NCBI GenBank assembly: GCA_964016885.1
Contig: OZ024743.1
Location: forward strand, 338,706,001-338,770,000
Source: Eledone cirrhosa
Lineage: Eukaryota
Reading direction: 5' to 3'
DNA length: 64,000 nucleotides
Below the pieces are notes generated by a model. It made no database searches and had not been told where the DNA came from. It worked only from the letters and a program-made list of their open reading frames with translations. The position numbers and the translations under genes were made by a program. How positions within the stretch are numbered: the first letter of the stretch is position 1; each line of letters begins with the position of its first letter. Of this stretch, positions 1 to 64,000 are shown in pieces.

Positions 1-719
1 TATTTTTAAAAAACGTTTAGATTTGGAAGAGGTTTATTTTTGTTGATACTGGGGACTGTTGGACGTGTGATGTTACTTCCTCAACAGTCGGCCCCTGTAT
101 CCCTAGTCAGACTATATATATGTGAGTGTGTACATACATACATGGTGGCTGCCAACTCGTTTTCGAGTACGGCCACTACCTTATATCCATGTAGGAGAAC
201 CCCTACCGATGAGCTGAACGAGTGTGACTTTTTAGTCCAGCCAGCGACTTGAAAACTCTGGTACAAACACTACACTTGTGACAATTATTGAAACATAGTG
301 CTGGGCCCATGGTACCATGTGATGACAAGTGCAGAGAGATCTCCAGATATAAAGCAATGCCCGTGCCGTGAAGCTTTTATAATGAGCAAATGCACTGCAC
401 AAAGCCAGTCCCACTCTCTTAAACAAGATGATATTTACCAAAAAGAAAAACAAGTCAACATCATTGGATACCATCAGGGTTGCAGGTGTTATATCAGAGT
501 TTTCCTTCTCGTAGAATTCTGCCTTGACAAAGGCTAAGGGGTCATCTCTCCCGGTGATTTTGGATGGCCATTAACTCTTAAGGGCTCCTTTGCCCTTTAA
601 CATGTTTTGTTTTTAGTCCTGCAGGATGTCTAAAGTCACCCTCCTCACCAAGAAACCTTGGTGGGGTTGCCAGTTTAGTCGCCAACGACTCGACCATGAG
701 ACAGGTTGTACTGGGATAC

Positions 720-792
720 ATGTATGTATGTATGTATGTATGTATGTATGTATGTACCAACATACATACATACATATGCACTCACACACGCA

Positions 793-862
<70 letters not shown>
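720..862. repeat. Compound microsatellite (TGTA)n/(CA)n
   Basis: Directly visible simple repeats. Confidence 0.95.
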
Positions 863-865
<3 letters not shown>

Positions 866-1058
866 TTCTCATGCAGATCCAGCGTGCTGGGGCGTGACAA
901 GGCTGGCCCATTAGACTGCGCGTGAAGCCCATCTTGAATTATTGTGTAAGTGGCTAAACATTCCACAGGCACATTTACTCTGAACGTAGATATCAAAAGC
1001 ATTCAGTGACACAGTGTGTGTCAAAGCTGACCCACTGATTTATAGGTACAACTCATTT

Positions 1059-1330
1059 TTACTCAACTCAGCCGCTTCGGTCACAAACTCCGGTACTGCG
1101 GCCCACAAAGGGAGGGAATCCAATAAATACCGGGGATTGTTCGGCCGCTTCCTCTTCGCTCCGGTCGCCGTCGAGACCTCAGGCGCACTTGGACCCCTTA
1201 CTGATGAGCTCCTCCGCAAGATCGGAACGCCAGCAACCCGTCTGAGTAGAGTCCTTGCCCTTCCCTTCATTTTCCGTTTTTAAATATCATATCTGTAGTG
1301 TTGTTGCTATTTGAAATAGATTTGTTTATG
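1059..1330 (+). mobile_element. 3' fragment of a CRE-like non-LTR retrotransposon (restriction-like endonuclease C-terminus)
   Basis: Translation AAHKGRESNKYRGL..FLFAPVAVETSGALGP..ELLRKIG fits the K..KY..F.P.A.ET.G..G motif of RLE-bearing elements; homologous to 23560-23908. Confidence 0.7.
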
Positions 1331-1470
1331 ATTGTTTTGTTTTGTTTTTTTTATTAATAAAACATATACGATGTAAAATTTTCGAATAATTTTGAAAATA
1401 AATTATTGATAAAGTAATATAATAAATGTTTATTCTTTTAATAATTTATTAATGAACCAGTGCCGTCAAT

Positions 1471-1885
1471 AATGGTTTCTATATTTGGCACAAGGCCAGC
1501 AATTTGAAGGGGAAATGTCGATTAAATCGACCCCAATCCGTTACTGATACTTTATTTTATCGACCCCGTAAGGATGAAAGGCAAAGCTAACCTTGGCAGG
1601 ATTTGAACTCAGAACATAAAGAGCCAGAATAAATACCACAGTGATATTTTATCTGACGTTCCACCAATTCTGCCAATCCAACGCTCTTTTAAAGATAATT
1701 GCTTCTACTTTTGGCACAAGGCCAGCAATTATCTCAGTGCATTATTGGCACTTTTATTTTATCGACCCCGTAAGGATGAAAAACAAAGTTAACTTCGGCG
1801 GGATTTGAACTCAGACCGTAAAGGGCTGTAACTCTATGCTGCAAAGCACGGCGTCCAAACCTCTACCGATACTGCCAATCCACCG
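1471..1885 (-). mobile_element. Two tandem tRNA-derived SINEs (Meta-domain-like family)
   Basis: Reverse strand has A box (tggcagtatcggtaga), B box (gagttcaaatcc), core ctttgcctttcatccttacggggtcgataaaat and tail gctggccttgtgcc. Confidence 0.85.
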
Positions 1886-1964
1886 CAAACAATAACGTTG
1901 AAGATATTCAATATCTAGAGTACAGGATTGGTATGCCATATATACTTGGATTAGTGAATATATA

Positions 1965-2312
1965 GTGGAGGCGCATGGCTTAGTGGTTAGAGCGTTGGAC
2001 TTGCAATCGGGTGGTTGTGAGTGAGTTCGATTCTCGAACAGAGTGATGCATTGTATCCTTGAGCAAGACACTTTATTTCATGTTGCTCCAGTTCACTCAG
2101 CTGTAAAAATGAGTTATGACGTCACTAGTGTCAATCTCTATCAGCCATTGCTTTTCCCTTAGACAACATAGTTGGCATGGAGGGGAGAGACTGGTATGCA
2201 TGGGCGACCGCTGGTCTTCCCCAAACAACCTTACCCAGACTTGTGCCTTGGAGGAGAACTTTCTAGATGCAAATCTCATAGTCGTTCGTGACCGAAGCGG
2301 GTCTTTACTGGA
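1965..2312 (+). mobile_element. tRNA-derived CORE-like SINE
   Basis: A box tggcttagtggttaga, B box gttcgattc, CORE-like tccttgagcaagacacttt..cactcagctgtaaaaatgagt. Confidence 0.8.
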
Positions 2313-2524
2313 TATATGAATGATCATACAAACTGGAAAATTTGCTTTTTTATAAGTTCATGGTTTGCATAAGAGAAACCCTATAGTTTATGAGAATGAT
2401 ATTTCAATAATTTATTAGTGGATCAGTTATATCAATAATGACAGCAATGGTGTTGAACCTATTAAATATTTGGAATCTAGGATTGGTATGCCATATATAC
2501 TAGCATTGCTGGATATGTCTCTTG

Positions 2525-2875
2525 TGAAGGCGCGTGGCTTAATGGTTAGTGTTGGGTATTCACAATCGTGAGCTTGTGATCGGGTGATGAGTTGTGTCCT
2601 TGAGTAAGGCACTTTATTTCTCGTTGCTCCAGTTCACTCAGCTGTAGAAATGAGTGGCGACGTCACTGGTGCCAAGTTGTATCAACCATTGCCTTTTCTT
2701 TGGACAACGTCGGAGGCGTGGAGTGGGAAGACTGTTGGTCTTCCAGAAAAATACCTTGCCCGGATTTGTGCCTCAGAGGGGAACTTTCTTAGCGAATAAC
2801 CCAAGATCATTTGTGATCGAAGGTGCAAAACCTATTGTCATTTGTGACCAAAGGTGCAAAAACCAAAGAGTCTTT
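2525..2875 (+). mobile_element. Second CORE-like SINE copy
   Basis: Colinear similarity to 1965-2312. Confidence 0.75.
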
Positions 2876-3189
2876 ATCATTTACCCTGGATCTATGAACA
2901 ATCATAGAACACAACACGCTGCCCAGTCCGGAAATCGTTTTCACGGTCGTTAGATCATGAGCTGAACATCCTAACCTCTAAGGCACGCGCCATCGCTACA
3001 CGACACGAGACCTCAATAGCTATACCACCCCACACCGCCCCGTTTATCATCAAGACGTTCGCAATCTTTTTTATCAACAATGCACATAAGAACGTATCCT
3101 CTGTAGCAGATATTAGAACTTGATACTATAGGCTAGGGTAAGCAAACACTTTATCTCCTCCATCATTTTGTCACTTTATCATAACCTAC

Positions 3190-3734
3190 CACATACACAC
3201 ATACACATATACATATATACATACCTACATACACACATACTTACACATGCACACACACGCATACATACATTTACACACATATACAGACCTACATACACAC
3301 ATACTTACACATACACGCATATATACACGTACACACATACTTACACACACATACATACACACATACGCATACACAGACGCATACATACATACATACATAC
3401 ATACATACATACATACATACATACATACATACATACATACATACATACATACATACATACATACACATACCTACCTATACACATACCTACCTATACACAT
3501 ACTTTCACACACATACACACATGCATGCTCACATACACACATAAAACCAGCCATATATGCATATGTACGTAAATACATACATACGTATATACGTGCATTT
3601 AGAGACCGAATATATGTGTGTGTGAGTCTATATATATGTGTGTGTGTGTGTGTGTATGTGTATAAATACATATATACTTACATACAAACATAGATGCATA
3701 CATACATACATACATACATACATACATACATACA

Positions 3735-3765
<31 letters not shown>

Positions 3766-4145
3766 TTACATACATATTTACATACGTACATACATACTGT
3801 CATATTTACATACACACACACATACATACATACATATACATACACACACATACATACATACATACATACATACATACATACATACATACATACATACATA
3901 CATACATACATACATACAGATATATATATATACATACCTACATACATACCTACATACATACATACAGACATATATATACATACCTACATACATACATACA
4001 TACATACGTATGTAATTACATATTTACATACTTTCATATTTACATACACACACACATACATACATACATACATACATACATACATACATACATACATACA
4101 TACATACATACATACATACATACGTACATACATACATACATATGT
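3190..4145. repeat. Long degenerate (TACA)n/(CA)n microsatellite
   Basis: Directly visible. Confidence 0.95.
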
Positions 4146-4451
4146 AGGAGGTGAGTAATGTTGTAGAACAATAAAACTATGCATATATCAGATAAGTAGC
4201 ACTCAACAGCTGGTAGACTGGAGTATATATAACATACATCTATACGTACATAGAGACGCAGACAGACAGATAAGCAAGAAGAAACAACAAGAGAATGTAA
4301 ATGAGAAAAATGAAACAATAGAGGTGATGTGAAGATAATTTTCGTACTTTCTAATGAAATATAGCGTTATAAAGAAGGTCATGCCTACACATACACACAG
4401 ACACATGGACACATAAATACACACATACATGCAGTCATACATATCCTCAGA

Positions 4452-4517
<66 letters not shown>

Positions 4518-4557
4518 AGTGTGTGTATGCATGTATATATATATATATATACACATG

Positions 4558-5528
<971 letters not shown>

Positions 5529-5569
5529 GATATTAAATAAATGGAAACTATATTTATAAAACCATATTT

Positions 5570-5633
5570 ATTTCATTATATATATTTCAGGGATATCATA
5601 TTAAAAATATGTTATGCCATCTTCAGACAAAAT
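5570..5633 (-). ncRNA. Type I hammerhead ribozyme motif (same family as 19433-19496)
   Basis: AUUUUGU-CUGAAGA...GAAA-UAUAUA-UA-AUGAAAU on the minus strand. Confidence 0.6.
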
Positions 5634-5729
5634 ACAATATAAACAGTCTTATAAATAGATAGGTTCGACATACCTTTCAACTTCGACTTCTATTTGAAAA
5701 GTTGATTTGGTAGTGGAAAAAATATTAAC

Positions 5730-5835
<106 letters not shown>

Positions 5836-6043
5836 CGTTTCTGAATTTGTTTAGCAAGATACTTTATCTGAAAACGTGTGTTGAAACCGATATTGTTATA
5901 CTTTGGGAGGGTCATGTTGCCAATAAGAAACACACGCACCAGTTGCTTTCACTTCAATTCATTATAATAAATTTATAAATTTAGGAATTTATAAATTTCC
6001 GGTTGGTTGGTTGGTTCCACACCCAGATGATTGTTTATATATT

Positions 6044-6086
6044 GCCAAAGTTCTTTCGTCACACATTCTGTGACCTCTTCAGTGAC
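6044..6086 (-). ncRNA. Minimal hammerhead ribozyme in the PLE 3' pseudo-LTR
   Basis: GUCA-CUGAAGA-G-GUCACA/UGUGAC-GAAAG-AA-CUU-UGGC. Confidence 0.85.
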
Positions 6087-8957
6087 TCGGAATTCTTTTC
6101 TTTGTTTTTGTGCCTCTCCTTTGTTCTGTCCTACGCCATCTTGTTTTTGTGTATGTGTTGTGTGCTTAGTTTGCGCATGTGTTACATCCAGGTGTCTGTG
6201 TGTGTTTATATTCGTTTATTTATTTGTTTATTTACATGTTACTGGTTGGTTGTTTGTTCTATGTGCGTGTGTGTTTTCATTTTGTCCTTAATTGTAAGTT
6301 GTGATGTTGCTGTTCCATTCATGTTTTCTATTTAATTTTGGTTGGAGTTCATTTATGTTTATTGCCTCTGTGATTTGTCTAAACATTGCGTCTTTTCTGT
6401 GTGTAGATTCTATTTTTATTTCTATGTTCTCTAATTTACCCTTATGTTCTATTTTAGCATGTTGGTAGAGTACAGATAATTCTTTACTATCTTGAAGGTC
6501 TCGCCAGTATTCATTTATCCGTTCCCCTATACTACGAGCTGTCTCGCCTATGTACACTATATTTTTATCTCTACATTGTCCTTCAGTACATCTTATGCTA
6601 TATACTACATTTCTAGTTTTACAGTTAATATGGGGGCTTAATTTACAGATTATACATTTCTTATCTATACAGGGAGGTCTTTGAAAAGGGTATGTATTGC
6701 TAATAAGTGTTTTTATGGAGGTACCTGGTCTTTCTACTATCTTAATATTGAGTTTATATTTATCTAGGGCCCTTCTAAATTTGTAAGCTAATTCACCTCT
6801 AGGGGTTGTATCGATGAACATAACATTGAATAAACTCATACCATGAGTTTATTCTATTAGCCTTATTCCTAGTTCTTTCTATTCTATTCGAAAATTTGCT
6901 CCTATACAAGGGGCAGGTCCCATTTGTGTCATTATTTACCATTTTTTCCCATTCTATATATACTCTGATTTATCTCTCTGATTGTAACCAGAGAACTGCA
7001 TACGGTGTATTAAGTGTTGTATGTGTCTCTCTAGTTCTTTGGGGTTGCACATGCGGGACACGTTTCTCATCACCCGTACCAAATCCGCAATCAGTATGTT
7101 GATTTTGGTATGGTCCGGCTGAGTTTCGCTGGATCAGATATTTGGAAGTCATGGGTTTGGCATAATGGGAATGGAGGATTTGTTTTTTGTTATTAATAGT
7201 ATCTAACCAGAGCTCTGTGTCTAGTACAGGTAATCGATGGTTGGGTAGTCTATAGTAACTCTAATACTCTGATGGATGGAGTTAGCTATTTGCTGGATGC
7301 TTTCCATTGGGTTTTTCTCTAATTCCTGACTGTTCTCTAGTTGGGGTGTTTTAACTACGATGTTTATATCATCTACGTAGCGGGAGTACATTATCAGGGT
7401 TAAGGGGTTTTCTAATTGTTCTTTAAGTTTAAGTTTAAGTCTACTGTCCCACCATACCATGAATAGGTTAGCTATGTCGCCTGCAATGCTAACACAAAAT
7501 GGCTGCTCCCTCCTCTTGGGCATATGTTTTTCCATTAAATTTGAACATATGTTCCTTAAGGGTTAATTTTATGCTGGCCCCCACCGCATGTGCAATCATT
7601 TTCTTTAGTTCATCGTGGTTTTCGGGGGTCCGTATGGCTCTCGTCCACCCGTTCCATCTATCTGTGTGGGTTTTCTTGGCCATTGAAGTAATGGTAGGTG
7701 GTCTGCCTCTTGCTGGTCTTGTAGGGCACAGTTTGCTAAGGTCATATGTATCTAGATAATTATTACTATAGGTAAGTTTAAGTAGGAGTCCCAGCTCACT
7801 GGTATCAATCCCACGGAATTCAACATTGCTCTCACTGATCATTTCTACGCATTTCTCCACAACAAAATCCACGTCAATAGATGGATACAGGGACACAACA
7901 TCCATACTACCTATTATGCAGTTTGTTAGGTCCCTAGATCGGTTACCCTCGCCGATTCTGCTGAGGAGGTCCTCCGTGCTGTCACATACATCTGGGGACA
8001 TTTCAAAGATGAGGCGTATGATCAGGGAGAGGAAGTAGGAAAGTCTGTAGTTACTAGCAATGTTAGCTCCACAGACTGGCCGTGTTGGTGGTCCTGTGAC
8101 ATGGTCACTGCTTGTTTTATGGTCTTTTCGAAGCCCATACAACGCTGGCACGTCATTGTTCCAGGCCTGGAAGTTGTTGGCAGTCCTTTTGTTGGGCTGC
8201 ATTATATTTGTCCACATCATCATATGGGCATTGAGGGCTTTTTCCCTATCCTCATGCTCTTGTGGTGTTACTTCTCTTGTGTTAGTGATGTGGGGTTGCA
8301 TTGCCTGGATGTAGTTTGGCAGACTGTCAACCGACATTCTGCCAGACTTGTCTGTTGGAAAGCATGCTATCTCTTCATTACGCGAGCGCTGCATGAGCTT
8401 ACGCAAGCCATTTTCAGATTTTTCTCCCAGTTGCTGGGCCTCCATTCCATTATGCTTCTTACTATACTGTTCTATAATATTTCTAAGTTTAGATCTAGCT
8501 ATACTAAATTGTGCTTCTGTTTGTTCATCGACCTGCGACGGCAATTGTGTAAGATAGTAAAGAATCATCTGTACTCTACCAACATGCGAAAATAGAACAT
8601 AAGAGTAAATTAGGAACATAGAAATAAAAATAGAATCTACACACAGAAAAGACGCAATGTTTAGACAAATCACAGAGGCAATAAACATAAATGAATTACA
8701 ACCAAAATTAAATAGAAAACATGAATGGAACAGCAACATCACAACTTACAATTAAGGACAAAATGAAAACACACACTCACATAGAACAAACAACCAACCA
8801 GTAACATGTAAATAAACAAATAAATAAACGAATATAAACACACACAGACACCCGGATGTAACACATGCGCAAACTAAGCACACAACACACACACAAAAAC
8901 AAGATGGCGTAGGACAGAACAAAGGAGAGGCACAAAAAACAAAGAAAATAATCCCCA

Positions 8958-9000
8958 GTCACTGAAGAGGTCACAGAATGTGTGACGAAAGAATTTTGAC
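8958..9000 (+). ncRNA. Minimal hammerhead ribozyme in the inverted PLE pseudo-LTR
   Basis: GUCA-CUGAAGA-G-GUCACA/UGUGAC-GAAAG-AA-UUU-UGAC. Confidence 0.85.
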
Positions 9001-9448
9001 AATATATAAACAACCATCTGGTTGTGGAACCAACCAACCAACCGGAAATTTATAAATTCCTAAATTTATAAATTTATTATAATAAATTGAAGTGAAAGCA
9101 ACTGGTGCATGTGTTTCTTATTGGCAACATGACCCTCCCAAAGTATAACAATATATATATGTAAATATAAATTCAGCGAGAATCGTATTTCGGCTGGTAG
9201 AAAAAGCGAAACGAAACGCAAAATCGTAGAAATGCTGGCAAGGCTCCAATAGTTAAGAAAACCAGAGCTAAACAATGTTAAAACGCCACAATTGACAAAG
9301 TGGTTAAGAAGCCATTAACCACCTAACCCAAAAAACAAATCAAGCTAAACAGGTCAAACAAAATAAATTATATATATATATGTATATATATATCGGGGGG
9401 TAACCACAGTAAGTAAGGTACTCAATACAAAGCAGAGTATAAATATTT

Positions 9449-9554
9449 AATATAGAAAAGGTTTCTACAGGACTAGAACTGTTTCGTTCGGGAGAAATCA
9501 TCAAGAAGCCTTCCTGATGAAACAGTTCTAGTTCTGTAGAAGCCTTTTCTATAT
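9449..9554 (-). ncRNA. Hairpin module with a hammerhead-like motif at 9460-9510 (-)
   Basis: Inverted arms of ~37 bp; GGCUUC-UUGAUGA..GAAACAG..CUGUA-GAAACC; related stubs near 18368 and 18433. Confidence 0.55.
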
Positions 9555-9555
9555 G

Positions 9556-9586
<31 letters not shown>

Positions 9587-9744
9587 ACATATACGCAAAT
9601 CTTTATTTTATACAGAAATGACTTCTACAAGACTAGATTGAGTAACTTTTTTTAACTGAGATCACCTCCCGATACCCATCGGGAGTCTACTCATTTATAT
9701 ATATATATATACTATATATATGTGTGTGTGTGTGTACTATATAT

Positions 9745-10332
9745 AGAGAGAGGGGAGGGGGAATGGCAGAATGTGAACGAGAGACAGGGAGACAGAGATA
9801 AAAGTGAAATAAAGACAGACAGACAAAGACTGGGAGAATGTAAAAGAAATATAAGATGTATAGAGAAATACATAGTGAGAGAGAGACAGAGAGAGAGGGG
9901 GACAGAGAAAGAGTGATACAGGCAGATGGAGTGACGGGGAGAGAGAAAGAGGAGGTGAGAAAGACAGGGTGAGTGATAGAGAAAGTAGCAAAGGAATGAG
10001 GGACGAGGAGAGAGAGAAGAGAAAGACAGTGTGAAAAATTGAGAGAGCGACAAAAGGAGAGGGAGAGAGAGAGGGGAAAGAGAGAGACAGAGTATAAGAC
10101 AGACAGAATGACACAGAGACGGGAGAAAGAGATAATGGAAAGAGAGAGAGGGAAAGAGAGAGACAGAGTATAAGACAGACAGAATGACACAGAGACGGGA
10201 GAAAGAGATGATGGAAAGAGAGAGAGGGAGAAAGGGAGAGAGAGAGGGAGAGAATGGGAGACAGAGAGATAGAGGGACAAAGTGAGAGAGAGACGGTGAG
10301 AGAGATAGAGAGAGACGGTGAAAGAGAGAGTC

Positions 10333-10404
<72 letters not shown>

Positions 10405-10578
10405 GGTAAGAGAGTGAGTCAGAGATAGAGAGACAGAGAGAGAGGGAAAAAGAAAGAGACGGTGAGAGATTGAGTCAGAGATATAGAGAGAGAGACGGTG
10501 AGAGAGAGAGAGAGAGAGAGTGAGAGAGAGAGAGAGAGACAGAGAGAGAGAGAGACGGTGAGAGTGAGTGAGAAAGAT

Positions 10579-10618
<40 letters not shown>

Positions 10619-10815
10619 GGTGAGAGAGTGAGTGAGAGAGATAGAGAGAAAGAGAGACGGTGAGAGAGTGAGTGAGAGAGATAGAGAGAGACGGTGAGAG
10701 AGAGAGTCAGAGAGATAGAGAGACAGAGAGAAAGGCGGTGAGAGAGTGAGTGAGAGAGATAGAGAAAGAGAGAGCTGCGGTGAGAGAGTGAATAAGAGAG
10801 ATAGAGAAAAAGACA
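9745..10815. repeat. Purine-rich (GA)n tract with higher-order units (agagagacggtgagagagtg..)
   Basis: Directly visible. Confidence 0.9.
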
Positions 10816-11009
10816 AAGCTAAAGATGTTAGTGCAAGGAATGTCAGTTGTAGTGAATACGACAGTAATATCATCACATAGACTGGATTTATCGAATTACA
10901 TACAACAAATTATTGAGAATGTATAACAGAACGTATTTAGAAGGTGCTTAGAAGAACTACAGAAGAACCGAATAATGTATGTAGGTGGTATGGTATGGTA
11001 ATCTTAAGG

Positions 11010-11626
11010 GCGACATACTGGCATACGGCGTTTCTAGGGCATTTTTAAACCTGGCGGGGACCATCTCCTCTCCAGGTCTGACTACATTAGATTTCTTCCA
11101 GAGAAGGATAGAGAGTGAATGAGAGAATTGAAGTGAGAAAGAAATGTAGAGGAAAAATCGACACCAGTATTAGACTGGTACTTTTTTTTATCGACCTCGA
11201 ATGATTGCGACACAAAGTTGTCCTCAGCGGGATTTGAACTCAGAAAGCTGAAAGTCGAAACGAATACCGCTGACGTTCTAACGACTCTGCCAATTCGCCG
11301 TCTAATGAATGTTAGTATGGAATAGTAACTCCTAGTAATGTCGTGTCGGCACCTTAATGTCATACAGAGTGTCTTGGGCATTTAAAACCAGGCGGGGGGT
11401 CTATCTCATCTCCAAGTCTGAATACAGCTGATTTCTTCCAGAGGAGAAGAGAGAGTGTATTGTGTGAGATATGAAAAGGAAAAAGAGGAAGAATCAGTCC
11501 CAGTACTTGACAGGTAAATTGTTTATCAAACTCGAAAGGATGAGAAGCAAAGTTAACTTTGGTGGGATTTGAACTCAGGGCGCAGAGAGCCAGAACGAAT
11601 ACCGCAAAATATTCTATTCGTCGCCT
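11010..11626 (-). mobile_element. Two tandem SINEs, long-tail variant of the Meta-like family
   Basis: Same head and core as the 1471 copies but a different 3' tail; also at 12596-12895 (+) and 17285-17622 (-). Confidence 0.7.
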
Positions 11627-11699
11627 CATCACAGAATAATAGAAAGTAGTAGAGGACTCGACTCTGTGGACTTCCGTCAGTTTGGACTATGCGGTAAGT

Positions 11700-12250
11700 T
11701 TTCACGTCACTATATCTCTAGTTGATCGATGGAGTTCCGTCGGTTTCAGCGGTGAGTGTTCCAGTAGTTCGATCACCGGCACAACCTGTTCATGAAATTA
11801 ACGTATAAGAGGTTGAGCACTCGCCATATACGTGTGCCATTAACGAAACTCTTAGGGAGATTCAGTGTGACACGATATGTGCTAGAATTACATGTACGAG
11901 GGGTGCTGAAAAGTTCCTAGCTTTGGGTAAAACAAAATACAGGAGGATCAGTTAATTATGATTTTATTCAACATATTCAGATTCACATACTTATTTATAC
12001 CTCTCCAGTAAAAGGTAACAACTCTACACGTTCCACGATACTCGTAAAGCCAGAAATGTTTCAGCACCCCCTCCTATAGACAATCCGATGACTTTCCAAA
12101 GTTTCCATCTAACCAATTTTACTCACAGGCGTAGGTAGACCCGAAGCTAGAGTAAAAGACACGTCCCCAAGACGACACGCAGTGGTATTGAACCCGAGAT
12201 GTAATGATTGCGAAGCGAACTGCTTAACTATTTGGCCATGCTACGTCCAC
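11700..12250 (-). mobile_element. Old tRNA-derived SINE interrupted by a MITE
   Basis: tRNA-like head at 12160-12250 on the minus strand (tggccaaatagttaagc..gggttcaatacc). Confidence 0.5.
11895..12076. mobile_element. Mariner-derived MITE
   Basis: TIRs cgaggggtgctgaaaagttcctagcttt / aaagccagaaatgtttcagcaccccctcc, each flanked by TA. Confidence 0.8.
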
Positions 12251-12269
12251 TTTAATAGAATAGTGAAAT

Positions 12270-13252
12270 AGTGGTTTCTTATATAGGCACAAGGCCAGCA
12301 ATTTTGGGGGGATGGGAAAGTCGATTAAATCGATCCCAGTGCGTACTGGTACTTTATTTTATCGACCCCGTAAGGATGAAAGGCAAAGTTAACCACGGCG
12401 GGATTTGAACTCAGATCATAAAGGGCCGTAACTCTATGCTGCAAAGCATGGCGTCCGACCCTCTACCGATACTGCCAATCCACCACCCTCAGAATAGTGA
12501 AATAGTAAAATTACTTAAAATTTCAGAAGTAACCAATAATTTATTTTAATTTAAGCACAAGGTTAGCAATTTTAGGGGTAGGTAAAGTCAGTTGTGGCGG
12601 CGAATTGGCAGAGTCGTTAGAACGTTGGGTAGAGTGCTTTGCGGTATTCGTTCCAGCTCTATACTCTCTGAGTTCAAATTCCGCCAAGATCAACTTTGCC
12701 TTTCATCCAATCAAGGTCGATAAAAAAGTACCAGTCTACTATTTGGAACCGATTCTTCCTTTAATATCTCTTTCTCACTTCCATTCTCTCACTTTCTCTC
12801 TATCCTTCTCTGGAAGAAATCTGTTGTATTCACACCTAGAGAGGAGATAAGCTCTCTGCTGGGTTTTAAAAGTGCCATAGGAACGTCGTATATCAATGTG
12901 GCGTTCCTACGACTTCATCGGGAGTCACGAGTGCATTACTGATATTATATTTCACTGACAAGGGCGGTGGTTTAGCAGTATCGGTAGAGAGTCGGATGCC
13001 ATGCTTTGCGGCATAGTTACGTCCCTTTACAGACTGACTTCAAATTCCACCGAGGTTAACTTTGCCTTTCATCCATACGGGGTCGATGAAATAAAATACC
13101 AGTAATGCACTGAATAATTGCTGGCCTTGTGCCAAAATTAGAAACAATTATATTTCAATGACATTGGAAGCGTGATTTAAACTCAGAATGTGACGAGCCA
13201 GAACAAATATCACAAAGTATTTTTCTAACGTTCTATCAACTCTGCTAATCCA
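12270..13252. mobile_element. SINE cluster: 12270-12488 (-), 12596-12895 (+), 12961-13152 (+), 13165-13252 (-)
   Basis: Same A/B boxes and core motif. Confidence 0.85.
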
Positions 13253-13574
13253 TGGACAACTTTGTAACGCCCGTGCAATTATGTCTGCTGGGACCTTAAC
13301 ATAACATCCATCTGAGGTATTACACTTCAGAGAGACAGAAAGAGCGAACGAAAGAACGTGACAACCTTTTCATTGGTTAATTTGTGCTGTTACTGTTAGT
13401 CCACTATACGTTAGGCACACACACATACACACACACACACGCTCACACATATACATACATACACGCTCACATACATATATACAAACTTAAATACATGCAC
13501 ACACTAACACACACACACACATATGTATATATATACACACGCACAAACACACATACATGCATATATACATACAT

Positions 13575-13645
<71 letters not shown>

Positions 13646-13857
13646 AATATAAGTATATATACGTACATACATATATGTATACAGACGTACAGTAGTATGT
13701 ATATATATATACATACATGCACACATATATATATGTACGTATGGATTCACCGAACATTTATTATAATGCTCGGTGTGTTTGTAAACAAACATCCAGAATT
13801 AAGCCGTACAGTGTCTAGCAACCATCGTTGCTCGTTTGTTCAACACTGACAAAGGAA

Positions 13858-13898
13858 CGCTGTACTAGTTTCAAGCTTATTAGCTATCGTCAGCAACG
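13858..13898 (-). ncRNA. Minimal type I hammerhead ribozyme
   Basis: CGUUG-CUGACGA-U-AGCU-AAUA-AGCU-U-GAAAC-UA-GUA-CAGCG. Confidence 0.85.
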
Positions 13899-14003
13899 TA
13901 TACCTTCCTGCCAGATGGTTGAACGTCTGAAAGTATATACTTTCCTTATGCATATTAACGGCTGAGCAGCCTAATTTGCATATCGAGTGAGTTAATCGAT
14001 ATA

Positions 14004-14044
14004 CCTTGCTGACGATAGCCAATAAGCTTGAAACTAGTACAGCG
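14004..14044 (+). ncRNA. Minimal type I hammerhead ribozyme
   Basis: CUGACGA at 14009, GAAAC-UA-GUA at 14030-14039. Confidence 0.8.
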
Positions 14045-14436
14045 TTCCTTTGTCAGTGTTGAACAAATGAGCAACGATGGTTGCTAGACACTGTACGGCT
14101 TAATTCGGGATGTTTGTTTACAAACACACCGAGCATTATAATAAATGTTCGGTGAATCCATACGTACATATATATATATATATGTGCATGTATGTATATA
14201 TATATACATACTACTGTACGTCTGTATACATATATGTGTGTACGTATACATACTTATATTTAAGTAACAGCCGTACTAAGAGTGAGAAATGAAATTTCGT
14301 TTCATTTTTTCCGTTTATCGTTTTCGGTACCCCAGCCGATTAACTCACTCGATATGCAAATTAGGCTGCTCAGCCGTTAATATGCATAAGGAAAGTATAT
14401 ACTTTCAGACGTTCAACCATCTGGCAGGAAGGTATA

Positions 14437-14477
14437 CGTTGCTGACGATAGCTAATAAGCTTGAAACTAGTACAGTG
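14437..14477 (+). ncRNA. Minimal type I hammerhead ribozyme
   Basis: CUGACGA at 14442, GAAAC-UA-GUA at 14463-14472, stem I CGUUG/CAGUG. Confidence 0.85.
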
Positions 14478-14683
14478 TTCCTTTGTCAGTGTTGAACAAA
14501 TGAGCAACGATGGTTGCTAGACACTGTACGGCTTAATTCGGGATGTTTGTTTACAAACACACCGAGCATTATAATAAATGTTCGGTGAATCCATACGTAC
14601 ATATATATATATGTGCATGTATGTATATATATATATACATACTACTGTACGTCTATATACATATATGTATGTACGTGTACATA

Positions 14684-14731
<48 letters not shown>

Positions 14732-14820
14732 AACACAGATACATGCATATATACATATATGTATGTGTGGCAGTATGTGCATGTGTATATACACACACAC
14801 ACACATATACACACACGCAT

Positions 14821-14879
<59 letters not shown>

Positions 14880-14883
<4 letters not shown>

Positions 14884-15198
14884 AAAATGGAACGGGAACA
14901 AAACAGAGAGGCAGTACGAACAAAGAAAGGTCTATTAGTTTCACGCTCTTGAGAGTGGGGGTGTGAACGACGTTTTGGGCATAAGCCCTTCTTCAGGCGA
15001 AAAGTGTGTGGGAAGAGAGTTCCGAGGGTGTGTAGGAGAGTGGAGGAGAAACATTTAGAAAAAAAGGGGGGAGGGAGGAAAACGGTGGAAGGGGTACAAA
15101 TAAAAATTAAAAAAATAAAAATAAAAATAAACATGAAGATAAACAAGTGATGGAAGGGTATGGGGCGTGTAGGACGTTTCGGGCATAAGCCCTTCTTA
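14880..15198 (-). mobile_element. Small TA-flanked module with two degenerate minimal hammerheads (14966-15000, 15170-15197)
   Basis: CUGAAGA-A-GGGC-UUAU-GCCC-(G/A)AAAC-GUC occurs twice ~200 nt apart; the second copy has lost its CUG. Confidence 0.65.
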
Positions 15199-15499
15199 TA
15201 TATATATATGCACACACACACTCGCACATAAACTGAAATATATAATCAACACCCAAACCACTAACACATAGCTATATACACAGGCATACGACATCAGTAT
15301 TATCCCGTAGACAGACTTTATCGAGTTATATTGCAACAAACAATTCAATGTGTATAGAACGTGTTTAGAACGTATTTAGAAGAACAGCAGAATGTCAAAA
15401 TAACAAGATAATAGAAAGTTGCAGATTAACAGAATAGGAGTAGAGCAAAAATAGTAAAATTTACTGAAATTTCAGAAATGCAGACATATCAGAGATATG

Positions 15500-16217
15500 G
15501 GAGAGGGAAAAATCGATAAAATCGACTCCAGTGTGTTACTGATACTTCATTTTATCGACTCCATAAGGATGAAAGGCAAAGCTTAACAAATATAATAATG
15601 ATTTCTACTATAGGCACAAGGCCAGCAATTCTGTGGGGAGGGGAAAGTCGACCCCCAGTGCGTGACTGGTACTTTATTTTATCGACCCCGTAAGGATGAA
15701 AGGCAAAGCTAACCTCAGCAGGATTTGAACTCAGAACGTAAAGGGTTGTAACTCTATGCCACAAAGCATGTGGTTTATGATTTAGGCACAGGGCCAGCGA
15801 TACTGGTGGATGGGCAAGTCGATTAAATCTACCCCAGTGCGTTACTAGTACTTAATTTTATCGACCCCGTAAGGATGAAAGGCAAATTTGACATCAGCGA
15901 GATTAGAACTCAGAACGTAACGAGCCAATCCACCACCCTAGACATAACAGAGATAATAGGATGATCGAATGACGATGTGACGATGTGATGATGAGTATAT
16001 AATTATCATTTATTTATTTTAAATGCGGTGGATTGGCAGTATCGGTAGAGGGTCGGAAGCCATGCTCTGCAACATAGAGGTATGGCCCTTTACGGCCTGC
16101 GTTCAAATCCTGCCGAAGTTACCTTTGTCTTTCATCCTTACGGGGTCGATAAAATAAAGTACCAGTAATGCACTGGGGTAGTTGCTGGCCTTGTGCCAAC
16201 AGTAGAAACAATTATTA
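15500..16217. mobile_element. SINE cluster: three minus-strand partial copies at 15500-15940 and a full + copy at 16024-16217
   Basis: Meta-like core and tRNA head. Confidence 0.85.
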
Positions 16218-16334
16218 TTTATTTTTATATATAATAGCCTTATTTTTATTGTTGTTACTGCATCACTGAGCATAGTGTCTTGGGTACATGTAGTGTCGTT
16301 TTTGGTGTTGTTGTTATTTCTATTGTAGTGAGAG

Positions 16335-17210
16335 CGGGGCCGGATTTAATGGGGAGGGGGGCAAAGGGGGAAATTGCTAATTTTTTTTAGGATGTCTCCG
16401 TTGATATCTTTTATAAACCAGAATTAGTCGTTTAGTTTACATATTGTGACTCCAACCTATCCTATATTTTAAACGTATGGTATTTATTTTAATGAACTTT
16501 TTGTGTCATATATAATGTTTTTTTAATATCTAAATAAAATTAATTGTCGCAGGAATGCTACCACTTAAAATAAAATTTCGTTGGAGATAGATTAGCAACA
16601 TTTAATGCGATGTGGTGGGTGGGGGTGGAAAAAATCTGATAAATTAATAACGTGGGTGGGGGGATTATTCAAGACTCAAGAGTAAATCCTGGTAATTTAG
16701 TTATCTGTCTCAGTGTTTTGGGGTTCTTTTACCATTCCCTTAGCCCCTATTATTACATATGGGGATTGTTTGTATTTTTATCATCCACATTCCAGTTATT
16801 TCTATCACCAGATCTTTACATTTAGATAATTTCTCCATCTCTTTGAGAGAGATATTGTAGGAAGGTGGAATAATCGGGGGGGGGGGGTACGCACGGGGGG
16901 GGGGATAATCAGGAGGGGTGAAAATTGCTAATTTTTCTAGGTTGTCTCCACTGATGTTTTTTAAAACCAAAATTAGTCGCTTAGTTTACATATTGAGACC
17001 TCAACCCATCCTATTTATTTAATAACGTATGGGATTTCAAGAAAAGTACTTTTTTTATCATGTATAATGCTTTTCAATGTATAAAGAAAATTAACTGGCG
17101 CAGGAATGTTACTACTTAAAATGAAAATTTTAGCAAAATTTAATAAGCATGAGGGGATATTGAAAAATTGTTAAATGGGTGTGGGGCGATTATTCGAGAC
17201 CTGAGATTAG
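16335..17210. mobile_element. Two partial copies (about 16370-16684 and 16920-17208) of the TIR element at 29051-29883
   Basis: Colinear with each other and reverse-complementary to 29051-29400; end in the TIR-like attattcaagactcaagagta. Confidence 0.65.
16688..16860 (-). mobile_element. R4/Dong-like non-LTR endonuclease fragment
   Basis: NISLKEMEKLSKCKDLVIEITGMW..TIPI resembles the K..EK..KY.DL..EI.RMW..IP motif. Confidence 0.55.
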
Positions 17211-17284
17211 AGGAACAATTGATTCCAGTATTAGAATAGTATGTATGGTCCCGTAACTCCTGATGGAACATAAGTGCACCGTAT

Positions 17285-17622
17285 TGACATACGGCGTTTC
17301 TTGGGCATTTTAAGCTTAGCGGGGCCTAACGGAGCCTAGCGGAGCCTAACGGAGGCTAACGGAGCCTAACGGACCCTATCTCCTCCCCAGGCCTGAGTAC
17401 AGCAAATTTCTTCCAGAGAAAGATCGAAAGTGAGAGAGAGGAAATGAGAAAGAGATATACAGGAAGAATTGACCCAGTATCAGACTGGTACTTTTTGATT
17501 GACTTCAAAAGGATGAAAGTCAAAGCTAATATCGACGTAATTTGAACTCAGATCGCAGGGAAACATAACACAGATACCATACAGCAGTCAATACGACCTT
17601 CTAACGACTCTGCCAATTCGCC
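17285..17622 (-). mobile_element. Long-tail SINE containing an internal 10-bp tandem repeat (CCTAACGGAG, ~5 copies, 17328-17377)
   Basis: Similar to the 11010 copy; tandem unit visible. Confidence 0.7.
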
Positions 17623-18307
17623 ATCTTCTGACTAAGCTAGAAACCATTTCATACATCATCACAGACGTAGTTCCATTGGTCGCCGTCTCTGATTCACCGT
17701 GACGCCGTAAATCAACGGGGTAGGGGTGGAGTGTGGTGGGGGAGGGTGGGCTTGGGTGTAACATAGGGACATAATGTATAATAATATTCCTTTCAACAAT
17801 CCCACCCAGACCCTCCGCCACAATCACGAAGCTATGGGCTGGGTATTCCACTGCCTTGCAGTAGTCTCTTCCCGTTACCTGAGCCCCCCCCCCCCCCCTC
17901 CACCACACACACACACACACACAGACAGACAGTTCTCGCTGTTGATTCACTGATAGTCTACACCGAGGTACGTCGGGTAAAGAAGAGAGATACACATAGA
18001 CTCTTATCTGATACGCCATAACTAACTGATAATGGATTTAATTCCTAGAACAAGGTCACAATTCACCGAAGAAAAAAAACAGTCGTATCCGGTTACTTTT
18101 CCGAGACATGTACGTACGTGCTTAATTTGCGTGTGTATAATGCACGATGCGCGTGTGTTTGGATAGAGAGAGAGGGGAGAGATTGTGAGTGAATGTGAGA
18201 GAGAGAGCAAAGATAGCTAGATTTATACACGCATACATACGTATATATACAGAGTCCGTCTATCCGTCTATCTGTCTATATTTCTCCCTCTATATCCATA
18301 TATCTAC

Positions 18308-18369
<62 letters not shown>

Positions 18370-18395
18370 TTCTACAGGACTAGAACTGTTTCATT

Positions 18396-18430
<35 letters not shown>

Positions 18431-18460
18431 TAGATTCTACAGGACTAGAACTGTTTCATT

Positions 18461-18496
<36 letters not shown>

Positions 18497-18597
18497 AGAT
18501 CAAAAGATGGTTAAAAGAGTTCCAAGTATTTTATTATGCGCATTTCAAAAACAAATATCATCATTGCTTTATTGTGCTACAATGAAACTCACCTCCT

Positions 18598-18639
<42 letters not shown>

Positions 18640-18640
18640 T

Positions 18641-18690
<50 letters not shown>

Positions 18691-19042
18691 TAACTAGGAA
18701 TTGATCAACATATATATAAATATGAAAAATCACAGGAGATAATTTTTACAAGCGTGCAACCACACATGGCTCGCAGGTAACAAATAAATAAAGTTAACTA
18801 GAACTTCAAAAATATATACCTTTTAATGATTAATCTTCCCTGTATATATTTCATTAAAGAAATATATTTCACCAATTAATCAGATGGTAAGTCACAGAAA
18901 GTGGATATTATTGGATTATCAACAAGGAAGAACAATATCAAGCGATCCATGTTTAAACTTCGAGTCAAAATCTTAAACTGGCCGTTACCACGTGTTGATA
19001 TTACACATCACAGCGGCTTCGTTTCAGTGGCGTGAATAGGTA

Positions 19043-19729
<687 letters not shown>

Positions 19730-19984
19730 TGTACCCCGGTATTCAGCGTCTCGGCGAAATTTTCCTTAGAACCTAATAATTGTTCGTGGAAACCACCGCA
19801 TATTCGCAGGATCGTAAATATCTTCCGCGATTTCTTTATGGCTTTTTTCGTGGCAATATATATATTTTTAACGCTAAATTATTAATGGACCATATTTGAT
19901 AATTTAACAATTTGGCAATTAATTTGATACAGGCTTCTTCTCATTAACTCTAGAATAATGACAAGTATAATAACGGCAATAATA

Positions 19985-20155
19985 ATGGTTTCTTATATAG
20001 GCACAAGGCCAGCAATTTTGGGGGAGGGGGAAGTTGATTAAATCGACCCAGTGCATGACTGGTACTTTATTTATCGACCCCGTAAGGATGAAAGGCAAAG
20101 TTAACCTCGGCGGGATTTGAACTCAGATCATAGAGGGCCGTAACTCTATGCTGCA
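19985..20155 (-). mobile_element. Meta-like SINE with its head truncated by the adjacent CRE-like 3' end
   Basis: Core and tail motifs; breaks off at ctgcaa. Confidence 0.8.
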
Positions 20156-20432
20156 ATAATAATAAAAAGAAAAGGAACAAAAGAAAAATAAGAATAGGAA
20201 AATATAGAGAAAAAAGAGAAAAGAAAAGAAAAAAAGAATGGGAAGTGGAGGGGATGGCAAGAACTCTGGTGTCGCAGAAGAGAGAGGAGGGTGAATGGTG
20301 GGGGGGGGGGGGGGTAATTGGGCTCTAGGCCTAGGGCAATGGGCAGAGGTGCTGCGCCCCATGGACAAGTCCGCAAAAGCATTCGGGCGGACAATGGCCA
20401 GTGACACCCGCTGTAACAGTCACCCAACCTCT
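20156..20432 (-). mobile_element. CRE-like retrotransposon 3' end and UTR
   Basis: LLQRVSLAIVRPNA motif; UTR similar to 23570-23700. Confidence 0.6.
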
Positions 20433-20701
20433 GTTTAATCAGCTCTTAAAATTCACTGGAATCCAGCTTCTATAAGTCTCGGCGGAAGCGAAGGGATATG
20501 CAATCTTGATAACCGCTAACAGGCGAGAAATGGCCATCGGTTGTTTCCCTTTGTTTTTGCCGAGACTAAGTAAGTGACATCGTCACTACTATAAAACTCA
20601 TAGCGAATGTTCTTCAAAATGTTTTTAAATAAACATACAGTATATTATCAAATATACTGTACTACATACATTCATACTTTTCATATTTCAGAACACTGAT
20701 A

Positions 20702-20744
<43 letters not shown>

Positions 20745-21197
20745 GAATAATCGAGAATCGGAATATCAGCCCATGAAATCACGATAAACAATATCCGATA
20801 TATGTGGCAGAGGGCTCAATAATTTGGAAAAATCAGAGCTATAACTATCGTTAAAATACCAACTCATAGAGATCATGCCTAAAATCACCCATGCAGCCGA
20901 AAAAGAACGACCAGGAAGATTCGGGTCACTCAAATAAAATATCAATAAATTAATAAATTAAATGAATGTAAAAAACTCACCCGGACCCGCTAGAAGGATG
21001 TTAAATATATATATATATCATTCATTCATTCATTCGTCGACTACTGTCGAGATGACGGATCTCACTCTCATGCCCCAGAATTCAGGAACCCCGGTGCAGT
21101 TAGTTGCGAAATCCATCATCTTTTCAAATAGGTAATAATGTGTGTGGGCGCCACTACTACACACATATATATAAGCTTCGATTTTACTAAGCTTCCA

Positions 21198-21325
<128 letters not shown>

Positions 21326-21386
21326 AAGTAATTACGTCGGAAAGGTCCAGGAAAAAAGAGTGCTCTATGTGAATTACAGAGCTTAT

Positions 21387-21639
21387 TAGTTATGTAATAA
21401 ACAACATAAGATAATTATTTCATTTACCAGTGGTTTCTTGAAAGCAACCAAAATTGCTTTCATTCATCAGAATGAAAAAATCCTGGTGGCTTTATTGACA
21501 GTGGATTTGAAAAAAACAAATCCACTGTCAATAAAGATACCAGGATTTTTTCATTCTGATGAATGAAAGCAATTTTGGTTGCTTTCAAGAAACCACTGGT
21601 AAATGAAATAATTATCTTATGTTGTTTATTACATAACTA
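21387..21639. repeat. Near-perfect 253-bp hairpin (arms ~123 bp, 7-nt A loop)
   Basis: Direct reverse-complement match. Confidence 0.95.
21549..21608 (+). ncRNA. Canonical type I hammerhead ribozyme (mirror copy on - at about 21418-21477)
   Basis: UUUCAUU-CUGAUGA-A-UGAAAGCAA/UUGCUUUCA-A-GAAACC-ACU-GGUA-AAUGAAA. Confidence 0.9.
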
Positions 21640-22051
21640 TATATAGAGAGAATTCATTCGCCTGATATAGGGGTTGCCTCCCTTGCCGATCCCCACGTGG
21701 GGTCAGCAATAGTCAGTCATTGTATTAACATTGAACTAAAACCTGTTGAGAAAGTGGCTTCCTTGTTCAATCATCTTACCAGAAGCCTGACATTATTTAT
21801 GTAAGCGGACGGTACTTGATTTAGGAGCCGCAGAAACCCATATACTGGATTTTACCAACCTTCCAGGGGTCCGGGTAAATTTTCAATACCCGAATTACTT
21901 GATCGCTTTTTTTGGCTATGCGAATGATTGTTTTGCCTTTAACGTTTGTTATAGCTCTGGTTCATCTGAATCATTGAGCACTTGCCACACATCTCGGAGG
22001 TTGTTTTTCGTTATTTCGTGGGCCGAAATGCGAATCTCGATAATTTATGTT

Positions 22052-22145
<94 letters not shown>

Positions 22146-22377
22146 AGAGAGAGAGAGAAATTGTTAGATATACATGTTAGATGAATTGTTAGAGTTTAGG
22201 ATCAGATACCTTGCGGTGTTTGTTCCACTCTTTCAATTTTTAGTTCAAATGTGGCCTATGTCAGTGGTAGACTTTATCGGTCGGCTACATTAACATTACC
22301 ACATAAGCCTTTCGTACCTTCAATGGAAGTAATCAGGCCAGATATCCAGCTTCAGGTTCCCTCCCCCTCCCTCCCCA

Positions 22378-23208
22378 ATTGTTTCTATTTTTGGCACAAA
22401 GCCAGCAATTTGAAGGGAAGGGAAAAGTCGATTAAATCAACTCAGTACGTTACAGGTACTTTATTTTATGGAGCCCCGAAAGGATGAAAGGCAAAGCTTA
22501 ACAATCGATAGTCGATCGACATGGTCCCAGACCTCATTCGCTTAACGCCTGGGATGAAACTCATCAAATCGGACCGAGGAAACAAGGTTTCCATTGGTCT
22601 TTCCAATTGCTAATATTATCTGCTAGTCGCAACTCCAGGCAGGAGGAGCAACGTGAAATAAGGTGTCTTGTTCCAAGACATAATGCATCGCCCCTTCTGG
22701 GAATCGAAATCACAACCTCATGATTGTGAATACTCTAACCTCTCAGCCACGTGCCTTCACAAAATAATAACAATAACAATAATAATGGTTGCGGATCTAG
22801 GCACAAGGCCAACAATTTTAGAGGAGGGGAAAGTCGATTAAATACCCAGTGCATTACTGGTACTTTATTTTATCGACCCCGTAAGGATGAAAGTCAAAAT
22901 TAATCTTGGCAGGATTTGAACTCAGAACATAAAGAGCCGTAACTATATGCTGCAAATCATGGCGTCCGACGCTCTACCGATACTGCCAATCCCAATAATA
23001 ATAATGTGGAGGAGGACCTTTAATTTGGTGGTGTTGGGTTGGGATATGAGCAGCTAGGAAATTAAGCTAATGGGGGTAGAGGCTGATAAATTATTAAATC
23101 CCGCCGAGGTTAACTTTGCCTTTCATCCTTACGGGGTCGATAAAATAAAGTACCAGTAATACACTGGGGTAATTACTGGCCTTGTGCCAAAAGTAGAAAC
23201 AATTATTA
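22378..23208. mobile_element. SINE cluster: Meta-like 22378-22500 (-), CORE-like ~22510-22760 (-), Meta-like 22785-22993 (-) and 23095-23208 (+)
   Basis: Shared motifs with other copies. Confidence 0.8.
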
Positions 23209-23559
23209 CTGTGAGTGGATGTAGGAAGGGAAGATGCGTTGGCCTGACTAGGTGGCGGGGCGGGGGGTGAATATGGAGGTTAAATACCAAGTTCTGACCA
23301 CCCATGTCTATGGCTGTTAGGGTGGGGTGGAGGAGACATAAGAAGACTGGTTTCTGAGTGTGGTTGAGAGGTGCATGGAGAACATGAAGGAACTCAGAAA
23401 GATAAAAGGAAATTTCCAACCAAGGATGTAAAGATTGTCCCTTCACTTTCCCCTTCTTTTTTATTAGTTAATTTCTCTAGTTACCACACATGGTATATCT
23501 TATTTATGGAATATATCAGCTAAATACAGTTTGATAGAAGAAAAAAAGAAAATTCAGAT

Positions 23560-23908
23560 TGAGAAGAATGGAATGTAAAATAGGAAAATATAAAGAAAAG
23601 GCGAAAAAGAAAAAACAGAAAAGGTGGGGAATGGTAAGGATTGTAGTGTCACAGAAGAATGAGTTGGGAGGGGGAATATGATTGGACTCTGGACCTAGGG
23701 CGTGGTGGTAAAGGGGCTGCGCCCTGTGGACAAGGCTGCAAAAGCATTCCCGCGGACAATGGCCAGCAATGGCCAGCAGGGCTGCTTCCTCAGACGGGCC
23801 GCCGACATTCCGATCTTGCGGAGATGGTCGACTGTACGGAGTCCAAATACACTTGAGGTCTCGACGGCGACCGGTGCGAAGAGGAAGCGGCCTGACAATC
23901 CCCGGTAG
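23560..23908 (-). mobile_element. CRE-like retrotransposon 3' fragment
   Basis: GRFLFAPVAVETS..LRKIG..LAIVRGNA. Confidence 0.7.
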
Positions 23909-24292
23909 TCAGCAATTTGTGGGGGGGGGGGGGGGGGGGTCGAGTATATTGATCAGTTCCTTATGGTACTTTATCGACTCCGGGTGGTTGAAAAGTAAAA
24001 TTAACGTCGGTCGATAAAATAAAGCATCAGTAAAATACAGTTGATTTAATCGACGTATCCCCACCCCCCAACAACAACCTTTCCCCCAAAAAATTGCTGG
24101 CCTTCTGACTAAATTTTCTTTCTTCCCATTTTTTTCCTTTTCCCATCGCTTCCTGCTTATTATTTAAATTTTATTGTTAATACTTTCATTATTGTATCGC
24201 TAAGAATCCCTTTTTTTAAATATGTAATAAAACTTCTGTGATATGTGTGTAAGATCGATGAATAGGTAGATAGACAGGTATGTAGAGAGGGC

Positions 24293-24365
<73 letters not shown>

Positions 24366-24750
24366 TGTTTCTTTATTAGCCACAGGGGCACAAAAGAAGG
24401 GGATAAATACAAAGGAGGAAGTTTACATACAATAAAAACGTGTAAAATGTTATCACAAATGCAATTTAAAAAGTTAGTCGATTTTCCCCAATAGGGGGAG
24501 ACAGTTCATATGGGTAACACATACCCCCGAAAAAATGTGCAACCCTCAACTCCAGGAGTACGAAGAGTTTGGACTCCTTTCCTCTCCTCCTCCTTTTCCT
24601 CAACCTACAGGCTGATATAGAGAGAAGGCCCATTCACTCGGGCCATTTTCGCCACTTTCACCCACCTTTCATAAAACTTGCTGGGGTGCAGCACCTCTCT
24701 CTCCATCCTGATTCTTCTTCCAAAGTGGTATTTGAAAAAAAGAACCAGTT
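24366..24750 (-). mobile_element. Short 3' end of an L1/Tx1-like LINE next to (GATA)n
   Basis: FFKYHFGRRIRMEREVLHPS.. matches the C-terminus of ORF 25027-26145. Confidence 0.8.
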
Positions 24751-24762
24751 GATAGATAGATA

Positions 24763-26143
24763 TGTTTCTTTTATTTGCCACCAGGGCATCAAAAGTGGGA
24801 CAAGTACAATGGGGGGAGTTTACAAAACAAGGCGTCCTCAATAAGGAGGAGGCAATAACAATATATAAAAATAAAATAAAATATAACAAAAAATAAAATT
24901 TATAACAAAGTCCTCAATAGAGAGGAGGCGCCTTGGGGGGTCGCACACACCCCCGAAAAAAGTGTGCAACCCTTCTCCTCCGGAGCACAGAGAAGGGGTG
25001 CTCTCTTGGTCTTTCATCTTCCTCACCTATAGTCTGATGTAGAGTGAAGGCCCATTCACACGGGCCATTCTCGCCACTTTCACCCATCTTTCATAGAGAC
25101 GGCTGGGGTGCAGCACCTCTCTCTCCATCCTGATCCTTCTTCCGAAATGATATCGGAAGAAACGGACCAGTTGTTGGCCAGAGAGAAAGGTGTCTGACCT
25201 CAGTCCTTTCAGACGCGTCCACCATACAACATCTTTCGCCATGGCTATTACGCACAGAAACACCGCCTCTCCTTCGTTTTTGAAGAGGGGAGGCGGCTTG
25301 ATCGTTACAATAGACTCGGTGGTCAACCGGATCGGTCCCACCCTTGACAGCAGTTGTTCGACATAGCCCCACAGATCGGCAATGCCCGAGCAGTGTACCA
25401 GTGCGTGTGCAACGGTTTCCTCGTCGCACACGCATCTGGGACAGATCTTTTTCGATGGGTCCCTACCCGGGCGCCCGTGTCTGTAGAGCCTTTCTCGAAC
25501 GGGCAGAGCCCTTCTGTAGCATTGCCAGGCCAGGGACCTCTGGAAGTTATCCATGGGTCCCGGGCTGAATGTCCTACCGAACAGGTTGGCCAGTTCGTCT
25601 TCCTCCATGCCTAGGGCTTCTCCGAGGGCGTCGTCGCACCTGCTAACTACCAGCCCTCTATAGAATGACGAGGTGGATTCTCCACTGACAGCCGGGTCCG
25701 CATGCCAGAGAGCCGTGAGCGCCTGGGCACACTCGGTGTGCCAGGCGCCCAGTTTTCTCGGTCTTTGCTTGACCCAGGATTGCAGCTCGGTGAGTGAGAC
25801 GAGTCTGGGAAAGGCTCGCCTCACAAACGGGGCCCACACCGGTTGACCGGAGAGGAATACCTGAAGGTGCCGTAGCCTTAATGCGTGTTTACGTATCATT
25901 AGCCACGGCATCCCCAGCCCTCCTTTCGAAGGGTGTTGACAGCAGATGGATCTCCTCACCATAGGAGCCCGCTTCTTCCAAAGGAATTGGAAGAGTGCGC
26001 GCTCCATTTTGGCGAGCGTTTCCCTTGGGCAAGGCACAACGGTCAGGCGGTAGTAGATGACGGACGCTATATAAGTGTTCGCCACCTCCGCCCGACCTTT
26101 CAGGGACAGTTTGCACTCGGCCCACTTCTGGGTCAGTGCAAAC
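24763..26143 (-). mobile_element. 5'-truncated L1/Tx1-like LINE (post-RT region and CCHC zinc finger) with a ~20-bp TSD
   Basis: 372-aa ORF with LSLKGRA..N, FLW, KGGLG and CPRC..EETVAHALVHC; flanking direct repeat aaccagttgatagatagata. Confidence 0.85.
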
Positions 26144-26277
26144 AACCAGTTGATAGATAGATAGATAGATAGATAGATAGAGAGATCTTGGAGGCCTTAA
26201 AAATGTAGTCGGCTATTCGGTTGATTGTATCAACAGGAATACTTGTCGCTGTAACCGACGAAATTCCACTACTCCTA

Positions 26278-26403
<126 letters not shown>

Positions 26404-26404
26404 A

Positions 26405-26850
26405 TGATATGGTTTATTTATGTTCATTCATGGAACAAAAGTGCTATTGAAGGTTTCATGTCCCAATATTGACCATATCTCCAGAATGTAAGATTGATCA
26501 AATATGTGACCTAGTCTTCAAACACTTAAACGTGTAGAAGTTACTGTTAAAAATTTAGCGTGTTAAATGCTTGTTTATGAAAACGTAATATAACAAAGGA
26601 TAATAACTGAAAGATGTAAATTTGAAATGTCAAAGAAGGTGTACTTATGTTAGTGTATGTACACTATAGCAGATTTAGCACCATTTTCCATTTTCCCTTT
26701 TCACATCCAAAGATATTTTATTACACGCACATATGCACGCACACGTGCGCACGCACACACATACACACACACATACATACGTACACACACAAACACACAT
26801 ACATACGTACACACACAAATACACAAACACACATACATACATGCGTACAA

Positions 26851-26883
<33 letters not shown>

Positions 26884-27159
26884 ATGGCTGAAGACTCTGG
26901 TGCTCTGTGTCTTTTGTTTGTATTTTTATTTTTTTAAAATAATTTTTAATGTTTCCCATTCAAAAAATTGTTTTTCGTTTTGACTCGTTTTCGTTTGTTG
27001 TCTTCTCCTTGATAATTTTCTTAAGTTTAAAATTACTAATCTGTGACGAACGAGTTTTCTCTTCTTCCCCCAATAATCTCAATGATTTACATTTAACACA
27101 ATATCTTACTTTCTTCTTGCCTTTTCCCCCTTCATTTTTCCTTTTTTTCTTTCGTTTTC

Positions 27160-27190
<31 letters not shown>

Positions 27191-27680
27191 AGACCCTTGT
27201 GCTATAAAATACACTACATTCTCCCTGACGCCACATAAAATTCTCTTTGTACATGTTACAGCTTCATTGATATAGATTATTTGTCTTATCTCCTACTCCA
27301 TGAACAGCATTTTGGCTTGTATCAGGAGCTATGACCCCGGTATGACTAGCAGTACCGTTCGTAGGGGTCGAAACTGCCTAAGTCCATCTCAACGGCTGGA
27401 GACTCTGGAGTTCTGTGTCTTTCGTTTTTATTTTCAAAAAATAAATTTTCAAGGTTTCCCCTTCAAAAAATTGTTTTTCGTTTAGCTTTGTTTTCGTTCG
27501 TTGTCTTATCTTAAATTTGTTAATTTTCTTAAGTTTATTATTACTAATCTGTGACGTACGTGTTTTCTCTTCTTCCCCTACATGATATGAACTAAGTAAT
27601 GGAGACCTTCAGCAGCACTTATTCCAATGTGGGTAATATTAAATATTATCCAATTAAAAGTATGAGAATAGCTCAATGTA
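26405..27680. repeat. Diverged non-coding module with a direct repeat (26886-27070 / 27394-27578) and short inverted ends
   Basis: Visible colinear similarity; possible degenerate hammerhead at 27325-27390. Confidence 0.6.
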
Positions 27681-27977
27681 AAATAACAAGTATATTACAA
27701 AGCCGAAATACTTTATAAACAACAATCAACGCGTGTTTTAAAACATTTAATCACCATTTCATCCAAGCACAAGACCAGAATCATCGGAGTATATAGTAAA
27801 GGTTAAAACACAAATAAACTTGTCAAAGAACATTTTGAGGATACACAATATGGGAAGTAAGCTTAAGTATTAACATTCATATAAAAGGAGATAGCAAAGG
27901 TAGAAGAAGCATATGAAAAATATGAGCATGTAAATGCAAAAAATGAAATTAGGAGCAGCTAAAGGCATTAAAAATTT

Positions 27978-28985
27978 TAAGGCCAGCAATTTTGGGGGAG
28001 GGGAAAGTCGATCAAATCGACCCCAGTATGTTACTGGTACTTTATATTATCGACTCCGTAAGGATGAAAGACAAAGTTATACTCGGTGGGATTTGAACTC
28101 CGAAGGTAAAGGGCCGTGACTCTATGCTGCAAAGCATGGTGTCTGACGTTCTACCGATACTGCCAATCCATCACCCTAATAATAATAATAAGGGTTTCTG
28201 ATTTAGGCATAAAGCCAACAGTTTGGGGGAGGGGCAAGTTGATTACATCGACTCCAGAGCGGTACTGGTACTTTATTTTATCGACCCCGTAAGGATGAAA
28301 GGCAAAAGTAACATCGACGTAAGGGGACATAATTATTTTTACATATATTTCATTACTGCACTAGGGCTTGATGAACACAACCACAAGGATATGGTCCGAA
28401 CGTGGAAGAGCCGAACTCCCGCTATCATCGCCTCCATCTCTCTCGCTCTCCTCATCTCTCCGTATAGTGAGCAAATGGGGTCCCACGTGCTGGCCTCCCC
28501 ACAACCCCGGCGGACAGAATGGAGAAGGCGTTTCTCCGCAGGATGGTAAGGGAGATGCGCTGGAAGAGCCATTCCAACTCGCGAGGCTCACACCTGCGGC
28601 TGGCCAGTTCAGTGCCTATGGTGGTGAGTAGGGAGGTAGCCCTAGGGCCAAGCACACCAGAACTCTCCACTGCCAAGGGCACGACCGCGAACCTGTCAGA
28701 GAGCGACCGGTACTTGGAGACATGTCGAAAAGCATGATATCCGACGCTCTACCGATAGTGCCAATCCATAATAATAATAGCGGTTTTTCTAATTTAGGCA
28801 CAAGACCAGCAATTTGAAGTGGGGAGTCCACTATATCGATCCAGTAGTTGACTGGGATTTTATTTTATAGATTCCAGAAGGATGAAACACAAAGTTTACT
28901 GAGGCGGGATTTGAACTCAGAATGTAAAGGACCATAGCTAAATGCTGCCTTGCATTTTGTCTGACATTCTGGCCATTCTGCGCTC
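27978..28985 (-). mobile_element. SINE cluster with an embedded CRE-like fragment (28340-28725)
   Basis: SINE cores; VPLAVESSGVLGP..WLFQRISLTILRRNA. Confidence 0.75.
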
Positions 28986-29050
28986 TGATGTTACGTAATA
29001 ATCTTTTTTTCTAAGCTCGTCACAGGCCAGTAATTTGGAGCATGGTCATA

Positions 29051-29883
29051 CTCTCGGGTCTCGTATAATCCCACCCTGATTATTAATTTTTCAGTTTTTT
29101 TTTTTCACAACTCCCACCAATATTAGATTTTGCTAATCCCACCTCGCTTATTAGATTTTGCTAATCTATCTCCGGCGAAATATTATTTTAAGTGGTAGCA
29201 TTCCTGCGATAATTAATTTCTGCGATAATTTTCTTTATACATTAAAAAACATTATACATGGCAAAAATTACATTACTAGAAATCCCATATATTATAAAAT
29301 AAACAGGATGGGTTGGGGTCTCAATATGTAAACTAAACAACTGATTCTGATTTATTTTTTTAATCAACGGAGGCAACCTAGAAAAACCAGGAAAAATTAC
29401 CGATTTTCCACACACCCCACCACCGCTTATTCCCCCCACTCCGAGCTTATTCCAGCTCCCTCTTATTCCACCTTCCCCTTATTCCAACCACCACCCCACC
29501 CCTTATTCCAACTCCCCTTTATTCCCCCACCACCCCTTATTCCAACTCCCTCTTATTCCAACCCCCGCTTATTCCAATTCCTCCTTATTCCCCCACCACC
29601 CCTTATCCTTATTCCAACTCCCCTTTATTCCTCCACCACCACTTATTCCAACCCCTCTTACTCTAACTCCCCCTTATCCCCACCCCCACCCCTTATTCCA
29701 ACTCTCTTTATTCCCCCACCACCCTTTATTCCAACTCCCTCTTATTCCAACTCCCCCCTTATTCCAACTCCCCCTTATCCCCCCACCCCTCATCATTATT
29801 CCAACTCCCCCTTATCCCCCACCCCTCATCCTTATTCCAACTCCCACTTATTCCAACTCCCCCTATTATATGAGACCCGAAAG
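29051..29883. mobile_element. Non-autonomous TIR DNA transposon carrying a C-rich minisatellite (29425-29865)
   Basis: TIRs ctctcgggtctcgtataat / attatatgagacccgaaag, each flanked by TA. Confidence 0.8.
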
Positions 29884-29922
29884 TAGTCGATTATATCGAT
29901 CCCTATTGCTTAACAGGTACTA

Positions 29923-31231
29923 CACAGGATGAGCATAAGGTCTTTCTCTGATTATAAACCTTTTTTAATTAAAACATAAACAAGTTAGAAAAACAGTTTT
30001 TGGCACACTTATAGCATATGTCTAGAAGTTGTTTTCATTCACAGAAGAACTTCAGTGAGCTTCAACATGAGTCCCACTCGTCACTCGGAAGATATCTAAG
30101 GGATTTTCAATTTCACGCCATGTTTTCTGAAGTATATTAATTGATACAGATGCTATTGCTTCAGTTATCCTTGCCTTTAGAGTTTCAAGATTGCGAACCG
30201 GTGTACGGTACAAGTTGTCCCTCACGTACCCCCATAAAAAGAAGTCAAGTAATGTCTGGAGGAATGTCTGATGAACGTGGAGGCCATGGTGTTGGATCAC
30301 CTCTCCTATTCCATCTGTTTGGAAAGGTTGCGTTCAGAAACTGACGGACACGTAGTCCCCAATGTGGAGCAGTCCCATCTTGTTGGAAGACTATCTATGG
30401 CTGAAATGTTCCAGCATGTCCAGGCAAATGTTTGCTGAAATGGTGGATTCAGCAAAAACGAAAGGCCCAATAACAGCACCAGACATCAAACAGCACCAGA
30501 CATTTACCTTACCGCTATCTCTTTGGTGCTCCAATATAACGTGTGGATTCCCTAATCCCCAAATCCGCACATTGTATCTATTAACTTTTATTTGTGGAAA
30601 GTAGCCTCTTCAGAAAATGCAACCTGCTTAAAATAATGATTATCCTTTTCAATTCGATCAAGAATTTCCGTCTCAAAGCTAGAACGTTGGGGATGATCGT
30701 TCGGTTGCAAATCTTGAAAGACTTGCATGTTGTATGCATATAAACGCGGGCGTTTGTGAAAAATCATAACAACTGTAGTCTGTGGCATTCCCAGTTCTCT
30801 TGAAGCTCTGCGAGTTGATTTCCTAGGGCTCCGTTGAAAATCAGTACACACAGCATCATCATTCTCTTACCTTAATCTTGGCCTGCCAGATCCTTTGAGG
30901 TCACCAATGCTGCCAGTCTCTTTAAACTTGTCATACCAGTCCTTGATACTTTTAACATTTGGTGAACTTTGTTCGTATTCTCTCGTAAAATTTCGTTGAA
31001 CCTTAATTGCCGATTTTGTTTCGTGAAACCACAAAACGCTCTGAGCTTTTTGTTTCACAGCTACCATTTTGTTTCTTAAAATTACAACTACTTCCTGTAG
31101 AAGAAAAAATGTAAAACATGTCCAGAATACTTTAGACTTGAACTTTATAAATTAAAACAATAGAAAGGTAAGATATCAAATAATATCCGAGATATGGTAT
31201 TTTATAAGGGAAGTACTTAATTCTCACCCTG
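29923..31231 (-). mobile_element. Decayed Tc1/mariner transposon, DD41D (rosa/Visitor)-like
   Basis: Transposase pieces: VLWFHETKS..VQRNF, SPRKSTRRASRELG, FSEEATFH, FQQDG..PH, WPPRS.D, DFFLWG; degenerate TIRs; TA flanks. Confidence 0.88.
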
Positions 31232-31329
31232 TATTTTATCGAGCTCGGAAGGATGAAAGGCAAAGTTGAACTTAGCAGGATTTGAACTCAGAACGTAGCG
31301 GGTCGTAATTAAGTCCACCGCCATGAAAT

Positions 31330-31620
31330 TATATACAAATAAGAACCTGTCATCTCGATATAAACCACCAGAAATTGACGGAAATTTTTCGGGCAATGCT
31401 TTTAATATATACAATAGAAAATATCTCTGACTTAGATTGAGTGTTTTGATCATATACTGCAATAGAGTTGTCATAATAGATGAAAGATATTCTAGCTTGT
31501 AATTTAATATCAACGTCCCTGTTTGTAATGAAGATGACTTTTTTTTAAATTGGTTTCTTGGTGAAGTGCAGCTGATATCTGATAGTTTATAATCTTTCAT
31601 CATTAGACTTCCATTCCAAT
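31330..31620 (-). mobile_element. Degenerate PLE RT fragment (Hydra-like lineage)
   Basis: FPSISGGLYRDD matches IPSLGGGLYRDD of the element at 41697-43163. Confidence 0.5.
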
Positions 31621-32047
31621 GTATTTATTTTCACAGTTTTCTTTTTAGATCAGATATACTTTCCTATAATATAATTGATTTAATTACACTACAGTGTTCA
31701 GAGATCTAAGAGCCACTAATATTTTCTCAATAGCATTTGACGTTTACACACATTCATTTTATCAGTTTAACTAACACTTGTAACAGTTAATGTTATATTA
31801 AGATATACACGCTTTGTTTCCATATCTGTACACACATAACTACTTATTTAATATGTTTACATATAAATTAATGACATTTTCCAAATTGTCTCTGATGCAG
31901 GTGTTTATATGATTATATTTACACAGACACAAACACACACACACACATACACACTCATACACACACACATACACATAAACACACACATAAACATACACAC
32001 ACGTATATATATATGCATATATTTATGTATATTCATGTATATATATG

Positions 32048-32080
<33 letters not shown>

Positions 32081-32107
32081 GTATATATATATATATGTCT
32101 ATATATG

Positions 32108-32140
<33 letters not shown>

Positions 32141-32153
32141 GTGTATATATATG

Positions 32154-32195
<42 letters not shown>

Positions 32196-32196
<1 letters not shown>

Positions 32197-35100
32197 CATC
32201 ATCATCATCATCATCAGGTTTAGCGTCCGTGTTCCACGCTTGCATGGGTTTGGACGGGGGTTTTCCCACTTGAGGCAAGAGTGGTTGTCTTGCTCGCATA
32301 GGACTGTCTGGCGGGTTTTCTACAGTTGGATGCCCTTCCTAACACCAACCACATTTACAGTGTGGGGCTGGGAGGTTTTTACCGTGTTGCCTACACGGCC
32401 ACATTACAGCGTGGACTGTCTGGCGGGTTTTCTACAGCTGGATGCCCTTCCTAACACCAACCACATTTACAGTGTGGGGCTGGGAGGTTTTTACCGTGTT
32501 GCCTACACGGCCACATTTACAGCGTGGACTGTGTGTTTTTTGTCGTGACACCTACACGATCTCATTTGTTTCGGCCTGGATGTTGTGGGACCAACATAAC
32601 TTTACATTGAAAGGGGCGGTGTGGGTGGGGTGGAGGTGGTGGGACGGGGGTGTGTTTTGATAGAGATGCCTACTGACTGTAGTAGGTTTTTACTTTGTAT
32701 TTAGGTAAGGCGGGTCTTCTCTATTACTGAGTACCGCCAAAGGTCTCGGTCCAGTGACATTGTCTTGGAGAGGTGTAAGCGTGTGAGGTCGGAATTTATC
32801 AGCTCGTCCCATGTTTTTCTGGGTCTGCCTACTCCGTGGCTACCGTCTATCTTTATTGCCCTGCACTTTGTTATACAGCTGTCGTCTTTCATGCGCATCA
32901 CGTGACCGTACCAACGTAGCCTTCTCTCGAGTAGACAACATCTGATCCCTCTTATTTCTAATTTTTTCCTTAGTTCGTTTATGCTTTGCCGTTCACGTAT
33001 ATTACTATTGCACATCCAGCGGAGCATGCAAGCTTCGTTCCTCTCTAGTCTGCGTATATCCTCTGCACACAATGCCCAGTGCTCACTGCCATGCAGCATT
33101 GCTGTTCGTATGCAGGCATCGTATAACCTGCCTTTCATTTTTAGGGAGAACCCTCTAGCGGCTAATAGTGGTATAAGCTCTCTGAACTTTTTCCATCCAG
33201 TTCTGACTCTAGCTACTGTACTTTCAGAGCACCCTCCCCCACTGCTGATGTTGTCACCCAGATAACGGAAGCTGTCCACTATTTCTATAGAACCCTCTGC
33301 GCAGTTGAAGGAGCTAGTATTTTGTGGGCACTTGCTGCTACTTATTGCACCAGAGCACCGGCCACATGTAAAATCTATGTTCTTAGTTAGCTTACCTGTG
33401 ATCCCACTACATCTTTTATGCACCCATACTTTGCATTTGGGACATAAAATGGAGTTTCTACCTACGCCTTTCCTACACACTGAGCATGGCCATTTCCCAG
33501 ATGGGACCGCCGCCTTATTTTCTTTCCTACAAACTAGAACTTTAGTCTTAGCCAGGTTAATTTTAAGGCCTTTTGATTCTAGGCCGTGCTTCCATGTTTG
33601 GAATTTCTTCTCTATTTCGGTCATTGATTCAGCTATGAGCGTTAGATCATCTGCGTATAGGAGTTCCCATGGGCAGCCGGTCTTGAACTCCTCTGTTATA
33701 TCCTGAAGGGCAATAATAAATAGTAGGGGGCTAAGAACAGAGCCCTGATGGACACCAACTTTTACGCTAAACTCTTCACTATATTCGTTGTTAATTCTAA
33801 CCTTACTGACTGTTTCTTTATACATGGCTTGTATAGCTCTCACAAGCCATTCGTCAACACCTAGTTTTCTAAGAGACCACCAGATAATGGAACGGGGGAC
33901 TCTGTCGAAGGCTTTCTCCAAGTCGACGAAAGCTAAGTATAGGGGTTTACTTTTAGCTAGGTACTTCTCCTGTAGTTGTCGTACAATGAAAAGAGCGTCT
34001 GTGGTACTTTTGCCTGACACAAACCCGAACTGCATTTCATCTAGATCAATTCTCTCTCTGATTAGTTGCGCTATTACTTTTTCCGTGACCTTCATGACCT
34101 GGTCGATTAATTTAATGCCACTATAGTTAGTCCTATCTAGGGCATCTCCTTTTCCCTTATAGCAGTTAACGATGATGCTGCTACGCCATTCCTTCGGAAC
34201 AACCCCATTCTGTACGACTTGGTTAACTATCCGGGTGACCATGGTGTGTCCCACCGAACCAGATGCCTTTATCATCTCAGCAACTATTTCCGAAGGCCCA
34301 GCCGCCTTACCCGTCTTCATATCTTTGATTGCCTTACTTATTATACTACCATCAACTAACACTGCTGGTCCCTCTATTGGATCGATCTGGGGGAGACTGT
34401 CTTTCTCCCATTTGTTCTCCTCATTTAGAAGCCTTTCGTAGTGACACTTCCAAGCTACCTTCTTATCAGCGTCGGTGATGGCAAGTATGCCATCATCGTT
34501 AAGTACACACTTCTCCCCGACAATATCACGGTTTTCCTTGACACATTGCCTGGCAATCCTGAACACCTCACGTTTTTGGTCCTCACGTTGTAGAACATGC
34601 TTGAACTTTCTTTCCTCTGCTTCCCTTCTTGCGAAGTACACTTGTCTCCTAGCTTCCCTCCTGGCCACTTGATAGTCTTCTTTACTTCCCCCATCCCGCC
34701 ATACTTTCCAAGCCTGCTTTTTGGCCTTAATTGACTCCTTCACCTTACTGTTCCACCACCATGTTACTCTCCTCCTACCTACAGGCCTGCTCCAGCCACA
34801 GACTTCGTCTGCCGCCGTCAGCAGGTTTGCTCTCAGGAATTCCCACTGTTCCTCTATATTATACGACTCTAATTGCTCTTCCTTACTGTCGAAAGCGTCA
34901 AGTAATATGCTTTGGAATTTATTTCTGGCTATGGGGTCCTTTAGCTTCCATATTTTTCTCCTGAGGATAGTCCTCTTCCGCTGTCTAGTACGTCTCGTCC
35001 TGACTATGAGGTCGCTAATTATCAGTCTATGTTGGGAGGTGAATTCTTCATGGGGTGGGATTTAGTGTTAACAACAGACACTCTGTCACGTCTTCTGGTA

Positions 35101-35838
35101 AGGATATAATCTACCTGGCTTGTGTGTTCCCCCGATCTATAGGTGATCAAGTGATTGTCTCGTTTTTTGAAGTTAGTGTTACAGATAGTTAAGTTATTTG
35201 CGTCGCAGAATTCCAGGATTCTGGAGCCTTCCTCATTTCTAGTACCGAACCCATAGCCTCCATGGATTCCGTCATAGCCGTCACAATGTTGTCCAACGTG
35301 ACCATTTAGGTCGCCTGCAATAACTATATAGTCACTGTCGGTTATTTGGGAGGTAGCGAGCATCAGTGTCTCGTAGAATCTGTCTTTTATAGCGCCGGGC
35401 AGTCCGGATTGGGGTGCGTACGCAGATATTACTGTCACCGTAGTTTTATTGAGGACAAGTCTTATTTTAATTATTCTGTCGTTCACTCTATTTACGTCTA
35501 TTATCTTATCTGCCCACTTTTCTGCTACCATGATTCCTACCCCACCCAACCCATTGTCATTTCCCACCCAGAAAAGCTTATAGCATCGTTCTTTACCCAC
35601 GATGAATCTAGCCGACCCTCCCCTCCACCCGGTCTCTTGAATACAACAAACATCGACCTCCTTACGTTCAAGCATTTCTACAACCTCGTTAGAGCGACCC
35701 TTTAAGGTGCCTACATTCATGGTACCAACTCTGAAGTTTTGGATTGCGTTTGGAGGGTGGGAGCGGTGGGGAGCGGTGGGGGATGGGGTTATGTTAGCCA
35801 TCCTGGGCCGAAACAAGGAGGAGTGCTTGCATTCTCGT

Positions 35839-35840
<2 letters not shown>
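32196..35840 (-). mobile_element. Near full-length RTE-clade LINE with a (GAT)n 3' tail, inserted in TA-rich microsatellite
   Basis: APE domain then RT; 3' UTR with the ggatgcccttcc motif and a ~112-bp tandem duplication (32301-32525). Confidence 0.95.
32701..35816 (-). CDS. RTE endonuclease/reverse transcriptase, ~1040 aa if one frameshift near 35053 is corrected
   Basis: NVGTL, IQET, SAYAPQ, GDLN, DYIL, SQHR (APE); [25 protein letters not shown] (RT); Cys/His finger CSVC..CPKC..HKRC..CGRC. Confidence 0.9.
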
Positions 35841-35931
<91 letters not shown>

Positions 35932-35933
<2 letters not shown>

Positions 35934-38330
35934 GGATTAAAATACTGGAGCGTGTTGGAGTTAAACACCCTCTTCGTATTATAGAAATATAATATCCTCT
36001 CTACATACTACTAGTCTGAACAGATCTGGAAATGCCTTACCACCAGAACAGACTTTAACTAATAGCAATCCTACGTGTAATGCATCACCACTTCAGCCAA
36101 CCAATAGCACCCGGAAGTGTAACTGTAGAGTGAGTGCTAACTGCCCTTTAAACGGTAACTGCCTCTCTAAGAACATCGTCTATGCTTGCGTAGTTATAAC
36201 TAATTCCTCTAATAGAACTTATGTAGGCTCTACATCTAACACTTTTAAGACTAGGTTTAATTCTCATATTTCTAATTTCAAACATGTTAAGTTTAAGAAT
36301 TCTACTTCTTTAGCACACTATATCTGGGATCTTAAGGGGGCTAATATACCATATAGCCTTAATTGGCGTTTAGTAGCACGCTCTAATAACCTTTCTATAC
36401 ATACTAAATTTTGCAATCTCTGTATCCTCGAGACACACTCTATAATTTTCTCTAGCGAATCCTTACTTAATAGAAAGTCTGAGATATTCTCTTCTTGCCC
36501 CCACGCTATTTCTAATTCTTACTTTTATTATAAACCTAAAGGTTCTAGTAGTTTAAATTGTATCCATTAGCTGATATATTCTATTACTTATTTTTTAGTT
36601 TAGGTTCTTTTTGTTTACCACCATTATTATCATCATTATTATCATTAGTTTTTGACAACTCTTTATTCTAGCTCTCATAATCTTTTGGCTACTATACCAT
36701 ATCTATCTTCTTACGCATTAAATTTTCACTATTAACAACTTATGAGTATATATCTGATTATATATTTTACATTATTTTATTTTATTTCATTTTATTTTAT
36801 TTTATTTTATTTGGTTTCTTCATTGGATACCCCATGCGCACATAAACTTATTGTCAACCCCTTCACATAGATTATGATTATATTTAATCCCCCCTCTTTT
36901 ACGCTCCTTTCTATTATTTAATATAGTATCTTGACAATATTTTTATGCTCCTTTGTATCCTCCATACATTTCTTTTTTTTCTGTCCCTATTAGCCTACCA
37001 TAATTCTGCTTAAGTCAGTTTTTTTTATATCGTTATGTAAATGATAGTAGAAAATTTTCATCCCTTTATATATATATTTGTAGGGAAATATTAACGTTTA
37101 TATATTTTGATTACTTAAACCATAGCTAATATTGTATTGCCTTATTGGATATTTTAAATATTTTTAATATTAATTTATCAAATAGGGTTTTCGAGTCATT
37201 TACCTGGGTTGTTTCCTAAGTTTTCACTTAACTGCATGTGAGACCTAACTATATACTTTTGTTTTTGTTTTTTAATTTCCGGTTGATTCTATTTATTTAT
37301 TTATTTATTAATACTACTGTGCATTCTATTTACTGTCTGGCCCTTACTCACTCATCCACATATATGTCTGTTTACCAACCTTGTAATTATAAGTAATCAT
37401 ATATTATATTATGTTAATTATTTTATATTGTATTTGTTATTGTACTATCGATCCTTATTACTTACCGTTGATTATATATAACATTATGATATTTTAAATT
37501 TTATATATCATGTAAGAAGTTTATATTTTTGTACCATCATAATTTTGGGCAGTGTACAATTTATATTTTTTCTCACCTACTCTGTAACTCTATATGAATT
37601 GATTTGTTATTATATATTATATATTATATATGTTATTATATTATTATTATAGTATTATTGTGACATCTATAATGTTTGTGTAAATTAACCGGAGATTATC
37701 TATTATTATATTATATTATATGGTATATAATTGTATAGTTTATTATATATTATATGTGCTACTTATAATCATATCATATTATTACCTAATTGTATATTAG
37801 ATATATGTATTATTACTATTATTATTATTTTTATTCCTATCATGCTTATTTATATTTAAACTCTTAATAAGGTTTAATTTGTGCTGTTAAAGATGGATAT
37901 GTGTATTGATGTATGTGTATGTGTGCGTACGTGTGCGTACATATATATATATATATATTGTACCTTTTAATTTTTATTGTAATTTTAATATTGTTACATG
38001 TATACTATATTATATTATATAGTATTATATATAATTCCCGCTCTATATAACTACCTTTGTTTAGCTCTAGGTTTTTTTGCTTTGGACTATATTTGTAATA
38101 TGGTTCTAAATGTTATACACCTCCTTAGTGATTTTTATTATATATTTTTACCCATAATCTTGCAATACTTTAGTGTATGTACACTCCATATTCTTCGGAG
38201 TTTTCGGCTTGTATAGGCCGATAATACTTCTTGTTGTTTTAATTGCCCTGATGAGTCCTTAATAGGACGAAACATTGTTGGCTAATAAAGACTTTTGATG
38301 TATTGAAGGCTTCTTTGTTTTACTTTCATA
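35932..38330 (+). mobile_element. 5'-truncated PLE (Hydra-like): GIY-YIG domain 36115-36570, long AT-rich 3' UTR, terminal hammerhead
   Basis: CNCRVSANCPLNGNCLSKNIVY..TYVGST..FKTRF..H..CNLCILE; both ends in (TA)n. Confidence 0.85.
38241..38287 (+). ncRNA. Canonical-core minimal hammerhead ribozyme
   Basis: GCC-CUGAUGA-GUCCU-UAAU-AGGAC-GAAAC-AUU-GUU-GGC, followed by AAUAAA. Confidence 0.9.
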
Positions 38331-38355
38331 ATATATATATATGTATAAATATATG

Positions 38356-38386
<31 letters not shown>

Positions 38387-38389
38387 GTT

Positions 38390-38558
<169 letters not shown>

Positions 38559-38634
38559 AATGAGCGGAACAAGTAATCATCAAACAATCTTTTAAATAAA
38601 TTAAAAAACGATTTAAATATTCACCTGTTCTATT

Positions 38635-38714
38635 GCCGTTACCGACGGTTTCACTAATCAAAAGATTGGAAATTCAGAGAATTTCCAATGGAAAGAATTA
38701 AATCTTCAGACAGC
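38635..38714 (-). ncRNA. Type I hammerhead ribozyme with an extended stem II
   Basis: GCUGU-CUGAAGA-..UUGGAAAUU/AAUUUCCAA..-GAAACCG-U-CGGUA-ACGGC. Confidence 0.8.
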
Positions 38715-39101
38715 TATTTCCATACTATAAGGGTATAAAGCCTCATAGTAAGTTAATATTTCACTTCCTGCCCGTTGCATGCGGTCAAGCCGTTAAAATG
38801 ACTTACACACAAAAATAGGCCATGAGTAAAAACGGGTTATTATAAACGTGTTGATCATGCCGCTAAAAATAGCAGCGCGATACAACGTTTTGTTCTCTAC
38901 ATAGAGGAGAAAAATTATAAATAGGTATGGATATTCCGACAGGCACTAAGTACCTACAGAAATATGCATGGTGTTTATAATAGTTGTGGTTCGATGGTAC
39001 TAATTTGAGATACCAGAACTATAAAAAGGAGCTGAACAAGTAATCATCAAACAATCTTTTAAATAAATTAAAAAACGATTTAAATATTCACCTGTTTTAT
39101 T

Positions 39102-39181
39102 GCCGTTACCGACGGTTTCACTAATCAAAAGATTGGAAATTCAGAGAATTTCCTATGGAAAGAATTAGATCTTCAGACAGC
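39102..39181 (-). ncRNA. Type I hammerhead ribozyme (second tandem copy)
   Basis: Same motif, 467 nt from the first. Confidence 0.8.
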
Positions 39182-39324
39182 TATTTTCAAACTATAAGGG
39201 TATAAAATCTCATAGTAAGTTAATATTTCGCTTCCTGCCCGATGCATGCGGCCATGAGTAAAAGCGGGTTATTATAAACTTGTTGACCATGCCACTAAAA
39301 ATAGCAGCACGATACAACGTTTTG

Positions 39325-39495
<171 letters not shown>

Positions 39496-39503
39496 TGTAT
39501 ATA

Positions 39504-39535
<32 letters not shown>

Positions 39536-39539
39536 AGAG

Positions 39540-39728
39540 AGTATTGAAGTTTGCTTGAAGCATTGTGGAATAATAAGGTAAATTTCTTTAAGTCGTTTGG
39601 AAGCCTCGACAATGCAAATGGGTAAATCTCCGGGTAACAAGATCCGGTGGTGGTGAGAGAGATGTAAGTGGGTGTACGTTGAGATGCGTGGCGTGTATAA
39701 GACGTGTAGAGGAATGAAGGAAATAGCA
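39540..39728 (-). repeat. Interspersed module, also at 44675-44962 (+) and 58466-58785 (-)
   Basis: Near-identical sequence at three loci. Confidence 0.85.
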
Positions 39729-42700
39729 TGTGTACCGACAACATGTGTACCGACAACACACACATACACACACATATACACATACATGCACATATATGAG
39801 CTCACCTACACATACAGTCAGATTTACCCATATACATATATGTAGACGTACACATACACACACATACATACACATACATATATACACACACATACACATA
39901 TGCATACACATACACATACATATATATACAGATATATATATACACACACATAGACATATGTATACACATGTATTCACATACACACACACACACATACAGA
40001 TAAATTTGCGTACACGCACGCACACTTAAAACGCCCGTATGAGTAAAATACTTACACACAGACACACACACTATTGTTGGTTGCGGAGTGGAGGTATGTT
40101 TTGTCGGTGCTGATGAAGTATGGAGTTGTGTTTTGTGGTGGTGGTGGTGGAGTTGTGCTGGACAAAATATATATATACCGGATAGAATACCAGTTAAAAG
40201 GTGACAGGGAACGCGGGGGGGAAGCGTTTATGTACGTACGGCGATGTGTGTTGTGGACATGATGATGGTGGGGTGATGCTGGGGTGATATATTCGGCAAG
40301 ATGATTACATGATCAGAGGTTACGGTGTGTTATATGGTAGGCAAACGGGGGGTGGGGGGTATATAATACAGTCGATTTGGGAGCGAGGGATGATATGTGT
40401 TGATGATGTAATGATAATGATTGTTGAAGTATGTGGATGTATTTAGTGGTGGCGGTGGTTGTGTGTGCGTGCGACAGTACAGTTACAGGGTCGAATTTAG
40501 CGTGGGGTTGCAAGTTAGGGTAGATAGGGGGAACATGGGGGGATGAGGATGTAGGCGTGTATGGTATGCATATGACGATGTGTGGTGTGGTGGTGGTGGC
40601 GATGGTGTGATGTGATCGACATTGTATTTACAAGGTCCCTTGTCATTGTGAATTGCAAGGTAGAACGTATCATATGGTACCGATTTAATACGATTTTGCA
40701 ACTATGAGGTGTGTATGTTGATGTGAATTTTGGTGGTGGTGATGGTGATGTGTGCGGCATGATATACAAATGGGGGCTTAGAGATGGTAACATGGAGTAC
40801 AATACAATAAGTTCATTGAGGTGGGCGATGTTGAGACGGGGTAAAGGTGGTTGTTAATATGGTGTGTCATGGTTAGTGTGATTTTTGGTGTGGATTATGT
40901 ATGCGGCATGATATACAAAATACGGGCTTACATATGGTTAAATTCAATGAAATGAAATAAGATAAAGTGAAGTTAGATTAGAATTAAAGTTCGTTGAGAT
41001 GGGCGATGGTGATACGGGGCAGGTGTGGTTATTATTATGGTGGGTCATGGTTAGTGCGTGGTCTTCCCGCGAAAGTTTGTGCAGAAAAGGTGTGCATCCT
41101 AGTGTGTCTGCAATTGACAATTATGTCCGACCTATAGTTTATGGCGGAATCAAGTTTAATTATTTCCGCCGCTTCAGCTAGGCACAATCTGCGGTGGTTT
41201 CTGTCACTGGGGATGTATGTCACACGTCTTTTTACTGACCACGAGATCCGGGGTTCAATATTCCTGTCCTTGAGGTCCCAGATCAGATCGGCCAGTTTTG
41301 TTTGGGGTCGTTTCGATCTATGTTTGAAGGAGCTTCTGTGGTTATACCAGCGCTCCTTAAACGTAGTAGATGTCGCACCTATATATGAGTACTCCTTATT
41401 GCCGGCAGTGACATCGCACCGGTAAACAATATTCTTAACGAGGCACTCCCCGTTTAGTGGGCATTCGTCTCGTTTTTTGCAGTTGCGTTTGGGAGTAACC
41501 GGTGCGGTGTAACGTTGGCGGTTGGTGTCGTGCGGTGTTGGTGTGGTGTGTGTGTTGTTGTGTTGTGTTGTGTGTGTGGTTTCGTTCTGGGTTGTGGTGG
41601 TGGTTTGTTGGGGGGAAACCATGTGTTTTCGTATTTTTGCCCTATTATTGTGTGCTATTGTGTGGCCTAGGTTTGGTGCTGTGGAGAAAGAGAATTTTAC
41701 TGTGTGTTTATTGAAGAGCTTGTGGTATTTGTGTGTGTGTGGAAAAGATTGTTCGAGGGCCCTGAAAAAGGTTCCCGGTATGTTAGTGGCGACGTGTATA
41801 GAATAGGGGGGGGGGGGTTATACCACGTGACAGGTCTACTTCGGTTTATGCGTTGTTTAGTGAGTTTGTGTGTGTTTTGGTCAGGCGTCTGTTTCAAATA
41901 GGTTCCAGGTAATCTATTGGCGTTATGTTCCTTGTCTCTATTGGTACGCAAACGTGTGCGATAGTCGGAGTTGTTATTGGGGATGGAGAGTATGGCTTTA
42001 TCTCCTAGACAGTTATGTGTGGTGCTGTCTACGCTGCCGGCTAGGGGGCGTCTAAGGTTATTGTGTGTCCTATGTGTTGAGGTTTCTTCTAAGTTCGTTT
42101 CTAAGGGTCCTGCTATGTTTAGCTGTGTTGCGGTTCTATTAGGGTTGATGTAAGTAATCTTCTCAGTGTAACCAGCGTTTATAAGTGCGGAGTCATAGTA
42201 TTCCGCGTGCTGCTTGAAGATGTTTTCGTTGGCCGACAGTGTGGACACTCTGTTGGAGACACTTTTAACTGTAGAGTTAATTATGCTCTTATGGTGGTTG
42301 GAGTGTCTATTGACGTATCTAATATTTTCATTAGGTTTGTGGTATGGACGGTAGAGGCCTGAGTCTAATTCTAGGGTGACGTCTAAGAAGTTAACTGTCC
42401 TATTGTTGGGTTCAATTTCTACTGCTAAACCTTGGTTCTTAAAGATGTACCTAAGTCGTTTGTGTATTCTATTCAGTTGGCTGTTATTGAGTCCACGGGT
42501 CATTAGTAGGGCATCATCCCGGTATAATCCACCGCCCAAGGAGGGGATCTCGTCCGTTAATATGTTTAGGAGGTATATGCCTACTACATCTGTAACCTGT
42601 GCCGAGTCAGTCGATCCCATGGTGATGTCGAAGCTATCTGGTCTATTCTGTCGTTCCCAAAGTCTACCGTCGAATTCTAGTAAAGTTTTCCTAGCTGTTA

Positions 42701-43541
42701 TTATTATGTCTACTTCTCTTCTAGTGAGGCTTGATCTGTTCATGGCTGAGATCAGTGCCTTGTTAAGGATGATTGGGGATATAGATGCGTAGTAGTTCGT
42801 AATGTCCAATTGGACTAATCGAACATTCGACTTAGTTTCAATGGCACAAAACGAGTCTATTACCTCCTTTGTACAAGACCATAGGCTGAGTTTAGTTCTA
42901 ATCTTAAGTTCAGGTAATATTCGGTCAATGATTGATTTGCTAAGTCTACCAAGGTCCGATTTGAAGGGGGCTATGAGCCTGACCGGTAGTTTTGACTGGA
43001 AGTCCGGTTTATAGTCTTTAATGGATATTCTCGGTGTCCTAGGGTTGTAAGGAAAGGTCCTGTCGTCAATACTCAGTTCGGTCATTATTGATTTCGCCTG
43101 TTTATTTGTGTGTGCTAGGTTTTCTCGTGTTGATGTTTTGTATATTTGACGTTTGTAATGCATTTGTTGTAGGTTTTGTACTCTAAGTTATATAGGTTTC
43201 CAGTTTTATCCGCTGGTACAATAATCCCAGTGCTATTCTTGATCCTTTTTAAGGTAGAGGCGAGTCCGGACAGGAATGCACTTCTGTCAGGGTTTCGCGG
43301 TGGTTTCCTGAATCTAATTTTCCGATTCATGGTAATGATCCTGCTCTCAAATTCCTCAAGGAGTGGGTTGTGCGGTGGGTTTTTCGTGTGTATATATGTA
43401 TGTGTATGTATGTGTGTGTATGTGTACGTCTACATATATGTATATGGGTAAATCTGACTGTATGTGTAGGTGAGCTCATATATGTGCATGTATGTGTATA
43501 TGTGCGTGTATGTGTGTGTTGTCGGTACACATGTGTGTGTG

Positions 43542-43572
<31 letters not shown>

Positions 43573-44617
43573 GTGATTATACGTGTGTGCGAGTGTGTAT
43601 GTGTATATCTTGCATACATGAGTGTGAGTCCATGTGCCCATACCTATGTGTATGTGTGTGTATGTATATATGTAAAACACCTTCTACATCGCCTCTCACC
43701 TTCCCCCCATCTCTGTCGTTCGCCACCCCCACCGATACTCCCCCACTCTCCATATTCGTGTCCGCATGCGCGCATGCACATACATGTGTGTACATATACA
43801 TATGGCTGTGTGTGAGCGTATGCCGATATGTGTGGGCAAGGATGTGCGTATGTGTTTTATGTTGTGTGAGTTTATACAACAATATATGTGCACATATATA
43901 CATATGTGTGTGTGCGTATACGTATATACAAGGTATCTGTCAGACGAAGAGCGTCTAACTATGTATCTATGTAAGGACCTGACGCCACCAATACATCCAC
44001 CACACCACCAAAAACGCCGCTACCATAGACAAAGGCACCACTACCACAACCCCACCCACACGCCAACCCGTCTACTGACAATCCACTAACCTCATACCAC
44101 AGCCCATCCCACTAAATAACCTTAACCACCACCATATCTTCACATCCATCCCCACATACTCTACACGCCAAGGTCAACCCACCACCACCACACCACAGCC
44201 CACCTCATCCACAGACCGTCACCAACATCTCACCATCACACCCACCCCCATATACACTACAGGCCAGTACATCGCCTTGATCCTTCTCACCAAACAAAAC
44301 ATCTCATTTTGTCAAACTCTTGAAACTCTGACTTTACCACATAGCATGTATTTCATTTTCTTATAGCATTTTAAGAGGGTCCGTCGAGCTGCCGATTATT
44401 GAGTCGGGTAGGATCGATATAGATCGAACCTTGAGCTGATCAGTGGTGAAACGCGCGTCACCTATCAATAAATGCAATGAAGGAATAATCAATCGTCCTT
44501 TTTATCCTTTCTATATTTTACACTCTGTATAGCTCTACACATCATCACAGAAGTGAACCTAAACATCGAGTGCTCACCCGGGTGAACCTGCAGTAACTCC
44601 TAGTTACACCCACTGGA
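39729..44617 (-). mobile_element. PLE (Hydra-like) with frameshifted RT and GIY-YIG at 43384->41035 and an inverted 3' end at 43385-44617
   Basis: PADKTGN, PVRLIAP, QLDITNYYASI, TMGS, GLYRDD, FLDVTL, WYNPP, CPLNGECLVKNIVY..YIGAT; 43385-43534 reverse-complements 39742-39890. Confidence 0.9.
44376..44463 (+). ncRNA. Hammerhead-like motif with variant core CCGUCGA and a long stem II
   Basis: GGGU-CCGUCGA-GCUGCCGAUU..GAUCAGUGGU-GAAAC-GCGC-GUC-ACCU, then AAUAAA. Confidence 0.55.
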
Positions 44618-44728
44618 TATATGTATATATATATATATATATGTATAAATATATGTATATATATATGTATTCAAAACAGCGTTTCGCACCTTTCCGACAG
44701 ACAACCTTTCCCCCACCCCGGAAAAAAA

Positions 44729-44764
44729 CCCCAGTTGATGGATGTGAATCCGAAATATATAGGG
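44729..44764 (+). ncRNA. Hammerhead-like motif with variant core CAGUUGA (second copy at about 58677-58712 on -)
   Basis: CCC-CAGUUGA-U-GGAU-GUGA-AUCC-GAAAU-AU-AUA-GGG. Confidence 0.5.
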
Positions 44765-44959
44765 ACAATTAAATATCTCTCTCGTGTTATTATTTTATTT
44801 TATCCTTTATGCTCTTTCCTTCATTCCTCTACACGTCTTATACACGCCACGCATCTCAACGTACACCCACTTACATCTCTCTCTCCACCACCGGATCTTG
44901 TTACCCGGAGATTTACCCATTTTCATTGTCGAGGCTTCCAAACGACTTAAAGAAATTTA

Positions 44960-45090
<131 letters not shown>

Positions 45091-45149
45091 TGTATGTATA
45101 TATATGTATATATATATATATATGTATATATGTACATATGAATATCTAC

Positions 45150-46986
45150 TTATATATATAACCACCAATTTCTCTGTCTGTCTGTCCGACAGTGGAAACA
45201 CGTGCGTAGAGAGAGAGTGAGAGTGAAAGAAAGAGACAGACTACGAGAAGGGGATAGCGGGAGAGAGAGAGAGTGAATAGACGCTAAAACACGTGCTATA
45301 GAAACATTACCTTCCCCTCTCCACTGACTTTGGTCACTGAGGCTGAGGGAATCGCTGGTTGCTATAGAGACACCTTGCACAAGCCAGAAGTAACCAGTTC
45401 GAGGCGGTTCTGACTTGACACCATGCGAAGGTTGCCATCTAATTTGTGGTTGTTGCTGCTGATAATAAGGACCATTTGAAGAAGGTTGCTGCTGATGAGG
45501 TCATTTATTAATCAGATTGCGCAGTTCCATAACCTACGTTTGATTTGTTCAATTTTTTTCTTCAATTTTTTTGTTGTTTTTTTTTATTTCTTATTGAAAA
45601 AATATAAATAATAAAATAAGGTTAGAAATTTAAATACAATTAAATACGATTTAATTTTCATTTCCAGCAGCCAATGTCCAGTGTTCAATTTCATGAAAAA
45701 ATTGGAAATAATTCAAAAAATTGAAGTTTAACTTTTGAACATTTGTTTTGACAATAAAAAAATATTTCCTTATTCACACCTAATGGTATGATTAAAATTT
45801 CATAAGAATATTTTTTTCTAACCTCCAGTTATTTAAATATTATTAAAAATAATTTTTTTTTTTTAAAGAATGGAAGATTTTGTGGATTTTTTTACCACCT
45901 TCCAAGCCTTAAACACTAATTCTCGCGAATTTGTGTTTTGTAATGACCCTCAGGACGCTGCTATTGTTGATTCCAATAGTGCCTGATATTCGAATATGTT
46001 AGTATACAATTTTTTGAATAAAATTAAGGCGCAATTAGAGCTGCCAAACAAAATTTATTTCGGCTTCGGCCCATATTATTTTTGGGAAAATTCTATTGGC
46101 TCTAATGAGTCTGCCTCTGTTGGCGTTATTTGCGACAGTCACCATTTCTTGAATTTCAAGTCTCCTTATAATATATAACCAGCAATTTCTCTGTCTGTCT
46201 GTCCGACAGTGGAAACACGTGCGCGCGTGGTTGCTATCTCTCTCTCTCTCCAGCTATCCCTCTCTTTTTGTCTGTCTGTTTCTCTGACTCTCACTCTTTC
46301 TCTTTGTAACACACTAACATTCCTCCCCTCTATCGCTGTGACGAATGGGGAGATGGAGGAGGAGGATGAGGAGGGGAGAGTCACTTCGTCACTTCACCTC
46401 TACCTTTCTTTGTCTCCCCTCTCACTCTCTCATTACGTACAGACATTAGGGCGGTGGATTGGCAGAATCTGTAGAGAGTCGGACACCATGCTTCATAGCA
46501 TGGAGTTACGTCCCTTTACGGTCTGAGTTCAAATACCGCCGAGGTTAACTTTGCCTTTCATCCTCACGGGGTCGATAAAATAACGTACCAGTAATGTACT
46601 GGATATTTGCTGGCCTTGTGCCAAAAGTAGAAACAATTATTAGAAACATAGCTTCATTTTTACATATCTAAGCATTAGTAAAATAACTAATAATTTCAAA
46701 AGTAATTTTTCAATTCCAATTGTTATGAACAGCAAAACATTAATAATAATTTTGTTCTAAGAAATACATATACATTTCTGTGTGTGTAATATATATATAT
46801 ACATTTCTCTGTGTGTAATATATATATATATACACAAAGAAATATATATACATTTCTGTGTGTGTAATATATATATATACACACACACAGAAATATAGAT
46901 ATATACACACAGAAATATATATATATTTCTGTGTGTGTAATATATATATATATACTCACAGAAATATATATACATTTCTGTGTGTG

Positions 46987-47029
<43 letters not shown>

Positions 47030-47581
47030 GAAATATATGGGCATTTCTCTGTTTGTCTGTCTGTCTGTCTGTCTGTCCTTCCCTAAAACTCAAATGTAGG
47101 TGCTACAGAAATATTACCTTCCCCTTCCTTTCTCCACTTTCGTACTACCAAGAGAAACACTGTCGCTATAGAAACATTACCTTCCCCTCTCCACTGACTT
47201 TGGTCACTGAGGCCGAGGGAATCGCTGGTTGCTATAGAGACACCTTGCACAAGCCAGAAGTAACCAGTTCGAGGCGGTTCTGACTTGACACCATGCCAAG
47301 GACCATTTGAAGATATATTTCCATCGTTATATCATAACGTTTATGTATCATAACGTTTATATTTCCGTCACTAATCTCTTTTTCTCCTTTTTCGTTTTAA
47401 CATATATTATTTCAAAGATTTCACCGTATAGATAACATATATATTTATACATGCATAAAAGACACACCGAGAGACGGTGAACATGTGGTGCCGAAAACAT
47501 TTCTCATCCAAATCTCAACAATATCAGTATATACACTAGATTTGCTAGCAGAAAACCGCCCACCGGGTGGTTTTCTGCTAG
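45150..47581 (+). mobile_element. Fragments of a non-autonomous Helitron-like family: three 5' ends near 45150, 46170 and 47035, and a 3' hairpin with CTAG at 47545-47581
   Basis: TATATAT..(CTGT)n starts; internal block 45295-45430 repeated at 47165-47300; similar terminal hairpin at 63665-63702. Confidence 0.5.
46449..46641 (+). mobile_element. Full-length Meta-like SINE
   Basis: A/B boxes, core, (ATT) tail. Confidence 0.9.
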
Positions 47582-48224
47582 TCTATATATATAAAACTGA
47601 GGATGTCTGTCTGTCTGTGTGTGTGTCTGTGTGTCTGTGAGTTTGAATCCCTAAAACTCTAGAAGTACCCAACCGATTTTTTTCAAACTTTACATGTGTA
47701 TTACTTATGTTTCAGGGAGTGTTATGCACATAAGATTCAACTTTTCGATCCCCTAGGGCCCGCATTAGGTGAAAAACTGCATTTTTTCAGCTTTTGGGGG
47801 GTTTTTTGAGGCGTTACGTCAGACTGATTTCCTTGAAATTGTAACTATTTATTAGTCAGTCTCTTCTCATACCGTGAGCAAAGAAAATCCAACTTTTTTA
47901 TGGCCTAGGGCCCGCATTAGGTGATAAACTTCATTTTTTTTTCACCTTTTTAGGGCTTTACATCTAGCCGATTTTCCCGAAATTTCAAAGCATATTATGC
48001 ACATAAAAAAATTCATTTTATTAATCCCCTAGGGCCCGCATTAGGTGAAAACCTGCATTTTTCCTGCTTCATCGAGGAAAATCTTAAAGTTTATCCAGCC
48101 ATCAGAGTATTCGGTTTATTTTCTTTACATATTGTCCAGGCATGCAATTTTTCCACGATTAGGTCTGTTGGTGGCCCGCGTTCCAAAATACCCCTTCCCG
48201 TGCAACGCCAGGTACCACTGCTAG
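47582..48224 (+). mobile_element. Non-autonomous Helitron
   Basis: 5' TCTATATATATAAAA, (GTCT/GT)n, 3' cccgtgcaacgccagg hairpin then CTAG|T; internal cctagggcccgcattaggtga x3. Confidence 0.75.
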
Positions 48225-48240
48225 TATATATTTATGTATG

Positions 48241-48283
<43 letters not shown>

Positions 48284-48457
48284 TTAAGGATACTATTTAT
48301 GGTTATGTATATACTAAAACCTTTTATAGTTATATATATATTATACCCTAAATAGTGAAAGACAGTAATTTATTACTATCTTATTACAACATCAGTTGTT
48401 TTACAGAGCAGTTATATAGAGAATACATGAAACAAAGTTCTGTTTAAATCATTTATC

Positions 48458-48504
48458 TGCTTACAATTGTTTCTTCCAAACCGAGGTTTGACGTCTTCGG
48501 AGCA
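48458..48504 (-). ncRNA. Hammerhead motif with core CCGAAGA
   Basis: UGCU-CCGAAGA..CAAACC/GGUUUG..GAAAC-AAUU-GUA-AGCA. Confidence 0.7.
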
Positions 48505-51500
48505 ATTATTCAGTGATTTTTACATACTTGACCTCCTTTTCAACACAAGAGACATATAGAAACATATGTATATATTGACCCACAGTGGGTTGACATCCAT
48601 TATAATAATATAGCATGGTAATTTACATACAAAGATTACAGTCATATTAAAGGACAAAATTAAAATTAAAATAAAACATTGGCAGTCTACTAAGATAAAG
48701 CAAAAGGAAAGTTTGGAATAGCCAGTGTATGCAACAGTCACACGTGTGGCATGCACGCGTGTCCTATTTATACAAGATTATAGTGCGGCAGATTGTTACA
48801 AGTAAAACAAGCAGTCAAAGCAGGCAAGAGCATCATGGGGGTGAACTGGTTAAGCATTATTTACACACACCTGTACGATATAGAAGCCCGTGTGTGGAGA
48901 AACACCAAAAATATCAAAAATATTACAAATGAGAAGCAAAACAGCACCACTGTCCTCGTACACACCACCACTCTCACAATCCAGGAAACGCAATTTATAG
49001 ACTACATGCCCATCTCACAATCCACGATGATTCAACATTGGGTGCCTGGTGAACCATGCTAGAACATCACAGCTTGTCGTTCTTTAATTCGATTCATAGA
49101 TCAGGTTGTTTTTGTTGTGAGAGATGACATCGTATTATATTCCGGAAGTGTGTGAGTGATTAAGGGGAGTTAATGCGTAAGGGGATGTAACTAGCTGATT
49201 TCTATAGTTAAATTTATTATCCTAAAGTACATTAATGGTGTCTCAAATGAGTTCCCATCATATAAGGTTATAAACAATTTCTAAATTTAAGTATCTTATC
49301 TATAAATTACAGTGTAGTCTATCGAGAAGTACTAAAGGTGTTCATATTAGGATGAATACCTTTTATCATAGAGTGCCCCCACCGAACATTCCACATGAAG
49401 AGTCAGATCTCCAAATCAATGATCTTTGTAAGTGTAGTCCACCCACAGGACCTGGCAGGGTCTTATTAGAATCACTTCTATATATGACTCCTGGTAAGTT
49501 CTGGGTCATTGCATGACTGATTGCATGGCAAAGTTAAATATCACTAGGGTAGTCCAGAGATCAATTCTCACTCACAAAGACACTGATCTGTCCATCAAGT
49601 CATACATGTATTTATAACTCATACATCACCTGTACATAATTCATTGCACTCAGCATATAGATTATATAGCTCTTTTATGTTAATAAATTAATTACTTAAT
49701 CTTCCATTTATTCAATGATGGCACTACATACACAGGACAATGTTAGCACAACCAATTCCTTGCTTACAGTTTACATTGGTGTAATGTAGTCTAAGCAATT
49801 GAAGGCCAATATACCAAAAGTAGAAGTACATGAGGATATCTCCAAGGTAAAAGGTACCAGGAGGATGTCACTATTTGCGCTAAAGAGGATTAATGGGTGT
49901 GGAGATGAGGTGTAAAGTGTGCCCCTGATGATTGCTGCTAGAAGCGGTGACGGGTTCAAGTCTGACATTGTTATATATTGGGTTCAAAGTTTTGGAAGGA
50001 GTGTCGGAAGCGGTGTTGGCAAGACGCGAACACTTCTGATTTTTTATTAAGGAGGTTATGGTTTGAGAAGATGATAGTATGGGTTTCTAGTAGACAGAGG
50101 TTACAAAATGTATTAGGTGGTTTGTACGATGACGCGTTACCTATCACTTCCCATTTAAGTGTATATGGTTTATTTTTAGTTTTTAGATAGTGTATGTAGC
50201 TAGATAGAGAAGTGGAGTTGGCTAGACTGTGTTTTTTGAAAGAGTGGAGGTGCGAATTGTATCTGGTTTTGAAGCAGTTTGAAGTAGAGCCTATATAGGT
50301 TTCAGAAGAGTTGCTAGTTCTGACTGTGCATGAGTATATGATATCCTTGGTTAAGCATTTTTTATCTAAAGGGCAGGTTCTATTTGATCTACAGTTACAA
50401 TTATTCTGGGTGTTAGTCTGCCGGTTATTATGTTGTGTAGAAGTCTGGATGGTAGCTATGGGGTTATGGTTATGTGGGTTGACGTTCCCAGCGTTATTGT
50501 TTACACTAGTGTTATTACTATTATTTCTATTGATATTAGGGTTAGTTGCTATCATGTTATTTTGAAGGTTTATCGTCTGTTGTGATTTAGTTTGCTGGAA
50601 GTAAGAATTAATTTTTCTTTTATTCTTACTAGCTATGTGGTATGCTATGTTAGGCGTGGTAGAGTGGGAGATTTTAATAGTGTTTTTGTTTAAAAGGCTA
50701 TGGTACTTATGGCCGGATGGGAAGTTTTTATCTAGTAGTGAGAAGAAAGCCCTAGGTAGGTTGGTAGAGACGTTTAGATTGAAAGGAGGGTTGAAAAATG
50801 TATTATTTGTTCTTCTATTTTTGTTTTTTACGTCTGGTGAGTTGTTTCCTTTTATGGTACTATGGTAATTTCTGTGGTGTGGGTTATTTTTGTTTGCATC
50901 TTCCGTATTAGTGTGTGTGTGGTTGCTATTCCTATTACTAAATTTCCTCATGGTCATGTTGTGCGAAATAATGTTGTAGCTATGTGTTTTTGTAGGTAGG
51001 AACTAGATCTCTATATTATGGCCTGATCTAGCTAATGCCTGATTATAATATTGCGAGTTTTTGCTAAATATGTTTACGTCATAGGATAGATTAGAGATTC
51101 TATTAGATACTCCCTTAGAGATAGAGTTTAATATAGATCTAGGGTGGTTAGACTTGGTATCTACGTAAATGAGTTTTTCATTAGGTTTGTGGAAAGGTGC
51201 ATATATCTTTGAGTCTAGGTAGAGGGTGGCGTCCAGGAAGTTAACGTTTTTAGTGTTTTTGTCCATGGTAATACTAAGGTTATAGTTTTTGAATGTCTTG
51301 TGCAATAGTTTTCTAGTTCTTTCTATATTGAATTTTTTATAATCTATAAGTAGAAGTGCATCATCGTGGTACACACCACCGTTGAGATATGGAAGGTCCT
51401 TATGGATTTCGTTAAGTAAATATAGGCCGACTAAATCAGTGACCTGCGCCGAGTCACTAGATCCATCCTTTTGCTTTATCTTAGTAGACTGCCAATGTTT

Positions 51501-51670
51501 TATTTTAATTTTAATTTTGTCCTTTAATATGACTGTAATCTTTGTATGTAAATTACCATGCTATATTATTATAATGGATGTCAACCCACTGTGGGTCAAT
51601 ATATACATATGTTTCTATATGTCTCTTGTGTTGAAAAGGAGGTCAAGTATGTTAAAAATCACTAAATAAT

Positions 51671-51717
51671 TGCTCCGAAGACGTCAAACCTCGGTTTGGA
51701 AGAAACAATTGTAAGCA
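51671..51717 (+). ncRNA. Hammerhead motif with core CCGAAGA (inverted copy)
   Basis: Identical motif on the opposite strand. Confidence 0.7.
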
Positions 51718-51980
51718 GATAAATGATTTAAACATAACTTTGTTTCATGTATTCTCTCTCTCTATATATATATATTGTTATACTTGGGGAGGGTCATGTT
51801 TGTGCAATATTGCCAGAATTAATAACAGAACACACTCACTGTTTGGTTGGTTTTCGCTTTTCGCTTCTGTGTCTTTTATATCGGTAATCTAATTTATTCG
51901 GTCCTCAATGTTGCCATTGACTGACCAACGGTAAAAAATAATACAGATACAATATAGATACAAACACATATATATAGTTT

Positions 51981-52022
51981 ATCAAAGTTCTTTCGTTGCA
52001 CATCTGCAACATCGTCAGTGTT
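51981..52022 (-). ncRNA. Minimal hammerhead ribozyme in the PLE pseudo-LTR
   Basis: CA-CUGACGA-U-GUUGCA-GAUG-UGCAAC-GAAAG-AA-CUU-UG. Confidence 0.8.
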
Positions 52023-54624
52023 GCTATTGTTTCCTCCCGTTACATTGTATTTTGTATTTTCTACGCCATCTTTATTTAGTCTGTTTATATATTTATTTAT
52101 TGGTTTATTTTATTTTGTCTTCTTTGCGCATGCGTTTGCGTGTGTGTATAGTGTTTTGTTTGATGTGTGTTCGTGATTGGGTGACTGTGTATTGGTTAAT
52201 GTATTCTATCTTTACTAGTGTGTGTTTATATGTGTTTGTTGTTATTGTGCTTGTGTATGTATTTATTTATCTATTTATTTATTTATTTATACTTCTCTAA
52301 GGTCAGTGTTCTTTGTTTGGGTGTGGTTGTTATTCCATTCATTCTTTCTGTTTAGCCTTGGCCTTCTAATTTCTATTTCACTGGCCTCTCTGATTTGCCT
52401 ATCTGCTGGGTCATTTCTATGTTTAGATATTATTCTAATTTCTATGTTGTCTATGTTACCGCCGTGTTGTTGTCTGGCATGTTCGTATAGTACTGACCCG
52501 TTTTTTTGTCCTTTTAGTTCCCCCTAGTGTTGGTCTATCCTTTCACCTATGCTACGAGCTGTCTCGCCTATGTATGTTGTTGTCATGTTTCTGCAGGTAC
52601 CTTCTGTACATCTTATGCTATAGACTACGTTTCTAGTTTTACAGTTTATCCGGAGGTTTACCTTACATATGATACATTTCCTATTAGTACAATGGGTTTT
52701 CCTAAAAGGGTAGGTTTTGCTGATCAGGGATTTTATGGTGGTTTCTGGCTTTTCTACCACCTTAATCTCTAAGTGGGTCTTTCTCAGGGCCTTTCTACAC
52801 TGGTTAGCTAATTTCCCTCCAGGGGTAGCGTCCACAAACATGACACTCTGGTATCTCTGGTTGTCGTACCATGAGGTGGCTTTCCCTATCTTATGTCTAG
52901 CCCTATCTAATCTACTCCATGATTTGCTCCTGTATAATGGGGAAATTCCTTTCATGTCCAGTTCTATGAGGGTCTTATACTTCTCTATGGCTCCTTCGTA
53001 TACACTGATTCTGTCTCTTTGGTTGTAGCCAGAGAACTGCATGCGGTTGATGAAGTGTTGGATGTGTCTTTCCATTTCTGTTGGGTCGCACATGCGGGAC
53101 ACATTCTTCATTACTCGTTCCAAATCTGCGATCAGAATATTAAACTTAGCACTACTGGACATTGCTGAGTTTTTGAGTATCAGGTATTTGAAGGCCATGG
53201 GTTTAGCATAGTGTGAGTGGAGAAGTTGGGCTCTCTCGTCTATAGTGTTAATCCAGAGTTCCGTGTCTAATACAGGTAGTCTATTGTTAGGGTGTTTGGA
53301 AGGGTAGTTGATAGTTATAGTTATACTCTGGTGTATGGAATTAGCTATCTGCTGGATGCTTTCTATTGTGCTACGTTCTAAATCAAACTTGTTAGTGCTC
53401 TCTAGTGGGGATGTTCTTATAACTATATTGATATCGTCTACGTAACGAGAGTACATGATGAGGTCTATGGAACTCTCATTAAGGAGATCTTTAAGTCTCC
53501 TTTCCCACCATACCATAAAAAGGTTGGCAACATCACCAGCTATGCTGACGCCAATGGCTGCTCCCTCATTTTGGGTGTAGATCTTCTCGTTGAACTTGAA
53601 TATGTGGCCCTTTAGGGTAGTTTTGATACTAGCCCCTATTGCATGTGCGACCATTTTTCTTACCTGATCATTGTTTTGGGGCGTCCGTATAGCTTTGGTC
53701 CACCCAATCCACCTTCCCATGGGAGTCTTTTTAGCCATTGAGATTATGGTGGGGGGGGGGGTCTACCTCTTATGGGTCTACTAGGGCAGAAACGTCTAAG
53801 GTCATGGCTGTCTAGGTAGAAAGGAAAATAGAATATTCTCAAAAATACCCAGATAACATCAACAATATACGTATGACTGATGTAAAACTACCGGAAGAAT
53901 TTACCAATGACCACACAATAAATATTTATGGGAACACTTTAATCAGTGAACAAGAACAACAAATCCTGCAGCTACCACCAAAATTTGCCATCTACAAAAA
54001 GATTAACCCTATTGAGTGCAAAACGTAGCTGGAAAAGTGTTTCACAAAAATACGTTGGAAAGCAAAAGTAAACAACAACAACAACAACAATAATAATAAC
54101 GGTAGTAGTAATATAAACAATAACTCTGAGTATAGAAATAACAGCTATAATAGTAATAGTCATAACAATAACAATAGCAGGAGAGTGAGAAATAGTAATA
54201 ATGGTAATAATACAAACGATAGACAGAACAACCACAACAACCACAATAATAATAATAATAGAAACATTAACTACAGACACAGCAGCAGCGACCACAGTAG
54301 TAATAACGGTAACAATACGAACAACAACAACAACAACAACAACCACAGTGGTAATAATGGAAATAATACATGTAGCAACATTAATGATAGACACAACAAA
54401 AACAAGAAACATAATAAAAGTAACAACCACAATGGTAGAAATAACAGTAACAACAACAATAACAGTGAAGTAAACAACAATCACAGCAGCAACAATACAT
54501 CTAGCAATCATAACAATAATAATAATGCTAATGATAGGAACAACAACAACCACGATAATAACAATAATAGAAACACACACAACTATGACGATAGATATAA
54601 TGACAACCCCTTAGAGAAACTATT

Positions 54625-55205
54625 TGTAGTGACCTACATTCCGCGGGCTCACATACATTCTCTGTGCGTGATTTGGCTCAGTTCAGCCAATCAGCGCCAG
54701 TAGAAGAGAATGTATCCCTACGCGCCCTGAGGAAGAAATTCCCCGCGAAGATTTGAAGAATCTCTCTCTTGTACCGGAAACTTCAAGCCATCAACACGCA
54801 TAATGTAACGGTGAGATCTTGCACCCTAGCCTCGCCGGCTTAACGGCGCAATGGCACATTCCCTTTTGTAACCTCTTTTTATCTGTAACTTCAACCATAT
54901 AAGTTAACAAACATTGTTTGTACTACATCAAAAATAAACAAACATTTCATCTCTAATTACTGCTGTTGAAATCATTATTATGTTACTCGTGTCTCAATAA
55001 CATCTATAATCCATGCTGCTGGAATTGGCGACCTGACGAAAGGAATATTGTAAATAGATGGTAAATAGATCGAGGGACCTTCCCTCACGTCTATGTCGAC
55101 AAGATAATCCAACGAGGATACTATCACTTACCACACTGGCAACTAACGACCTTCAATCATCTACCCTATTAAAGTGGCGACTACTCTATAACTAATACTG
55201 CTAAA
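54625..55205 (+). mobile_element. Solo LTR (Gypsy-like) inserted in the PLE ORF
   Basis: TGTAG...CTAAA ends (one mismatch from CTACA); 4-bp TSD TATT; internal AATAAA; removal restores the frame EKLF-FNPADK. Confidence 0.75.
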
Positions 55206-57511
55206 TATTTTTCAACCCAGCTGACAAAACATATAAGATGGGTAATATCTATCCTACGAGGTTACCCTTTAATAAAAGAGTTTGCATACCACAACAAATA
55301 GATGACGAGACAGAGGCACAGTTCACTATAGCTAGAAATAAGATTAGACAAATAGTAGACCGGTATACTAAGAGACAGAGCAGACCAGAGGCCCAACAAC
55401 TTGGGAGGAAATGTGTAGAAGGCTTGGTTAGTCTCAAGCAGCGCACAAGGGATGGTGAGGTAGTATGTAAATAGATAGCATGCCGAACTACATCAAGGCT
55501 ATGCAACCCCACATCACCAACACGAGCGAAATTGCACAGCAAACACATGATGGGAGAGAGAAAATCCTCAACGCTCACATGATGATGTGGACCGACATCC
55601 TAAAGCCAAGCAGACGCACCGCCAACAACTTCCAGGCGTCTAACAATGGCATACCACCCTTGCATGGGCTCCGCAAAGACCACAAGACAGTCGACGACCC
55701 GACAACAGGACCACCAACAAGACCCGTATGCGGAGCAAATATAGCTAGCAACTACAGGATCTCCTACTTCCTCTCAATGGTTATACGCCCCATAATCAAG
55801 ATGTCGCCCAGATGTATGTGACAGTACAGAGGACCTCCTCAGCAGAATCAGTGAGTGCAACAAAAACAGGAGCCTATCCAACTGCATAATAGGCAGCATG
55901 GATGTGGTATCACTGTACCCATCCATTAACATTGATTTTGTTGTGGAAAAATGTGTGGAGATGATCATTGAGAGTGAGGTGGAGTTCTGCGACGTCGACA
56001 CAGACGAACTGGGCCTCCTACTTAGACTTACCTACGACACTGACTACCTAGACAGCAATGACCTTAGACGTTTCTGCCCTAGTAGACCCATAAGAGGTAG
56101 ATACCCCACCACCACCACCACCATAACCTCAATAGCTAAAAAGACTCCCATGGGAAGGTGGATTGGGTGGACCAAAGCTATATGGACCCCCCCAAAACAA
56201 TGATCAGGTAAGAAAAATGGTCGCACGTGCAATAGGGGCTAGTATCAAAACTACCCTAAAGGGCCACATATTCAAGTTCAACGAGAAGATCTACACCCAA
56301 AATGAGGGAGCAGCCATTGGCGTCAGCATAGCTGGTGATGTTGCCAACCTTTTTATGGTATGGTGGGAAAGGAGACTTAAAGATCTCCTTAATAAAGCTC
56401 CATAGACCTCATCATGTACTCTCGTTATGTAGACGATATCAATATAGTTATAAGAACATCCCCACTAGAGAGCACTAACAAGTTTGATTTAGAACGTAGC
56501 ACAATGGAAAGCATCCAGCAGATAGCTGATTCCATACACCAGAGTATAACTGTAACTATCGACTACCCTTCCAAACACCTTAACAATAGACTACCTGTAT
56601 TAGACACGGAACTCTGGATTAACACTATAGACGAGAGAGCCCAAATTCTCCACTCACACTATGATAAACCCATGGCCTCCAAATACCTGATACTCAAAAA
56701 CTCAGCAATGTCCAGTAGTGCTAAGTTTAATATTCTGATCGCAGGCTTGGTACGAGTGATAAGGAACGTGTCCCGCATGTGCGACCCAACAGAAATGGAA
56801 AGACACATCCAACACTTCGTGAACCGCATGCAGTTCTATGGCGACAACCAAAGAGACTGAATCAGAGTATACGAGGAGCCACGGAGAAGTATAAGACCCT
56901 CATAGAACTGGACATGAAAGGAATTTCCCCATTATACAGGAGCAAATCATGGAGTAGATTAGATAGGGCTAGACATAAGATAGGGAAAGCCACCTCATGG
57001 TACGACAACCAGAGATACCAGAGTGTCATGTTTGTGGACGCTACCCCTGGAGGGAAATTAGCTAACCAGTGTAGAAAGGCCCTGAGAAAGACCCACTTAA
57101 AGATTAAGGTGGTAGAAAAGCCAGGAACCACCATAAAATCCCTGATCAGCAAAACCTACCCTTTTAAGAAAACCCACTGTACTAATAGGAAATGTATCAT
57201 ATGTAAGGTAAACCCCCGGATAAACTGTAAAACTAGAAACGTGGTCTATAGCATAAGATGTACAGAGGGTACTTGCAGAAACATGACAACTACATACATA
57301 GGCGAGACAGCTCATAGCATAGGTGAAAGCATAGACCAACACTGGGGGGAACTAAAAGGACGAAAAAACGGGTCAGTACTATACGAACATACCAGACAAC
57401 AACACGACGGTAACATAGACAACATAGAAATTAGAATAATATCTAAACATAGAAATGACCCAGCAGATAGGCAAATCAGAGAGGCCAGTGACATAGAACT
57501 TAGAAGGCCAA

Positions 57512-58123
57512 GGGAAGAGGTATTTTGGAACGCGGGCCACCAACAGACCTAATCGTGGATAAAATGCATGACCGGGCAATATGTAAAGAAAATAAACCGA
57601 ATACTCTGATGGCTGGATAATCTTTAAGGTTTTCCTCGATGAAACAGGAAAAATGCAGGTTTTCACCTAATGCGGGCCCGAGAGGATTAATAAAATGAAT
57701 TTTTTTTAATGTGCATAATATGCTTTGAAATTTCGGGAAAATTGGCTAGACGTAAAGCCCTAAAAAGCTGAAAAAAAATGAAGTTTATCACCTAATGCGG
57801 GCCCTAGGCCATAAAAAAGTTGGATTTTCTTTGCTCACGGTATGAAGAAGAGACTGACTAATAAATAGTTACAATTTCAAGGAAATCGGTCTGACGTAAC
57901 GCCTCAAAAAATTCCCCAAAAGCTGAAGAAAATGCAGTTTTTCACCTAATGCGGGCCCTAGGGGATCGAAAAGTTGAATCTTATGTGCATAACACTCCCT
58001 GAAACATAAGTAATACACATGTAAAGTTTGAAAAAATCGGTTGGGTACTTCTCGAGTTTTAGGGATTCAAACTCAGACACACAGACACACACACAGACAG
58101 ACATCCTCAGTTTTATATATAGA
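57512..58123 (-). mobile_element. Second copy of the 47582-48224 Helitron, lacking its 3' terminus
   Basis: Reverse-complement match. Confidence 0.8.
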
Positions 58124-58177
58124 GATATACATATGTATATATATATAAATATATACATATATATACATACATATATG

Positions 58178-58315
<138 letters not shown>

Positions 58316-58398
58316 AAGTAATTCCGTCGGAAAAGTCCAGGAAAAAAGAGCGCTCTATGTAGGTAACAGAGCTTAATAGTTATAACTATAGAGATTTA

Positions 58399-58467
<69 letters not shown>

Positions 58468-58815
58468 TAAATTTCTTTAAGTCGTTTGGAAGCCCCGACA
58501 ATGCAAATGGGTAAATCTCCGGGTAACAAGATCCGGTGGTGGAGAGAGAGATGTAAGTAGGTGTACGTTGAGATGCGTGGCGTGTATAAGACGTGTAGAG
58601 GAATGAAGGAAAGAGCATAAAGGATAAAATAAAATAACAACACGAGAGAGAGTTACCTTGGGAGAGATTTAATTGTCTCTATAAATTTCGGATTCACATC
58701 CATCAACTGGGGCTTTTTTCCGGGGTGGGGGACAGGTTGTCTGTCGGAAAGGTGCGAAACGAATCCTCCGCTGTTCGTTGTTTTGAATACATATATATAT
58801 ACATATATTTATACA

Positions 58816-58849
<34 letters not shown>

Positions 58850-59234
58850 CATATATATACACATATATATATACATATATATATATACATATATACATAT
58901 ATAGACATATATATATATATATACATACTTCCTCCCGTTTGACCTGCGCGGAGTTCCTTCCTTGCTCACATTTCGACTAGGTTTGATGGTCTTTATTCTC
59001 TCTCGTTCACGATTTCACCGAACTTATATTCATGGAAATCTGGGACTTGACTCTTTCCTCCTCACTTTTCGTTGCTTTACCATCTTTGTTTGTTTACACT
59101 CTCGCTCTTTCCCCTTATTTACGTGTCCCAACGATTTTCTTTAGCCGTTGCTCGCACCAACCGGAGGTATATGGTCTTTAAAGCGATGAAATACCAATAA
59201 AGGTTGGAAGATCAATGATGAAGGACTAACTTTA

Positions 59235-59279
<45 letters not shown>

Positions 59280-59283
59280 GTGT

Positions 59284-59337
<54 letters not shown>

Positions 59338-59354
59338 ATATATATATATATCTA

Positions 59355-60460
59355 TCTCTCTATCTAGGGCGAGTAAAATACCCAAAATCCATGGACGAGT
59401 TCTCTCCACAGGTCTCTGGGCCCCATCATCGCTGCCATGTCCTGCGTCTCCAAGAGACCTGTGTCTGTTCTTAGGGCAACAACATATATCAACCTCTGTC
59501 TCCCTCTTCTTGTGTGTCACTGTAGGGGCTTCCACAGGAGCACTAGATGCAGTGTCAACTCTGGATGTTGTCGAGGATGTCCAGCTAACCTCAGTCTCCT
59601 CTGTGTTACTTTCGAGCTGACTTTTGGGAGACTCCCGTACAGCTCTGAGTTCTTCATCCTGAGTGTATACTGATTAATGTTCAGAGCGATCCTCAGCATT
59701 CTCGTGTAGCACCCATCCACCATCTGAGTGAATTTCTTTGTCAGTGCCCAAGTCTCAGACCCGTACAATAGCACAAAATCCACTGTAGCACGAAGAGACG
59801 GATCTTCAGGTCTTTACGAAGGTCCGACTTCCACACCGATCTCAAACTGTGGCACACCACCCAGGCGCTGCTATTCCTCTCAGCCACATCATCCTCTGTG
59901 TTCCTAATCTTTGCTCCCAGATACAGGAAGTCCTCAACCAACTTTAGCGGCTTCCCGCCTACATTCATAATCTTCTCTGACTTCTTGATATTCTCTACCA
60001 GAAACTTCGACTTAACCTCATTCATTCTCAGCCCCACACTCATCGACACCGTCTCCACCTCCTGCATCAACTCCTCTGCCTCCTTTACTGTATTTGTCAC
60101 CAGAACTATGTCGTCAACAAATTCAGCATCTGATATCTTTTTAGCTTTAACTCTCCTGCTCTGAGCCAGTGCTTCAGTAAAGCCAGAGTCCTGGTTTTTC
60201 TCCAGCACAAGGCGCATACAATAAGCCACTGCGATAATAAAAAAGATAGGGTGCCAATGTATCTCCCTGGAGCTCTCCAGCCAGTATCTCAAAGAACTCC
60301 GTCATCCCGTCAGGTGTAATGACTTGGGACCTGATGTTGGTGTAGAGCAGTGATATCAGGTCCACTATCTTTTGGGGGATTCCATAAACCTGTAGGATCT
60401 TCATCAGGCAGTGACGGATCACAGGATCAAAGGCCTTCCTAAAGTCAATGAAACCATGAT
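59355..60460 (-). mobile_element. Decayed RTE-type LINE RT fragment
   Basis: FIDFRKAFD, LQGDTLAPYLF, FVDDI, FLYLG, LLYGSETW, RRLRLAGH across frameshifts. Confidence 0.85.
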
Positions 60461-61094
60461 AGCAGGCTAAACATTTACCACACACACATATCAAAATTCC
60501 CCTTCCCTGTCCATCCTCAGCCCTACCCTTATGTCTCATCCTCGTATCTCTCACTTAATTTTTAATTTATTGTTTTTTATCTTTTATCTGTCATTTGTTA
60601 CTACCTCTTAGACTCTACTTCTAACCCCTTGACCACCACGTATGTATGTATGTATCTAATGTTGCTTTTCATGTTAGTATTACCTCCACCCTCACATTTT
60701 TATACAGACACTTACTCACCACCACCACTATTATCAACTATCGTGTTCTGTCCTTATATATTTTTTTACTTATTTTTTTATTATTTTTTTTACTTTTTAC
60801 TTTTTACTTTTTACTTTTTACTTTTTACTTTTTACTTTTTACATCTGTAATTTCTTTACCTCTTTATCATTATATTTTATTATTAATGTTATTGTTTTGA
60901 TTCTACGCTGTATCTATATATACGAATCTGTGGCTTGGATTTATATTCAAGGGTCTCTTCACATCAACTTAAATGATCACGTTTCGTTCAATAAGTCCTT
61001 GTACCGCATATTAAGATTTGTGTACTTTGTGTAATTTTCAGAATAAAAGAAATCAATTTAATACTAGCAAAAATTTAAATATATATATATTATT

Positions 61095-61435
61095 AGGACA
61101 ATGGGATTTATGAGTTAATATCTGTATACAACAACTACAACGGTACGCGATGGGGCCCACCTACAGTCCCGGCGGACAGAATGGAGAAGGCGTTTCCCCG
61201 GAGGACGGCAAGGGAGACGCGCTGGAAAAGCCACTCCAACTCGCGGGGCTCACACCTGCGGCTGGCCAGCGCAGCGCCTATGGTGGTGAGTAAGGAGGTA
61301 GCCCTGGGACCGAGTACACCAGAAGTCTCCACTGCCAGGGGTACGACCGCAAACCTGTCGGAGAGCGACCGGTATTTGAGAAGTTTGGCCCCCTCAGCCC
61401 GACGTGCAGCAGAACCCGGGTCAGTCCATTGCCAT
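61095..61435 (-). mobile_element. CRE-like retrotransposon 3' fragment
   Basis: GSAARRAEGAKLLKYRSLSDRFAVVPLAVETSGVLGP..WLFQRVSLAVLRGNA. Confidence 0.75.
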
Positions 61436-61449
61436 ATGTGAGTTCTCTA

Positions 61450-61558
61450 TATTCTGAGGATTTGATCAGAGATAAACACTGTGTTTAAGGTCGAGTGAGG
61501 CAACTTCGAGTGATTAGCGGCCTTTAGTCCCACCTGATCAATGAAACAATTGTTAATA
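61450..61558 (+). ncRNA. Type I hammerhead with a large insertion in stem II
   Basis: UAUU-CUGAGGA-U-UUGAUCAG..64 nt..CUGAUCAA-U-GAAAC-AAUU-GUU-AAUA, then AAUAAA. Confidence 0.75.
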
Positions 61559-61614
61559 CTTGAAATAAAGCCCCTTGTTGTACAGCTGACCATGTTATTC
61601 TTCAATCTTTCACT

Positions 61615-61621
61615 ATATATA

Positions 61622-61708
<87 letters not shown>

Positions 61709-61848
61709 ATGTATATATGTATATGTGTATGTGTGTGCGAATGTGTATGTATGGGTATGTGTGTATGTATATGTATGTGTATGTATGTGTGTATATATAT
61801 GTATATATATATGTGTGTGTGTGTGTGTCTGTGTGTGTGTGTGTATAA

Positions 61849-61910
<62 letters not shown>

Positions 61911-62031
61911 ATATGTGTATGTATGTGAGTGTCTGTGTGCATACACATATGTATGTACGTGTATACGTGTACGAATGTATATATGTATATGTACGTGTGT
62001 ATGAACATGTGTATTTATGTGTAGGTATGTG

Positions 62032-62090
<59 letters not shown>

Positions 62091-62178
62091 GTGTGTGTGT
62101 GTTTGTGTGTGTGTATACACAATTATATGTATGTGTATTTGGACGCATACGTTCGTATGTGCGTGGGTATATGTGTAT
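61615..62178. repeat. (TA)n/(TG)n compound microsatellite
   Basis: Directly visible. Confidence 0.95.
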
Positions 62179-62959
62179 ATTTTTGCGTAAGTACCAGTAA
62201 TGCACTGGGTAATTGCTGGCCTTGTGCCTAAAGTAGAAACAATTATTACTTGATTTTAATAACCTCTGTTATTTTCATTCAACAAATTTATTTACATTAT
62301 TCTTAAACTCCGGAGCTGAGAATCATTCGGTTATTCTAAATAGAATATCTAAACTATAATAAAGTAAGGAGTGCGGGACTGCATCCAGAATAACATTTTT
62401 TATCCCGTTTGTAAAATAAGTTGGATTACTTTGAATAAATAAAGAATGAATATTACATAATTTATGTACTAAATTTCGTAACTAAATTTCGTATTTATAA
62501 ATAATTTAAAATTGATTTCTTTTCAAAGTTATAAATTTTTAGACTTCCGGTATATCTTCTTTTTTTAGTCAGGCCAGCACGCGCGCGGCGTTACGTGGGG
62601 TGATGGCGAGGCTGGGGTGCTGGAACAACCAAGTGCCCTCACGAGCACCACCAGTTACCTCTGTTTGGCGAGCCGCCAGTGAAGATAAGAACCTCGCTGT
62701 CATTAGCCCGACTCCCCCAAACGTCTCGAACACCACAAAATTGAGGGGATGTTTGCCCGGACCAAAGCTCTTGAGTGGTAATAGGACAGTGTGTGTATGT
62801 GCACGCGCGAGTTTGTTGGTGTTCTTAAATTAGAGACGTGTGTGTGTCACTGTTTTTAAGTTAGAGACATATATGTGTGTATCCCTTTTCTTTCTTTTAC
62901 ACACACATACATTCACACAAACACATTGTGTGATGGACGGGTGGACAGAAATTCCTCAA

Positions 62960-63590
62960 ATTTATATACATGTGAATGGAGTTCTACTGAAGCAGTTAGA
63001 GAAGTTCAAGTTTCTTGGAGCCGTGTTCATGAGTGATGGAATGCAGGAGGCTGAATTAAGTGCAAGAATTGCAAAAGCTGATGCAGTAATGCGCCAGCCT
63101 CAGCATTCAGCAATCAGAAGAAGGGGGTAGGTGTATAAGCCAAACTCGCTGTCTTCCTGGTATTCCTGCCAACTCTTACTGAGGATCATGAATCTTGAGT
63201 AATGACCAAAAGAATACAATTGCAAATAAAAGCGGCAGAAATGGGATCCTCCGAAGGGTCTTTGGAGTAACATTACTCGATAAAGTGCATAGCTCAGAGA
63301 CCAGAGAGTCACTCCTGGTAGAGCCGCTACTTCTCCGAATTGAGAGATCACAACTCCGATATTATGAGTATGTGGTTATAATGTCTCAGTAAAGAATCGC
63401 TGGACACATTTTACAGGCAAAACCAACCGTCAAGATAGTTGGATAACATCCATGAACTTGGCTGGTCACACTTTGGGATCCAGCTACATCACTTAGAGAT
63501 GTTTGCTTCTGACAGACTCGTTGGAAGGAGTGTTTGAGAAGGACTCTGTCCCAACGACCCTCTCTGAAATAAGTGGGCTAGAAGAAGAAG
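62960..63590 (+). mobile_element. Decayed RTE LINE 3' fragment
   Basis: VNG..LKQLEKFKFLG..F.SDG; LRRVFGVTLLDKV..RESLLVEPLLLRIERSQLR. Confidence 0.75.
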
Positions 63591-63829
63591 ATATTGTCAA
63601 TTTACTTTTCAATTTACACATATATATATATGCGTATATAATACAAATATGCACACTACATACGCTAGCCGAAAACCGGCCGAAGGGCAGTTTTTCTGCT
63701 AGTTAGTCTAATGACTCCATTCATACCATAAACGTGGTTTTTTTTTTTTTTTGTCTTTGCGTGAAATTGTTCTCATCGCCCCACATAACACCGAAATTAT
63801 CTTCGCTTTTTTCCGTTCATTGCCAGGGA

Positions 63830-63995
63830 ACGTCTTCTCGAACCAAAGTATCGTCTTCCTAATTTCCTTCGCAGAAGTAAATATTTTGAAAAACGTATTT
63901 TTTCGAAATATTTACTTCTGCGTCCACAGATTAGAGTTTAAACAAAGAATCGCTGCTTTCACCCTTAACGGATCTTCTGAAACTAAAAAGATCAT
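63830..63995 (-). repeat. Copy of the 4657-5032 family with a hairpin (63870-63922) and a hammerhead-like motif (about 63935-63985)
   Basis: Shares aaagaatcgctgctttcacccttaacggatcttctgaaact. Confidence 0.75.
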
Positions 63996-64000
63996 ATATA

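Follow-up and report, generated by a model that had tools for sequence, protein, structure and literature searches.

A non-coding 433-nt hammerhead repeat in Eledone cirrhosa, probably an animal retrozyme inserted by a Penelope-like enzyme

Layout of the locus and its surroundings

The window analysed here, a 64,000-nt stretch of contig OZ024743.1 of Eledone cirrhosa, contains three pieces of one repeat set between two (AT)n tracts. Positions within the repeat are numbered such that unit position 1 is window position 14260. In window coordinates the parts are:

13589..13643: left (AT)n target tract
13644..13998, minus strand: inverted arm A, 5'-truncated, unit 78-431 plus 3 nt (13647-13998 is unit 78-431)
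13863..13893, minus strand: hammerhead core of arm A, stems intact, predicted cleavage after 13863
13999..13999: head-to-head junction read from the sequence, 1 base outside both arms, between unit 78 (left) and unit 174 (right)
14000..14259, plus strand: copy B, 5'-truncated, unit 174-431, first of the partial tandem
14009..14039, plus strand: hammerhead core of B, predicted cleavage after 14039, probably impaired
14260..14692, plus strand: copy C, the full 433-nt non-coding unit (1-433), 36% GC, with a predicted branched fold
14260..14318, plus strand: 59-nt "tail" segment with a hairpin, part of copy C
14411..14497, plus strand: complete type I hammerhead of C, predicted cleavage after 14472
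14411-14432 with 14480-14497, plus strand: outer stem I of C
14436-14441 with 14473-14478, plus strand: stem I of C, 6 bp, extended past an internal loop
14442-14472, plus strand: core of C, with a 4-bp stem II that has U.U at its base and a palindromic stem III
14593..14692, plus strand: long TA-rich hairpin, whose end is the first fixed 3' end (unit 431-433)
14693..14725: right (AT)n target tract

An earlier note on this DNA had described one reverse and two forward near-identical copies, and this is confirmed: in the non-repetitive part, arm A differs from copy C at 3 of 254 positions, B from C at 3 of 158 and A from B at 4 of 158. The 433-nt tandem that it reported holds for copy C, a full unit, whereas B covers only unit 174-431 and arm A only unit 78-431. 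The 3' end of arm A abuts the left (AT)n tract and the TA-rich hairpin end of copy C is joined to the right one, so that both arms have the TA end outermost and neither has a tail, a combination found in at most 1 of 34 pairs elsewhere. Unit 59, the end of the tail, is internal in copy C and is the second fixed 3' end in copies of the family elsewhere. Because both flanks are (AT)n, a target-site duplication is not delimitable at the locus. The longest ATG-started open reading frame on either strand of 14000-14692 has 68 codons, in agreement with the earlier description of the module as non-coding, and ARAGORN called no tRNA genes in the 64-kb window.

That the inversion is a chimeric-read or assembly artefact is barely credible. 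The region does sit among simple repeats. In four read sets the family is very deep and the 13998/14000 junction is almost uncovered, but these sets come from other samples, two of them of reduced representation, and carry no weight on the question of an artefact or of an empty site. Against an artefact, the arms begin at different unit positions and are not identical (3-4 differences), and the same layout recurs with other breakpoints at 32 of 60 loci, with the two end sites used asymmetrically. The unit was found at 80-100% in four further read sets, with the same stem I variant pair present.

Other elements are scattered through the window. Dispersed SINE-like repeats surround the locus in both orientations (11134-11280, 12267-12508, 12964-13112 and 15498-16181), and a repeat of ~230 nt is present twice (5199-5425 and 58997-59236), each time adjoining (AT)n tracts. 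LINE-type coding fragments, assigned to a family by reading translations, lie on the minus strand at 25027-26196 and 32701-35936 and include an RT-like frame of 786 codons. Broken Penelope-like coding fragments are seen at 6288-8745, 41035-43187, 49971-51560 and 52524-53762 (minus strand) and at 55796-57552 (plus strand); they were assigned mostly by reading translations, with Pfam matching only one of them, weakly. A hammerhead-like motif accompanies the first of these, near 6050-6095 (minus strand). A GIY-YIG fragment at 35965-38330 (Pfam E 2.5e-4), with a CxCx5C linker like that of the Hydra clade, is followed by an AT-rich stretch and then by a hammerhead-like core (38248-38279) just ahead of (TA)n. 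A fold-back element at 21370-21640, with one hammerhead-like core per arm (21425-21470, minus; 21556-21601, plus), is probably a stump-sized insertion of another Penelope-like family.

The hammerhead and its conservation

The stem III palindrome ACUAGU to which the earlier note drew attention is found in all three copies, and the predicted cleavage sites that it placed at 14039 and 14472, 433 nt apart, are borne out by the core matches. Within the window Rfam gave no match at gathering threshold; in E-value mode Hammerhead_HH9 scored 13.1 bits (E 8.8), among 102 weak matches which are mostly (AT)-rich microRNA-like noise. With Rfam unsupportive, the case for a hammerhead is made by the core motif, by the pairing of the stems and by covariation. 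The exact 31-nt core, used as a query against the 3.0-Gb assembly, gave 5,527 + 5,046 = 10,573 matches and its reversed control none, and the motif is therefore not a product of chance.

Conserved pairing of the stems is seen in an alignment of 51 copies (48 distinct), in which the rows were picked by subfamily across the subfamilies and which consists of 53 references minus 4 (copies with indels among them) plus two window copies. Hammerhead stem cells are paired in 96% of cases in the 48 distinct rows, compared with 30-42% in slid controls. Covariation within the family amounts to two pairs with two-sided change, essentially one pair, and 313 of 500 shuffles were as high; the outer pair 170-224 is disrupted in 15 of the 48 rows. 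At the stem I pair 180-216, U.G accounts for 147, A-U for 22 and G.U for 9 of the 190 younger stretches, and in an older subfamily 39 of 42 have G.U; some loci enter these counts twice. The unit is best described as hammerhead-bearing, with self-cleavage predicted.

The motif is supported more strongly by a sister non-coding family of 466 nt (L193:2028-2493; also L162, L101, L138 and L211-L218), which is identical to the 433-nt unit at 263 of 475 aligned columns (55%). It has kept the invariant core and the same stem III, with several stem I and II pairs changed on both sides, and the base of its stem II is a canonical G-C. Since the hammerhead stems are compensated across families only 55% identical, cleavage has likely been under selection in this non-coding lineage. 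The predicted hairpins of the sister family follow a similar order, and of its 21 arms (12 non-redundant loci) 18 end at the two homologous sites. A third tandem hammerhead family, with units of ~308 nt ending on (AT)n (L149:1-480; L178:90-700), was observed as well; its stem II has a basal U.U, and its stem III is a palindrome other than ACUAGU.

The predicted fold of the monomer is highly paired (circular minimum free energy -143.5 kcal/mol, 70% paired), with a z of -11 against 60 shuffles and of -7.2 for the non-repeat part, without the TA tract. Dimeric folding between tandem copies, which had been proposed from the palindrome, is plausible in so far as the palindrome is of a kind reported as dimer-active (PMC4209133, PMC7229834; dimeric hammerhead cleavage is summarised in PMC6765202). 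A B-C dimer is doubtful at this locus, where B is truncated and mutated: its outer stem I is absent, and changes at 14005 and 14020 each break a pair, in stem I and stem II respectively. The ACUAGU stem III duplex between B and C, when enforced in secondary-structure folding, costs 2.8 kcal/mol relative to the free fold. Read-through of 13700-14640 on the plus strand is predicted to give a near-perfect hairpin (-648 kcal/mol, 88% paired) in which the core of C is sequestered. With hammerhead B damaged and core C predicted to be locked in a hairpin with arm A, the 13644-14692 locus is probably inactive for release of the monomer 14040-14472.

The repeat family and the search for an autonomous partner

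The idea of a distinctive three-hammerhead module was not upheld, the locus being one of thousands of insertions. The family has a high copy number dispersed over many contigs, with units of ~420-450 nt repeated head to tail in arrays with no coding spacer; the longest arrays have at least 8 stretches (L057), and no LTR-like organisation was seen in the unit arrays. A 20-mer of the tail gave 9,799 matches genome-wide. The layout was scored in the first 60 distinct loci among the 100 core matches listed, all of them on contig C1 and chosen for an intact core alone. Two fixed 3' ends on (AT)n are evident among the 104 arms of these loci: 44 end at the tail (unit 46-60, mostly 59) and 34 at the TA-hairpin end, 9 end within the TA tract and 17 elsewhere, and 70 of the 78 canonical ends run into (AT)n within 12 nt. 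The tail and TA end sites are about 59 nt apart. Head-to-head inverted pairs are present in at least 32 of the 60 loci, and the number may be higher since short inverted stretches of the TA tract did not enter the scoring; 17 of 34 such pairs combine one tail end with one TA end. The likeness to a Penelope-like (PLE) insertion put forward in the earlier note is thereby substantiated: the standard layout of these elements is a partial tandem, an inverted copy and a one-sided tail (Craig et al., 10.1101/2021.04.23.441226), and the window locus has the partial tandem and the inverted 5'-truncated copy, with the one-end tail found at the level of the family.

Arms of one locus resemble each other more than arms of different loci. 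Mean divergence within a locus is 4.4% for tandem and 4.8% for inverted arms versus 8.0% between loci, and 48-50% of non-majority bases are common to the arms of one locus versus 17% between loci. The window arms are 1.2-2.5% apart, which places the locus among the younger insertions, in line with the recent event claimed before, although gene conversion between arms could lower the figure too.

If the repeat were satellite-like and owed its spread and its inversions to recombination at the DNA level between (AT)n tracts, with the hammerhead incidental, this would account for the simple repeats that make up the flanks and part of the unit, and for the local duplication in some arrays (L145). 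Yet the fixed 3' ends, scattered 5' ends, one-sided tails, presence on many contigs and compensated stems argue for a structured RNA that was reverse transcribed, and we consider such a satellite very improbable.

The earlier note had suggested a search for an autonomous partner sharing the 3' end. The genome was searched by a Pfam GIY-YIG scan (30 loci of 150 scored, from 10,595 candidates), in 20 long-frame loci, by two protein searches (30 loci each of 150 scored), by a variant-hammerhead pattern (9 matches, control 1) and by a two-family nhmmer profile. The searches returned nothing beyond neighbouring insertions of the family and two weak matches (L115 and L100; E about 5e-5 to 8e-5). No sequence shared with the unit was found among 119 PLE-type loci (110 by PLE protein, 9 by the variant hammerhead pattern), which are only part of the PLE families of the genome, and no foreign extension is common to 112 flanks from 140 family loci. 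These flanks share only inverted bits of the TA tract of the unit and one 39-nt (AT)-rich match. We therefore take the unit to be a free-standing non-coding family. The pieces could otherwise be the 5'-truncated ends (pseudo-LTRs) of an autonomous Penelope-like element, and their layout is indeed identical to that of truncated autonomous copies. However, the flanks show no such element, the units stand head to tail without a coding spacer, and in each of the 4 cases inspected (AT)n, flank DNA or orientation sets a copy near a PLE gene apart from that gene; the chance that the pieces are pseudo-LTRs seems to us very small.

RT plus GIY-YIG elements are plentiful in the genome, some of them with long open frames, and they include a young PLE family with frames up to 905 codons. 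Several have 3' ends on (AT)n and hammerhead-like motifs, one of which has the same design of U.U and palindromic stem III as the 433-nt unit. The long-frame Penelope-like elements (905, 938 and 1096 codons; G000:C5:12579810, C5:12754943, L091 and L093) are candidate mobilising enzymes.

Insertion, template and comparison with known systems

Overall, we interpret the locus as one insertion of an abundant 433-nt non-coding animal non-LTR retrozyme, likely mobilised in trans by a Penelope-like RT/GIY-YIG protein, and we assign this reading a probability of about 0.82. Tandem copies would be transcribed, and the hammerheads would cut out monomers, probably aided by palindromic stem III pairing between neighbours, which a host ligase might then close into circles. 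In this scheme an (AT)n tract would be nicked on both strands by a borrowed endonuclease. The exposed 3' ends could each start reverse transcription at unit 431-433+3 or at unit 59, through 2-5 nt of AU complementarity. Synthesis would continue around the circle and beyond the cleavage site, so that partial tandems arise, and two truncated cDNAs primed from opposite (AT)n strands would be joined head to head at their 5' ends. Self-priming has been proposed for inverted junctions (PMC3846280), but the unrelated starts of the two arms (unit 78 and unit 174) fit better with two primings. Use of two internal start sites has been found in vitro for a Penelope-like enzyme, explaining the tail (Frangieh et al. 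2024, PMC11167929).

The 5' ends bear on the nature of the template. From 137 loci (13 duplicates dropped), 118 freely sampled 5'-truncated stretches were obtained, and their 5' ends are scattered and extend past the cleavage site, 71 of the 118 being upstream of it. None falls at unit 210-218, the cleavage site, where 3.6 are expected if uniform, and 3 fall at unit 206-220, where 6.0 are expected. A linear monomer cut at both ends was considered as template and rejected, as it cannot yield the 71 of 118 stretches which cross the cleavage site. The lack of truncations at the site makes a circle or an uncleaved multimer the likely template, and the data fit both equally. A cluster of 5' ends at unit 170-187, just upstream of the core and including copy B (174), was noticed post hoc (15 of 118, 7.2 expected, P 0.006), with other clusters at 111-130 and 251-310.

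The choice between these two templates is about evenly balanced, and we have chosen the circle. Supposing that a borrowed Penelope-like enzyme is at work, there is only slightly less than an even chance that its template was a multimeric transcript of tandem master arrays that stayed uncleaved, in which case the hammerhead would act at a different step and circles would not be intermediates. Ribozyme mutants insert normally in vitro, unprocessed RNA being the main substrate, and no RNA-seq reads ended at the site (PMC11167929); these results weaken the circle step. The long genomic arrays could serve as masters, and the array L145 has heterogeneous units, in identical pairs that are 4.7% apart, for which a single pass round one circle is no explanation. 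On the other side, the compensated stems across families 55% identical indicate that cleavage was likely selected, and circles are the main RNA form for the coral, mussel and axolotl retrozymes (PMC7229834). It is tempting to speculate that the two families, which share a circle-wide fold and two start sites, were inserted by rolling reverse transcription of a ribozyme-made circle, with both-strand (AT)n priming, by a PLE enzyme with which they share structure without sequence. We hold this fuller proposal tentatively, at rather less than an even chance. If true, genomic data would directly attest the proposed step from circle to genome in animal retrozymes, and the RNA elements that a Penelope-like enzyme reads would be identified.

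The locus itself is ordinary; the repeat family is sizeable, with at least 10,000 hammerhead cores, and contributes to the shape of (AT)n tracts in the genome. That PLEs mobilise animal retrozymes has been argued mainly from co-occurrence and pLTR homology (PMC7229834; 10.64898/2026.07.22.740005), and in the 433-nt family Penelope signatures are countable over thousands of young copies, with the diverged sister family marking conserved structures and end sites. The family offers ready substrates for questions of trans-mobilisation and of circle versus multimer. Among the papers listed on octopus hammerheads and cephalopod retrozymes, titles and abstract openings describe no such family, though repeat libraries may already include it; the word "ribozyme" is absent from the main text of an octopus repeat annotation (PMC13282606), the supplements of which may hold the repeat.

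With the EN+ Penelope-like elements (PMC3846280; 10.1101/2021.04.23.441226; PMC11167929) the family shares the partial tandem, the inverted 5'-truncated copy and the optional one-end tail, as well as two internal start sites and AT-rich or (TA)n targets, the latter known from some PLE clades (10.1101/2021.04.23.441226). In contrast to an autonomous PLE, the unit encodes neither RT nor GIY-YIG. Tail length is 59 nt in the 433-nt family and 72 in the sister family, compared with 30-40 in Penelope-like elements, and the start sites are AU-rich with short complementarity to the target, whereas those of the anole element are AC-rich and not homologous to the cut DNA (PMC11167929). Non-autonomous elements of the Chlamys clade, such as MRC1, differ from the unit in that they generally share 3' sequence with autonomous families, and the clade is reported to be without hammerheads (10.1101/2021.04.23.441226), of which the 433-nt unit has one. 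This hammerhead is of the canonical metazoan type I design (6-bp helix I, 4-bp helix II, 1-2-bp helix III and a small palindromic loop) and not the minimal PLE type; opposite-strand hammerhead pairs 100-700 bp apart have already been noted (all PMC4209133).

The closest likeness is to the metazoan non-LTR retrozymes (PMC7229834; 10.64898/2026.07.22.740005). The family shares with them non-coding tandem units of a few hundred bases with GC < 50%, one type I hammerhead per unit, a monomer predicted to be self-paired, thousands of copies and the presence of PLEs. Two consecutive complete hammerheads in units of 150-450 bp are found in the family, and in part at the window locus, where B is truncated and mutated. 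The U.U at the base of helix II is shared with axolotl HHR_Amex2, the dimer of which cleaves better (PMC7229834). Cleavage and circles have been shown for some metazoan retrozyme families (PMC7229834), whereas the hammerhead described here is predicted from sequence; also unlike the published retrozymes, the 433-nt unit gave no pLTR homology. Inverted arms, two fixed 3' ends and (AT)n targeting are features of the present family beyond those described in the available text of the two papers. Li, Clavereau and Pollet 2026 (10.64898/2026.07.22.740005) regard animal retrozymes as non-autonomous PLE derivatives and leave the mechanism open. The 433-nt family adds a new member to these known non-LTR retrozymes of animals (non-autonomous Penelope-like elements), and the traces of insertion are unusually clear in it.
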